Source: Promethearchaeota archaeon
Lineage (GTDB): Archaea; Asgardarchaeota; Lokiarchaeia; Sigyniarchaeales; SOKP01
DNA: 53,092 nt
Direction of reading: 5' to 3'
Assembly: GCA_016839765.1 (NCBI GenBank)
Contig: JAEOTP010000004.1
Location: forward strand, 1 to 53,092
Positions 1 to 53,092 of this stretch are shown here, in pieces. Every line of letters begins with the position of its first letter. Position 1 is the stretch's first letter. The notes beneath the pieces are model-generated. The model was not told the origin of the DNA and made no database searches. It was given only the letters and a program-made list of their open reading frames with translations. The position numbers were made by a program, and so were the translations under genes.

Positions 1-811
1 TACATGCATGTCGACAAATGCCACATCCAAAACATTTATCATAATTTATAATAACTCTATTCATTGAAGGAATAAAACGTATAGCATTTAATTGGCACAT
101 AGCAACACAAGATTTGCAACCTTGACACTTATCTTGGTCTAATTGGATGATATATTCTGCTTTGTACATCGCCATTAAATCGAATTTAGTTCTCAAAGTA
201 AATGCTCCACATTCAGGACTTTCACACGAGCAAATAGCATTAATATAAGGAACTGGCTGAAACCACACAGTAGAAATATAACCTTTCTTATTGAATTCCT
301 CTAATTTTTCCATAGCTGTTTCACGATCTATCCTAACAGTTCTTTCCTTAGGAATAAATCTTGGAAGTTTTTCAATAACTTCTGACAAAACACCGAAATT
401 AATACAAACTGCTTCTTTTTCTTTTCTCTGCATCCAACGGCACATACAATAATTGCAAATTATTGGTTCAGCAGCTAATTCAGACATAATTATTTTAGCG
501 TCTTCTAAGGGTATAACCTGACCAAAATGTCCATCTGCATTTATCGGATTTCTATTTTTCTTTTCACTATGAATCATATTTTCAGCTCGCCAACGCAGAA
601 TTCTCCCAATAATTGGCATTTTTAATTTGTATCCTAAATTCTTAGAAGAAAATCCCATAATCCTCCTAATGAATACTTGTTCAAAATTCATCCACTGTTC
701 GGTCAAATACTCTTTCATATTTTCTTTTTCAGCGAGTTCATTAGAATAATTATATGCATTCATATACCATTTTTTGCCAGCACCATGTTTCATACACCAT
801 TGACACATCAT
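1..811 (-). CDS. Fe-S protein with C-terminal 2x[4Fe-4S] ferredoxin domain (3' end runs off the window; not in the ORF track)
   Basis: Manual translation gives an open frame from ATG at 811/808 (MMCQWCMKHGAGKKWY...) through CMCR, AICSCESPEC, CQGCKSCVAMCQ and CFGCGICRHAC at the window edge, with no in-frame stop. Confidence 0.85.
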   Translation of the reverse strand, partial: MMCQWCMKHGAGKKWYMNAYNYSNELAEKENMKEYLTEQWMNFEQVFIRRIMGFSSKNLGYKLKMPIIGRILRWRAENMIHSEKKNRNPINADGHFGQVIPLEDAKIIMSELAAEPIICNYCMCRWMQRKEKEAVCINFGVLSEVIEKLPRFIPKERTVRIDRETAMEKLEEFNKKGYISTVWFQPVPYINAICSCESPECGAFTLRTKFDLMAMYKAEYIIQLDQDKCQGCKSCVAMCQLNAIRFIPSMNRVIINYDKCFGCGICRHAC

Positions 812-1060
812 CAATCCCTTTTTCCTAATACATTTTATAACTAATTCTTTTTGAAGAGAAATTAAACTATTTATTTAAATTTTTTAATATCGATTAATTA
901 TTGTAGGGCTTTATAGAAACATATCTTGAAAAAAATTAGAAATATTAAAAATCTGTCAGAAAAAAGAATATTGAAAAAATGGTCTATTAAAGTTTTAAAA
1001 GTGATCAATGAACTTTGTATTATTGATTATTAACGTAAAATATTTTTTGGAATATAAATT

Positions 1061-1618
1061 ATGTATTGCCCCAATTGTGGTGAATATTTAAGGGAACCAA
1101 ATCAAAGGTTTTGTCATAACTGCGGAAGTAAACTTTTAGACAATTCTGAAGAATTTCAAATGGCAAGTGAAAGAGATCAGTATGTCAAGACATCATTAAA
1201 AGTGTCAGAGCAAGTCTATACTGATGTTCCAGTTATTCAACAAAAACCAGTTGTGAAAGGAGGAGTGGGTACACATTCAAAAAAGTGTCTAGGTTACGCC
1301 ATCACTTCTATTGCTATTGCGGCAGTTGGTTTCTATCTTGCTTTTCTCATTTTTATGTTATCGAGAATTTGGATATATGCCCCAAATATTACTAGAAGGA
1401 TAATTTGGTGGACTATTATCGCGTCGGTCCATCTTGTGGGGTTATCTTTTGGAAGTTCATCTAGAACACATAGTAAGCATGCAAAAAACCTTGAACCCGT
1501 AAATAGTGTTGAGAAAGTTGGAAATGCACTGGGGATTGTAGGAGTTATCATCAATGTTATAGCAATGGGAATATTCTTTATATTACTCTTGATTAACATC
1601 ACTGGTTATTTACTTTAA
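1061..1618 (+). CDS. Zinc-ribbon (CPNC...CHNC) membrane protein with ~3 C-terminal TM helices
   Basis: N-terminal double CxxC, polar linker and three hydrophobic segments; paralog of the next gene. Confidence 0.8.
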   Translation: MYCPNCGEYLREPNQRFCHNCGSKLLDNSEEFQMASERDQYVKTSLKVSEQVYTDVPVIQQKPVVKGGVGTHSKKCLGYAITSIAIAAVGFYLAFLIFMLSRIWIYAPNITRRIIWWTIIASVHLVGLSFGSSSRTHSKHAKNLEPVNSVEKVGNALGIVGVIINVIAMGIFFILLLINITGYLL

Positions 1619-1724
1619 ATCTTGGAAGGGTATTAATTCGGATATAATTATCTGGGAAAAAAGATTTAATAGCAATAATTAAGCATTATTAAAATAAAAT
1701 AAATTATTATTTGGAAGATAAACC

Positions 1725-2291
1725 ATGTTTTGTCCGCATTGTGGTGAAAAATTAAAGGACTCAAATCAAAAGTTTTGTCAAAATTGTGGAAGTGAAATTT
1801 CAACAGCAGCTGAAGATTCACAAATAATTACTGAAACAGAATCAAATCCATCAATAATTAAACGTCCTTCAATACCAAAGATTATCGAAGTTCCAGTTAG
1901 CGAGAAACAAATACTTGCACCAGGAACACCAGGTAGATATTCAAAAGAATGCTTATTTCACGCAATAGTCTCTATTTCTATAGCCATACCTTTTATAATT
2001 TTAGGATTTATTATATTTAGATCTCCAGTACGCCTTTTTGGTTTTACTAATTATGAATTAGCAAGAAGGTTCTATGTGCTTATAGTACTCATAATAATTC
2101 ATGTTGTGGGATCATTTTTTGCAGGTAAATCTAGAAAATATGGAAAGCTGGCAAAAGAATCCGAACCAGCAAATACTGCAGAGAAAGTTGGAAGCAGTTT
2201 GAGAATTGTTGGTGAAATCATAAATGCTATTCTAATTGGAGTATACTTTACAATTTTAATGTTCATTGTCTTTTTATTGGTCTATGTCTAA
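1725..2291 (+). CDS. Zinc-ribbon (CPHC...CQNC) membrane protein, tandem paralog of 1061..1618
   Basis: Same architecture; shared motifs SKxCL, HxVG, AKxxEPxNxxEKVG. Confidence 0.8.
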   Translation: MFCPHCGEKLKDSNQKFCQNCGSEISTAAEDSQIITETESNPSIIKRPSIPKIIEVPVSEKQILAPGTPGRYSKECLFHAIVSISIAIPFIILGFIIFRSPVRLFGFTNYELARRFYVLIVLIIIHVVGSFFAGKSRKYGKLAKESEPANTAEKVGSSLRIVGEIINAILIGVYFTILMFIVFLLVYV

Positions 2292-2454
2292 ATTTGCTGT
2301 AATTTAGAGAATCTAATATTATAATAATACTACTCCCGCAGTAAGACATTTTCAAAAAAGAGAAAAATAAATTTCAGTTCAATTTCTCTAAAATTAGTTA
2401 AATAATTAATATAAACATATAATAAAAATAGAAGTAATAAAATTATGTAAAAAG

Positions 2455-2913
2455 TTACTTAAGAAAAGCTCTCTTACCCAAATAGATAAAAAGTTCTCCT
2501 AATTCAAAAAGAGTGAGCGGATAAACTAACTGTGCCATATCATTTCTTAAATCTTGTTTATTTTTACCAGCTGTAATCAACTTTTTAATATCCTCAACAT
2601 AATCATCCATGTTTAAAAACAGAATCTCAATCTTGTCTGTACCTGTAAGCTCCGCTATATCCTTATCAAGATGTTCCTCAACTTGATTTAATAATCCTAG
2701 TTTTAGTTTGGGATCTAAACTATATTTTGAGATTAAGCGATTTATTTCTTCAATAATGATATTTAAACTTAAGTTCCAGTCTTTATTTTCCTTATATCTA
2801 GGGATTAAAAGGTTACTTATTAACATTTCAAAAAGAGTTTTGGGAGCTTTCTCATCGAATTCAACTTCTAATCCGCTAGTTAATTTTAAATTTTGAACCA
2901 ACTTGAACCTCAA
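2455..2913 (-). CDS. Hypothetical helical protein
   Basis: 152-aa ORF with TTG start and protein-like composition; no motif recognised. Confidence 0.6.
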   Translation of the reverse strand: MRFKLVQNLKLTSGLEVEFDEKAPKTLFEMLISNLLIPRYKENKDWNLSLNIIIEEINRLISKYSLDPKLKLGLLNQVEEHLDKDIAELTGTDKIEILFLNMDDYVEDIKKLITAGKNKQDLRNDMAQLVYPLTLFELGELFIYLGKRAFLK

Positions 2914-3169
2914 CTCAAAAATTTAATTTTTATATTCTTATTAAATAATAGACTATTTTTTTTTTAATGTTTTGGTAACATAACATTCTTATTTCAACTT
3001 TTATGACTCAAAATCTCGATTAGGAATCGATTCCTATTGGATTTGTTTTTTTATCAAAATGAACGATTTTGTCCAAGTTGAACTAGAGGAATCTTAAATT
3101 TATGTAGTTCTATAAGAAAATATTTTTTAGTTTATCCAGATGCCTTTTTAAATTAAATATTTAATAAGG

Positions 3170-3322
3170 AAGGAGGAGAATCGGAATCAACGATATTTTC
3201 AAACATGTTAAAAAGAGGAGACGTATTTATCTAATAACAGGGTTAAGGGTTGAGGTATTTGAGCCTTTCGGCTTTAGGTATAAGAATATATTTTGATATC
3301 ATTGTGATCCGATTCTTAGTTG
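3170..3322 (-). ncRNA. Candidate structured non-coding RNA (~150 nt), unknown family
   Basis: Ends pair with each other (3308-3316 with 3177-3185, 9 perfect bp extending to ~30 bp with bulges and G-U pairs); internal AGCC-GAAA-GGCU GNRA hairpin at 3262-3273; TATA-like box ~25 nt upstream; pyrimidine-rich tail. Confidence 0.45.
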
Positions 3323-3346
3323 ATAGATTAATTATGACCGAGCTAA

Positions 3347-3354
3347 TATTTAAA
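3347..3354 (-). promoter_or_regulatory. Putative archaeal TATA box (TTTAAATA) for the candidate ncRNA
   Basis: TTTAAATA on the minus strand, preceded by an A-rich BRE-like stretch, predicts a start site near 3321-3324, just before the 5' arm of the terminal stem. Such boxes are common in AT-rich DNA. Confidence 0.35.
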
Positions 3355-3487
3355 TGTTTATTTTTTCCTATGACAAAAAGGAAAATCTAGGAAAATTAAG
3401 TTAATTCAAATTGCAATTTGGTTTGCCATGTTTTGAACTTAATATTAAAATTTCCTACGTTTTTTAATGGAAAAATTTGTAATAGAT

Positions 3488-4306
3488 TTAAAATATTTTC
3501 TTTCGAATTTTTTTAATGAGTTTATAATCATAATTAATTTTGTTATTATTGCTTAATTCGATCAACGCATTTAATATCATAAATTTTTCATACTTTTTAT
3601 TAAAATTTTTAATAACTAATTTAAATAGTTTCTTACCTTTAAGAGTAAATTTAGAATGTTGGTTAATATAATTTAAAATTTCTTGTTTTAATAGAATTTT
3701 AATATTTTTATCATTAAATCTGGCTATTTTAAATCCTGAAAATTCTGTACACAATAACTTCCAATTTGGAATTTCCATAAAATTGGAGTTCCGGTAAAAA
3801 AAGTTCATATATTTAAATCTAAACATGCCTCTTTTTCTTTTATTTAATAATTTAGAAAAGTGAAGCGCAAAGGGGATTGATAATGATATATTTTTCTTAA
3901 AGTGAACTAAATTAATATAATAGACGCGTCCACCGTACAATTTATGCAAGAAACTTTCAGCAGGGCTAATTTTAATCTCTTTTTCATTCTTTGGTGATTT
4001 TGGTGAAACCACACAATTTCCTTGCCCATGGAGTATCCATAGTACGTAAATATCTTTGTCATTATAATCTTTTGTTCTGTTTTTTAACTCTTTCACGGAA
4101 ATTTTCGAATTCTGTACCTCTATAACTATCTCCTTACCATTATTTAATTTCAAGTATATATCAGCAAATCTATTACCAAAATATTTTTCGAGAGATTTTT
4201 CTATAATATTATCATTATTCTCGCACAAATTTTGACATAATAACACTTTTAGAGCTTTATGAATTCCAGATTCCGCTGGTGTACTAATTAAGGAGAGTTC
4301 TTTCAT
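3488..4306 (-). CDS. CoiA-like PD-(D/E)xK-type nuclease family protein
   Basis: ES..H...K at the N-terminus, then RFADIYL...IVIEVQNSKIS...RT..Y......VLWI, the typical CoiA nuclease-domain pattern. Confidence 0.7.
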   Translation of the reverse strand: MKELSLISTPAESGIHKALKVLLCQNLCENNDNIIEKSLEKYFGNRFADIYLKLNNGKEIVIEVQNSKISVKELKNRTKDYNDKDIYVLWILHGQGNCVVSPKSPKNEKEIKISPAESFLHKLYGGRVYYINLVHFKKNISLSIPFALHFSKLLNKRKRGMFRFKYMNFFYRNSNFMEIPNWKLLCTEFSGFKIARFNDKNIKILLKQEILNYINQHSKFTLKGKKLFKLVIKNFNKKYEKFMILNALIELSNNNKINYDYKLIKKIRKKIF

Positions 4307-4521
4307 TTTGTTTTCTTTTCAATCAGAAGCTTGATATGTGAATAAAAATAATAAGATAAAAAAAGAAGGAGTTTCATAATTTTCTATATTTTTAATGAGT
4401 TTAAGATTATATTACTGCAATTTAAGACACAAATGAAAATAATTATATGTTTCGCCATCATATATTCTTACTACCTTGAAATCCAAAAAAAAAGATTAAA
4501 ATAAATGAGGTAAATAGAGCT

Positions 4522-4827
4522 ATGTTAATTATGATTACAACATGGTGTCCCCCACATAAAGCAATAGACCTAGCAAAATTATATTTGAAACAACCTAGAG
4601 AGCTACCTTTTGTTACAAAATGGCGCGTTTTTAATACATTAGCAGGAAAAGATGGTATGAAGGCATATCATTTAATTTATACAGAAAAGGGAAAAGGTGA
4701 AGAAGCAGCAATGGAACTTAACAAATATTTTTTCCCTTTTGCTCAAATTGAAGGTTTTTGTATCCAATCTGAAGTATTAATGGGTGTTTCAGATAGCTAT
4801 AAGGCAGCTGGGTTGAAATGGGAGTAA
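4522..4827 (+). CDS. Small hypothetical protein (possible dimeric alpha-beta barrel, DUF3303-like)
   Basis: 101-aa ORF with GAGGT SD-like motif upstream; alternating beta/alpha pattern; family call is tentative. Confidence 0.6.
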   Translation: MLIMITTWCPPHKAIDLAKLYLKQPRELPFVTKWRVFNTLAGKDGMKAYHLIYTEKGKGEEAAMELNKYFFPFAQIEGFCIQSEVLMGVSDSYKAAGLKWE

Positions 4828-4969
4828 AGAAAATTAAAAATCCAATTTCTAAATAATTTTTTTTTTAAATATTTCTATCATATTTCTTTATTAAACACTA
4901 ATACACATCATAAATTCACCTATCTATATTGAATTATAAATAGAGAATTCCTTGAAGTATGTGAGAAAT

Positions 4970-5671
4970 ATGGTAGATAAACATTCTCAAAGTTTTTTCG
5001 GGCAATCAACGGGTTTAACATTATTAAGCTCTTCTAGAAGCGATCCTTATCTGTATTTCAAATGTATTCAGAAAAAACAAAATGGAAGTTGGGAAAAACC
5101 CTCTGCAGGAGAAGGGAAGACAATAAAATGTAATCTAGACGAAATTATAATGATATTACAGGTCTTAGAAAAAAATGAGAAAGTTTGGTCAAGTTTTCAT
5201 AGCTTTAAAGATTCAAAAACACAGATTTCATTTAAATGGGATGATAATAATGATAAAAAACTAATGGTAAAGATTGGAAAGTACTCTAAGGTGTTAAATT
5301 TTTCCCAAGTCGAACTATTAAGGCTATTATTGAAACATATGCTCAAAGAAAAAATAGAATATGCTACAACCTCAAATTTTATCGGAAATAAGAAGGTTTC
5401 AAAAGAGAATATAAAAAATTTTCAAGAAAATCAAATTATTGCCCAAAAATCTATAGAAAATAGTAAAGTTAATGAGGGAAAAACTAGCCAAATTGAAGGT
5501 TCGATTAAAGGTTCGACTGATAAAGCTCTTTTAATAAATTTTAATAATGATACAGAAATATGGATTCCAAGATCAACGATTAAATCAAATTATAACATAG
5601 AAGATGACTCAAATCAAATATTTCTAATTGATGAATGGATTCTAAAGAAGAATAACTTAATTCATAATTAA
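4970..5671 (+). CDS. Two-domain hypothetical protein; N-terminal PC4/Whirly-like ssDNA-binding repeat (tentative) plus small C-terminal beta domain
   Basis: ATG at 4970 (MVDKHSQSFFG) preferred over TTG 4952; two beta-strand-then-helix repeats; C-terminal TDKALLI...EIWIPRSTI domain after a low-complexity linker. Confidence 0.6.
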   Translation: MVDKHSQSFFGQSTGLTLLSSSRSDPYLYFKCIQKKQNGSWEKPSAGEGKTIKCNLDEIIMILQVLEKNEKVWSSFHSFKDSKTQISFKWDDNNDKKLMVKIGKYSKVLNFSQVELLRLLLKHMLKEKIEYATTSNFIGNKKVSKENIKNFQENQIIAQKSIENSKVNEGKTSQIEGSIKGSTDKALLINFNNDTEIWIPRSTIKSNYNIEDDSNQIFLIDEWILKKNNLIHN

Positions 5672-5685
5672 TTTAATTTTTTAAA

Positions 5686-6879
5686 TTACTTCCTCATAAG
5701 TTCTGGAAGATATTTTTCTTCACATAGCATTCTAAGTTCTTTATTATAATCAATCATTTTTTTAGCAATTTCGGGATGAGATAATAATTGCAATTCTGCT
5801 TTATCATTTCTATCCCATAATAAGTAAGGGGTTTCTTCATAAGGAACTAGTTCTTTTACTTCATCTATCCAGCTTTGTGGCAATTGATTTTTCAATTCAA
5901 CCCCTAACATTCTTGAGAGGAAAATTGTCCAAGCACGTGGTACAACCGTCATCAAATAGCCTCCTCCACCAACAGCGATCCATCTATTTTGACAATAGTC
6001 TCGTGCGGTAGTTCTCATTGTTTGAGCAACATCCCTATACACTGAAATTGATAAACCCATTTGGGTTAACGGATCATTAAAATGCATGTCAACACCCAAT
6101 TGTGTAAATAACACATCTGGAGCAAATGCTTCTAATAATCTTGGAATACAATATCTAAATAACTTTAAAAACATTTTGTTGCTTGTCCCTGGTAATAATG
6201 GGAAATTGATTGCATAACCCTTTCCTCTTCCTTCTCCTACTTCATTGGTATTACCTGTTCCTGGGAATAAAAATTTTCCGCTTTCGTGGAAAGAAATTGT
6301 TAATACATTGGGATCATCATAAAATAACCATTGAACGCCATCTCCATGATGGCAATCAATATCAAGATAAGCAATTTTAACATCTTTTTTAAGAGTTTTT
6401 AAATGTTGAATTGCAACCGCAATATCATTAAAAATACAAAATCCAGAGGCTTTATCTCTGAGCGCATGATGTAAACCTCCTGCAGGATTAAATGCTATTT
6501 GAATATCATTCTCTTTCCAAACTAGATTAGCAGCGGTTATACTAGCTCCACAAACTAGAGCTGATGCTCCATACATCCCTTTAAAAATGGGGTTATCTCC
6601 TGGTCCTAAACCGTAAATATATGGTTGAATTTCTCTATCTAATGGATTTTCGCTTAATTTTGATACAACATCTATATATTCAGTAGAATGAACTCTTTCT
6701 ATTTCTTCCTTAGCGGCCATTCTAGGCTCTATAGTTTCTAAAAGGTTATGATTGAGAAGATTCAACTTCTCCATCAAACTATATGTGAGCTTAAGTCGTA
6801 ATGGTCTGAGAGGATGACGAGGGCCGAAGTTATAGTTCTGGTATTTATCTGTATAAATTAATGCAACTTTTTCAACCAT
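5686..6879 (-). CDS. acuC: Class I-like histone deacetylase family / acetoin utilization protein AcuC
   Basis: HPLRPLR, GGLHHA, SGFCIFND, DIDCHHGDGVQ, SFHE, FPGTG, GVDMH..DPL, GGGGY motifs. Confidence 0.92.
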   Translation of the reverse strand: MVEKVALIYTDKYQNYNFGPRHPLRPLRLKLTYSLMEKLNLLNHNLLETIEPRMAAKEEIERVHSTEYIDVVSKLSENPLDREIQPYIYGLGPGDNPIFKGMYGASALVCGASITAANLVWKENDIQIAFNPAGGLHHALRDKASGFCIFNDIAVAIQHLKTLKKDVKIAYLDIDCHHGDGVQWLFYDDPNVLTISFHESGKFLFPGTGNTNEVGEGRGKGYAINFPLLPGTSNKMFLKLFRYCIPRLLEAFAPDVLFTQLGVDMHFNDPLTQMGLSISVYRDVAQTMRTTARDYCQNRWIAVGGGGYLMTVVPRAWTIFLSRMLGVELKNQLPQSWIDEVKELVPYEETPYLLWDRNDKAELQLLSHPEIAKKMIDYNKELRMLCEEKYLPELMRK

Positions 6880-7069
6880 GATAATTAATAAAATTTAGAA
6901 TGCTATTAATTCTTTCTAACTATTTTTTAATTAAAAATTGTAAAACTTAATTTTAAAATAAAAGAACTGCTATGGGCATAAATAGAAATAATTATATTAT
7001 ATAAATATCATATAAAGAAATATAGGTATTTTAGAATAGATAATCGTAAACAATTTTTTATTAAGCATA

Positions 7070-7624
7070 ATGAGTCAGCGATTTAGAAAGTTTGTAGCTA
7101 GGGTTGCAAAGGATAATGAATTCCAACCAATTAAAAATAGACTCCTAAATTACTTACAAAAAGAAAGCGAAAATAAATACAAAAATTATCCACGACTATT
7201 GGAAATAATGGAATCATACTGGCCAAAGTACAAGGAAGGATTTAAAATATCTCATCTTTTAAAAGATCATTATAAGGAAATCTTCAATTTTTATTTAAAT
7301 ACTATCTTTCCCTTCAGAAAAAGGGGAATTATGCTCGAAGATCCAGAAGCCCCAACTCCAGTTGATTTTAAACTAATGTATAAATATAGATATAACGACG
7401 GCGAGATTAAAGCCATCAAGGAGATAATGAGTGAGCAAAATATCGAGGGGAAAATTGAAGGAATTTTGAAAAGACTTTTAATTTTTGCTGTAAGCTCGTT
7501 TAGCCCTATGGTGGAGCAAATCTTTGGTAGACCTTTTGCTTTTCAATTTTCTAGTATTGATGCAAATCAATATAACAATGGAGAATGGGAAGTTATTGCT
7601 GTAATTTCAGCAAGAGAGCAATAG
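7070..7624 (+). CDS. Hypothetical protein
   Basis: 184-aa ORF; no motif recognised. Confidence 0.65.
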   Translation: MSQRFRKFVARVAKDNEFQPIKNRLLNYLQKESENKYKNYPRLLEIMESYWPKYKEGFKISHLLKDHYKEIFNFYLNTIFPFRKRGIMLEDPEAPTPVDFKLMYKYRYNDGEIKAIKEIMSEQNIEGKIEGILKRLLIFAVSSFSPMVEQIFGRPFAFQFSSIDANQYNNGEWEVIAVISAREQ

Positions 7625-7652
7625 TTAACTCATCTTTTACTTTAAATATTAT

Positions 7653-8084
7653 TTAGGATTTAGTCAAATATGAACCTAAATCCATCATTTCACCGTCTCC
7701 TTTCTTTACTTGTATTTTACCCTTAATTCCTTTAACTTTTCTCTCTATATATATTATCACGTCTAGAGGAATCTTTCTTGGAACAGATCCTCTCTGTCGA
7801 ATTATAGCAATTAGGTAATCGATATTTTGAATCACATCTGGACTAACTAATTCATTATATATATGTTGATATACTATAGGTTCCTTATTTCTTAAATTAT
7901 TTAAGTATGAATATGCATCAGGGGCTAAAACCGTACGTAAAATAAAATCTACTTTTTCTGAAATGGAAACTACTTTATCTTTAACAGCTTCTTCTCTCTT
8001 TTTCGCATCCATAAGAGCCTTCATTTTTTTTAACCTAATTTTTTCCAGCTCATGTTGTTCATCATTTTCATTATTTTCTTTCAT
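7653..8084 (-). CDS. Divergent PDCD5/TFAR19-like DNA-binding protein
   Basis: ELEKIRLKKMKAL...ILRTVLAPDAYSYLNNLRNKEP parallels the PDCD5 pattern ELExIRxxxxxEL...ILRQILTPEARERLxxIxLVKP. Confidence 0.65.
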   Translation of the reverse strand: MKENNENDEQHELEKIRLKKMKALMDAKKREEAVKDKVVSISEKVDFILRTVLAPDAYSYLNNLRNKEPIVYQHIYNELVSPDVIQNIDYLIAIIRQRGSVPRKIPLDVIIYIERKVKGIKGKIQVKKGDGEMMDLGSYLTKS

Positions 8085-8117
8085 ATATTACCACTCATGA
8101 TTCTAAAATTAATAAAA

Positions 8118-9035
8118 TTAACTATTTACGATTTTTAAAGCAATTCCTAAAGCTCTAATGCCATCATCTAAATCAACCAGTAATTCTTTATCATAAAGAA
8201 AATTAACAATCTCCCTTCTCAATGGTTCGTCTTCTCTTAGTGGAGAATATTTAATATCCTGTGTTACAGGCCAATCTCCTTGTAAATCAATTCCTTTGCG
8301 AATATTGATTTCCTGGGTTATAAAGTCAACTATGATCCCCCCAAATTCTCCATTTACATACATCCTACGGAACTTAGAGGGTGTTAGCCAATTAGATTCT
8401 ATTTGACCAATTGCTGTCCCAAAATCTAAAATTATAAATGCAGCATCAGCGTGTACATTATCTTTAAAACACTTTTTCACACCAAAAGCATTGATGATTT
8501 TATTTTTTCCAATTAATCTCTCTTGTAAATAGATATCATGGATCGATAAATCAAGTATTACTCCCATATCCCAATCTCTCTTTGGATACAATCCTATACG
8601 TTTTGAAGCTATTGAGATGATTTCTCCTATTTCAGAAAGATGGTTTATTAACTTATTATAAACAGGATTAAAAAGTTCAATAAAACCAGGCATAATTCGA
8701 ATATCTGCGTATTTTTTGAAAGCAACAAGATCGTCCAAATTTAATGCCATTGGTTTTTCTATTAAAATGTCAATCCCTTCATCAGCAAACTTTTTTGCGA
8801 TAAAAGGAATCTGCTTTGGTGGAGTAACTATACTTACTGCCTTAATATCCTCATTTTTAATCATATCATTAATATCTAAATAGGTATTTACATCATCATA
8901 AATTTCCCCAATATTCTCTAACTTTTTTGTATCATTATCGCAAATACCGACAAGATTGGAAAGACTATAAAAATTACGAATGTGTGCTCTGCCAAACCAG
9001 CCCGCACCGACCACAGCAGTGTTTTTTTTCTTCAT
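8118..9035 (-). CDS. Gfo/Idh/MocA family oxidoreductase (UDP-sugar 3-dehydrogenase-like)
   Basis: GAGWFGRAH Rossmann motif, IEKPMA, GFIELFNP, DLSIHD, NWLTP; ATG at 9035 preferred. Confidence 0.88.
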   Translation of the reverse strand: MKKKNTAVVGAGWFGRAHIRNFYSLSNLVGICDNDTKKLENIGEIYDDVNTYLDINDMIKNEDIKAVSIVTPPKQIPFIAKKFADEGIDILIEKPMALNLDDLVAFKKYADIRIMPGFIELFNPVYNKLINHLSEIGEIISIASKRIGLYPKRDWDMGVILDLSIHDIYLQERLIGKNKIINAFGVKKCFKDNVHADAAFIILDFGTAIGQIESNWLTPSKFRRMYVNGEFGGIIVDFITQEINIRKGIDLQGDWPVTQDIKYSPLREDEPLRREIVNFLYDKELLVDLDDGIRALGIALKIVNS

Positions 9036-9163
9036 TAATCTCAATAAAACTTGTTCTATTATAGAATAATTGCTGTTAAAATAAGAATTTTATGAAGTAA
9101 AAATTTAGATTTTATGCGTTCTATAGAGAAAAGAATTTTCAATTCTTAATTAAAAACACATAA

Positions 9164-9493
9164 TTATTGAAATTGAACGGCTCGAACTCTTTGAATACCA
9201 ATGGTAATCATAACTATGCTTATTCCATGGAATATTAATATGGGTAGAATCAATGTAAAGTTTATATTTATTCTGTAATAACTGTCAAAAATGACCTGCA
9301 AAATTGCTATTAATGATGAGATAAAGAATATAACTCCAAAAAAACTTATACAAACCCCAGATGTAAGTTTTAGTCCTTTATCCATGCTAACTCCATGTAC
9401 ACAGTCTATACACTTTTTTTCAAAAAATTCAAAATCTTCCTCCGAAATTTCTTGACCACAATTCGTACAATAAGGCATTAGATTCCTTTCCAT
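9164..9493 (-). CDS. Small zinc-ribbon membrane protein (CTNC...CIDC, 2 TM)
   Basis: N-terminal CxxC pair and two hydrophobic helices. Confidence 0.7.
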   Translation of the reverse strand: MERNLMPYCTNCGQEISEEDFEFFEKKCIDCVHGVSMDKGLKLTSGVCISFFGVIFFISSLIAILQVIFDSYYRININFTLILPILIFHGISIVMITIGIQRVRAVQFQ

Positions 9494-9621
9494 TAAAGAA
9501 AATTAGATATTATTGATGATCAAATGCTTTAAGATATTATTTAAATATATCGCTCGATTATCAAAAAAATCAAGAAATTAGACTTGTTGTTCCTATTTAA
9601 CTTTAAAAAGAATAATAAAAA

Positions 9622-9747
9622 TGGTCCCCCCTCCCGGACTTGAGCCGGGGACCTCACGGTTTCGGCTGACGTATTTTCATAGGTAAAAACCTTAATACGC
9701 GATTATATCTACAGCCGCGCGCTCTAACCGGACTGAGCTAAGGGGGG
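9622..9747 (-). tRNA. trnY: tRNA-Tyr(GTA) with 48-nt intron at 37/38 (intron 9661-9708); CCA encoded
   Basis: Acceptor CCCCCCT/AGGGGGG plus A73 CCA (C1-G72, archaeal Tyr identity); D-arm; anticodon stem CGCGG/CCGTG with GTA at 9710-9712; T-stem CCCGG/CCGGG; mature length 78 nt. Confidence 0.95.
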
Positions 9748-9998
9748 TAATCAATATACTATGTAATTATCGAATTAATATAATTTTTACGATTTTAGCT
9801 GAGAAATCACAATATTTTAGGAAATTAATATTTTGTAAAAAGAAGATTTTTCAATCTATCTATTTTTAATAATTTATACGAATTAATATAAAAACTCATG
9901 TTTTCGCAATATTTTTTAAAGAATAGTTAAACTAATTATTTAACCAAAAATTTTATTTATTTAATATTTGTAATTCAACCCAATAAAGTGTATGTAGA

Positions 9999-10508
9999 GT
10001 GAGAGAAGAAACTGACTATGCTGAAGCATTAGAAGCCTATAAGGACGATCAATTCGTTATCATTGAACCTTGGGGGCGCAGTATTGACCATTTAAGGCTA
10101 ACCATTCTAGGCAAGGAAGGAACGCCATATGCTAAGGGCAGGTTTGTATTTGAAGTTAAATTTCCAGACAATTATCCTTTTGCCCCTCCCTATGCTTACG
10201 CCGTTACATTAATGTGGCATCCCAATATCGATTCCTCAATCCCTCCTGGGAAATTGAATATTTGTTTAGATTTGATCAATCCTGATCTTGTCGGAAAAGT
10301 TGATGCTGGAACAGGAGCTTCTGGATGGACACCAAGTAAAACCCTTACCAACATCATAGAAGCCTTGAAGATGATGATGCATTTAGATCCTCCTTTCTTT
10401 AATCCTGGGGATCCTTTAAACCATGAAGCCGGCGAACAATATTTTAGAGCCCTTAAGAAATTCGAAGCAAAGGCGGCTTCTTGGACAAAGAAATATGCTA
10501 TGGATTAA
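9999..10508 (+). CDS. Ubiquitin-conjugating enzyme E2 (UBC fold)
   Basis: GTPYAKGRF, FPDNYPFAPP, WHPNI, catalytic Cys89 (ICLDLI; codon 10263-10265), WTP, DPLNHEA...A..WT.KYA. Confidence 0.93.
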   Translation: MREETDYAEALEAYKDDQFVIIEPWGRSIDHLRLTILGKEGTPYAKGRFVFEVKFPDNYPFAPPYAYAVTLMWHPNIDSSIPPGKLNICLDLINPDLVGKVDAGTGASGWTPSKTLTNIIEALKMMMHLDPPFFNPGDPLNHEAGEQYFRALKKFEAKAASWTKKYAMD

Positions 10509-10603
10509 TTAATTTTTTGTATTTTATATTTCCTATTTTCATTTTTTAAGTTTATAATCCTCTTAACTTAAGTAATTTTAAATAACTACTTGGAACGTAA
10601 TTA

Positions 10604-10816
10604 AATTAGGAAAGATATTTTCTTACTGATATTCAATTATCTCCTGTCAATGCGATATATGATAATCCTATTCACAGAGAAAGCGGAAATTTATCTCGAA
10701 TCGATGGTGAAAAATGTATGGAATATTTTTATAAGACCACAGGGTGTTCTGTGTGCATTCAGGTATGTCCATTCCATAAAATAGGGTATAAAGTAATGCA
10801 TTACTCAAGGTTGTAA
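10604..10816 (+). pseudogene. Remnant of a reductive dehalogenase/QueG-like [4Fe-4S] protein (C-terminus only)
   Basis: 10643-10816 reads PVNAIYDNP...IDGEKCMEYFYKTTGCSVCIQVCPFHK...*; no start codon (TAG shortly upstream); preceded by a frameshifted KLGKIF/LTDIQL. Confidence 0.6.
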
Positions 10817-10901
10817 ATACAATTTACATGTTTATCTAAAAGCTTTTTTGTTAATTCACATTTTATTATTCAATATTTATTTCATTTAGTCAACGCTCAC
10901 A

Positions 10902-11516
10902 ATGAATGATCTTCTCTCTTTTAAAAATAAAAAAGTAATAGTATTTGATTTAGACGGTACAATTGTAAAATTAGCTGCTGATTGGCATTCTTTAAAGGAT
11001 GTTTTAGCAGAAAGATATTCTGAATATTATCAAGAAGAGTGTCAATTTAGAAGCATCTCAGCATGTTTAAGTAATATTATAAAAAGAAATGATGAGGAAG
11101 AACTTAGAAAAAATTTCGAAATTATTAGACAGTATGAATTAGAAAATATAAGGGAAAATGTTCCGATAGAGGAATCTGTTTTTTTCATTAAAAATTTAAG
11201 TTTATTTGGAGTCCAGAAGACTACAAAATTAGCAGTCCTCTCATTAAATACACGAAGAACTATAATAGAATCCTTAAAATTGGCAAATATTTATGAATTA
11301 ATAGATTTTATCGTAGGAAGAGAGGATGTAAGAAAATGGAAACCAGAACCCCAAGGATTATTAAAGATTAAGGAACATTTTGATGTAAAGAAAGAAGAGA
11401 TGGTATTTATAGGGGACTTAGACAATGATTTACTTACTGGTCAAAATGCTGGAATAGATTCCTTCCTTGTCGATGAATTAATAGAACTTGTGAAGGATCT
11501 TAGAAGAAAATCGTGA
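10902..11516 (+). CDS. HAD-superfamily hydrolase (phosphoglycolate phosphatase-like)
   Basis: FDLDGT, KPEPQG, FIGDLDND motifs. Confidence 0.9.
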   Translation: MNDLLSFKNKKVIVFDLDGTIVKLAADWHSLKDVLAERYSEYYQEECQFRSISACLSNIIKRNDEEELRKNFEIIRQYELENIRENVPIEESVFFIKNLSLFGVQKTTKLAVLSLNTRRTIIESLKLANIYELIDFIVGREDVRKWKPEPQGLLKIKEHFDVKKEEMVFIGDLDNDLLTGQNAGIDSFLVDELIELVKDLRRKS

Positions 11517-11558
11517 ATTATCAAAAAGGAAACAAAATTAAATAATAATTTAAAAGAT

Positions 11559-12389
11559 TTAACCTCTATCTGGACCAGCTATAGCAAGTAATCCCTCAGT
11601 ATGAGTAAAAGGCTCACCATATAACATTCTTATTGAATAGAAATATTGAGTGAAATTAAGATATTGAGCTAATTTGAAAGCTCTCTTTACACCTTCAAGA
11701 AGTCCTAATCGAACTTTATTTATGTTTACATTATTTACTAAATTCTGAAGGAGTAATTGCGGTTTAGGTTCTTTTGGGTCAACAATCCAAGGACCAATTA
11801 ATATATAATCCTCTTTTGGAATACCCATTATAAATCCAATTAATTTGTTCTTTCGAATCAGAACATGACATAAATTTGGATGAAGTGAAAATCTCCTTTT
11901 AAGAAGAAATGCTCGATTTCCTTTAAATTGTTTTCGATCCAATTGTATTACTTTATCAATATCTTCTAATGTCATTAAACGCACATTTTCAACTGGTTTG
12001 GAATCTATATTCCCTTCTAATCTTAAAGAACGACAAATAGCTTGAAAACCTAACTTATTATATAAAGATATTATTTGGGGCACGGCATCAAGCAAAATTG
12101 TTCTAGCACCTTTAGATTTTAAGTAATCAATTGCATATTTCATCAGATTTCTTCCAAATCCTTGCCTTCTAAATTTTTTTGCGACAATTAAATTTCCTAT
12201 GACTCCAAATGATCCATAAAATGCAGTAGAAACAATCCCATTAAGTATTCCCTTAGATTCAGAAATAAAAAAACCTTGCGGGGAAAATAGAAAGAGATCT
12301 TCTAACTCTTCTTTAGAAGTCCCCCATTCTTCAATCTCAGTTAGTTTAAGGGCAAAATTTAATTCTTCTCTTGAAATTAGCCTTATCAT
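11559..12389 (-). CDS. Tandem GNAT acetyltransferase (YitH/HolE-like)
   Basis: LIVAKKFRRQGFG acetyl-CoA motif A, LYNKLGF, second GNAT-like domain with IGPW, ends ...RG. Confidence 0.85.
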   Translation of the reverse strand: MIRLISREELNFALKLTEIEEWGTSKEELEDLFLFSPQGFFISESKGILNGIVSTAFYGSFGVIGNLIVAKKFRRQGFGRNLMKYAIDYLKSKGARTILLDAVPQIISLYNKLGFQAICRSLRLEGNIDSKPVENVRLMTLEDIDKVIQLDRKQFKGNRAFLLKRRFSLHPNLCHVLIRKNKLIGFIMGIPKEDYILIGPWIVDPKEPKPQLLLQNLVNNVNINKVRLGLLEGVKRAFKLAQYLNFTQYFYSIRMLYGEPFTHTEGLLAIAGPDRG

Positions 12390-12453
12390 TACTTAAACTT
12401 AAAATTTTATTTGTATTTACAAGGAAAAATGATAAAAAAATAACTTACGGAAC

Positions 12454-14028
12454 TCACATGTAGGTAATAATTATATTATATTTCTTAATTTCTGATTCTA
12501 CCTTCGCTTGCCCTAATGGTGTCAATGTTATAATATCGTTATTCTTTATTTTTAAAGATGTTAATTTAATATTTGGGTCTTTCATAGAAGGGATATACGG
12601 ATTCCAATATATTTCTTTGTTAACCGGATTTGTAATCATCCATAATATTGGTTCTAATTCATGACCGATTATTCTCATGGCTTTAAAAATATATCCGATA
12701 TCAGCATCAAATGGAACAACTATTTGTATGTTTTCCTCACCTTCTATTTTACCACACGCTAAACAATCTTCTCTCTTAATAATGTCAAGGTGATCAAATT
12801 GACCATACACGCCGTTATAATTAACATAGGGAGGATCCATAGGAGGTCCGACATTTCTACCATGTAATCTTAACAATATTTTTAGTGCTTCTTGTGATTG
12901 TATACTTGCTATTACTGAACTAACCGATTGGATCGCAGCAATTTTATTTCCAAGTATATTCTCCATTTCGTCAAACTTAAAATTTGGACCGAATGTTTCT
13001 GTGATATTATTTTTCCAATCTTGAATTTCTTCAAGGCTAAGAGTTTCCAATTTTTCAGGAGGGACATTCTCATTAAAAACTCGTTGTCTTAATGCTTCTA
13101 ATTCCTCCTGGGCAATTTCTATTAACTTTATAACATCATCATCTACGTTCATATCCGGTTTAAATCCGTATTTTTTTTCAAAATTTACTTCAGCTTTTAT
13201 TACACAATGGTTTCTATTCCTAGGTAATCCTTTTAATGTACATGCAGCTACTAACTTATCGTCAGCGGGAGGAATTGGAATAAGGCATCTATAACAAGGA
13301 GTGAAGTTTAAGATTTTTTCAGCATATTTCGCATCAAACTCCTCCTCAACTTGTTTCCGAATGTGGGCTCTTATTGGTTCAATTTTTTCACGTTTAATTT
13401 TCTCAATCAATTCCTCTAAGATTTCAATTTCTTTTAAAGCATCTAGATAATCAGGGCTTTCCACTTCCCACATCTTACTCTCTATAATTTTTTCAATTTC
13501 AATGTCTTTACCTTTATATTCAATTCCAGATCCTTCAGGAATTACAATTTGGACATGCCCCTCAAAACCTACAGTTCCCCCTTCAATCATTGGTTTTTTC
13601 AACCTAAGACATATCTTATTTAAATCTAATCGTGCGTTAAAATTATCTAATGCAGCAATAATTACATCTGATTCTTCATACACGGACATGGGCAACTTTT
13701 GTAGCTTTTCAAAGTAAAAGTCCACTTTTAAATATGGATTCATTTCTTTTAACCGTTCAGCGGCCACTTCTGCTTTAGGGCGTCCTTCATCTCCAGGTCT
13801 AAATAACATCTGCCGGGACAAGTTTGAAGTTTCTATAGTATCTAAATCTATTAAGATTATTTTTCCTATTCCCATTAAAGCAAAATCTTTAGCTATTTCA
13901 CACCCAAGAGCTCCAACTCCAACAATCATTATACATGAACTTTCAAGAGTTTCTTGGTCCCAACCGTCAATTAGTTGCTGCCTTGCATACATTCGAGATT
14001 TTAAAACATCCTCTTTATGTTCCATCAT
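12454..14028 (-). CDS. Ubiquitin-like activating enzyme E1 (UBA2/UBA3-like subunit: adenylation domain, catalytic Cys domain, C-terminal ubiquitin-fold-like domain)
   Basis: YARQ, GVGALG, DLDTIETSNLSRQ, ALDN..AR, Zn motifs CYRC and CLAC, catalytic motif CTLKGLPRNRNHC (Cys263). Confidence 0.9.
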   Translation of the reverse strand: MMEHKEDVLKSRMYARQQLIDGWDQETLESSCIMIVGVGALGCEIAKDFALMGIGKIILIDLDTIETSNLSRQMLFRPGDEGRPKAEVAAERLKEMNPYLKVDFYFEKLQKLPMSVYEESDVIIAALDNFNARLDLNKICLRLKKPMIEGGTVGFEGHVQIVIPEGSGIEYKGKDIEIEKIIESKMWEVESPDYLDALKEIEILEELIEKIKREKIEPIRAHIRKQVEEEFDAKYAEKILNFTPCYRCLIPIPPADDKLVAACTLKGLPRNRNHCVIKAEVNFEKKYGFKPDMNVDDDVIKLIEIAQEELEALRQRVFNENVPPEKLETLSLEEIQDWKNNITETFGPNFKFDEMENILGNKIAAIQSVSSVIASIQSQEALKILLRLHGRNVGPPMDPPYVNYNGVYGQFDHLDIIKREDCLACGKIEGEENIQIVVPFDADIGYIFKAMRIIGHELEPILWMITNPVNKEIYWNPYIPSMKDPNIKLTSLKIKNNDIITLTPLGQAKVESEIKKYNIIITYM

Positions 14029-14137
14029 TTTAAAATGGCAATATTTAATTATAATATGAGTATATTAACATATCAAAAGAATATAAATTCTTTTAGTGTT
14101 ATATTGAAATAAATTATTAATAAATAATAAAGGATAA

Positions 14138-17100
14138 TTACTTCTTCTTCTTTTTAGTTAAATCTTTTAACATTTCTTTAATTTCATCAGCTTTTTCTTT
14201 ATCCCTTGATAACTGTATTTCTTCTCTTTTTTTAGCAGCATCCTCCTTAGATCTCTTAATTTCATTTATAAGTTCTTGCTTTAAATTGATTAATTCCTTC
14301 ATATCTTTTCTGAATTTTTTTGCTGCTTTCTTCTCTATTTCTTTTTCTTCTTTTTGTTTTGATTTCTGTTCTTTAATTTGATTTTTGATTAAATGTGAAA
14401 TTTCACCGGTCATATCGCTTAGTTCGCCAATGGTCCCTTGTATTTTTATCTCGTTTTCCTTTAATCGAATTTCTTCTAAATGTTTTTTACTTACTAATTC
14501 TTCATAAATTTTTTGTATCCTTTTTTCTTCTTCTTTTACTTTTTCTTGGAGTAGTCTAGTATTTTCAATTTCTTTCTCAATAAATTTTGTTTGCTCATCC
14601 CAACCAATTTCGTTAAATTTTGCAATTGCTTGTTCAAAATAATTATAAGCTTTTTCAAAATCGTGATGGATGGCTAAGCGCTTTCCCTCATCTATTAATT
14701 TTAGGCCTTCATCCTTTAGCTGATTGGCATATTGTTGTTGTTGTTTTATTTGGCTCATCTTTTTCTGTTGATCTCTTTTCCTTCTTAAATACTCTTCACG
14801 TCTCTGTCTTATTTCTTCTTGGAATTTTTCATACTCTCTTTGTCTTTTAATTCGTATGTTTTCTTCTCTTTTTTTCTTTTCTATTGAATTTTTCTTTTCT
14901 TGTTCTAAATCCTTTATTAAAATATTAATATTATTTATTTCAGGCTCCCAACCGACCTTTTCAGCTAAAATATTCCTTGCCTGATTATATAAAGAAATAG
15001 CTTTATCATAATCTGGCATTTTCCTCATAAGGTAATTACCTGCTTTTTCTAAAAGAGAATATGCTGCCTCTCTATTGCTTAATTGTTCTTGAACCAACCT
15101 TTCTCGCTCTTGAAGTGCTATTTTTTGTGCTAATTGCTTTTCCCTTTCATATTTTCTTCTTTCTTCGATAAGAACTCTTAATTTCTTTTCTTCTTCAATT
15201 TTTGCTAGTTCTCTTTTTAATTTTGCTTGTTGTTGAACAAATTGCTGTTTTTTAAGATTTTCTACTTTAACTATCATCTCAGTAATAGAATCAGTTGGAA
15301 ATTGTATTTCATTTAAAATTAACATGACTTGTCTGTAAATATTTATTGCCTTATTATAATCCTTTGTTTTAATGAAATGTTCAGCGTCGTCTAAAATTTT
15401 AAATGCTTCTTCTTTCTTTTCTTCCACTGTGGCTTTAACTTTTTCTATTTCTTGAATTTTAATTTTCTTTTCTTTTAGTCTTGCTTTTTCCCTACTTATT
15501 TGCTCAGCTACTTTTTTATTAAATTTTTGCTGCTCTTTTTCTTTTTGAATTTTGATCTCTAATTCCTTTTGTTTCTCTAATTCTTGCTCTCTTGTCTTAT
15601 CGGTGACTTTTAAAATCATTTCTCGTACAGATTCAGTTGGAAATTGAATTTCATTCAAAATTAATTCTGAACTATGATAAAATTCGAGTGCTTTATCATA
15701 TAGAGCTGCTTTTAAAAAGCTTTCAGCTTGGTCTAAAAGATCAAATGCATCTTCTTTTCTTTTTTCCATAAATTCTTTAACAATTTCACGTTTTCTTAGC
15801 TTAATTTGTTTATTTTTTATTTTTTCTTTCTCAAAGTTCATATATTCTACAATTTTTTGCTGAAAAATTTTTTCCTCCTTCTCCTTCCTAATTTCTTGTT
15901 CTAAATCATAATGTCTCGCTAAATCCTTTTCTCTTTTCTTCTCTTGGATATTTAAAATCAATTCTTTAATAGCATCTGTAGGGTACTGAATTTCATTTAA
16001 AACTAATTCTGCTTGGTGATAAAGTTCAATTGCTTGCTCATACAATCCTATATTCAATAAATCCTCTGCTTTATCCATTAAATCAAACGCTTCGATCTTA
16101 AGTGAATTTATTTGTTCCATTATTACTTCTTTCTTTTCGATTTCAATTTTCTTTTCCTTAAACCTTTCCCTTTCTCTCTTCATTTGTTCAGCAAGTTTCA
16201 TTTCAAATTTTCTTTCTTCTTCAATTTGTTTTCTTGCTAGCTCTTTTTCTCTTAGCTTTGCTTTTTCTTTTTCTTCTTTTTTGAAATTAATTTCATTAAT
16301 TGTTTCTCGAATTAATTTTACATATACCCCCTTCCAACCAATACTATTTAATAAATCCAGAGCTTGTTGATATGTTGTCATAGCATCTTCAAATCTTTCT
16401 TGATTCAGTAAAGAATCACCTTTATCAATTAATTTAAATGCTTGATCCTGTTTAGAAAGCTGCTGAGCAGATAACTCTTTTTTTTTAGCCAGTATTTCTT
16501 GTTCTTTTTGCATCTTTTTAATTTCAATTTCTCTTTGGTGCTTTATTCGGTTAAAAAATTTAAAATCTTCCAATTCTTTTTTGACACCTTCCTCAATGTG
16601 CTTTTGTTTCAATAATTCCTTTTCCTTCTTTTTTGTCTCAATCTCCATGATTGCATTATGTATAATAGGGATTTCCTCCTTCCACTGTATCTGTGCAAAA
16701 ATATTAGCAACATTCCTATACGTCTCAATCGCTTCGTTAAATCTACCTAATGAAAGATAATTTTGTGCCTTTTCAATCAGAATAAAAGCCTCCCCTCTCT
16801 TTTGCTCACGATATTCTAATTCTTTATTATTATCTCTTAATTTCAAGGCTTTTTGTTTAAACATTTCCTTTTGTAATTTTAGCTGCTCTACAATATTTAT
16901 CTGAAATTCTTTTTCTCTTCTTTCTCTATCAAGCTTCTTTTGTAGCTCTCCTTGCCTTTTTAAAAGTAGATCCTTTTTTTGATTCTCGATTTCTATTATA
17001 GCATTCCCTATAAATTCTACTTCATCATACCATTGAATTTCTGCAAAGATATTAGCTACAATATGATAATATTCAATTGCTTTATCAAAATTAGCTTCAT

Positions 17101-19090
17101 TGATACATTTTTGAGCTTGATCTAGTATCTTGAAAGCATCCTCCTTCCTTCTCTGTCGATATTCTAATTCTTTATCTTTTTCTCTTATTTTTACTTCTTT
17201 TTTCCTCAGCTTCTCTCGTTCTGTTCGTAACTGAGTCGCAATTCTTTCTTGAAAATCATATTCTTCTTTTTGTCTTTCAATTTCTCTTTGGATATCTTTT
17301 TGTTTTTTTATTTCAATTTCGTTCTTCATATTTTCTAATTCTTTAATCGATGCTTCAATCAGAGGTATTTCTTCCTGCCATTGAATACTCGTAAAAATGT
17401 TACCTGCATTTTGATAAGCTAAAATTGCATTATCTAAATTCCCCATTTTAATATACTTTTGGGCTTCATCTAGCGCTTTAAATGCGGAATCTTTACGTTG
17501 CTCGATAAATCCTTGCTTATCCTTATCCAATTGGATTTCAATTTCTTTTTCTTTTAACTTTTTGCGTTCTCTTTCTAATAGAGTTGAAATTTGCTTCTGA
17601 AACTCTAATTCTTGTTTTGATTTTTCCTCTAATTTTTTCTGTGCTTCAAACTCCTTTTCATATTGCGTTTCTTTTAGTTTCTTCACACTATCGATAGTGG
17701 TTTTAATTGTAGGGATATAAGATTCCCAACCTGATCCAAGATCAAGGAGTATTTCTAACGCATTTTGATATTCTTTGATTGCTCCATTAAAATCTTGATT
17801 TTGTTGGAGTTTGTTATCAGCTTTATCTAAAAAGGTAAAAAATTGGCTCTCTTTTTCCAATTGCGATTGTCTTTTTTGTACATATTCTCTATGTTGAACT
17901 TCAAAATCTTTTGCTGTCTGTATAACATGTTCTTTTTCTTTTAGAAACAACTGGTCTTGTATTTTTTCAAGATTATTTTCTCTCTTTTTTCTTATGTCTT
18001 CTAACTCTTCTTCTGCATTTTGCTTTTCCTTTATATCATCTATAAAATTCACAACAGGTTGGATATATGAATCCCATTCAATCGATTTAAATAATTCTAT
18101 GGCTCTTTGAAATTTTTCAATGGCTTTTGTGTACTCCTTTTCCCTTTCTAGTTTTTTAGCAAAATCAATCAAATTAAATGCTTCAATTTGTATATCTTCC
18201 TCAGATCTTCTTTTATACTCAAATTCAACTACTTTAGAACTATCTGGTAGCATTTGGGAATCAATTTCAGAATCATGAACAGCAGAAGATTCTTCAATTC
18301 GTTGTTTCGTTTCAAACCTTTCATAAATCTCTTTCTCTCTTATAAGCTTTTCAATTATAAATTGAATATTTTGCGTTTGGTCTTTCCATCCGATTGAGTT
18401 TAATAAATCAACTGCTTTTTCATAATTTTTAATTGCTTCATCAAATTTTTTATTTTTCTCATGAAATTTAGCGTTATCAATAAACGCAAAAGCATCATTT
18501 TGTACTTTCTCTTGTTTTGCTTTCATTTCTTGATATTTTCTAAGTTGTTCTGCCTTTTCGATACTCTTCTTTTCACCAAAAGCATCCACTACCTGAAGTT
18601 TCCCTCCTATTTGCGAAGGTAGTTGTATAGAAATATCCTTATCACTCTTAGTAGTTTTTTGAGTTTTATCCTTATCTGTAAGAGCAGCAACTTTCATTTT
18701 TAGATTTTGCAGCTGTGATTCAGACCACCCAGCTTGAGTTAATAACTTTATAGCAGAATTATATCGCTCGATTGCATCTTGAAAACTTCCATCTGATTCT
18801 AGTTCAGAGGCTCTGTCAATTATTACAAAAGCCTGATCCTGAAGTTTTTCAATTTGAGCACTTAGTTGTTCATGCTGATATAATCTCTGTTCTTTCATGA
18901 AAGTTTTTAAACCCTCTATTCTATCATACAATTCACTAACCCTATGCATCATATAACCACTTTTTTTAAGATTATCGGCAGCTAATTGATAGTTTTCAAT
19001 AGCTTCCTGTTCTTTTCCTTCTGCTTCAAATCTCTGGGCTATCTCTAAGTACTTGAGGGCTTCTTGAGCTAAATATTCATTATTCTGCAT
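14138..19090 (-). CDS. 1650-aa repeat protein: 14 TPR/MIT-like helical modules separated by charged helical spacers
   Basis: Motif AF.L(I/L)D.A......(G).F..AI..Y..A..I...I.W recurs 14 times with ~115-aa period; spacers are E/K/R/Q-rich. Confidence 0.85.
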   Translation of the reverse strand: MQNNEYLAQEALKYLEIAQRFEAEGKEQEAIENYQLAADNLKKSGYMMHRVSELYDRIEGLKTFMKEQRLYQHEQLSAQIEKLQDQAFVIIDRASELESDGSFQDAIERYNSAIKLLTQAGWSESQLQNLKMKVAALTDKDKTQKTTKSDKDISIQLPSQIGGKLQVVDAFGEKKSIEKAEQLRKYQEMKAKQEKVQNDAFAFIDNAKFHEKNKKFDEAIKNYEKAVDLLNSIGWKDQTQNIQFIIEKLIREKEIYERFETKQRIEESSAVHDSEIDSQMLPDSSKVVEFEYKRRSEEDIQIEAFNLIDFAKKLEREKEYTKAIEKFQRAIELFKSIEWDSYIQPVVNFIDDIKEKQNAEEELEDIRKKRENNLEKIQDQLFLKEKEHVIQTAKDFEVQHREYVQKRQSQLEKESQFFTFLDKADNKLQQNQDFNGAIKEYQNALEILLDLGSGWESYIPTIKTTIDSVKKLKETQYEKEFEAQKKLEEKSKQELEFQKQISTLLERERKKLKEKEIEIQLDKDKQGFIEQRKDSAFKALDEAQKYIKMGNLDNAILAYQNAGNIFTSIQWQEEIPLIEASIKELENMKNEIEIKKQKDIQREIERQKEEYDFQERIATQLRTEREKLRKKEVKIREKDKELEYRQRRKEDAFKILDQAQKCINEANFDKAIEYYHIVANIFAEIQWYDEVEFIGNAIIEIENQKKDLLLKRQGELQKKLDRERREKEFQINIVEQLKLQKEMFKQKALKLRDNNKELEYREQKRGEAFILIEKAQNYLSLGRFNEAIETYRNVANIFAQIQWKEEIPIIHNAIMEIETKKKEKELLKQKHIEEGVKKELEDFKFFNRIKHQREIEIKKMQKEQEILAKKKELSAQQLSKQDQAFKLIDKGDSLLNQERFEDAMTTYQQALDLLNSIGWKGVYVKLIRETINEINFKKEEKEKAKLREKELARKQIEEERKFEMKLAEQMKRERERFKEKKIEIEKKEVIMEQINSLKIEAFDLMDKAEDLLNIGLYEQAIELYHQAELVLNEIQYPTDAIKELILNIQEKKREKDLARHYDLEQEIRKEKEEKIFQQKIVEYMNFEKEKIKNKQIKLRKREIVKEFMEKRKEDAFDLLDQAESFLKAALYDKALEFYHSSELILNEIQFPTESVREMILKVTDKTREQELEKQKELEIKIQKEKEQQKFNKKVAEQISREKARLKEKKIKIQEIEKVKATVEEKKEEAFKILDDAEHFIKTKDYNKAINIYRQVMLILNEIQFPTDSITEMIVKVENLKKQQFVQQQAKLKRELAKIEEEKKLRVLIEERRKYEREKQLAQKIALQERERLVQEQLSNREAAYSLLEKAGNYLMRKMPDYDKAISLYNQARNILAEKVGWEPEINNINILIKDLEQEKKNSIEKKKREENIRIKRQREYEKFQEEIRQRREEYLRRKRDQQKKMSQIKQQQQYANQLKDEGLKLIDEGKRLAIHHDFEKAYNYFEQAIAKFNEIGWDEQTKFIEKEIENTRLLQEKVKEEEKRIQKIYEELVSKKHLEEIRLKENEIKIQGTIGELSDMTGEISHLIKNQIKEQKSKQKEEKEIEKKAAKKFRKDMKELINLKQELINEIKRSKEDAAKKREEIQLSRDKEKADEIKEMLKDLTKKKKK

Positions 19091-19309
19091 TTTAAATACT
19101 TCTCTTGAAATAGTTTTTAATTGGGAATAAATTGATGGCTAAAAACATTTTACCATTCCTACAATAAATTAAACCCTTTTATCAAATAAATTTTTTATAT
19201 CTTGCCAATTAATTTATGTAAATTAAATAAGTTAAAAATTTTTTATATACAAAAATTATTATCTCTAATTTCTCATCAGAGTTTAAATATTATTTTATGA
19301 GATTTAGGT

Positions 19310-21277
19310 ATGGAAAAAAATAACAATAATATAATTTTGGACTTAGAACCTATTTCTAGAAGACTTTATTTTCCAAAAGAAAAGACTATATATCATGTTT
19401 TAATAGACTTAGGTATTCAAATTAGAACCTTGTGTGGGGGTGTAGGAAGTTGTGGAAAATGTAAACTTCAGATTAATAAAGGAAAGGAAATCTTAAACTC
19501 TCCCACGCAATCTGAAATAGAAGTATTAAATATAACTGAATTAGCAGAAGGTTGGAGATTAGCTTGTCAAACTAAGATCAATAAAGCAAAAATAAAACAA
19601 TTAAAGCTGCCTAAACCGCCACAAGTTATTATATTCCTACCTGATGAATTATTGATTGAAGATTTTAAAATATTAACTTCAGGCATCAAAAAAAAAATTA
19701 GAATCCTTCCTAATGTTAAAAAATTTTTTATAAGCGTTGAAAATGCATCACTTGATAATCCCATCGCTGATTTAGAACGAATTCTTTCTGTTATTAATTC
19801 TATATCCAAAAATCAAAGAAAAATAAGAGAATATGAGGTTGAGCTCGAAGTGTTAAAAAATATTTCAGAACTTTTGAAAGAACATTCCAATAAGCTAACA
19901 ATTACAATATTAAATGCTTCTAAGATAATACATTGTGAACCCAAAAATAAAGTAGAGGAAAATTATGGAGTGGCTTTTGATATTGGAACAACAACAATAG
20001 TAGGATATTTAATCAACCTTAATGACGGGAAAACATATGCTGTTGCATCAATGCTAAATCCTCAAACCGCTTATGGAGAAGATGTAATCACTAGGATTAC
20101 TTATACTAAAGATAATAAAGGTGGTCTTCAGAAATTAAATACTATTGTTGTTGAAGCATTAAATAAATTAATTTTGAAATTATGCTCCAAAGCAAAAATT
20201 AATCCCCCACAAATATTTGAAGTGTCAGTTGTTGGTAATTCCGTTATGCATCACCTCTTTTTAGGATTAAATCCTGTAAATATTGGATTGAGTCCTTATG
20301 TTCCTGTAGTTCAACAACCATTAAATATAACCCCTAAGAATGTAAATTTAAATATACATCCCTATGGAAATGTATATATCTTACCATTAATAGCGGGATT
20401 TGTTGGTGCAGATACTATTGGAGTAATACTTTCCTCTAAAATAGATGAAGAACTTGATTTAACCTTGGCATTGGACATTGGTACGAATGGTGAAATTATT
20501 ATTGGGAATAAGGATGTTTTAGCTACCGGGTCCTGTGCCGCAGGATCTGCTTTAGAAGGAGCCCATATAAAAGATGGAATGAGAGCTGCGGGAGGTGCAA
20601 TAGATACAATTAACATAGATCCTCAAACGTTAAATGTCTCATTTACTACCATAAGAAATAGAAAACCTATTGGAATCTGTGGTTCTGGATTAATAGATGC
20701 TGTAGCTGAATTAATAAAATCTAAAGTGATAACTCGTAGTGGTAACTTTAACAAGGAATTAATTGATAGCGATAGATTCTTACAGAAGGATAAAAAACTA
20801 GAATTTGTTATTGTAAAAAAAACTGAAACTGCTATTGGAAGAGAAATTACGCTTTCACAAAAAGATATTAGAGAAATTCAAATGGCAAAAGCAGCGTTTT
20901 TTTCAGGAACAAGAATAATACTTGATTATCTTAGAAAAAAGTATAAAACAAATTATATAATTGAACAAATTTTTTTAGCTGGAGCTTTTGGAAATTATAT
21001 AAACAAAGAGAGTGCAAAATTTATTGGAATGATTCCAGATATCCCATCTGAGAGAATTTTTCAAATAGGTAATGCGGCGGGAATTGGTGCAATAAATTGT
21101 TTATTAAATAAAGAACTCAGAATTAAAGCTCATAATTTATTAGAAGATATTGATTATGTGGAAATAGCTTTAGAAAAGAATTTTCAACGAGAATATGCCG
21201 AAGCAATGTATTTTCCCCATTTAAATTTAGATTTTTTTCCAAATCTAGATGCGTATAAAGATATTCCAAAAAGATGA
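19310..21277 (+). CDS. ASKHA-type reductive activator of corrinoid proteins (RACo/DUF4445) with N-terminal [2Fe-2S]
   Basis: CGGVGSCGKC...RLACQ; DIGTTT, NPQ..YGEDVI.RI, GFVGAD, DIGTNGE, GICGSG, LAGAFG, GNAAG. Confidence 0.9.
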   Translation: MEKNNNNIILDLEPISRRLYFPKEKTIYHVLIDLGIQIRTLCGGVGSCGKCKLQINKGKEILNSPTQSEIEVLNITELAEGWRLACQTKINKAKIKQLKLPKPPQVIIFLPDELLIEDFKILTSGIKKKIRILPNVKKFFISVENASLDNPIADLERILSVINSISKNQRKIREYEVELEVLKNISELLKEHSNKLTITILNASKIIHCEPKNKVEENYGVAFDIGTTTIVGYLINLNDGKTYAVASMLNPQTAYGEDVITRITYTKDNKGGLQKLNTIVVEALNKLILKLCSKAKINPPQIFEVSVVGNSVMHHLFLGLNPVNIGLSPYVPVVQQPLNITPKNVNLNIHPYGNVYILPLIAGFVGADTIGVILSSKIDEELDLTLALDIGTNGEIIIGNKDVLATGSCAAGSALEGAHIKDGMRAAGGAIDTINIDPQTLNVSFTTIRNRKPIGICGSGLIDAVAELIKSKVITRSGNFNKELIDSDRFLQKDKKLEFVIVKKTETAIGREITLSQKDIREIQMAKAAFFSGTRIILDYLRKKYKTNYIIEQIFLAGAFGNYINKESAKFIGMIPDIPSERIFQIGNAAGIGAINCLLNKELRIKAHNLLEDIDYVEIALEKNFQREYAEAMYFPHLNLDFFPNLDAYKDIPKR

Positions 21278-21569
21278 TATTGAATTCTAATTATAAAATC
21301 TATTTAAATATCCATTGGTTTATAAAAATCTATTTATAAAATTGTATAGAAATCAAAATAAATCAACTAAAATCAATTATTTAATAATTTACTGATTAAA
21401 AATTGTGTAAAAATATTTAAGAAATAAATACATTAAATCTTTAACAAGAATAATATAAATTTTCAAAAAAGAATTAAATAAATTCTTAAATAACTATTAC
21501 GATAATAATTTATATACCATTAAATATTTTTTAAATAATATAAGAATTATAGTCAAGAAGAGATACATT

Positions 21570-22097
21570 ATGTCGAGTTTTAAATTAAAGGTATTGCTTA
21601 CCGGAGCCGCGGCCGTTGGGAAAACGAGTTTGGTCCAACGATTTATAAAGAATCGATTTGCGGCAAACTATAAGTTAACTGTTGGAGTAGACATCTTGAC
21701 CAAGGACGTAGAATTCAGATCGGGAGAAATAGCCACCTTAAGTATTTGGGATATCGGAGGACAGCAACGTTTTGAATTCATTAGATCAACATTTTATAAG
21801 GGAGCTGCTGGAGCTCTATTAGTTTTTGATTTAACAAGAGAACAAACTTACACAGAAACAAGGAAGTGGCTTACTGAGATACGCCAATTTGCTGGAGAAA
21901 ATATCCCATTTGTTTTGATTGGGAATAAGGCAGATTTACTTGAGGACGTTGGAATGGTAATTGATCGAAATGAAGCCAGCTCTTTTGCTGAAAAAGAAAA
22001 AAGCATTTACATCGAAACTTCAGCTAAAACTGGTATTAATGTTGATGAATCGTTTACAGAATTAACTAGAAGAATTATTGATTCTCGAACGCAATAA
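21570..22097 (+). CDS. Rab-like small GTPase
   Basis: G1 GAAAVGKT, G2 TVGVD, G3 WDIGGQ, G4 NKAD, G5 ETSAK; RabF-like RFEFIR, FYKGA, LVFDLT; no C-terminal Cys. Confidence 0.93.
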   Translation: MSSFKLKVLLTGAAAVGKTSLVQRFIKNRFAANYKLTVGVDILTKDVEFRSGEIATLSIWDIGGQQRFEFIRSTFYKGAAGALLVFDLTREQTYTETRKWLTEIRQFAGENIPFVLIGNKADLLEDVGMVIDRNEASSFAEKEKSIYIETSAKTGINVDESFTELTRRIIDSRTQ

Positions 22098-22173
22098 TCT
22101 ATTGCATCCTTTTTCTTAATTAAGATGGTTATAATGTATTAAACCTACTAGATTGTTTCTAAAGGATATATAA

Positions 22174-23583
22174 CTATTCAAAATCTTCATACAAATCATT
22201 GTGAATAACATTAATAGCATCAATAAGCTTCCCTTTACTTATTACTAGCGAAAAATTTAATTCCTCAATACTTTGGGTTAATGCTTTTACTTTAATCTGC
22301 TTTTTTTCTAATGCTTGGAATATTTTAACTTTTGTTAGGTTATCCAAAACTTTTAGACCAGTTATATTAATTATTGCCACTTCTTCATTTTTTATCTCAA
22401 AGAAGTCTGAAAAATATCCTGATTTATCTAAGGCCATAAGTGCTTTTTCAGCATCTTCTTTCTTTACTATGAATGAAGTGCTAATTTCTGAAGCACTTTG
22501 AGCGACTAAAGAAACACTAATACTATTTTTACTCATAATTTTGAATATTTTTGCTAAGACTCCCGGAACATCAACTAAACTTCCAGAAGTTATAGAAATT
22601 ATTATCGCATCCTCAACAGCAGAAATTCCTTTTATGAAACTTTTATCTGTATATCCTGAAATGGTTGTATAATCTATTTTCTCTAAAGGTTTATCAAAAT
22701 TCCTAATTTCTAATGGAATTCTTTTTTTCTCAATAGCTTCTAAACATTTGGGATGTAAGACTTTTGCTCCAAAATTTGCGATATGTTTTGCCTCTTCATA
22801 ATCTAAATTTCGAATCAGGGATGCTTTTGGGATATAATTAGGATCAATTGATAATAAGCCATCAACATCCTTCCATAATATTACTTTGATATCTTTATCA
22901 CTTCCCATTTCGTAAATAGAATGAGCTAATATTGTAGCTGTATAATCGGAACCTCCTCTTCCTAATGTTGTGGTATATCCTATTTTATTTCTTCCAATAA
23001 ATCCAGTAATACATACGATGGTACTTTTTTTAGGATTTTCCAAAAGAGGGATTAATAATCTCCCTACTCTAGCATTTGTTAAATTATAAAGAGGGTAAGC
23101 ATTATTAAATTCATCATTAGTTATCAATAATTTAGTCGCTGGAATAAAAATAGATTCAAAACCTCTACTCTTAAGAAATTGATTTAATATATAAGTTGAT
23201 ACCATTTCACCAAAACTTAGGATGTAATCCTTATAATATGGTTCTAAACCAAATTCTTTAACATCTCCAAAAACATCTTCAAGATCGCTTAACTTTCTGT
23301 CTAACCAATCTTTAGTCTTGTTAAATTCTTCAGATTCTTCTTCGAATATTTTCTCAATAATATCAAAATGTTTTTTTTCAAAAATAGCCATAGTTTTATC
23401 TAATTCTTTTTCCTTATCAATATCCTGAGTCATTTTTAGGAGAAGATCTGTTGATCCTCGAAGTGCTGATACAACGTACACCTTTTTTACGTTTTCATAT
23501 ATTTTCGTTACTTCGAAGATTTTTTTAAAGGCATTTTTATCATTCAGACAACTGCCTCCAAATTTCATAATAATTATTGTCAT
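22174..23583 (-). CDS. lysC: Aspartate kinase with C-terminal tandem ACT domains
   Basis: KFGG, VVSA, SFGE, TTLGRGGSDYTA, WKDVDG, GAKVLHP; ACT motif PGVLAKIF..SVSLVAQSASE. Confidence 0.93.
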   Translation of the reverse strand: MTIIIMKFGGSCLNDKNAFKKIFEVTKIYENVKKVYVVSALRGSTDLLLKMTQDIDKEKELDKTMAIFEKKHFDIIEKIFEEESEEFNKTKDWLDRKLSDLEDVFGDVKEFGLEPYYKDYILSFGEMVSTYILNQFLKSRGFESIFIPATKLLITNDEFNNAYPLYNLTNARVGRLLIPLLENPKKSTIVCITGFIGRNKIGYTTTLGRGGSDYTATILAHSIYEMGSDKDIKVILWKDVDGLLSIDPNYIPKASLIRNLDYEEAKHIANFGAKVLHPKCLEAIEKKRIPLEIRNFDKPLEKIDYTTISGYTDKSFIKGISAVEDAIIISITSGSLVDVPGVLAKIFKIMSKNSISVSLVAQSASEISTSFIVKKEDAEKALMALDKSGYFSDFFEIKNEEVAIINITGLKVLDNLTKVKIFQALEKKQIKVKALTQSIEELNFSLVISKGKLIDAINVIHNDLYEDFE

Positions 23584-23731
23584 AACTTACACTACTGATT
23601 AAAAATTTTCTTTAAAATTATTTATTTCTATTCGTTATTTAAAGTAATGCAATAAAGAAATTTAAAAACAAGACTCAAAGTGAAAAAGTAAATTAGTCTT
23701 AAAAATCTTTAGCAACCAAAACTCATAAAAA

Positions 23732-25726
23732 TTAATTAAATTTTTTTAATAGTTCTTCTAATTCATGAATTTGGCTATTAACGTTTTTCTCAATTTCTCT
23801 TAATTTATTTTTCTTATTCTCAAGTTCTTTAGCAGTAATTTCTCCTGTTAATTCTTTCATATCAAATTCTAATGACATTTTTGAAATATTTGCCCTCTTA
23901 ATTTTTAAATCCATCAACGAATTTTCTAGATCTCCCTTCTGTTGAATGTTTAATGTAGTACTAGGTTCGATTTGTGCACTTTTTTGTTGTGTGGTTGTAA
24001 TAGGTGTATCTGGAACTGGTTTTTTTTCTGGTTTAATTAACTTTGTTGGAACGACTGGTACAGGAGTTTGTGGTTGTTCAGTGGGTTGAATCTCAGGTGG
24101 TCTCTGAGTGACCGGAGTTGGTTTTAATTTTGGCGGGGTTACTTGTTTTATTGATTTTGGTTTGATTAATTTAGTTGGAGCAACAGCCTTAGGTTCCTTT
24201 TTTACTTGTTGATTTTCAACTTGAGCATATGGAGATATTGTTAATTTTTCCTTTGCATCCTTAGGAACTGTTGTTATAGTTTTAGGTCTTTCTTTTACCA
24301 TAAAATCTTCCGGATTTAGATTTAAACCCACATCTAAGGGGGGTGATTCAGGTTTTTGAAGACTTTCTGGTTCAGCTATAGGTTCTTTTGGTGGAGGAGG
24401 GGGAGGGATAGCTTTTTTTTCTGGAATTTCAGGAATGCTCTCTTCTTCAATTATTTTAACAGGTCCCTTATGCACTTTAGGTTCTATGGGGTCTGCTGAT
24501 TTTCCTAGAACTTTTGGTTTTTCAAGTGTTATTGGTTCCTCTGGAGGTTTTCGTAGATCAGGAGGTAGCGGTGGTGTTTCAACTGGTTTAGGCTCTGTGG
24601 CGACTTTTTCTGTTGAAATTGGAACCTCCTCTGGTTTAGCTTTTTTAGGTTCGGTAATCGCTGGAGAGGTTGGTTGTGGAGGTGAAACTTGCTGAAGCAT
24701 GTTTTTAATTTTTTGAGATTTTTCGAAAAATTCTCTTCCTAATGAATCATCACCTAATTCAATACATAAATCACTAATTTTCTCAAAAATGTTTGCTGCT
24801 CTTTCAAACTCAGCATTCTCTAATGCTTTTGTGGCTTCTTCTATATGAGTATCTCTTTTCAATAAAGGTTGCAATAATGGTGATACTTCTGCACTCATTT
24901 CTAAAATATCTGCAATAATTGTTATCATTTTATCTCTGTTAACAGGATCTTTTGCAATCATTGAATAAGTCTTTAAACCTAAAATTTTTTCAATTTGATC
25001 AGGCTTCATTGCAGTTTGTAGATCTTGTTTATTCCCTATTACAGCGGTATGAGCATGGGGTGCTTGTACTTTTATTAATTCCAAGAAAAACTTACTTTTC
25101 TCTACATTTTCTAAACTAGATTCTGTAATTAAAAGGACAGCATCGCTACCTTTGATAAAATTATTCCAAAGATAACTAAATTGCTCTTGACCTGCAAAAT
25201 CCCAGAGGTGAAAATGTAATTTTCCAATCTTAATTGTAGCAATATCACCAGTAATTGTTGGAATATGCTGCATAGGAATTTCTTCTGCTTTTATAAGCCT
25301 TGTTATTGTTGTTTTACCAACTCCAGAAAATCCTACCAGTGATATCTTTGGTCTTAAATTTTTATGAATTGCATCAATGGTAGGATCAAAAACTTCAAAG
25401 GTTTTATCGTCATATTTATGCTTTATAATATCTTCAAATAGATTTAAAAACTCTTTTTTACATTTTATTAATTCTTTTTTAATATTATCAAAATTATCAG
25501 TTAATCCAGTAACAAACAAAAATATTACTTCTAATTTTGTTTCGGTGATATATGAAATTCTATATTTATAATAATCATGATAGTTTACTTTATCTGTACT
25601 TTTAACAAAAGCATCTTTCATCAAGTCAACAACTAATGCATTAAATATTTCTGTTTTTAGGGCTTTCCCAAAATGTCTATAATAGATCAAATCACTGCCC
25701 TTATAGATGTATACTTGTCTTAGAAT
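23732..25726 (-). CDS. Multidomain Arf-like GTPase: longin-like N-domain, GTPase, helical bundle, Pro-rich region, C-terminal coiled coil
   Basis: GFSGVGKT, PTITG, WDFAGQ..SYLW, NKQDL. The frame is open upstream of TTG 25690 to 25732 and gives ILRQVYIYKGSDLIYYRHF, so the start is placed at ATT 25726 (uncertain). Confidence 0.85.
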   Translation of the reverse strand: MLRQVYIYKGSDLIYYRHFGKALKTEIFNALVVDLMKDAFVKSTDKVNYHDYYKYRISYITETKLEVIFLFVTGLTDNFDNIKKELIKCKKEFLNLFEDIIKHKYDDKTFEVFDPTIDAIHKNLRPKISLVGFSGVGKTTITRLIKAEEIPMQHIPTITGDIATIKIGKLHFHLWDFAGQEQFSYLWNNFIKGSDAVLLITESSLENVEKSKFFLELIKVQAPHAHTAVIGNKQDLQTAMKPDQIEKILGLKTYSMIAKDPVNRDKMITIIADILEMSAEVSPLLQPLLKRDTHIEEATKALENAEFERAANIFEKISDLCIELGDDSLGREFFEKSQKIKNMLQQVSPPQPTSPAITEPKKAKPEEVPISTEKVATEPKPVETPPLPPDLRKPPEEPITLEKPKVLGKSADPIEPKVHKGPVKIIEEESIPEIPEKKAIPPPPPPKEPIAEPESLQKPESPPLDVGLNLNPEDFMVKERPKTITTVPKDAKEKLTISPYAQVENQQVKKEPKAVAPTKLIKPKSIKQVTPPKLKPTPVTQRPPEIQPTEQPQTPVPVVPTKLIKPEKKPVPDTPITTTQQKSAQIEPSTTLNIQQKGDLENSLMDLKIKRANISKMSLEFDMKELTGEITAKELENKKNKLREIEKNVNSQIHELEELLKKFN

Positions 25727-25732
25727 CGTGAA

Positions 25733-25737
25733 TCACC
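25733..25737 (-). promoter_or_regulatory. Shine-Dalgarno GGTGA for the longin-GTPase gene
   Basis: GGTGA lies 6 nt upstream of ATT (25726) and 3 nt upstream of ACG (25729). Confidence 0.55.
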
Positions 25738-25766
25738 ATAAAATTATTTATAAGAACTCCAATTTT

Positions 25767-26258
25767 TTAACTTGAAATAAATTTAACAAGATCTTTGATA
25801 ATTGAATACTTTTTCTCTTTAAATTTTTCATGTTTGATAGTATCTTCAATTTTTTTAATCTCTTTTGAAAAATCAAAAAATGAAAACTCATTTATCTCTT
25901 GCTTTTTAGAAGTTTCACCTACTTTTTTTAAAAACACACTAATACTTGGCATAAGTTTTGCTAAATTAACGTCTAAATCCAATTTTGAAATTAAAATTAA
26001 CTCTTCATTGAACGTAAATAAGTAATTATAATCTTGAGCTTCTAAAGCAAAAGAATTTATTTTTTTTAAATTCAAATCTTTAGCAATATCTTGAGAATTA
26101 GCTATAAGCGATAGAATTTTTTGGGGTATGACTTTTCCTTTAGAAAATTCTTTAATTGCCGTTCCAAGTATTATACCATATCGATTTGCTATTGCACATT
26201 CTGAATTTAGTTCTGTTTTTAATTGTGAGATTATATCATCGTAGTTAATTTGTTTCAT
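25767..26258 (-). CDS. Roadblock/LC7 (MglB/LAMTOR-like) domain protein with C-terminal helical extension
   Basis: Helix - CAIANRYGIILGT beta-hairpin - helix - three strands - VNLAKL helix; 40 nt upstream of the GTPase gene. Confidence 0.7.
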   Translation of the reverse strand: MKQINYDDIISQLKTELNSECAIANRYGIILGTAIKEFSKGKVIPQKILSLIANSQDIAKDLNLKKINSFALEAQDYNYLFTFNEELILISKLDLDVNLAKLMPSISVFLKKVGETSKKQEINEFSFFDFSKEIKKIEDTIKHEKFKEKKYSIIKDLVKFISS

Positions 26259-26366
26259 GATTCAATTATGTCCCTTTTGAATAAATAATAATCTATAATT
26301 TATTTATATTTAATTGAATTATAATCTTAAGATTTGAGATTAAATTAAATTTATTAGAAAATAAAA

Positions 26367-27152
26367 GTGAAAATATATAAATTTCATTTTATAGAAAAAG
26401 AATCAGATATCACTATTATCTCAGAGTCTAAAAATGCTATTTTAAGAGCAAAAAATGAATTTCATCTTCATAGAAGAATTCTGGAAAGATATTTAATAAA
26501 GCATAAGGAATTTCTTACTTCATTTTCACCGGTTAAAGTCCAAACTGATTATGATATAATCAATCTAATGGTTAAAGTAGCACTCCTATGTGATGTTGGT
26601 CCAATGGCTACTGTGGCAGGAGCATTTGCAGATTTGATGCTTAAAATAATGAAATCTAAAAATGATGATTTTGAAACCGCAAAAATCGCATTGATAGAAA
26701 ATGGTGGAGAAATAGCCAACGATTCTGAAAAAACAATGAAAATTGCCCTTTTTGCTGGAAATAATGAATTAAATCTGAATATTGGATTTTTAATTGAAAA
26801 AAAAGACTGCCCCATTGGTATTGCGACTAGTTCAGCAACAATAGGACATGCAATTAGTCTTGGCCAAGCAGACGCAGTGACCATTTTTGCCGAAAATGCT
26901 ACAATAGCAGATGGAGCTGCAACAAAAATTGGAAATATTGTAAAAGGGGAAGATATTGAGAAATCTATCAAAAACGGATTAGACATTGTTGATGATTTAG
27001 AAGATATTAGAGGAGTTTTTATTTCTCGAAAAGACAAAATAGGAATTACTGGAAATATTCCTCAAATGGTTAAGATAGAAGGCACTAAAGAATTAATACT
27101 AAAGAATAAGATTGAATATTTCCTTCCAGGTAATTTTGAGATTTTTAAATAA
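26367..27152 (+). CDS. UPF0280/ApbE-like family protein
   Basis: VGPMATVAGA, ENGGEI, GIATSSATIGHAISLG.ADAVT, ADGAAT..GN. Confidence 0.88.
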   Translation: MKIYKFHFIEKESDITIISESKNAILRAKNEFHLHRRILERYLIKHKEFLTSFSPVKVQTDYDIINLMVKVALLCDVGPMATVAGAFADLMLKIMKSKNDDFETAKIALIENGGEIANDSEKTMKIALFAGNNELNLNIGFLIEKKDCPIGIATSSATIGHAISLGQADAVTIFAENATIADGAATKIGNIVKGEDIEKSIKNGLDIVDDLEDIRGVFISRKDKIGITGNIPQMVKIEGTKELILKNKIEYFLPGNFEIFK

Positions 27153-29424
27153 CCCAATAATAGGGAAATTCTATACCATTTTCACTTTTAGAAGAACAAA
27201 TCTTATTCATGTAATCCATACTATAATATTCTTCCATTTCTTCTTCTGTTAATCTTTCGAAAACATCAAATCCGGTAAATGCCATGTAATTATCATCTAA
27301 TATTAAATAAATATCTGTATTTAGATCCTCCTTCATTTGTTGTAACTTATTCGTACCATTTGGGTAGAAATGGTCTGCTGGTTTAAAATAACCTTTTGGT
27401 GCTTGTTTGAAATGAATAAGATCGGATAATAAAATACTTTTATTATGTTCTTCATAAGGATATTCAAAATACATAACTACATAGGGAATTCCAAATTCAC
27501 AAATTATAAAATTTACATCAGAAGTATAGCGTGAATACCATTGAAGGGAGTATACTTCACGTTTATGTAGACTATATTCTTTATCGTCGATATCAAACAG
27601 TTGATTTGAAAATTGGGCAAAAAAAGTAAAAATAACTACACTTAAAATAAAAATTTTGATTTTAATCGTAGTAATTGAGTTTAATTTAATTAATTTATAT
27701 AAATAAGATATAAAACCAAAAATTAAAACGGGGGAGATTAATAATAATATTCTTCCGGACCAAAATTCATGCAGAACAAACACATCCAGAGAAAAAGCAG
27801 CTAAATATATTATTGTCATACCAAATAACCATAATAATAACGATTTACCTCTTGGATTTTTTTGGAATAAAATTAACCCCCATGTTCCGAAAAATATCAT
27901 AATGAAAAATTCAAGTGCAATTAATAATCTTGAAAAGTATAAATCAAGAAAATTATAATTCACTACTAAAGCTGAAATAAGAAATATTGCACTGAATGAT
28001 AAGAAAATTGGAAATATTAGTTTATCTTCTATTTTTTTATAATATCCATATTTCTGACCCGAAATAACTAATTTAAATCTATTTTTTTCAAATTTAATAC
28101 CGCTTCGTAATTTTAAAACTATTAGAAATGCAATAACACCCCCTATAACTAGAAAATACCAGGGCAAACCTAAAATATCAACAATAGTCCAATGAGCACT
28201 TATTCCACTAATATTAAATAAAATGACAAACGCTGCAAGACAGGTACATAAGATTACAAAATCTATTCCTCGCTTATAACTTCTAGTAAAATAAATTAGA
28301 AAAATGAAGGCAAATGATACCACATATATTGTTGCTATAAGAGAGTGAGTAAATAAGGCACTAATATAGATTAATATAATAAAAATATATGTGAAAGTTA
28401 AATTTGAGAATATTTCTTTCTTCCTAGGAGGTTCTTCTTTAACAAAATTTTCTAGTCTCACATAGAGTAAAAAGAAAATGTATAAGGATTGAATGGATGC
28501 TAAAGATGTTGGCCAAAATTGATACATTGTATTGCTAAAACCCAAAGAAGTAAATTCTACTAAAAAAACTCCTAAAATGGCTAAGTTACGGTTTTTAAAA
28601 ATCCGTTTTAAAATATTATAAATTAAAAGCCCTGAAACCAAAAATGTATAAAAAGAGAAATATTGTGCTAAAAGTAAATGATCTATTCCGGTAAAAAAAT
28701 GAATTAATGCCGCAAATAAATGTAAACCCAAAGCACCGAAATATTGATCAACTGGCAAATAATTAAGATTATTTATCAATTTAACCATAAAGATATGATA
28801 CATCGCATCAGTACCATAAAAATAGCTGAATCTTACGCCATTCAGTATTGACATCAAAATTAAAAAGATTACTACTAATATTCCAGATAAAGGTATTCTT
28901 CTTTTAAAATAATTTAAAATAGAAAAACTCTCGTAAAATGATTGTTTATCAACGCTAAATTCTTCAACTTTTAAGAAAAGAGAAGTTTTAGTCCTTTCTT
29001 CATAAATAATGATAAATATTAACAATGAAAAATATATGACTAAGGTTAAAAGAAAGAAGAAATACCCTGTAATAGGAATTTCAAAAATATTTCCAAGATA
29101 TGCAGATAAGATATAAAGAGTTAAATTCGCAACTATCGTTAAACTAATTTTTTCTAAAAAATTGAAATTCTTATTTCTAAATATTATAAAAAATAAAGGA
29201 TAAAAAGGTAAAAATATAACAATAAAAGCTGTGCTAAGTAAACATATCAGTTTAAAAAAAAATTGAAATATATACATATTATTTATTTCCAGAAAAACTG
29301 ATATGCCAATTAGATTGAAAAAAACTATAATAAAGGATAATAAAGATAAAATAAGTACAGTAATTTGTTTTCTTGTATAAATGAATAATATTATTTTATT
29401 TAAAGTAATCCTTAGTTTACTCAT
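27145..29424 (-). CDS. Polytopic membrane protein, probable GT-C-fold glycosyltransferase
   Basis: Many TM helices; GTDAMYH loop after the N-terminal TMs; soluble C-terminal domain; at the edge of the glycan cluster. Confidence 0.6.
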   Translation of the reverse strand: MSKLRITLNKIILFIYTRKQITVLILSLLSFIIVFFNLIGISVFLEINNMYIFQFFFKLICLLSTAFIVIFLPFYPLFFIIFRNKNFNFLEKISLTIVANLTLYILSAYLGNIFEIPITGYFFFLLTLVIYFSLLIFIIIYEERTKTSLFLKVEEFSVDKQSFYESFSILNYFKRRIPLSGILVVIFLILMSILNGVRFSYFYGTDAMYHIFMVKLINNLNYLPVDQYFGALGLHLFAALIHFFTGIDHLLLAQYFSFYTFLVSGLLIYNILKRIFKNRNLAILGVFLVEFTSLGFSNTMYQFWPTSLASIQSLYIFFLLYVRLENFVKEEPPRKKEIFSNLTFTYIFIILIYISALFTHSLIATIYVVSFAFIFLIYFTRSYKRGIDFVILCTCLAAFVILFNISGISAHWTIVDILGLPWYFLVIGGVIAFLIVLKLRSGIKFEKNRFKLVISGQKYGYYKKIEDKLIFPIFLSFSAIFLISALVVNYNFLDLYFSRLLIALEFFIMIFFGTWGLILFQKNPRGKSLLLWLFGMTIIYLAAFSLDVFVLHEFWSGRILLLISPVLIFGFISYLYKLIKLNSITTIKIKIFILSVVIFTFFAQFSNQLFDIDDKEYSLHKREVYSLQWYSRYTSDVNFIICEFGIPYVVMYFEYPYEEHNKSILLSDLIHFKQAPKGYFKPADHFYPNGTNKLQQMKEDLNTDIYLILDDNYMAFTGFDVFERLTEEEMEEYYSMDYMNKICSSKSENGIEFPYYWVI

Positions 29425-29521
29425 AAGATCAAATCAATTATTATCTTTTTAAATGTGAAAAATATTATAATAAATTAATTTTTTTTCTAATCAAAATTTT
29501 CTTTTTTATATTGGTTATTCG

Positions 29522-30484
29522 TTATATATTAATAGTATTTTTTCTTTTATACCATTCTAAATAATCTTTTAATCCACTTTCCTGATTATATTTCGGTTTG
29601 AAATTTAATGATTCTTTAGCTTTAGAGATATCAGCATAACTATTAGAAATATCACCCGGGCGTGGATCTGTGTAAATAATTTTCAGATTCTGTTTGTTTG
29701 TAATTTTTAGCATCAAATTTGCCAATTCAGTTAAATTTATAGGGCAACCGGCACCAATATTAAACAACTGTCCTGAAAAATCTTTTTCTGCTACTAATAG
29801 GTTAGCTTGAATAATATCTTTAACATAAGTGAAGTCTCTTGAATTTTTGCCATCTCCAAATATAATTAAATCCTCATCTCTTATAATCCTTCCTAACCAA
29901 ATCGCAATAACTCCACTATAAGGAGAATCTCTCTGCCTAGGTCCGTACACATTAAAATATCTTAAAATATTTGTTCTTAATCCGTAAATAAGTCTAAAAA
30001 CCTCCATATATGCTTCACATGTTAATTTACTGACACCATATGGAGATATTGGCTTTAATTTCATGTCTTCATCAAGCGGTAAGGTTGAAATATTACCATA
30101 TACAGAAGAACTGGATGCGAATATTAATTTATCAATATCATTTTTTCTTGCAATGTTTAATATATTTAAAGTACCATTTATATTGACATTATTACAAGAA
30201 TCTGGCATTAATATTGATTGAGGTACACTAGTAAATGCTGCTTGATGATAAATTATATCAATCTCTTTAGAAATTTCCAATACATAATTAAAATCTCTAA
30301 TATCGGTTTTATAAAATCGAAAATTTTTATTTTTTAAAGCCCATTCTAAGTTATCTAATCTCCCATTATATAGATTATCAATTCCAATTACATTTGCTCC
30401 CAATTTGAGTAATTCATCTGTTAGGTTACTTCCTATAAATCCAGCGGCTCCGGTAACTAAAATATTCTTTCCTTTAACAAGCAT
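29522..30484 (-). CDS. NAD-dependent nucleotide-sugar 4-epimerase (GalE/WbpP-like SDR)
   Basis: TGAAGFIGS, ASSSSVYG, YGVSK, RYFNVYGPRQ, RDFTYV. Confidence 0.9.
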   Translation of the reverse strand: MLVKGKNILVTGAAGFIGSNLTDELLKLGANVIGIDNLYNGRLDNLEWALKNKNFRFYKTDIRDFNYVLEISKEIDIIYHQAAFTSVPQSILMPDSCNNVNINGTLNILNIARKNDIDKLIFASSSSVYGNISTLPLDEDMKLKPISPYGVSKLTCEAYMEVFRLIYGLRTNILRYFNVYGPRQRDSPYSGVIAIWLGRIIRDEDLIIFGDGKNSRDFTYVKDIIQANLLVAEKDFSGQLFNIGAGCPINLTELANLMLKITNKQNLKIIYTDPRPGDISNSYADISKAKESLNFKPKYNQESGLKDYLEWYKRKNTINI

Positions 30485-30687
30485 AATCGAACAATTTATA
30501 TTAAAGAATATAATTCATGATCGAAAAAAAGATTTTAGCAATGTTTTTTTAAATTTTTCATTATTATTTAACATACGATTTTTCTCTTATTTAAAATCAA
30601 AAAAAGAAAACAACCCTTCATAAATTTTAATCTTAAAATTGATATTTATTTTATAAATCTAACTATACATCATAAAACTGATTATCT

Positions 30688-31674
30688 ATGATAACTGAAA
30701 GCAAAATTTTAATCACAGGAGCAGCAGGCTTTATTGGATCACATTTAACTGAAGTTTTATTAAAAAATGATAACTATTTGATACTTGTAGATAATTTTAA
30801 CGAATATTATAAAGGTAAAGAAGAAACATTAAGAGGAATAATTAAAAACTATAAAAGTAAAGAAAATTACAACTTAATCAAAGGAGACCTTTTAGATACT
30901 TCAATTTATAAACAAATCGATAAAGATATCGATTATATTTTTCATTTAGCTGCTCAAGCAGGCGTAAGATATTCTATCAATAATCCAATTGAAGTTATAA
31001 AGAATAATGTAATTAGTACAACTAAAATATATGAATTTTCCTTACAAACGGAAAAACTTAAAAAATTGATATATGCGTCATCTTCATCTGTATATGGAAA
31101 TCCAAGTTACACGCCCTGTGATGAGGAGCATCAAAAAAATCCGATATCTCCGTATGCTTTATCAAAATTAACAGGAGAGATATATGCAGATTATTATTAT
31201 CGTGAATATGGAATACCAATTACGTCTTTAAGGTTTTATACGGTGTATGGCCCAAGAGGAAGACCTGATATGGCTATATATACGTTCTATAATTTAATGC
31301 TCCAAAATAAAGAAATAGGTATTTATGGAAATGGTGAACAACTTAGAGATTTTACCTATATATCTGATATTATAGATGGACTAATTTTAGCAGGAGAAAA
31401 GGATGAATCTAAAGGGGAAGTCTTCAATCTAGGTTATTCTAATCCGATAAGCGTTAATCAGTTAGTTGATAAAATGTATAAAATAACAAATAAAACTAAG
31501 AAGATTAAATATTTGCAAAAACAAAAAGGAGATGTTAATATTACTCATTCAGATATAAATAAAGCTAAGAGGATATTGAATTTTAGACCAAAAATAGATA
31601 TAGATGAAGGTTTAGCATTACAATATCATTGGCAACTGGCTTTTTTTAAAGGATCAAAGAAATACATTTTATAA
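30688..31674 (+). CDS. NAD-dependent epimerase (UDP-glucuronate 4-epimerase-like)
   Basis: TGAAGFIG, HLAAQAGVRYS, YALSK, LRFYTVYGPRGRPDMA. Confidence 0.9.
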   Translation: MITESKILITGAAGFIGSHLTEVLLKNDNYLILVDNFNEYYKGKEETLRGIIKNYKSKENYNLIKGDLLDTSIYKQIDKDIDYIFHLAAQAGVRYSINNPIEVIKNNVISTTKIYEFSLQTEKLKKLIYASSSSVYGNPSYTPCDEEHQKNPISPYALSKLTGEIYADYYYREYGIPITSLRFYTVYGPRGRPDMAIYTFYNLMLQNKEIGIYGNGEQLRDFTYISDIIDGLILAGEKDESKGEVFNLGYSNPISVNQLVDKMYKITNKTKKIKYLQKQKGDVNITHSDINKAKRILNFRPKIDIDEGLALQYHWQLAFFKGSKKYIL

Positions 31675-31845
31675 ATCTAAATAATCAATTTTATAGATAA
31701 TAATTAAGAAAAAATTCTGTAATTTTTAATAATCAATTCTATATATAATAAAAATAATTATATTCATGTGTATCATATTAAAACTTAGATATTTATTTCT
31801 TAAAAATCAATAAAATAACCCCAATTAGAAAAAAGAGCTTATTTC

Positions 31846-32811
31846 TTGAATATTAGAAGTTTAAAGGGAAACAAATATATACAAAAACCCTTTCAAAAGC
31901 CTACACATGTAAACCTATTCCAAGAATTGTATAAATACATCGAAAATTTTAAAAATTATGAAGATCAGGTAATAATTTCCATAGTTATACCTTTATATAA
32001 TGAGGAAAAGACAATTAGGAAAGTTCTAGATTGTCTCCCCAACCACAAATCAATTGAAATTATCGTGGTTAATGATCATTCTTCTGATAATAGTTTACAC
32101 GAAATTGAAATAGTTCAATCCTATAGAAATATCAAAGTAATAAATCATAAAATCAATAAGGGATACGGAGCAGCTATAATGACAGGAATTAAACAAGCTA
32201 AGGGAGGAGTTATTGTTTCCATGGACTCTGATGGACAACATAGCCCTGATGACCTTTTCACATTGGTAAAACCTATTTTGGATGAGAGGGCAGATTATAC
32301 AATTGGATCTAGATATCTTGGAACTTATTTTTATCAATTACCTTTATCAACGCGATTAGGAGAATTATTTGTTGAAAAATTAATTCGAATCTTTTTTGGA
32401 AAAAAGATTATGAATAATCAAAATGGTTTTCGAGCTTTTAATAGAAAAATCTTACCAATATTTAATGATCTTAAATATTCTGGATATGCGTTTTGTACGG
32501 AACAAATACTTAAAACTTCATTAGAAGGATATAAAATTAAAGAATGTCCAATTAAAGTGTATGATCGGAAGTATGGAACTTCTCATATTATTTTATCAAA
32601 ATTAGCTATAAACATGGTCACCTTATTTTTTAATTATATTATTAAGAAGATTAGAATAACTGTTATAAAGCGAGATAAATCTGGAATATTAAAAATTTAT
32701 GAAAAATCCCTAAAGAGAAAAAAAGAATTACTTAATTTAAAATTCAAAAAAGAATACACTTATTTGAATTCAATTATTTTTCTTGAACGAGGATATGCAA
32801 TTCCTTATTAA
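31846..32811 (+). CDS. GT2 glycosyltransferase (DPM1/polyprenol-phosphate sugar synthase-like)
   Basis: IPLYNEE, VNDHSSD, NKGYGAA, MDSDGQH, GSRY, GFRAF; start uncertain. Confidence 0.88.
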   Translation: MNIRSLKGNKYIQKPFQKPTHVNLFQELYKYIENFKNYEDQVIISIVIPLYNEEKTIRKVLDCLPNHKSIEIIVVNDHSSDNSLHEIEIVQSYRNIKVINHKINKGYGAAIMTGIKQAKGGVIVSMDSDGQHSPDDLFTLVKPILDERADYTIGSRYLGTYFYQLPLSTRLGELFVEKLIRIFFGKKIMNNQNGFRAFNRKILPIFNDLKYSGYAFCTEQILKTSLEGYKIKECPIKVYDRKYGTSHIILSKLAINMVTLFFNYIIKKIRITVIKRDKSGILKIYEKSLKRKKELLNLKFKKEYTYLNSIIFLERGYAIPY

Positions 32812-32956
32812 GATTTATAATCTTAAGCTTTCCTCTAAAATTGTTAAATTTTAACTATTTTTAGCTATTTAATTAAATTTTTATTAAATTACCATTTATA
32901 TTATTATAATACTTAATATTTCAATAGAATTGGAATTTTAGAATGAAGGTTTTAAT

Positions 32957-33799
32957 TTGAAAACTGCATCTAGTACTAATGCTACAGATATTGCTACAGA
33001 AAGGAAAATAATTAAAACCCGAAACAATTTTCATAAATTTAATGATTTGATTAATTATCTTGAGAATCATAAAACTAACAGCGACGCTGTGCTTCTTTCA
33101 ATAATTCTGCCAATGTATAATGAAGAAAAAACAATTCGTGCTGTATTAGAAAGTTTACCCAAGTATGAGTTAATTGAGATAATTGTTATCGATGATCATT
33201 CTACAGATAACAGTATTAAAGAAATTGGGAAAGTAAATTCCCCAAAAAGAATAAATATATTACAACATAAGGAAAACAAAGGTTATGGGGGCGCTATAAC
33301 TACAGGAATGAAACATGCAAAAGGAAAAGTTGTTGTCTGTATGGATAGCGACGGCCAACACAGCGCTAATGATCTATTCAATTTAATAAAACCAATTATC
33401 GAAGGTGAATCTGATATAGTAATTGGTTCAAGATATTTAGGTGCTTATAATTATCGTTTACCATTATTAAGACAATTTGGAGAAATTCTTGCAGAGAAAA
33501 TAATCAGAATATTATTCAGCTTAAAAATAAAAAATAATCAAAATGGCTTCCGCGCCTACAATAGGAAAGTTCTTAAAGTATTAAAACATGCAAGATATCT
33601 TGATTATACCTATTGTACAGAACAAATTTTAAAAGCTTCGATTTATGGCTTTAAAATTAAAGAATTCCCTATAAAAGTTTATGGTCGACAACATGGTGCT
33701 TCAAAAATGACGATTATACGACTTGCACTTAATATCTTCTCTTGCTTGTTATTATACTACATTAAAAAAATTAAAGTTAATTCTACAAAGAAGCACTAA
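32957..33799 (+). CDS. GT2 glycosyltransferase (DPM1-like), tandem paralog
   Basis: PMYNEE, IDDHSTD, MDSDGQH, NNQNGFRA; start uncertain. Confidence 0.88.
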   Translation: MKTASSTNATDIATERKIIKTRNNFHKFNDLINYLENHKTNSDAVLLSIILPMYNEEKTIRAVLESLPKYELIEIIVIDDHSTDNSIKEIGKVNSPKRINILQHKENKGYGGAITTGMKHAKGKVVVCMDSDGQHSANDLFNLIKPIIEGESDIVIGSRYLGAYNYRLPLLRQFGEILAEKIIRILFSLKIKNNQNGFRAYNRKVLKVLKHARYLDYTYCTEQILKASIYGFKIKEFPIKVYGRQHGASKMTIIRLALNIFSCLLLYYIKKIKVNSTKKH

Positions 33800-33880
33800 G
33801 AAATATTTCTCAAATTTTTTGAGATTTTTATTGTTAATAGAATCATAAAATTTTTGATTTGCTACTTCTATAATAATCCC

Positions 33881-34951
33881 ATGAAAAAAATAATTACCTG
33901 TATTGGAATTCGTCCAGACATTATACGTTTGTCTCAAATAATCAAGAAATTAGATAAATATTTTGAAAATATTCTTGTTGATAGTGGTCAGCATTACGAT
34001 TATAATTTAAATAAAATCTTTTATGATCAACTAGGTGTTCGAATACCTGAATATAACCTTGATATTAAAAGTGGAACTCATGCTACTCAAGTAGCAAGAC
34101 TTATGATTGAATTTGAGAAAGTGCTATTGCATTTAAATCCTGAATTTGTTATTGTTTTAGGAGATAATAATAGTAGTTTAGGATTTGCGATAGCCACTTC
34201 TAAATTAAATATTCCCCTAGTCCACATAGAAGCGGGTATGAGAAGTAAAAACTGGTTTATGCCAGAAGAAAAAAATCGTAAAATAATAGATCATTTGGCC
34301 GATATGAATCTCTGCTATTTACCTGAACATAAAGAAAATCTAATAAGGGAAGGATTAAACCCGAGAAGATGTTGGGTTATAGGTAATCCTATTTTAGAAG
34401 TTGTAAACGCAGTAGAAACGACATTTAAGCAAGATAAACCGTTTTACCTAGTCACATGTCATAGAGCTGAAAATACGGAGATGAAAGAAAACCTCGAAAC
34501 TATATTAATATTTTTAGGAGAGTTATATGAAAGAAAAAATGTAGAAATAAAATTCATTCTTATGCCAAAAACTAAGAATATGATGGAAAAATATGGCTTA
34601 AAGTTTCCAAAAGGCATTAATCCGATTCCTCCTCAAGGTTTTATAGAATTCCTTGGTATGGAAAAAGAAGCACAGTTAGTTTTAACTGATAGTGGGACAG
34701 TTGTTGAAGAGTGTGCCATTCTAGGAACCTCCTGTATGACGATAAGAGAAAGTACTGAAAGGATTGATTTAATTGAACTTGGTGTAAACGTATTAACTGG
34801 TATGGATAATAATCAAATGCTTGATTCAGCAGAATTAGCATTATCTCGTAAAGTTGAACCCGTATCTCATTATGGTAAAAATATATCCAATAAAATTTGT
34901 AATATATTGATCGGAAATTCTTTAAACTTCTATAAGAACTACGAAAGATAA
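33881..34951 (+). CDS. wecB: Non-hydrolysing UDP-GlcNAc 2-epimerase family (WecB/FnlC-WbjD type)
   Basis: GIRPDIIRLS, GQHYD, HIEAGMRS, PEEKNR, TDSGTVVEE, RESTER; ATG at 33881. Confidence 0.88.
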   Translation: MKKIITCIGIRPDIIRLSQIIKKLDKYFENILVDSGQHYDYNLNKIFYDQLGVRIPEYNLDIKSGTHATQVARLMIEFEKVLLHLNPEFVIVLGDNNSSLGFAIATSKLNIPLVHIEAGMRSKNWFMPEEKNRKIIDHLADMNLCYLPEHKENLIREGLNPRRCWVIGNPILEVVNAVETTFKQDKPFYLVTCHRAENTEMKENLETILIFLGELYERKNVEIKFILMPKTKNMMEKYGLKFPKGINPIPPQGFIEFLGMEKEAQLVLTDSGTVVEECAILGTSCMTIRESTERIDLIELGVNVLTGMDNNQMLDSAELALSRKVEPVSHYGKNISNKICNILIGNSLNFYKNYER

Positions 34952-34984
34952 ATTCATTTAATTTTTAAAAAGATATAATTCATT

Positions 34985-35884
34985 CTAGAATTTGTCCCTA
35001 TTTTTTAATATATAATCTTTAAGTTCTGAAATAGCGATTTTTATGTCTTTTTTTTCCATAATTTTATCTAGTTCTGAATATTTTGTAGCAAGTGATCGGT
35101 CTATCTTCTGTTCTGGTTTATTAACTCGATTAACTTTTAACTCTTTTTCAAAAATCTCATTGAATACATGCATTAATTGATACTTATTAACGGTGTTATT
35201 AGGAATATAGTGATGGATATAGGATTTATGTACTAATTCGTCATAAATGTTAAATGATATTATTTTTTCACACAGTTGGGCAAATTGAAGAGTAGTTACA
35301 CCGTTCCATATATGATGTTCAAAACCTCCAATTGTTCCTCCATTAGGTTGACTTAAAAACCATTCAAGTAAAAAAGAAGTTTCCTTTTTGAATTCAGGTC
35401 CAATAATAGAACATCTTATTATTAACATTGATCCATCAAAGACTTCACCAAGACTCTTTGACTTACCATATACATCTAAGGGATCATGCGGATCTTCTTC
35501 GCTGTATTTACCTTTTTTTCCAGAATATACACAATCTGTTCCAATTTGAATTATGTTAATATTATGTTTTTTAGCATAGCTGGCTAATTTCCATGGAAAA
35601 TCAGCATTTATTTGGATTGCTCGTTTAACTCCTTCAGGATCATCATCTTTAGAGAAAGGTTTAGTAATTCCTATACAATTAATAATATATTCAATTTCTA
35701 AATCAAGAAATAGTTTATTTTCCAATTGATTAATGTCATTAGCATCAAAAAGATATACATTATCATTTAAAAATTTTGGATTTCTCACAGTACCATATAC
35801 GGTAAAATCAGGATTTTTAGAAAGATAATCAAAAACCACTGAACCTAACATTCCACTTACGCCAAGAACTAAAATCTTTGTCAT
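34985..35884 (-). CDS. RmlD-like NDP-4-keto-6-deoxysugar reductase
   Basis: LGVSGMLG, INCIG, TDCVYSG, YGKSK..GE, RCSIIG, WNGVTT; ATG at 35884. Confidence 0.85.
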   Translation of the reverse strand: MTKILVLGVSGMLGSVVFDYLSKNPDFTVYGTVRNPKFLNDNVYLFDANDINQLENKLFLDLEIEYIINCIGITKPFSKDDDPEGVKRAIQINADFPWKLASYAKKHNINIIQIGTDCVYSGKKGKYSEEDPHDPLDVYGKSKSLGEVFDGSMLIIRCSIIGPEFKKETSFLLEWFLSQPNGGTIGGFEHHIWNGVTTLQFAQLCEKIISFNIYDELVHKSYIHHYIPNNTVNKYQLMHVFNEIFEKELKVNRVNKPEQKIDRSLATKYSELDKIMEKKDIKIAISELKDYILKNRDKF

Positions 35885-35903
35885 CCAAATTCTCACTCTT
35901 TAT

Positions 35904-37292
35904 TTATCGATTTTCTACTTCCCATATTTCTTTTCCCCAGTAATCTGCTGGAAACCGATAATCATCTCCTTTACTTTCTTCAAGAGAACTCGTTGAAAAG
36001 AAAAGAATACGTGTATCTTCTTCTAGTGGCCTAAACCCGTTAGCATATCTAGGGGGGATAAAAATTATTTGTGGATGTCTATCAGATAAAATAAAACGCT
36101 TAACTTCTTGATTTTTTGAGGGAGACTTAAGATCATCTAATTTAACAGCCGCTACAATAGCAGAACCTTTAGTTACATAAACATATTTGGCTTCGTTCAT
36201 ATGTCCGTGAAATGCGCGAGTCGTTGAAGTAGAAAAGTTTTGAACTTGATAAAAGCGTTTAACACCATAAAAATTGAAATCATTAGCAAAATTTAAACTA
36301 CCTCTATCATCAACAGCAATTCCTCCTTCGATCAATTGTAAATCTCTTTTGCCAATAGTTTGTGATATTTTTACTCTTTCAGCTAATTTTAGATTAGAAT
36401 AAATCCCTTTATGAAAATCTTGAACTGTAGGTGAGTTGATTATTTCTTTTACAGCATATTCAATACCATACCTAAATTCAAACCCTGTATTCAATATTTT
36501 ACTACTATCTACCATATAGCTTCTTTTATCTACGATATTTCTATTAATTTGAATCTCGCAATTGGTAATCTCTTTTACAATTTCACCTAATCTCAATAAA
36601 CTTAGATTTTCACCCCTCACGTTATAAATTCCATGTAAGTTGTTTTTAATAACATGGACTATCGCTCGAGAAATATCACGAATGTGTACAAATGGGCGTT
36701 CTTGTTCTCCGCCGAATACAGTTATTTTATTGAAATTTAATGCTCTTGCCGCAAAAGTGTTTACAACTAAATCGTATCGCATTCTTGGACTCAATCCATA
36801 TGCGGTACCCAGCCTCAAGATACAATAATTATCTTCACATATTTCTCTTATTAGGCGTTCTTGAGTATATTTTGTTTGACCATAAAAGTCAATAGGAAAT
36901 CCCTCATCTTCTTCTTTTACAATAACATTTGGTTCGCTTCCATAAATACTACAGGTGCTAATGTGAACTACAAATTTTTTCATTTTCTTACAAATTTCAG
37001 CAACATTTCGTGCACCTATGCAATTTATACCAATAGCTTGATTTGTATCTATTAAGCATGCGGGATCACCCACAATTGCCGCTAGATTTACTATAACATC
37101 ATAATTTTTAACAATTTTCTCAATTTGATCTTTATTGCGTACATCTGCCTCTATAAATGTGTTAGGAGGATGAAGATCTTTATAAAGATGATTATCTAAA
37201 ATATCAACTTCCCATTCCTCTTGTTGTATAACATCATATAATACGCTTCCAATATATCCAAGACCACCTAAGATTAAAATTTTATACGGCAT
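35904..37292 (-). CDS. SDR epimerase/dehydratase fused to C-terminal RmlC-like cupin (3,5-epimerase/isomerase)
   Basis: GGLGYIG, LAAIVGDPAC, STCSIYG, YGQTK, R.RYDLVVN; cupin DDRG, RAFHGH, IPP.YANGF. Confidence 0.85.
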   Translation of the reverse strand: MPYKILILGGLGYIGSVLYDVIQQEEWEVDILDNHLYKDLHPPNTFIEADVRNKDQIEKIVKNYDVIVNLAAIVGDPACLIDTNQAIGINCIGARNVAEICKKMKKFVVHISTCSIYGSEPNVIVKEEDEGFPIDFYGQTKYTQERLIREICEDNYCILRLGTAYGLSPRMRYDLVVNTFAARALNFNKITVFGGEQERPFVHIRDISRAIVHVIKNNLHGIYNVRGENLSLLRLGEIVKEITNCEIQINRNIVDKRSYMVDSSKILNTGFEFRYGIEYAVKEIINSPTVQDFHKGIYSNLKLAERVKISQTIGKRDLQLIEGGIAVDDRGSLNFANDFNFYGVKRFYQVQNFSTSTTRAFHGHMNEAKYVYVTKGSAIVAAVKLDDLKSPSKNQEVKRFILSDRHPQIIFIPPRYANGFRPLEEDTRILFFSTSSLEESKGDDYRFPADYWGKEIWEVENR

Positions 37293-37540
37293 AGTTCATT
37301 CTTTGGGTTTTTATTCAATAGGTCATTTGATTTTTATTATTAAAGTAAAATTTAGCTAATAATAAAAATTAATTCAATTTCTAACTTTTTTGAAAGTATT
37401 AGAATGTATTTATTTCAAAATGCCTTTTTTTTCATTAGCTATATAAATTTTATATTTATTGCTAATTTTTTTATATTTAAACATACAATTTTGATTACTT
37501 TTTAAGATTTTAAAATAAATGAATAGTTGAGAGTTATTCA

Positions 37541-38755
37541 ATGAATATTCTTGTTCTCCAAGAAACAGATTGGCTTACTCGGGGACCGCATACACAACAT
37601 CACGTTTTTGAGAGAATATCTAAGAATTCCAATATTAAAATCTCTGTATTAGATTATGATATTGATAAAAAAATGCATTCAAAATCAATTCTCATAAAGA
37701 AACAAATCTTTACTAATATTAATCGAGCCATAGATAATTCAAATGTAAAAATTATTCGAACAGCTCATATTCAAGTTCCATACCTTAGAAGATTTACCTC
37801 ATTAATAACAAATTTTTTTGAAATGGTAAACATATTTAGAAAAAATAGACCTGATGTAATTGTAGGATTTTCTTTAACAAATGGAGTAATTGGATTAATT
37901 TTATCTAAACTTTATAGAATTCCTTATGTATTTTATTATATAGACTTATTACATACATTAATACCAGTTCACTATACTAAGAAAATCGCTTCAATATTTT
38001 CACGATTTTTATTTAAGAATTCAGATAAAGTTATTGTCGTCACGAAATCTCTTCAAAAGTATGTTTTAAATGAAAAAGTTAAGCCAGAAAAGGTTAAAGT
38101 TCTTTTAAATGGAATTTCTCTAGAAAATACAATAGTAAATAAAGAAAAGCTTAACCATTTAAAGCAAAAATATATGATAAGAGACGATGAGTTTGTTTTC
38201 TTTTTTATGGGATATCTATATGAATTTGCTGGATTAAAGGAGATTATTAATTATTACAACCCTGTTGTGAAAAAAGGAAAGCTTAAATTTAAGTTTATAA
38301 TAATTGGAGATGGAGGTATATATAACTCCTTAATTAGATATGTTGAAGAAATAAAAGCAGATTGGGTAATTCTTACTGGTAGAATTCCATTTTTTGATAT
38401 CACAGAATACATTGAATTAGCTGATTTATGTCTAATGAGCTTTGATTTAAATGATATTACAAGAGAAATCACCCCAGTAAAAATTATGGAATATATGGCA
38501 ATGAAAAAACCAGTTTTATCTAATAGTCTTCCTGGGGTACTAATTGAGATTGGAAAGAATAATGGTGTAATTTTTGCTAGAAATCAGTCCGAACTTATAA
38601 AGAAAATTGAATCTTTAAGTGCTAATAAGGATAAATTAAAGCAAATTGGATTAAAAGGTTTTAAATTAATAAAAATGTATTATTTTTGGCCAAAAATTTT
38701 AAATAGTTTTAAAAGAATTCTTTTCGAATTAATTAAAAACAAGAGATCAAATTAA
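37541..38755 (+). CDS. GT4 glycosyltransferase
   Basis: GT-B; NGI, IIGDG, TPVKIMEYMAMKKPV. Confidence 0.88.
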   Translation: MNILVLQETDWLTRGPHTQHHVFERISKNSNIKISVLDYDIDKKMHSKSILIKKQIFTNINRAIDNSNVKIIRTAHIQVPYLRRFTSLITNFFEMVNIFRKNRPDVIVGFSLTNGVIGLILSKLYRIPYVFYYIDLLHTLIPVHYTKKIASIFSRFLFKNSDKVIVVTKSLQKYVLNEKVKPEKVKVLLNGISLENTIVNKEKLNHLKQKYMIRDDEFVFFFMGYLYEFAGLKEIINYYNPVVKKGKLKFKFIIIGDGGIYNSLIRYVEEIKADWVILTGRIPFFDITEYIELADLCLMSFDLNDITREITPVKIMEYMAMKKPVLSNSLPGVLIEIGKNNGVIFARNQSELIKKIESLSANKDKLKQIGLKGFKLIKMYYFWPKILNSFKRILFELIKNKRSN

Positions 38756-38852
38756 ATTATGGATAAGTCTAATTATAAGGAAAAACAAAAGAGAGAAAAT
38801 TTTTGAAAACAGATAAATTTTGGAAATATTTCCAAATGGAGATGTAGGTTCT

Positions 38853-40025
38853 TTGATTAATGTTGCGATGTTAACTCCCTTTTTTACAGGAGAGTTAGGA
38901 GGACCGTTTAATGTAATATCAGAGATCGTTCCATATCTAGAAAAGAAAGATATATCAACAACTATTTTCACAACATCAGCTATTGGAAAATTTAGTAATA
39001 AACGTACTGAGTTCTATGAGCAGAAATCCAATAATTTTAGAATATATCGGTTAGATTCTTTTTTAAAATTTAAAGAATATAGAATTTCATTTAATTTACT
39101 CCCTTTTCTTATCACGCATGAAAAAAAAATTGACATTATTCATTCTCATGCATTAAGAAGTTATCAGGAAGATATAGGTTCAATTTTTTCATTAATGAAA
39201 AAAAAACCAATGGTAATATCGCCTCATGGAGGAATAAGTATCAATTGGGATTATAGTGATAAAGTCCCAAAAATGATCTCAGATAAATCTATTGGATATT
39301 TAAAGAAAAAACTATTAAATGTACATTATATAGCAGTTACCAAAATGGAAATACCTTTAATTAAAAAATATGGTGGCGTTGATGATAATTACATTCATTA
39401 TATCCCTCATGGGGTAAACACTGATATTTTTAAACCGGTAGAATCATATGATTTGAAAAAGAAATTAGGTTTAGAAAATTTTGACGTAATTTTGTATGTG
39501 GGACGTATTGCTAAGGGTAAAGGAGTAGATAAACTTATCAAAATTTTTAATACCGTTCATCAAAAAAATAAAAGAGCTAAATTAGTACTTATTGGAGGGG
39601 ATGCTGGATATCTTCCAGTTGTTAAAATTCTTATTCAAAAATATAATTTATCTAAATATATCTTATATTTAGGTTATATCTCCAAAGAAAATTTACCAAT
39701 TTATTATTCAATGGCTGATTTAGTAGTTTATCCATCAAGACAAGAAATATTCGGACTTGTGCTATGTGAAGCAATGGCTTGTGGCAAGACAGTCATAGGA
39801 TCAAACATTATGGGTCCTAGTGAAATTATTGTTGATGGAAAAACAGGTTTTACCTCCGACTTTAGAGATCTCGATGAAGTAAGTAAAAAGATTCTATATT
39901 TATTAGAAGATAAAAAACTATTAAACCAAATGGGAAGAAATGGTCTTGAGAGAGTTAAAAAGAAATTTACGTGGGAAAAAGCAGCACAATTACATTTTGA
40001 ACTTTATAGGAAGGTATTGCATTAA
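38853..40025 (+). CDS. GT4 glycosyltransferase
   Basis: YVGRIAKGKG, PSRQEIFGLVLCEAMACG; TTG 38853 preferred as start (track 38820). Confidence 0.9.
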   Translation: MINVAMLTPFFTGELGGPFNVISEIVPYLEKKDISTTIFTTSAIGKFSNKRTEFYEQKSNNFRIYRLDSFLKFKEYRISFNLLPFLITHEKKIDIIHSHALRSYQEDIGSIFSLMKKKPMVISPHGGISINWDYSDKVPKMISDKSIGYLKKKLLNVHYIAVTKMEIPLIKKYGGVDDNYIHYIPHGVNTDIFKPVESYDLKKKLGLENFDVILYVGRIAKGKGVDKLIKIFNTVHQKNKRAKLVLIGGDAGYLPVVKILIQKYNLSKYILYLGYISKENLPIYYSMADLVVYPSRQEIFGLVLCEAMACGKTVIGSNIMGPSEIIVDGKTGFTSDFRDLDEVSKKILYLLEDKKLLNQMGRNGLERVKKKFTWEKAAQLHFELYRKVLH

Positions 40026-40103
40026 AAATAAGATTTAATATCAATCATAATCTTATATTATTAAACAAGAATAAGTTTCAAAAAAATTTACTAATTTAAA
40101 ATT

Positions 40104-41333
40104 ATGAATTACAAACCAGGTTTGAAGTTTGTTTGGATTTCTCCATTTGGACCTCTCGTTGAGATTAGAATTAAAGAAATTTCAAAGAGATTAATGACAA
40201 AAGGAATATACCCTATTATATTTACCCATAAACTACAAAGGAAAGAAAAATTGAAACCTAAATCAACAAAAAGAGATCTATTTTATTATCATTTTCGAAA
40301 TCCTTTATTTTTTAACTTCAATATTAAAATCTTTAAATACCTAAGAGAAACAGTTTTGAAAATTGCATTCATTTTTGGTGGAATGCCTTTTTTGTATTCA
40401 GATATTAAATCTTTTTTAAAAAAAAATGATGATGTAAAATTTATTTATGCCACAGGACCTCTTTTTTTCACACATATGCTTGGGTATCTATTAAAGAAAA
40501 GATTTAAGAAAAAGCTTATAGTGGAATATACTGATCCTTGGTATAAAAATCCCTATTCAGCAGAGAGAAGAAATTTTTTTGATAAAGTGCTTGATTATCA
40601 TATTGAAAAAAAAATTTTGCAATCAGCAGATATTATTGTCTCAAATACTGAATTCTTAAATCCGATAATACAAAGAAATTTTCCTTTTATAAAGAATAAA
40701 CCAATATTTGCTATAGAAGATGGATTAAATTTACAAGAATTCGATGAAATACCTCAAAAAGATGAAAATGGTATAATAATTACCTTCGGAGGTAAGATAT
40801 ACGGAAGAAGAAATATATATCCCCTTTTTAAAATTATATCTGATTTAAATAAAGAACATTTTTTTGAAGATATAAAAATATTAGTTAAAATTTATGGAAG
40901 TTATCCAAAAAAGTTATTTGAAAGAATTCTCGATAGTTTGAACATAAAACACTTATTTTATTTAGGGGAATTCCTTTCAAGGTCTCAATTTATAGAAGAA
41001 ATTATGAAATCTGATTTAGCACTTCATATTGGGGAAAATATAGATTATCCAACGATAGCCTTTAAAGTCTGGGAGTACCTTAGTTGTAGAAAAAAAATAC
41101 TATTTTTAAGTCTTGAAAGATCTTATCGTTCAGACTTCATTAAAAAGCATAATTTAGGAGTTGTAATTCCTATAGATAATTTAACCGAAGGGAAGAAAAT
41201 TTTGAAAGATTTACTGTTAAACATAAAGAACAATAGATTTAATACATCAATTGAAAATCATCTTTTAGAAAAATTTACTTGGGAAAATAGGGTTGAAAAA
41301 TTCGTTAAAAATGTAATAAGTCACATAAAATGA
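40104..41333 (+). CDS. GT4-like (GT-B) glycosyltransferase
   Basis: ATGP, EYTDPW, FGGKIYGRR, KVWEYL, FTWEN. Confidence 0.8.
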   Translation: MNYKPGLKFVWISPFGPLVEIRIKEISKRLMTKGIYPIIFTHKLQRKEKLKPKSTKRDLFYYHFRNPLFFNFNIKIFKYLRETVLKIAFIFGGMPFLYSDIKSFLKKNDDVKFIYATGPLFFTHMLGYLLKKRFKKKLIVEYTDPWYKNPYSAERRNFFDKVLDYHIEKKILQSADIIVSNTEFLNPIIQRNFPFIKNKPIFAIEDGLNLQEFDEIPQKDENGIIITFGGKIYGRRNIYPLFKIISDLNKEHFFEDIKILVKIYGSYPKKLFERILDSLNIKHLFYLGEFLSRSQFIEEIMKSDLALHIGENIDYPTIAFKVWEYLSCRKKILFLSLERSYRSDFIKKHNLGVVIPIDNLTEGKKILKDLLLNIKNNRFNTSIENHLLEKFTWENRVEKFVKNVISHIK

Positions 41334-41370
41334 TAATTTTGATTTAATCAAAAAAGAGAGAAAAAGCTTC

Positions 41371-42192
41371 ATGCGTATGAGAGTTGATCTTCAAGAATTA
41401 AAAAGTTTCATAATACATCCATTAAGAACAGTAATAAAAATTCTTAAAATTATTGATAATAAATTTAAACTCTCCAAAAGTGCTAAGATTTTAGATAATG
41501 GGGAGAGAATTATTATTAAAGACTGGAATAACGCAAAAATATCTAACAATATCGATCATTTAATACATATTAAAAGATATGAATGGGTAAAGGATCATCT
41601 AAAAGGTTTAAGAGTTCTTGATAATGGTTGTGGTACGGGTTATGGAACTTATTATCTAGCTAAAAATGGGGTAAAAGAAATACTTGGAATTGATATTTCT
41701 AAGAAATCCATAAAATATGCTCAAGATAGATATAACGCAAAAAATCTTCTCTTTAAACAAATGGACTCTCTTTCATTAAATTTGAAAGATAATTACTTTG
41801 ATGCAGTAATCTCTTTTGATGTCATTGAACATATAGATGAAAAACATCAAAAAAAGTTTTTATCTGAAATAGTAAATGTAATTCATAATAAAGGTTTTTT
41901 AATAATTGGAAATCCAAATGCTGCCCTTACAAGAGAAATCAACCCCTATCACAAACACGAATTAAGTCTAAATAAGTTTAAAGATTTATTAAAACTCTTT
42001 TTTGAAAAGATTGATTTATTCGGTCAAAAATTTATAGTAAATGGGAAAAATTTAGGTGAAAAATGGTTTGATTATATTAAAAATGTGAACTATTCAAATA
42101 TTCATATCACTAATAGTGATTCCAATTTATCATTTAATTTATTAGCGATTTGCACTAATCCTGTCAAGAGATTTAATGGAAATTATTTATGA
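41371..42192 (+). CDS. Class I SAM-dependent methyltransferase (glycan-cluster type)
   Basis: HIKRY, VLDNGCGTGYG, FDVIEH, NPYHKHE. Confidence 0.88.
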   Translation: MRMRVDLQELKSFIIHPLRTVIKILKIIDNKFKLSKSAKILDNGERIIIKDWNNAKISNNIDHLIHIKRYEWVKDHLKGLRVLDNGCGTGYGTYYLAKNGVKEILGIDISKKSIKYAQDRYNAKNLLFKQMDSLSLNLKDNYFDAVISFDVIEHIDEKHQKKFLSEIVNVIHNKGFLIIGNPNAALTREINPYHKHELSLNKFKDLLKLFFEKIDLFGQKFIVNGKNLGEKWFDYIKNVNYSNIHITNSDSNLSFNLLAICTNPVKRFNGNYL

Positions 42193-42204
42193 ATTGATAA
42201 AAAA

Positions 42205-43686
42205 TTACTCCTTTTTTTTAAATTCAGAAGTTATTGCTCCATATATATTTTTAATATTAATGGTGCTAAATAAAAACTTAAAATCTTCCTTAGAGAACCC
42301 TTTAAAAATATAGTTTATTAAGAAATATAATAATATATCCAAAAATGCTAATAATGGTACAAAATATATTGAAAAATTCACTAAAGTGTTTACCCATAAA
42401 TGAGTAAAATAAATTCCAAGCATTATAATTAAATTTCTGAATGAACCCCAATAAAATCCTAATCCATATTTCTTATAAATAATCGGTCTATAAATAATTT
42501 GGATTAAGGTCTTAGCCAAAATATACGATAAAACGCCTCCATAAACACCAAAATTAAAAATACTTGGATGAATAAAAAGTATCATGAAAATTATTGAGAG
42601 AGAGTATTCTATTATGGAGAATTTAGCAACAAAACGTACATCTCCTAAAGCTTGTAGTTGAATTATATTACCAATATCAATAGAAAGTGGTATTAAACTA
42701 AGAACAAAAACAAATAAGATTTCCCCTGTTAATCGATAATCTTCTCCAAGAATAATTATAAATACGTCAGTTGCATAAATAGCTGTTAAAAATACTATAG
42801 GTATTATTATTAGATTCAAAATTTTGTGAGTATATTTTATAACTTCAATATTTTCTTTTATTTTTCCTTCAGAAATATTTCTAGAAAAAGTTGAAATCAA
42901 TATACTTGTAATGCTGTTTGTGATAATAAGAAAATATGAATAAAATTGTTTTGCGGTAAAATAATTAGCAACACTATTGATATCAGACCATATATTAATT
43001 AAAAGAACGTCTATATTACTAACAATAAAAAGGAGACTCGAAGTTAAGAAAAAGGGAAGGCTATAATGAAGAAACTTTTTAATAAATTCTTTATTAGGGC
43101 TCTTAAACTTTCTTTTCCTAATAAAAAAAATATTTAATATAAAATAAGCGATATTTGAAATCATTAATATACTAATCAATAACCATATAGTATTTTCATA
43201 ATAAAAAATCATTAAAATTAAAAGAAAATTTCTTGAGAATCCTACCAATATTGAAGATATTGCGTTTTTAAAAACTTCTTTTTTACCCAACAAAATAGTA
43301 TCAAAAAAGCTAGCTCTGAAAGATAAAATTGCAAGAAAAAATATATAAACAACAATAATATCTCCACTATAAACAGGAATTAAGGGTATAAATATTAAAA
43401 CAACACTAACATAGATAAAAAATTGAATTACTCGATATATTAAAAAGGTACCATTACAAAGTGCTTCTTCTTCAGCATTATTGGATTCAGCAAAATATTT
43501 TAAATACGCATATGTAAATCCTAAGTGATTTATTAAACTGAATGTATTAAAAAAGGATAGAATAGCTCCATAATATCCTACTATTTCTATTTCAAAAAAT
43601 ATTCGTATTAAGTAGAAGAATATTAAACTTAATGCTATATTAACTATGTTTCCAACAATTAATAAAAAAATTTTCGTGGAATCCAT
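42205..43686 (-). CDS. Oligosaccharide flippase (Wzx/RfbX, MOP superfamily)
   Basis: ~14 TM helices; VGYYG, YSLPF, NIDVLLI, VANY motifs; glycan context. Confidence 0.82.
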   Translation of the reverse strand: MDSTKIFLLIVGNIVNIALSLIFFYLIRIFFEIEIVGYYGAILSFFNTFSLINHLGFTYAYLKYFAESNNAEEEALCNGTFLIYRVIQFFIYVSVVLIFIPLIPVYSGDIIVVYIFFLAILSFRASFFDTILLGKKEVFKNAISSILVGFSRNFLLILMIFYYENTIWLLISILMISNIAYFILNIFFIRKRKFKSPNKEFIKKFLHYSLPFFLTSSLLFIVSNIDVLLINIWSDINSVANYFTAKQFYSYFLIITNSITSILISTFSRNISEGKIKENIEVIKYTHKILNLIIIPIVFLTAIYATDVFIIILGEDYRLTGEILFVFVLSLIPLSIDIGNIIQLQALGDVRFVAKFSIIEYSLSIIFMILFIHPSIFNFGVYGGVLSYILAKTLIQIIYRPIIYKKYGLGFYWGSFRNLIIMLGIYFTHLWVNTLVNFSIYFVPLLAFLDILLYFLINYIFKGFSKEDFKFLFSTINIKNIYGAITSEFKKKE

Positions 43687-43925
43687 TAACTTTCAAAAAG
43701 AAAAATTCACTATAAATTTTTTTAAATAATTTGGTTCTCCTCTTTGAATTAAATCTATATTCCCTTAATATATCCTTAATTGAATATAGTTTAGCATTTC
43801 TGTAATATCTAAATTATAATTTATTATTCCGAAAAAAATATAATAAATATATAATTTTCATACCAATCTAGCCTCTGAATGAAAAAAAAAATATTATAAA
43901 GTAAATTAGAAAAAATGTGTAAAAT

Positions 43926-44690
43926 ATGAAGGCTATAATTATTGCAGCTGGACCAAGTACCAGATTACGACCCTTCACAGACTACAAACCTAAATGTCTA
44001 TTAGAAATTGAAGGAAAAACGATTCTTGATCGAACTTTAGATATATTTTATAGCTGTGGGATTAATGATATAGTTATTATTCGTGGATATCAGAAAGAAA
44101 CAATTGATTTACCTAATATTCGGTATTATGATAATAATGATTTTTATAACAATAACATATTAGAATCGCTTTTTTACGCTGAATCAGAGATGGATAATGA
44201 ATTTATATTCACATATTCGGATATTCTTTTTAGTAAAGAAGTTGTTCAAAAACTCCTAGATTCTCCACATGATTTTAGCCTTGTAGTAGATACGGCTTGG
44301 AGAGAACGATACGAGGGGCGTACGAAACATCCTACAGATGAAGCTGAATTAGTTCTTGTAGAGGAGGGTAAGTTAATTCACCTTTCTAAATTTTTCAATC
44401 CTGATGCCGCTTATGGCGAATTTATAGGTCTTGGTAAGATATCTAAGAAAGGAGCTGAAATATTAACTCGTAATTATAATCGCGCTAAATATAATAAAGC
44501 TTGTAAGTTTGCCGGCCGTTTTCATGATGCTATAACGATTGAAAAAGCATATTTAACAGATATGTTTGAAGAACTCATTTTTAGAGGATACTCTATTTAC
44601 TCAGTAGATATCGAAGGAAGGTGGGTCGAATTGGATACAGACCAAGATTATGAATATGCTAAAGAATTAATAAAGGAAGGTAAAATTTGA
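43926..44690 (+). CDS. LicC/PntC-like (phosphocholine/phosphonate) cytidylyltransferase
   Basis: AIIIAAGPSTRL, KPKCL, GYQ, YSDILF, GEFIGL, WVELDT..DY. Confidence 0.8.
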   Translation: MKAIIIAAGPSTRLRPFTDYKPKCLLEIEGKTILDRTLDIFYSCGINDIVIIRGYQKETIDLPNIRYYDNNDFYNNNILESLFYAESEMDNEFIFTYSDILFSKEVVQKLLDSPHDFSLVVDTAWRERYEGRTKHPTDEAELVLVEEGKLIHLSKFFNPDAAYGEFIGLGKISKKGAEILTRNYNRAKYNKACKFAGRFHDAITIEKAYLTDMFEELIFRGYSIYSVDIEGRWVELDTDQDYEYAKELIKEGKI

Positions 44691-44715
44691 AATTTTTAAA
44701 AAATGATAAAAAAGT

Positions 44716-46026
44716 ATGACTGAAAAAAATACTAATGAAACCGAAGTTAAAAATCAATTCAAATCCTGGCGGAAGCGAATATTTTTTACAGTTTGGATTA
44801 CCTACATGATCTATTATATAGGACGAAATAATTATGCTATAGCAAAACCCTTCATCATGGGTGAATTTGGAGCATATTCCGCCACTTTGATGGGACTTGT
44901 AAGTTCGACTTTTCTTCTTGCATATGCATTTGGACAATTTTTCAACGGTTTTCTGGGTGATAAAGTCGGTGCCAGACGTTTTATTACTCTAGGCTTAATT
45001 ATATCTTCAGCTTTAAATTTGTTAATGGGAGTTGCTTTTGATTTTATTTGGGTAGCATTTCTTTTTTGGGGCTTGAATGGTTATTTCCAATCAATGGGAT
45101 GGGCTCCTTCTGTAAAAACAATTGCTAATTGGTACCCTGCAGAAAAAAGAGGGAAATGGTCTAGTAGACTTGCCACTTCATATCTACTTGGAGGAGTCTT
45201 ATCATGGTTTATTGCAATACTTATTACTGACCAATTCAGTCTCGACTGGCGTTTTTCTTTTATTATTCCAGGGATTTTCATGTTTCTCATGGCGATTCAT
45301 TTTTATATCCGTATTAGAAATGCTCCTGAAGAGGTTGGTTTACCAACTTTGGAAGAAGAATGTGATGGTAAAATAGTAATGGGGGAATGCCGTCCTGATA
45401 AATTTGTAGGTTTTAAGTATACTCTTAACACAGTAATTAAGACTAGAACCGTTCTCTTTGCATCTTTTGGGTTATTTTGCTTAAATATGGTTAGATATGG
45501 ATTAACCGACTGGCTTCCATATTTATTAAGCCCTGAAATAACGGGTGCTGCATACTTTGGTACATGGAAATCCATTTTTTACCCTATTGGGGGTACAATT
45601 GGCGTCATTATCGCGGCATGGATTTCAGACAAATATGTTAAAAAAAGAAGAATACCTGTAGTTTGCGCTTTTTTTATTGGGTTGGGACTTACATTATTTA
45701 TATATACATTGTTACCACCGCTTGATGTGGTTTTTGGAATTCCCGTATTGATGTTAATAGGCTTTCTAAATTTTGGCCCTCATGCACTTTTAGTTACTAC
45801 AATACCTATGGAATTTGGCACAAGGAAAGCATCTTCTGCCGCTACGGGATTTATTGATGGAGTTGGATATATTGGAGCTGCTATTACAACTTTTACGTCA
45901 GGCGCTCTAATTGATGCTGCTGGATCTGGAGCTGCTTTTACGCTTTGGATAATTGTTGCTTTAGTAGGTGGATTAGTCCTATTATTTGATTGGAAAAGTA
46001 TGCCAGAGAGAAGAGAATATCTTTAA
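44716..46026 (+). CDS. MFS organophosphate:Pi antiporter (GlpT/UhpT/SLC37 family)
   Basis: YYIGRNNY and NMVRYG retain the two GlpT substrate-binding Arg positions; QSMGWAP...NWYP..KRG; 12 TM. Confidence 0.85.
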   Translation: MTEKNTNETEVKNQFKSWRKRIFFTVWITYMIYYIGRNNYAIAKPFIMGEFGAYSATLMGLVSSTFLLAYAFGQFFNGFLGDKVGARRFITLGLIISSALNLLMGVAFDFIWVAFLFWGLNGYFQSMGWAPSVKTIANWYPAEKRGKWSSRLATSYLLGGVLSWFIAILITDQFSLDWRFSFIIPGIFMFLMAIHFYIRIRNAPEEVGLPTLEEECDGKIVMGECRPDKFVGFKYTLNTVIKTRTVLFASFGLFCLNMVRYGLTDWLPYLLSPEITGAAYFGTWKSIFYPIGGTIGVIIAAWISDKYVKKRRIPVVCAFFIGLGLTLFIYTLLPPLDVVFGIPVLMLIGFLNFGPHALLVTTIPMEFGTRKASSAATGFIDGVGYIGAAITTFTSGALIDAAGSGAAFTLWIIVALVGGLVLLFDWKSMPERREYL

Positions 46027-46081
46027 AAACCAAATCAAGTTAATATCTTTTTCTTTTATCTATTATCTTTTTTAAGAAATA

Positions 46082-47302
46082 TTATGTATACTCTATTCCT
46101 AGGAAATCTAAAATTCTTTCAATAGAGTTCCCATCATTATACTTGTTGAACTTTTCTCTTATTTTCTCTCTAATTCCTTTATATTCTATTTCTATCTTTT
46201 CCAGGCTTTTAATAGTCTTAATTAAATCTTCGACATTAAAAATAACAGGTCCCGGTGCTATTTCCTTAAGATTATAATTTAAACCTCTTCCTTCTTGATA
46301 TCTATCTATATCATAAGGAAATAAAATAATTGGTTTCATAGTCAACAAAAAATCAAATATAACTGATGAATAATCTGAGATAAGGAGATTTGAGATTAAA
46401 AGAAGTTCTTGAATATCTGAAGACTTCTTAACAAGATTAATATTTCCATATTCACTAAAATTAAACTCCTTTTCAAAAATATGACCCTTAAAAAGAAAAA
46501 CTGAATTCATTTCTTTTAATACTTTATTTAAGCTTGTTAGATCCTCTTTTGTAAACGGAAATCTTAAAGTATTAGCATCCCTATGTGTTGGAGCATATAA
46601 TATAACATAATTTGCATTTTCAGGTACATTATAGTACTTTTTAATTTTACTAATTAAATCTTTATCTTTGTTGAATAGGATATCATTTCTAGGGTACCCC
46701 AAATCGAGTATTTTATTAGGCGAAACTTTAAAAGCTGACGTTAATATTTCATGTTCATATTTTCCACTAGCAGGAGTTAAAACATAATCAATATACTGGT
46801 GAGGATATGACTTTAATTTCAGTATATCTACCCATTTTTTATAAATATAGGTTTTCTCAAAATCCTCCGTAATATCTTTTATTACAGTTCCATGGAACGT
46901 CATAATGATTTTAGTTTTCGGTGAAAATTCAATTGGCAATACGTCATATATACCATGAGTGAGAAAAACATACCTACATCTTCTTAAAAGTCTTATTGCA
47001 TTTATACTTAACATATAAACTGCATTATAACCTTTCTGTCTAAGATTCATCAGAATTTCTCGTGATTTTGTTAACCAAACCACTTTATACTTAGAATTTC
47101 TACTTAAAAATTCAAATAGATATTTTGTGTTGTCCAAATATGAATTTCCACTATACGCTCCCATAATTATTAAATTTTCATCAACTTTTTTACGAAATAG
47201 TTTAGAAATGAATTTAAAACAAAAAGGTATAAATATATCTCTTAAAAGTGCGTAAAAATTTTTATTTTTTAAAAAAGAAAGTCTCTCAAGCTGTAAATTC
47301 AT
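46082..47302 (-). CDS. CDP-glycerol:glycerophosphotransferase family (TagF/TagB-like)
   Basis: DNTKYLF, FHGT..K, GYPRND, LYAPTHRD, K.H, LISDYSSV.FDFL. Confidence 0.88.
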   Translation of the reverse strand: MNLQLERLSFLKNKNFYALLRDIFIPFCFKFISKLFRKKVDENLIIMGAYSGNSYLDNTKYLFEFLSRNSKYKVVWLTKSREILMNLRQKGYNAVYMLSINAIRLLRRCRYVFLTHGIYDVLPIEFSPKTKIIMTFHGTVIKDITEDFEKTYIYKKWVDILKLKSYPHQYIDYVLTPASGKYEHEILTSAFKVSPNKILDLGYPRNDILFNKDKDLISKIKKYYNVPENANYVILYAPTHRDANTLRFPFTKEDLTSLNKVLKEMNSVFLFKGHIFEKEFNFSEYGNINLVKKSSDIQELLLISNLLISDYSSVIFDFLLTMKPIILFPYDIDRYQEGRGLNYNLKEIAPGPVIFNVEDLIKTIKSLEKIEIEYKGIREKIREKFNKYNDGNSIERILDFLGIEYT

Positions 47303-47403
47303 CTATATTAATCACTCAATTTTAATATACAATGTTTGTAAGATTTTAGAATTAATATAAAAATAAAAATTTAGTAAATTTAAAATTTTCATCATTAACT
47401 TAC

Positions 47404-47952
47404 TTAATGCTCATCTGGTAAATAACCCATTTCATTTAGAGCATATAATATATTATTTTTACTTTCCTCGACTGTTTGTTTATCAGTTTCGACAATGATC
47501 TCTACATTATCAGGTTCTTCGAAGGGATGATCAATTCCAGTGAAATTTTTAATCTCACCGGCTCTAGCTTTAGAATACATACCTTTTACATCTCGTTTCT
47601 CGCATTCCTCTAGTGAACATTTAACATAAACAAGTATATAATCACCAATTTCATTCCGCGAATAAGCACGTATTTTATTATATGGTGATACAAAAGAGGC
47701 AAGGACAGCAACACCATTTCGGGTTAAAAGTTTAGCAACAAACGTGACTCTCTCAATGTTCATATTTCGATCCTCTTCAGTGAATCCCAAATCACGTGTT
47801 AAACTTTTTCTAACAATATCTCCATCTAGGCGTTCCACTTTCATCCCTCTTTTTCTCAGATCATCAGCAACAGCATCTGCAAGTATAGATTTCCCTGAGC
47901 AAGGAAGTCCTGTAAACCATAACGTAAATCCTTTATGTTCTATTTTTTTCAC
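47404..47952 (-). CDS. cysC: Adenylyl-sulfate (APS) kinase
   Basis: WFTGLPCSGKS, LDGDIVR, LGF...DR, RDVKGMY, FTGIDHPFEEP. Confidence 0.95.
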   Translation of the reverse strand: MKKIEHKGFTLWFTGLPCSGKSILADAVADDLRKRGMKVERLDGDIVRKSLTRDLGFTEEDRNMNIERVTFVAKLLTRNGVAVLASFVSPYNKIRAYSRNEIGDYILVYVKCSLEECEKRDVKGMYSKARAGEIKNFTGIDHPFEEPDNVEIIVETDKQTVEESKNNILYALNEMGYLPDEH

Positions 47953-47957
47953 CCATT

Positions 47958-49346
47958 TTAAAATTCAATTACATTTCCTTCCATATCATTTGGAATTTCA
48001 AATCCTAAAATATTTAGACAAGTTGGAGCAATATCTAATATGTTTTTTGTGCCTAAATCCTTTCCAATTTTACTTTTTGGATTATAAATAATGTATATTC
48101 CGTAATAGTCATGTACAGCATCATCTGGTCCCGTGTCATTTTCTTTTAAATACATAGATTCATAACCTACTGTACCAGCAGATCTCCAATTTAAATCATC
48201 AAAATATACCATTAAATCAGGTGGATCTCCGCGAATTATTGCATAAAAATCTCCAGGTTTATAAACTTTTGTATTCATGGGGTTACCAGAGTCATCCTTT
48301 ATTGATTTTATCTTTTCTGCTATAAGGTCCCTCATTTTTTCGTAATCTTCCTTTTTAATAATACCTTCAGGTTCTCTTCCCTCAACATTTAAGAAAATCC
48401 TAGCATAATAACCACCCCAACCCCAAGCATATGTTTTGTTCCAATCAATTTTTGCATCATCTAATCTGGTTCCTGGTTTGGGTTTCCCTTTAAACTTTAA
48501 TAATCCAAGTTCTTCAAAGGCCATATTAACACATATTAAACCTTTCATTGCTTTTGCTCCATGATCGGATGCTACAACAATAGTTGTATTATCATCTAAC
48601 AAGTCCAAAATTTCCCCTACTTCTTCATCTAAATATTTATAATAGTTACGCATTTCAAGCTCGAATTGATTTCCAGGAACGTATTTGTCATGTTTTTTAT
48701 CAAAATATTTCCAAAAAGCATGATGAAATCTATCTAAACCTATTATAACAAATTGGAAAAAGTCCCAATCTTTATTTTTCATCAAATATTTGATTGTTTT
48801 AAACTGAATCCTAGTCATTTCATATATCTCCTTTAATAAAGCCGTTTTATTTTCTACTCTAAAATTTGCATCTAAAATGTAATTGCCAATTTCATCTTCT
48901 ATTTCTTGTTTCAGTTCAGGGGGATATGTATAAGTTGAGTCTGTATCTGGTGTTATAAAGCCAGCAATTAGGTTACCATTAATTGATTTGACAGGATATG
49001 TGGGAGGTACTCCAATAATAATGCTTTTTAATCCCTTTCTACCAATTATATCCCAAATGGTGGGTTCTTTTACTGAATTTGAAGTGGCTATCCAAAAATC
49101 ATTATAAGCAAACTTCTTTCGATGCCTAAATCCATAAATTCCAAGTGTACCTGCTTTTTTACCTGTTGCCATAACCATCCATGCTGGTATCGTAATTGGA
49201 GGATCTGAACTTCTTAATTTTCCATATACTCCATTTTCCATTAATTTTCTGATATTTGGGCAATCATCGATAAAATCATTGAATAAAGTTCTTGGTGTAG
49301 CGCAATCTAAACCAATAAGGACCAATTTCTTTTTTTTTTTACTCAT
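47958..49346 (-). CDS. Alkaline phosphatase superfamily protein (type I phosphodiesterase/NPP-like)
   Basis: IGLD (D14), PPITIPAW (Thr52 nucleophile position), DRFHH, SDHG, distal H, LDIAPT. Confidence 0.88.
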   Translation of the reverse strand: MSKKKKKLVLIGLDCATPRTLFNDFIDDCPNIRKLMENGVYGKLRSSDPPITIPAWMVMATGKKAGTLGIYGFRHRKKFAYNDFWIATSNSVKEPTIWDIIGRKGLKSIIIGVPPTYPVKSINGNLIAGFITPDTDSTYTYPPELKQEIEDEIGNYILDANFRVENKTALLKEIYEMTRIQFKTIKYLMKNKDWDFFQFVIIGLDRFHHAFWKYFDKKHDKYVPGNQFELEMRNYYKYLDEEVGEILDLLDDNTTIVVASDHGAKAMKGLICVNMAFEELGLLKFKGKPKPGTRLDDAKIDWNKTYAWGWGGYYARIFLNVEGREPEGIIKKEDYEKMRDLIAEKIKSIKDDSGNPMNTKVYKPGDFYAIIRGDPPDLMVYFDDLNWRSAGTVGYESMYLKENDTGPDDAVHDYYGIYIIYNPKSKIGKDLGTKNILDIAPTCLNILGFEIPNDMEGNVIEF

Positions 49347-49391
49347 TATGATACTAACTCAAGGCTCTCATTTTTATAATTAACATAAAAA

Positions 49392-50540
49392 TCATGTAAC
49401 AAATGGATTTTTATACTTTAGAATCACTTCTGCTACTTCTTTGCGCATAACTTCTGGATCAGGTGGGTTTCCAGCCTTTAAAGCATTTCTAATTTCACGA
49501 CCTGCAAAGAAATTCTGCATTTCTGGAGGATGGGGACAAATCTTATCATTCACAACCGCGTCACACTTTTTACATTTTGAGAAGGAGCGAAATTTAATTG
49601 GTTCAATACCTAAATCTGGAAATTTATCAAAAATGAAATGAGCATCATAAGGTCCATAATAATTCCCTACTCCTGCATGATCTCTCCCAATAATTATATG
49701 TGTACATCCAAAATTCTTTCTTGCAATTGCATGAAATATAGCTTCTTTTGGTCCCGCATATCTCATCTCTGTTTCGAATGTACTCATTACTACGCGATTT
49801 TTAGGATAATATTCTTTAATTAATACTTTATATGCTTCGATAATTACACTGTCTAAGAAATCACCTTGCTTTTTCTTACCAATTACAGGATTTATGAACA
49901 AACCATCTACATAAGTCAAGCCTGCTTTTTGGATATATTCATGTCCTAAATGTGGTGGGTTTCTTGTTTGAAACGCCACAACTCGTTCCCATCTCATTTC
50001 CTTGAAAAGGACTCTTGTTTCTATAGGCTTTAGGTCTATTTCTGGGAATGTAGCTTTAGGTTCATTGATTAAAAATATTTGTCCTCCCATTAGTTTTTCT
50101 TTATAGTTTAAAACACTGTTCACTCCTGGATGATCTCTTTCTAAAGTTCCATATGTTTTGCTTGCATAATCCTTTTTGTCAAAATCATAGATATCTTCTA
50201 CTCTCATTAATGCAATAGGCTTATTCTCACCATTTGTTAGGATGATCTGATCATCGCTTTTGATATTCTTGAGTTCATTTTCTGAAACATCTAAAGTTAT
50301 AGGAAAAGGCCAAGGAATATCACTTTCCAAATACATAGACTCAAGAACATAATTATAATCATTTTCATTCATAAAGCCTTCTAATGGGCTAAATACTCCA
50401 AATGCAATGTTTTTAATCACTTTTAATGTTTCAGGTCTTACTTTAATTGTTTCAAATTCGTTGACCTGACCCAAAATTCTTTCCCTTTCAAAATTAGGTA
50501 AAACCTTATTTATTAAAGTACCTCCATGTGGCGGAATCAT
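49392..50540 (-). CDS. sat: Sulfate adenylyltransferase (ATP sulfurylase)
   Basis: PHGG, FSPLEGFM, FQTRNPPHLGHE, MRYAGPKEA, GRDHAG, MRKEV. Confidence 0.96.
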   Translation of the reverse strand: MIPPHGGTLINKVLPNFERERILGQVNEFETIKVRPETLKVIKNIAFGVFSPLEGFMNENDYNYVLESMYLESDIPWPFPITLDVSENELKNIKSDDQIILTNGENKPIALMRVEDIYDFDKKDYASKTYGTLERDHPGVNSVLNYKEKLMGGQIFLINEPKATFPEIDLKPIETRVLFKEMRWERVVAFQTRNPPHLGHEYIQKAGLTYVDGLFINPVIGKKKQGDFLDSVIIEAYKVLIKEYYPKNRVVMSTFETEMRYAGPKEAIFHAIARKNFGCTHIIIGRDHAGVGNYYGPYDAHFIFDKFPDLGIEPIKFRSFSKCKKCDAVVNDKICPHPPEMQNFFAGREIRNALKAGNPPDPEVMRKEVAEVILKYKNPFVT

Positions 50541-50588
50541 AATTTTTTCCTTTTTTAATATGTTGTAATTATTATATAAAGCTAAATT

Positions 50589-50828
50589 TTAATCAATATA
50601 TCCCAAATCTCGTAATCTCTGCTTTACCTTCTCTTCTTCTTCCTTTGTAAAAGCTTGTTTAGATCTTTCTTCTTCCTCTATAGAAGAAAGAACTTGCCTA
50701 AGAACATACGTCACATAACTGGAGACCGAAGAAAATCCAGTTCCTTTCATTCGCTCTTTTATTTTCTCTGAAAGGACTTTGGGAATTGATACAGTTGTAT
50801 ATTCAACTTTATGTTCATCATCTGACAT
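50589..50828 (-). CDS. CopG/ribbon-helix-helix regulator with C-terminal EEEEKVKQRLRDLGY tail
   Basis: YTTVSIP strand plus helices with SSVSSYVTYVLR; first gene of the sat operon. Confidence 0.85.
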   Translation of the reverse strand: MSDDEHKVEYTTVSIPKVLSEKIKERMKGTGFSSVSSYVTYVLRQVLSSIEEEERSKQAFTKEEEEKVKQRLRDLGYID

Positions 50829-51084
50829 TATAACTCATTTTAAAATATAATTATATTTAATTAAATAGAATTAAGACATATTAAAAAATCTTACTAAATG
50901 CCCTAATATTAAGGATTCTTAATAAAATAAGAGTATGAATAAAACTTCAAAAAAATAAAGGTTTTTCAGTAATAAAATTTTGTTAATTTGATTCAAATAT
51001 TTATTAAGTAAAGGAGATAATAAATAAATATATACATTAAATATCTATAGGGCAACTCTTTAAATTACTTAAATACTCAAGATT

Positions 51085-52110
51085 ATGCAAATTACTCATC
51101 CAAGAATATCAATTATATTTCCCTCTTATAATGGTGTTAAATTTCTTGAAAGAAATTTGAATTCCATAAAAAATTTAAATAATCTGGATGAGATCGAATT
51201 GGTAATCGTAGATAATAAATCAAAAGATTCCACTATTAATGTAATAAATTCATTTGCAAATAATATCAACATTAATCTAGTGAAAAATAAGTCTAACGAA
51301 GGTTTTGCAGAAGCTTGCAATTGTGGAGTATCTAGCTCGTGTGGAGAGTTTGTGTTTATCACCAATCAAGATGTTGTTTTTCCTCCCGACTTCTTTAATA
51401 AAATAACAAAACTTTATTATAAGTATAGAAATGATCATGAGATTGTTATTTCACCGGCTTTAGTATTTGAAAATGGGAGAATACATTATTTTGGAGCTAA
51501 AAATCATTTTTTAGGATTTTCTTACACTCCCGAATTAGGTGAAAAATTACCACGAGATAATGTTATAAAAACTACTCAAAGATTTTCTGGCGGAACTCTT
51601 TTTATTAAAAAAAATTATTTTTTAGAAATGGGTGGTTTTGATAAAGAATTTTTTATGTATTATGAAGATACAGATCTTTCACTAAAAATTTTGAAGAATG
51701 GAAATCCAATATACACTACAAATGATCCCTTTTTAATCCATCAAAAAAACTATCAAACTATGAATAAGATGCAATATTTCTTTTTAGAACGTAATAGGTA
51801 CCTCATCCTACTTAAAAATGTAAGTAATTTGTATAAACTATTACCTATCATTATTATTACTGAATTTATCTTATTAATCCATTCAATTTTTATTAAAAAG
51901 TTTAAATTAAGGCTAAGAATCTATATTGAATTACTTAAAAAAATTAAATGTTATAGAAATTTAAGAAAATTAGCGAAAAAGGAAAACAGATTAATGCCTT
52001 ATCAAATCTTATCGAGAGATCTAGACCCAATTCTACTGGGCAAGTTAGGAAAATTAAAAGTGTTCAGAAAATTACTTGTCTTTTTTAATAAATTCCTTAA
52101 ATATGTATAA
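51085..52110 (+). CDS. GT2 glycosyltransferase (WbbL/rhamnosyltransferase-like)
   Basis: PSYN, VDNKSKD, N.GFA...N.G, NQD, GGFD..FFMYYEDTDL. Confidence 0.88.
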   Translation: MQITHPRISIIFPSYNGVKFLERNLNSIKNLNNLDEIELVIVDNKSKDSTINVINSFANNININLVKNKSNEGFAEACNCGVSSSCGEFVFITNQDVVFPPDFFNKITKLYYKYRNDHEIVISPALVFENGRIHYFGAKNHFLGFSYTPELGEKLPRDNVIKTTQRFSGGTLFIKKNYFLEMGGFDKEFFMYYEDTDLSLKILKNGNPIYTTNDPFLIHQKNYQTMNKMQYFFLERNRYLILLKNVSNLYKLLPIIIITEFILLIHSIFIKKFKLRLRIYIELLKKIKCYRNLRKLAKKENRLMPYQILSRDLDPILLGKLGKLKVFRKLLVFFNKFLKYV

Positions 52111-52121
52111 TTAGCAAGATT

Positions 52122-53092
52122 TCAAAATTTCAGCAGGTTTTTTATGTAATTATAATCAGAGATCATAAACTTTCTACAAGATCTATTTGTTCGTCTCCTA
52201 ATTCCAATTCTAAACCCTTGCCATATGGAGATGAGTCTTAATTTTATTTTATAAAAATTTAGCTTTAAAAAATTCAAAACAATTATGCCTAAATTCAAGA
52301 TGCTGAAGATATAGTAAAAGACCACTAGATCAGTTATTTTTGCATGCTTCCAAACTAATATTTGAGAATTTCTGGTAAAAAAATGATGGTTAAAAATCAT
52401 TCTTTCTTGATCAACTATGCGGGGGATATTATGATAGACGATCGTAGTTGGAACATAAAATGATTTATACCCTTTTTTCTGAGCTTGAATATTCCAGTCA
52501 GGATCCTCATGATACATAAAAAAAATCTCATCCATTAATCCTGCTTTGGTTATAACTTCTTTTTTTATAAAAAGGGCTGTTCCAGGAGCAAAACCAATTT
52601 GTTCAATCTCGCTATATCTTTTATTAAAAGGATCATATTCCAAATATCCTCTATTTCCAATAACTATTGCAGATCTAAAGTTTACAAATGCTCCAGCGTT
52701 CCATATAACATCTTTCTCATTATATATTTTAATTTTTGGAGTTATCATACCTGCCTTAGGATTAGATTCTATAAAGTCTACCATAGTTTTTAAAAAATTA
52801 GGTTCTAATATAATATCATAATTTAATAAACAGATATAATCTCCATGTGCTTGTTTAATTGCTTTATTATTACCAGCTCCAAAAAAAAGGTTTTTATCAC
52901 TTCGAATTAATCGAATATTTAAACTATTTTCAAATTGTCTTAATTGGTCCTCTAATTTAGAATATAAATTATAGTCTGACCCATTATCAACAAGGATTAC
53001 TTCAAAATTTTTATAAGCTTGATTCTCTAGTGATTTTAAACAATCTATAGTATATTGATATTTATTATAATTTAAAATAATTATAGAAACTA
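52122..53092 (-). CDS. GT2 glycosyltransferase (WbbL-like); 5' end lies beyond the window
   Basis: The frame stays open from the window edge (VSIIILNYN...VDNGSD...FGAGNN) into the tracked ORF (FFMYHEDPDW); the track start at 52784 is internal. Confidence 0.88.
   Translation of the reverse strand, partial: VSIIILNYNKYQYTIDCLKSLENQAYKNFEVILVDNGSDYNLYSKLEDQLRQFENSLNIRLIRSDKNLFFGAGNNKAIKQAHGDYICLLNYDIILEPNFLKTMVDFIESNPKAGMITPKIKIYNEKDVIWNAGAFVNFRSAIVIGNRGYLEYDPFNKRYSEIEQIGFAPGTALFIKKEVITKAGLMDEIFFMYHEDPDWNIQAQKKGYKSFYVPTTIVYHNIPRIVDQERMIFNHHFFTRNSQILVWKHAKITDLVVFYYIFSILNLGIIVLNFLKLNFYKIKLRLISIWQGFRIGIRRRTNRSCRKFMISDYNYIKNLLKF

Follow-up and report, generated by a model that had tools for sequence, protein, structure and literature searches.

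The AP-superfamily enzyme encoded with Sat and CysC in the operon described here has, in our judgement, about an even chance of being the enzyme that sulfates a tyrosine in the C-terminal tail of the operon's own RHH protein, with the tyrosine serving as a carrier, a feedback switch or both. The direct partner of the enzyme is most likely this tyrosine tail and not a glycan, a point missed by the first-pass annotation of the DNA. Overall the evidence points to sulfuryl transfer by the AP enzyme, because of its linkage to sat, its displacement by a small sulfotransferase, the occurrence of the tail in cis and in trans, the co-fold of enzyme and tail, the tails of Agl30 and Agl31, and the distribution of a sulfatase-fold enzyme termed here C38-type.

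Sat and CysC together produce PAPS. In the scheme that we infer, including all of its chemistry, donor, acceptor and direction of transfer, these two enzymes would supply PAPS to the AP enzyme, a sulfuryl "loader" whose Thr52, lying in a two-metal site, would accept sulfuryl from PAPS, or possibly from APS, with release of PAP. The RHH tail helix would dock at the AP enzyme and Tyr77 would accept the group to give a protein-bound aryl sulfate, most likely handed on to sulfatase-fold enzymes of glycan clusters (here C38:3191-4651), which have no tail, are specific for their acceptor and would sulfate surface glycan; Tyr77 sulfation could also modulate binding of the RHH protein to an upstream operator. 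If true, this would be a protein-bound aryl-sulfate relay, an undescribed route to cell-surface sugar sulfation, in which a protein tyrosine is sulfated by an enzyme without a P-loop and a transcription factor has a second role as metabolic carrier; sulfated surface glycans would be predicted in Asgard archaea.

The operon and its host genome

The window, i.e. the whole 53,092-nucleotide stretch analysed, comes from a Lokiarchaeia MAG that is 95.9% complete, the basis for the genome-wide absences given below. ORF calls on the window, the gaps of 48, 45 and 5 nt and the flanking genes (GT2, GT4, TagF-like and flippase) all confirm the earlier description of four co-oriented, tightly spaced genes among glycosyltransferases:

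50589-50828, minus strand: RHH/CopG-like protein, 79 aa, with LxxLGY at the end of an acidic C-terminal helix; may act as autoregulator and as carrier of the sulfuryl group
50592-50651, minus strand: RHH tail, residues 60-79, with the Tyr77 codon at 50598-50600
49392-50540, minus strand: Sat (ATP sulfurylase), 382 aa, TIGR00339/PRK04149 above cut-off
47958-49346, minus strand: AP-superfamily enzyme, COG3379-type, NPP-like fold, 462 aa, PF01663 at E 6e-48, no LGY tail
49191-49193, minus strand: Thr52 codon of the AP enzyme
47404-47952, minus strand: CysC (APS kinase), 182 aa, TIGR00455 above cut-off
50848-50873, no strand: candidate operator made of TAAT-N8-ATTA palindromes that overlap one another, lying 20-45 nt ahead of the RHH start

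As the first-pass annotation stated, the window was found to contain neither a reductase nor a P-loop sulfotransferase. Its further statement that PAPS has no canonical consumer is true for the window alone and false for the genome, since the search that it proposed for sulfotransferases and cysH found, on contigs other than that of the window, two PF13469 sulfotransferases (C22:35610-36749 and C28:34707-35849) and no CysH. The canonical sulfotransferase elsewhere that it had named, along with an enzyme inert to PAPS, APS and PAP, as telling against its own reading exists, and the PAPS demand of the host can be explained without the AP enzyme. Their homologues share operons with sat-cysC elsewhere in the Asgards. 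A PF05935 match at C30:15046-16272 is apparently membrane-anchored and outward-facing. CysH, sulfite reductase and AprA were not found in the 95.9% complete assembly, and we reject the reading that the operon serves sulfate assimilation or respiration. Among 37 related genomes with sat and AP and without PF13469, sulfite reductase occurs in one and PF00685 in two; PF01507 matches in 28 of the 37 are mostly archaeal proteins of 600-700 aa.

The two P-loop sulfotransferases of the host favor an alternative that we consider unlikely, namely that the AP enzyme is a hydrolase aiding PAPS synthesis, by removal of PPi or turnover of APS, PAPS or PAP, with the tail as a plug and PAPS going to ordinary sulfotransferases. 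Other candidates for PPi or PAP removal argue against it: the host genome has a membrane PPase above cut-off and a HAL2/CysQ-like gene below cut-off, and elsewhere a DHH pApase or CysQ-family gene is operonic with AP in several lineages (operon-type DHH in L054, L055, L110 and L119; a homologue of this type was not found in the host genome). The DHH, CysQ-family and HAL2/CysQ-like genes also weaken the PAP-processing branch of the role first proposed for the enzyme; the other branch, a non-canonical sulfotransferase, is supported by phylogenetic profiling, replacement by a P-loop enzyme, fusions with Sat and CysC, and Agl30/31.

Co-inheritance and displacement of the AP gene

Profiling of AP with sat/cysC, as the first reading had suggested, was carried out over 301 Asgard genomes: an AP orthologue is present in 83, sat in all 83 of these, and the tailed RHH in 80, the remaining three breaking at contig ends. 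Bathyarchaeia, Aminicenantes and Bacillota have this cassette as well: of 80 loci, 76 have sat or cysC and 71 have RHH. A point against our scheme is that some cassettes, those of three f15 genomes (81-83% complete), are without cysC. The strict linkage to sat, together with Sat-AP and AP-pyruvate-kinase-barrel-Sat fusions, is also in keeping with the hydrolase reading; CysC-AP-tail and AP-GT2 (P0144) fusions were found as well. However, a hydrolase does not predict that AP should be present in 37 of 40 sat-containing Asgard genomes that are without PF13469, nor does it account for genus g1, where PF13469 without sat was found in 11 genomes. PF13469 occurs in 59 of 62 sat-containing genomes without AP (kin are not independent in this count or in that of 37 of 40), and also in 46 of the 83 with AP.

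In sister operons the slot of the AP gene is occupied by a 190-aa P-loop sulfotransferase, the two forms being RHH-sat-DHH-AP-cysC and RHH-sat-DHH-small sulfotransferase-cysC. The AP core is found in 135 loci, the small sulfotransferase in 100, and both together in none (the loci are partly redundant), a mutual exclusion likewise not predicted for a hydrolase. Among Loki genomes the small enzyme is present in 9 of the 11 whose cassette is without AP and in 0 of 6 tested that have AP. Of four bacterial loci with homologues, two have AP/sulfatase neighbors and the other two are uninformative, so that the link between small sulfotransferase and tail is not universal.

Occupation of the slot by a sulfotransferase would also suit a rather improbable alternative, a direct PAPS:glycan or PAPS:lipid sulfotransferase resembling Agl30/31, the tail being an unsulfated structural lid supplied in trans. 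The Agl30/31 precedent, the glycan-cluster setting of 55 of 80 AP loci and the AP-GT2 fusion favor such an enzyme. Yet the tailed RHH accompanies the small sulfotransferase too, and AP conservation matches that of Sat (median 57.5% vs 55.6%, r 0.96) across very different glycan clusters, so that one fixed substrate fits better than variable glycans.

The tyrosine tail and the AP active site

Sulfation of the tail by the AP enzyme is consistent with the conservation of the tail itself. The putative RHH fold of the small protein had no match in Pfam or NCBIfam; the Atlas assignment is "CopG family" (0.96), and NikR matches are weak (E 0.25). L72, L75, G76 and Y77 are invariant in 62 of 62 RHH homologues, and 150 of 156 distinct C-terminal motifs have Tyr. 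Phe replaces it once, a rarity that speaks against an unsulfated lid. LxxLGY is absent from the C-terminus of the window AP enzyme; some orthologues bear it in cis on a disordered linker, and in a quick tree (support 88, not firm) the window enzyme groups with these, apart from long paralogues.

Co-folding of the AP enzyme with RHH residues 40-79 gave a score of 0.86 (best control 0.00). Of 80 solved pairs 58 attained this mark, as did 2 of 110 mismatched ones; these counts are only rough because own alignments were used. The runs share at least 92% of contacts, with partner pLDDT at least 69, and Tyr77 contacts Thr52 in the predicted complex. The site beside Thr52 would thus be filled by the tail tyrosine, contrary to what a direct glycan or lipid sulfotransferase would need. 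The modeled docking is just as compatible with an inhibitory plug, and it may have been learned from predicted cis-tail monomers.

D14, T52, D205, H209, D261, H262 and H412 are present in the AP enzyme and invariant in 20 orthologues, all except T52 being two-metal ligands; no signal or transmembrane segment was detected by hydropathy (maximum 1.05), and the Thr nucleophile, intact ligands and missing signal peptide of the first-pass annotation therefore stand. Profile searches found no P-loop sulfotransferase domain (PF00685/PF13469) in the protein, a core without P-loop as in Agl30/Agl31-type enzymes, and the formylglycine sulfatase (S1) motif C/S-x-P-x-R (CxPxR) is absent, the motif there being PITIPAW. 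Sequence searches of the PDB returned no close relative of the enzyme (best E 2e-5 by profile) and none for the tail. Among solved structures NPP is nearest in fold (TM about 0.6, Z about 30, rmsd 3.5, 345 aligned); structural matches to a cis-tail model end at residue ~462 and so barely cover the tail. Xac NPP and ENPP1-7 share with the window enzyme the fold, the Thr nucleophile and the two-metal ligand set that favor a hydrolase, and by analogy the attack of NPP on phosphorus with this two-metal/Thr chemistry would count against sulfuryl transfer. The window enzyme differs from them in its 12-17% identity, its cytoplasmic location, the peptide predicted to bind at its active site, and Phe73 in the position of Xac Asn111 (F in 18 and L in 2 of 20, by a weak profile alignment). 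Asn111 is the active-site Asn that contacts a phosphodiester oxygen, and its replacement argues against an NPP-like hydrolase.

A purely regulatory role, in which AP or the small sulfotransferase would attach sulfate or AMP to the RHH tyrosine as a readout of PAPS/APS levels that controls the operon, with no onward transfer, we regard as distinctly improbable. It draws on the retention of RHH at the operon head, on cassettes away from glycan clusters (L060 and L064) and on the conserved upstream palindrome, a putative RHH operator built of TAATTA units with a 10-bp period. The palindrome is found in 54 of 105 regions upstream of homologous RHH genes versus about 6 in shuffles, the set consisting of related, AT-rich sequences; since the pattern is common window-wide (17 vs 11.3 ± 3.4), the operator evidence is that of conservation. 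A scan for sigma-70 promoters and terminators gave chance level. The same tail, however, occurs as a fusion to many AP and sulfatase-fold enzymes that do not bind DNA, Agl30/31 included, and C38-type enzymes follow the tail and not sat alone.

C38-type enzymes and related systems

The candidate recipient of the tyrosine sulfate, C38:3191-4651, is a tail-less sulfatase-fold protein with Thr replacing formylglycine. Enzymes of this type occur in 45 of 96 genomes with both sat and RHH, versus 2 of 49 with sat and without RHH, both contig-edge cases. Against the relay, only about half of RHH-containing genomes have such an enzyme, and it is present in six genomes where neither RHH nor sat was detected.

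Archaea and bacteria carry this cassette widely, and it has been published before, with only a guessed function for its central AP enzyme. In Pyrococcus yayanosii pych_17520-17560 was described as a "sulfate assimilation" cluster (Jin et al. 2021, PMC8268124), likened here to the window operon by description, gene order and annotation. As far as that account extends, both have, in the same order, CopG-like, sat, type I phosphodiesterase/NPP-annotated and cysC genes, and sulfite reductase was not identified there either; in P. yayanosii a DHH pApase gene separates sat from the AP gene, and the operon here has none. The PPi degradation speculated for PYCH_17550 in the same account favors the hydrolase reading, but the sulfotransferase that this reading calls for was not identified in it (PMC8268124). 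Our partial literature searches found no biochemical characterisation of any AP orthologue, and nothing relevant on COG3379, AP-fold tyrosine shuttles, or Asgard sulfotransferases or PAPS.

Agl30 (VNG1056C) and Agl31 (VNG1057C) of Halobacterium salinarum have been shown by knockout, and by gain in a heterologous host, to be AP-fold glycan sulfotransferases; they are acceptor-specific, with sulfatases or arylsulfatases as best BLAST matches; their C-termini, taken from the cloning primers, are HLEDLGYL and LEELGYT, and the constructs expressed in Hfx. volcanii bore C-terminal tags (PMC11980604). A primer-derived pattern search for the Hbt. salinarum agl locus matched nothing. By the paper's description and primers, they share with the window enzyme an AP-superfamily core, no P-loop and glycan-cluster context; they carry LxxLGY in cis, whereas the window enzyme is tail-less, NPP-like and tied to sat-cysC, with the tail on RHH. 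By fold class the C38 protein is putatively their nearer analogue. A general prokaryotic sulfuryl-carrier system, in which an AP-clade loader or, interchangeably, the 190-aa P-loop sulfotransferase would charge the LxxLGY tyrosine in trans or in cis, and Agl30/31 and C38-type enzymes would move the sulfate to glycans, is a tentative extension to which we give somewhat less than an even chance. A single Tyr on a 20-residue tail would then answer both the function of AP and the donor of Agl30/31, the only known AP-fold sulfotransferases, and numerous genes of glycan loci now labeled "sulfatase-like" or "phosphodiesterase" would be reassigned. DltB-DltX-DltD and PatA-PatB, for which a Tyr acyl shuttle between two active sites has been proposed, offer a mechanistic precedent; they differ in MBOAT/SGNH folds and in moving acyl, not sulfuryl, groups across a membrane, and are an analogy only. 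The common logic is that the group travels on one invariant Tyr, located in a short motif at the C-terminus of either a microprotein or an enzyme to which the motif is fused (PMC12148441).

The RHH-sat-AP-cysC operon

The RHH-sat-AP-cysC operon is real, conserved and previously described in the literature. Its four co-oriented reading frames, spaced by 48, 45 and 5 nt as the first-pass annotation had it, all lie on the minus strand of the window:

50589-50828, minus strand: RHH/CopG-like protein (79 aa) with a C-terminal tail, residues 60-79
49392-50540, minus strand: sat
47958-49346, minus strand: alkaline-phosphatase-superfamily enzyme, AP (462 aa)
47404-47952, minus strand: cysC

In family profile searches Sat and CysC score above curated cut-offs and the 462-aa protein belongs to PF01663, while the 79-aa RHH protein has no match in Pfam or NCBIfam and is taken in by CopG-named Atlas clusters. 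Homologues assign the host to Promethearchaeota (Lokiarchaeia), and those of AP are annotated as predicted AlkP-superfamily phosphohydrolase/phosphomutase, a label that corresponds to COG3379. The Thr nucleophile and intact metal ligands previously read from the AP sequence are borne out, Thr52 and six metal ligands being invariant. The predicted structure is confident (pLDDT 94.5), and structure comparison gives NPP/ENPP enzymes as the nearest folds at 13-17% identity. A weak profile alignment sets Phe73 of AP against the NPP active-site Asn.

PAPS supply and its consumers

The host MAG (95.9% complete) yielded no CysH, sulfite reductase or AprA, and the operon is therefore not for sulfate reduction. 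The earlier statement that PAPS has no canonical consumer fails genome-wide, since two PF13469 sulfotransferases are encoded outside the operon's contig; in other Asgards, homologues of these two share an operon with sat-cysC. A membrane pyrophosphatase and a HAL2/CysQ-like phosphatase, the latter scoring below cut-off, are also encoded in the host genome.

Among 301 Asgard genomes an AP orthologue occurs in 83, with sat present in 83/83 and the two genes adjacent or at most about 3 kb apart wherever contigs permit. Tailed RHH accompanies AP in 80/83, the remaining three being interrupted by contig ends. Outside the Asgards the cassette is found in Bathyarchaeia, Hydrothermarchaeota, Aminicenantes and Bacillota; among 80 loci, 76 have sat or cysC and 71 have RHH, and Sat-AP, CysC-AP-tail, AP-GT2 and AP-methyltransferase fusions occur. 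The AP orthologues P0145 and P0194 carry a fused pyruvate-kinase barrel; Sat is part of the fusion in one of them, and one has an LGY tail at its end. TauE/SafE-family transporter genes often accompany the cassette (L056, L059, L060, L063-L066, L068), and several loci have 2-3 tailed RHH genes.

AP and P-loop sulfotransferases are complementary among sat+ genomes: AP is present in 37/40 Asgard genomes lacking PF13469 and PF13469 in 59/62 lacking AP, counts that are descriptive only because the genomes are related. Sulfite reductase and PF00685 are absent from almost all of these 37 genomes, and PF01507 from several Lokis of the group that are 94-100% complete. PF13469 without sat is found in 33/301 genomes, 11 of them in the host genus, which would mean either PAPS from a source not yet accounted for or gaps in the assemblies. 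AP-sat pairs at loci L051, L052 and L053 lie in genomes (G010, G056, G021; 81-83% complete) with no APS kinase found genome-wide; since some cassettes in incomplete genomes have no cysC, APS may be used directly as donor.

The exact AP slot (RHH-sat-DHH-X-cysC, DHH being a pApase gene) is taken in two Asgard genomes by a small sulfotransferase, a PF13469/PF00685 protein of 195 aa, and this sister operon recurs in metagenomic loci. Among partly redundant loci, AP occurs in 135, the small sulfotransferase in 100 and both in none; Loki genomes with an AP-less cassette have the small sulfotransferase in 9/11 cases, and AP+ genomes tested in 0/6. The published account of the P. yayanosii cassette speculates that the AP gene degrades PPi, and identified neither a sulfotransferase nor a sulfite reductase (PMC8268124). 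A swap with a sulfotransferase is not expected for a pyrophosphatase or PAP phosphatase, and at some loci DHH or CysQ genes share the operon with AP.

The LxxLGY tail and proposed sulfuryl transfer

RHH ends in an acidic helix and LxxLGY, invariant in 62 homologues. Among the distinct C-terminal motifs of all sequences retrieved, Tyr is present in 150/156 and Phe in one (genome control, Tyr 2/22). The tail is missing from the window AP and present in cis on orthologues of 38-44% identity, where structure prediction gives a helical tail attached through a disordered linker.

Co-folding AP with RHH residues 40-79 scored 0.86 (best control 0.00), a score that bears on neither affinity nor chemistry; 58/80 solved and 2/110 mismatched pairs reach this mark, counts that apply only roughly here because the run used its own alignments. 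Runs share at least 92% of contacts, with partner pLDDT at least 69. In the model Tyr77 contacts Thr52, and invariant R74, D159, R163 and Y313 surround the pair. Sequence, profile and structure searches found no solved structure of a comparable complex, and the docking may have been learned from predicted cis-tail monomers.

The suspicion of non-canonical sulfation is well supported and narrowed to the single residue pair Thr52-Tyr77. AP would most likely move sulfate from PAPS via Thr52 onto Tyr77, and that it sulfates this residue we consider an even call. The same contact would suit a hydrolase plugged by the tail, which seems unlikely. Following sulfation of Tyr77, sulfatase-fold transferases could discharge the Tyr aryl sulfate onto glycan; the full relay through tyrosine sulfate is a tentative proposal, and if shown would be categorically new. 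Tyrosine shuttles of DltX/PatA follow the same logic but are unrelated proteins (PMC12148441).

AP-superfamily proteins can act as sulfotransferases, as with Agl30 and Agl31 of Hbt. salinarum, whose role rests on deletion and on gain of function in Hfx. volcanii (PMC11980604); a word search of that paper found no mention of in vitro assay, donor or PAPS. Their C-termini, read off published cloning primers, share the tail motif. That AP is itself a direct glycan sulfotransferase with the tail as lid is improbable. A candidate glycan sulfotransferase of the host genome is:

C38:3191-4651 (locus L168, host genome G000): tail-less sulfatase-fold protein, Thr replacing formylglycine, adjoining GT4/GT2 and a rhamnosyl O-methyltransferase-family gene

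Enzymes of this type occur in 45/96 sat+RHH+ genomes vs 2/49 sat+RHH-, and track the tail, not PAPS supply alone. In Asgard family f9 they occur only in two genomes, operonic there with the small sulfotransferase and tailed RHH.

A conserved TAAT-N8-ATTA element 5' of the operon suggests that RHH is also an autoregulator, and tyrosine sulfate may feed back on transcription; a purely regulatory marking of the tail is more improbable again. An additional match at 50556-50571, inside the 48-nt RHH/sat gap, may be a second putative operator or chance.

Tailed proteins also occur in other settings. At L161:4166-4975 a PF01507 (PAPS reductase family) protein with an LGY-type tail at its end shares an operon with a short AP protein as well as tailed RHH. 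In Bathyarchaeia-type genomes (L118:398-1048, L127:1492-2139) tailed RHH is first in the cassette and has a 140-aa N-terminal extension. On haloarchaeal plasmids (L071, L072) tailed RHH homologues adjoin sulfatase-like genes with no sat-cysC nearby, and L072 additionally has glycosyltransferases.

Other genes in the window

At 43926-47302 an NTP transferase and a GlpT/PgtP-like transporter converge on a TagF-like CDP-glycerol transferase, with a flippase adjoining, a possible polyol-phosphate glycan modification. A 759-aa multi-membrane-spanning protein bordering the glycan cluster (27145-29424) has no match in Pfam or NCBIfam. Three products are putative Asgard eukaryote-like proteins, as judged by inspection only:

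14138-19090: charged helical repeat protein, 1650 aa
21570-22097: Rab-like small GTPase
23732-26258: GTPase with a long proline-rich linker, adjoining a roadblock-like gene
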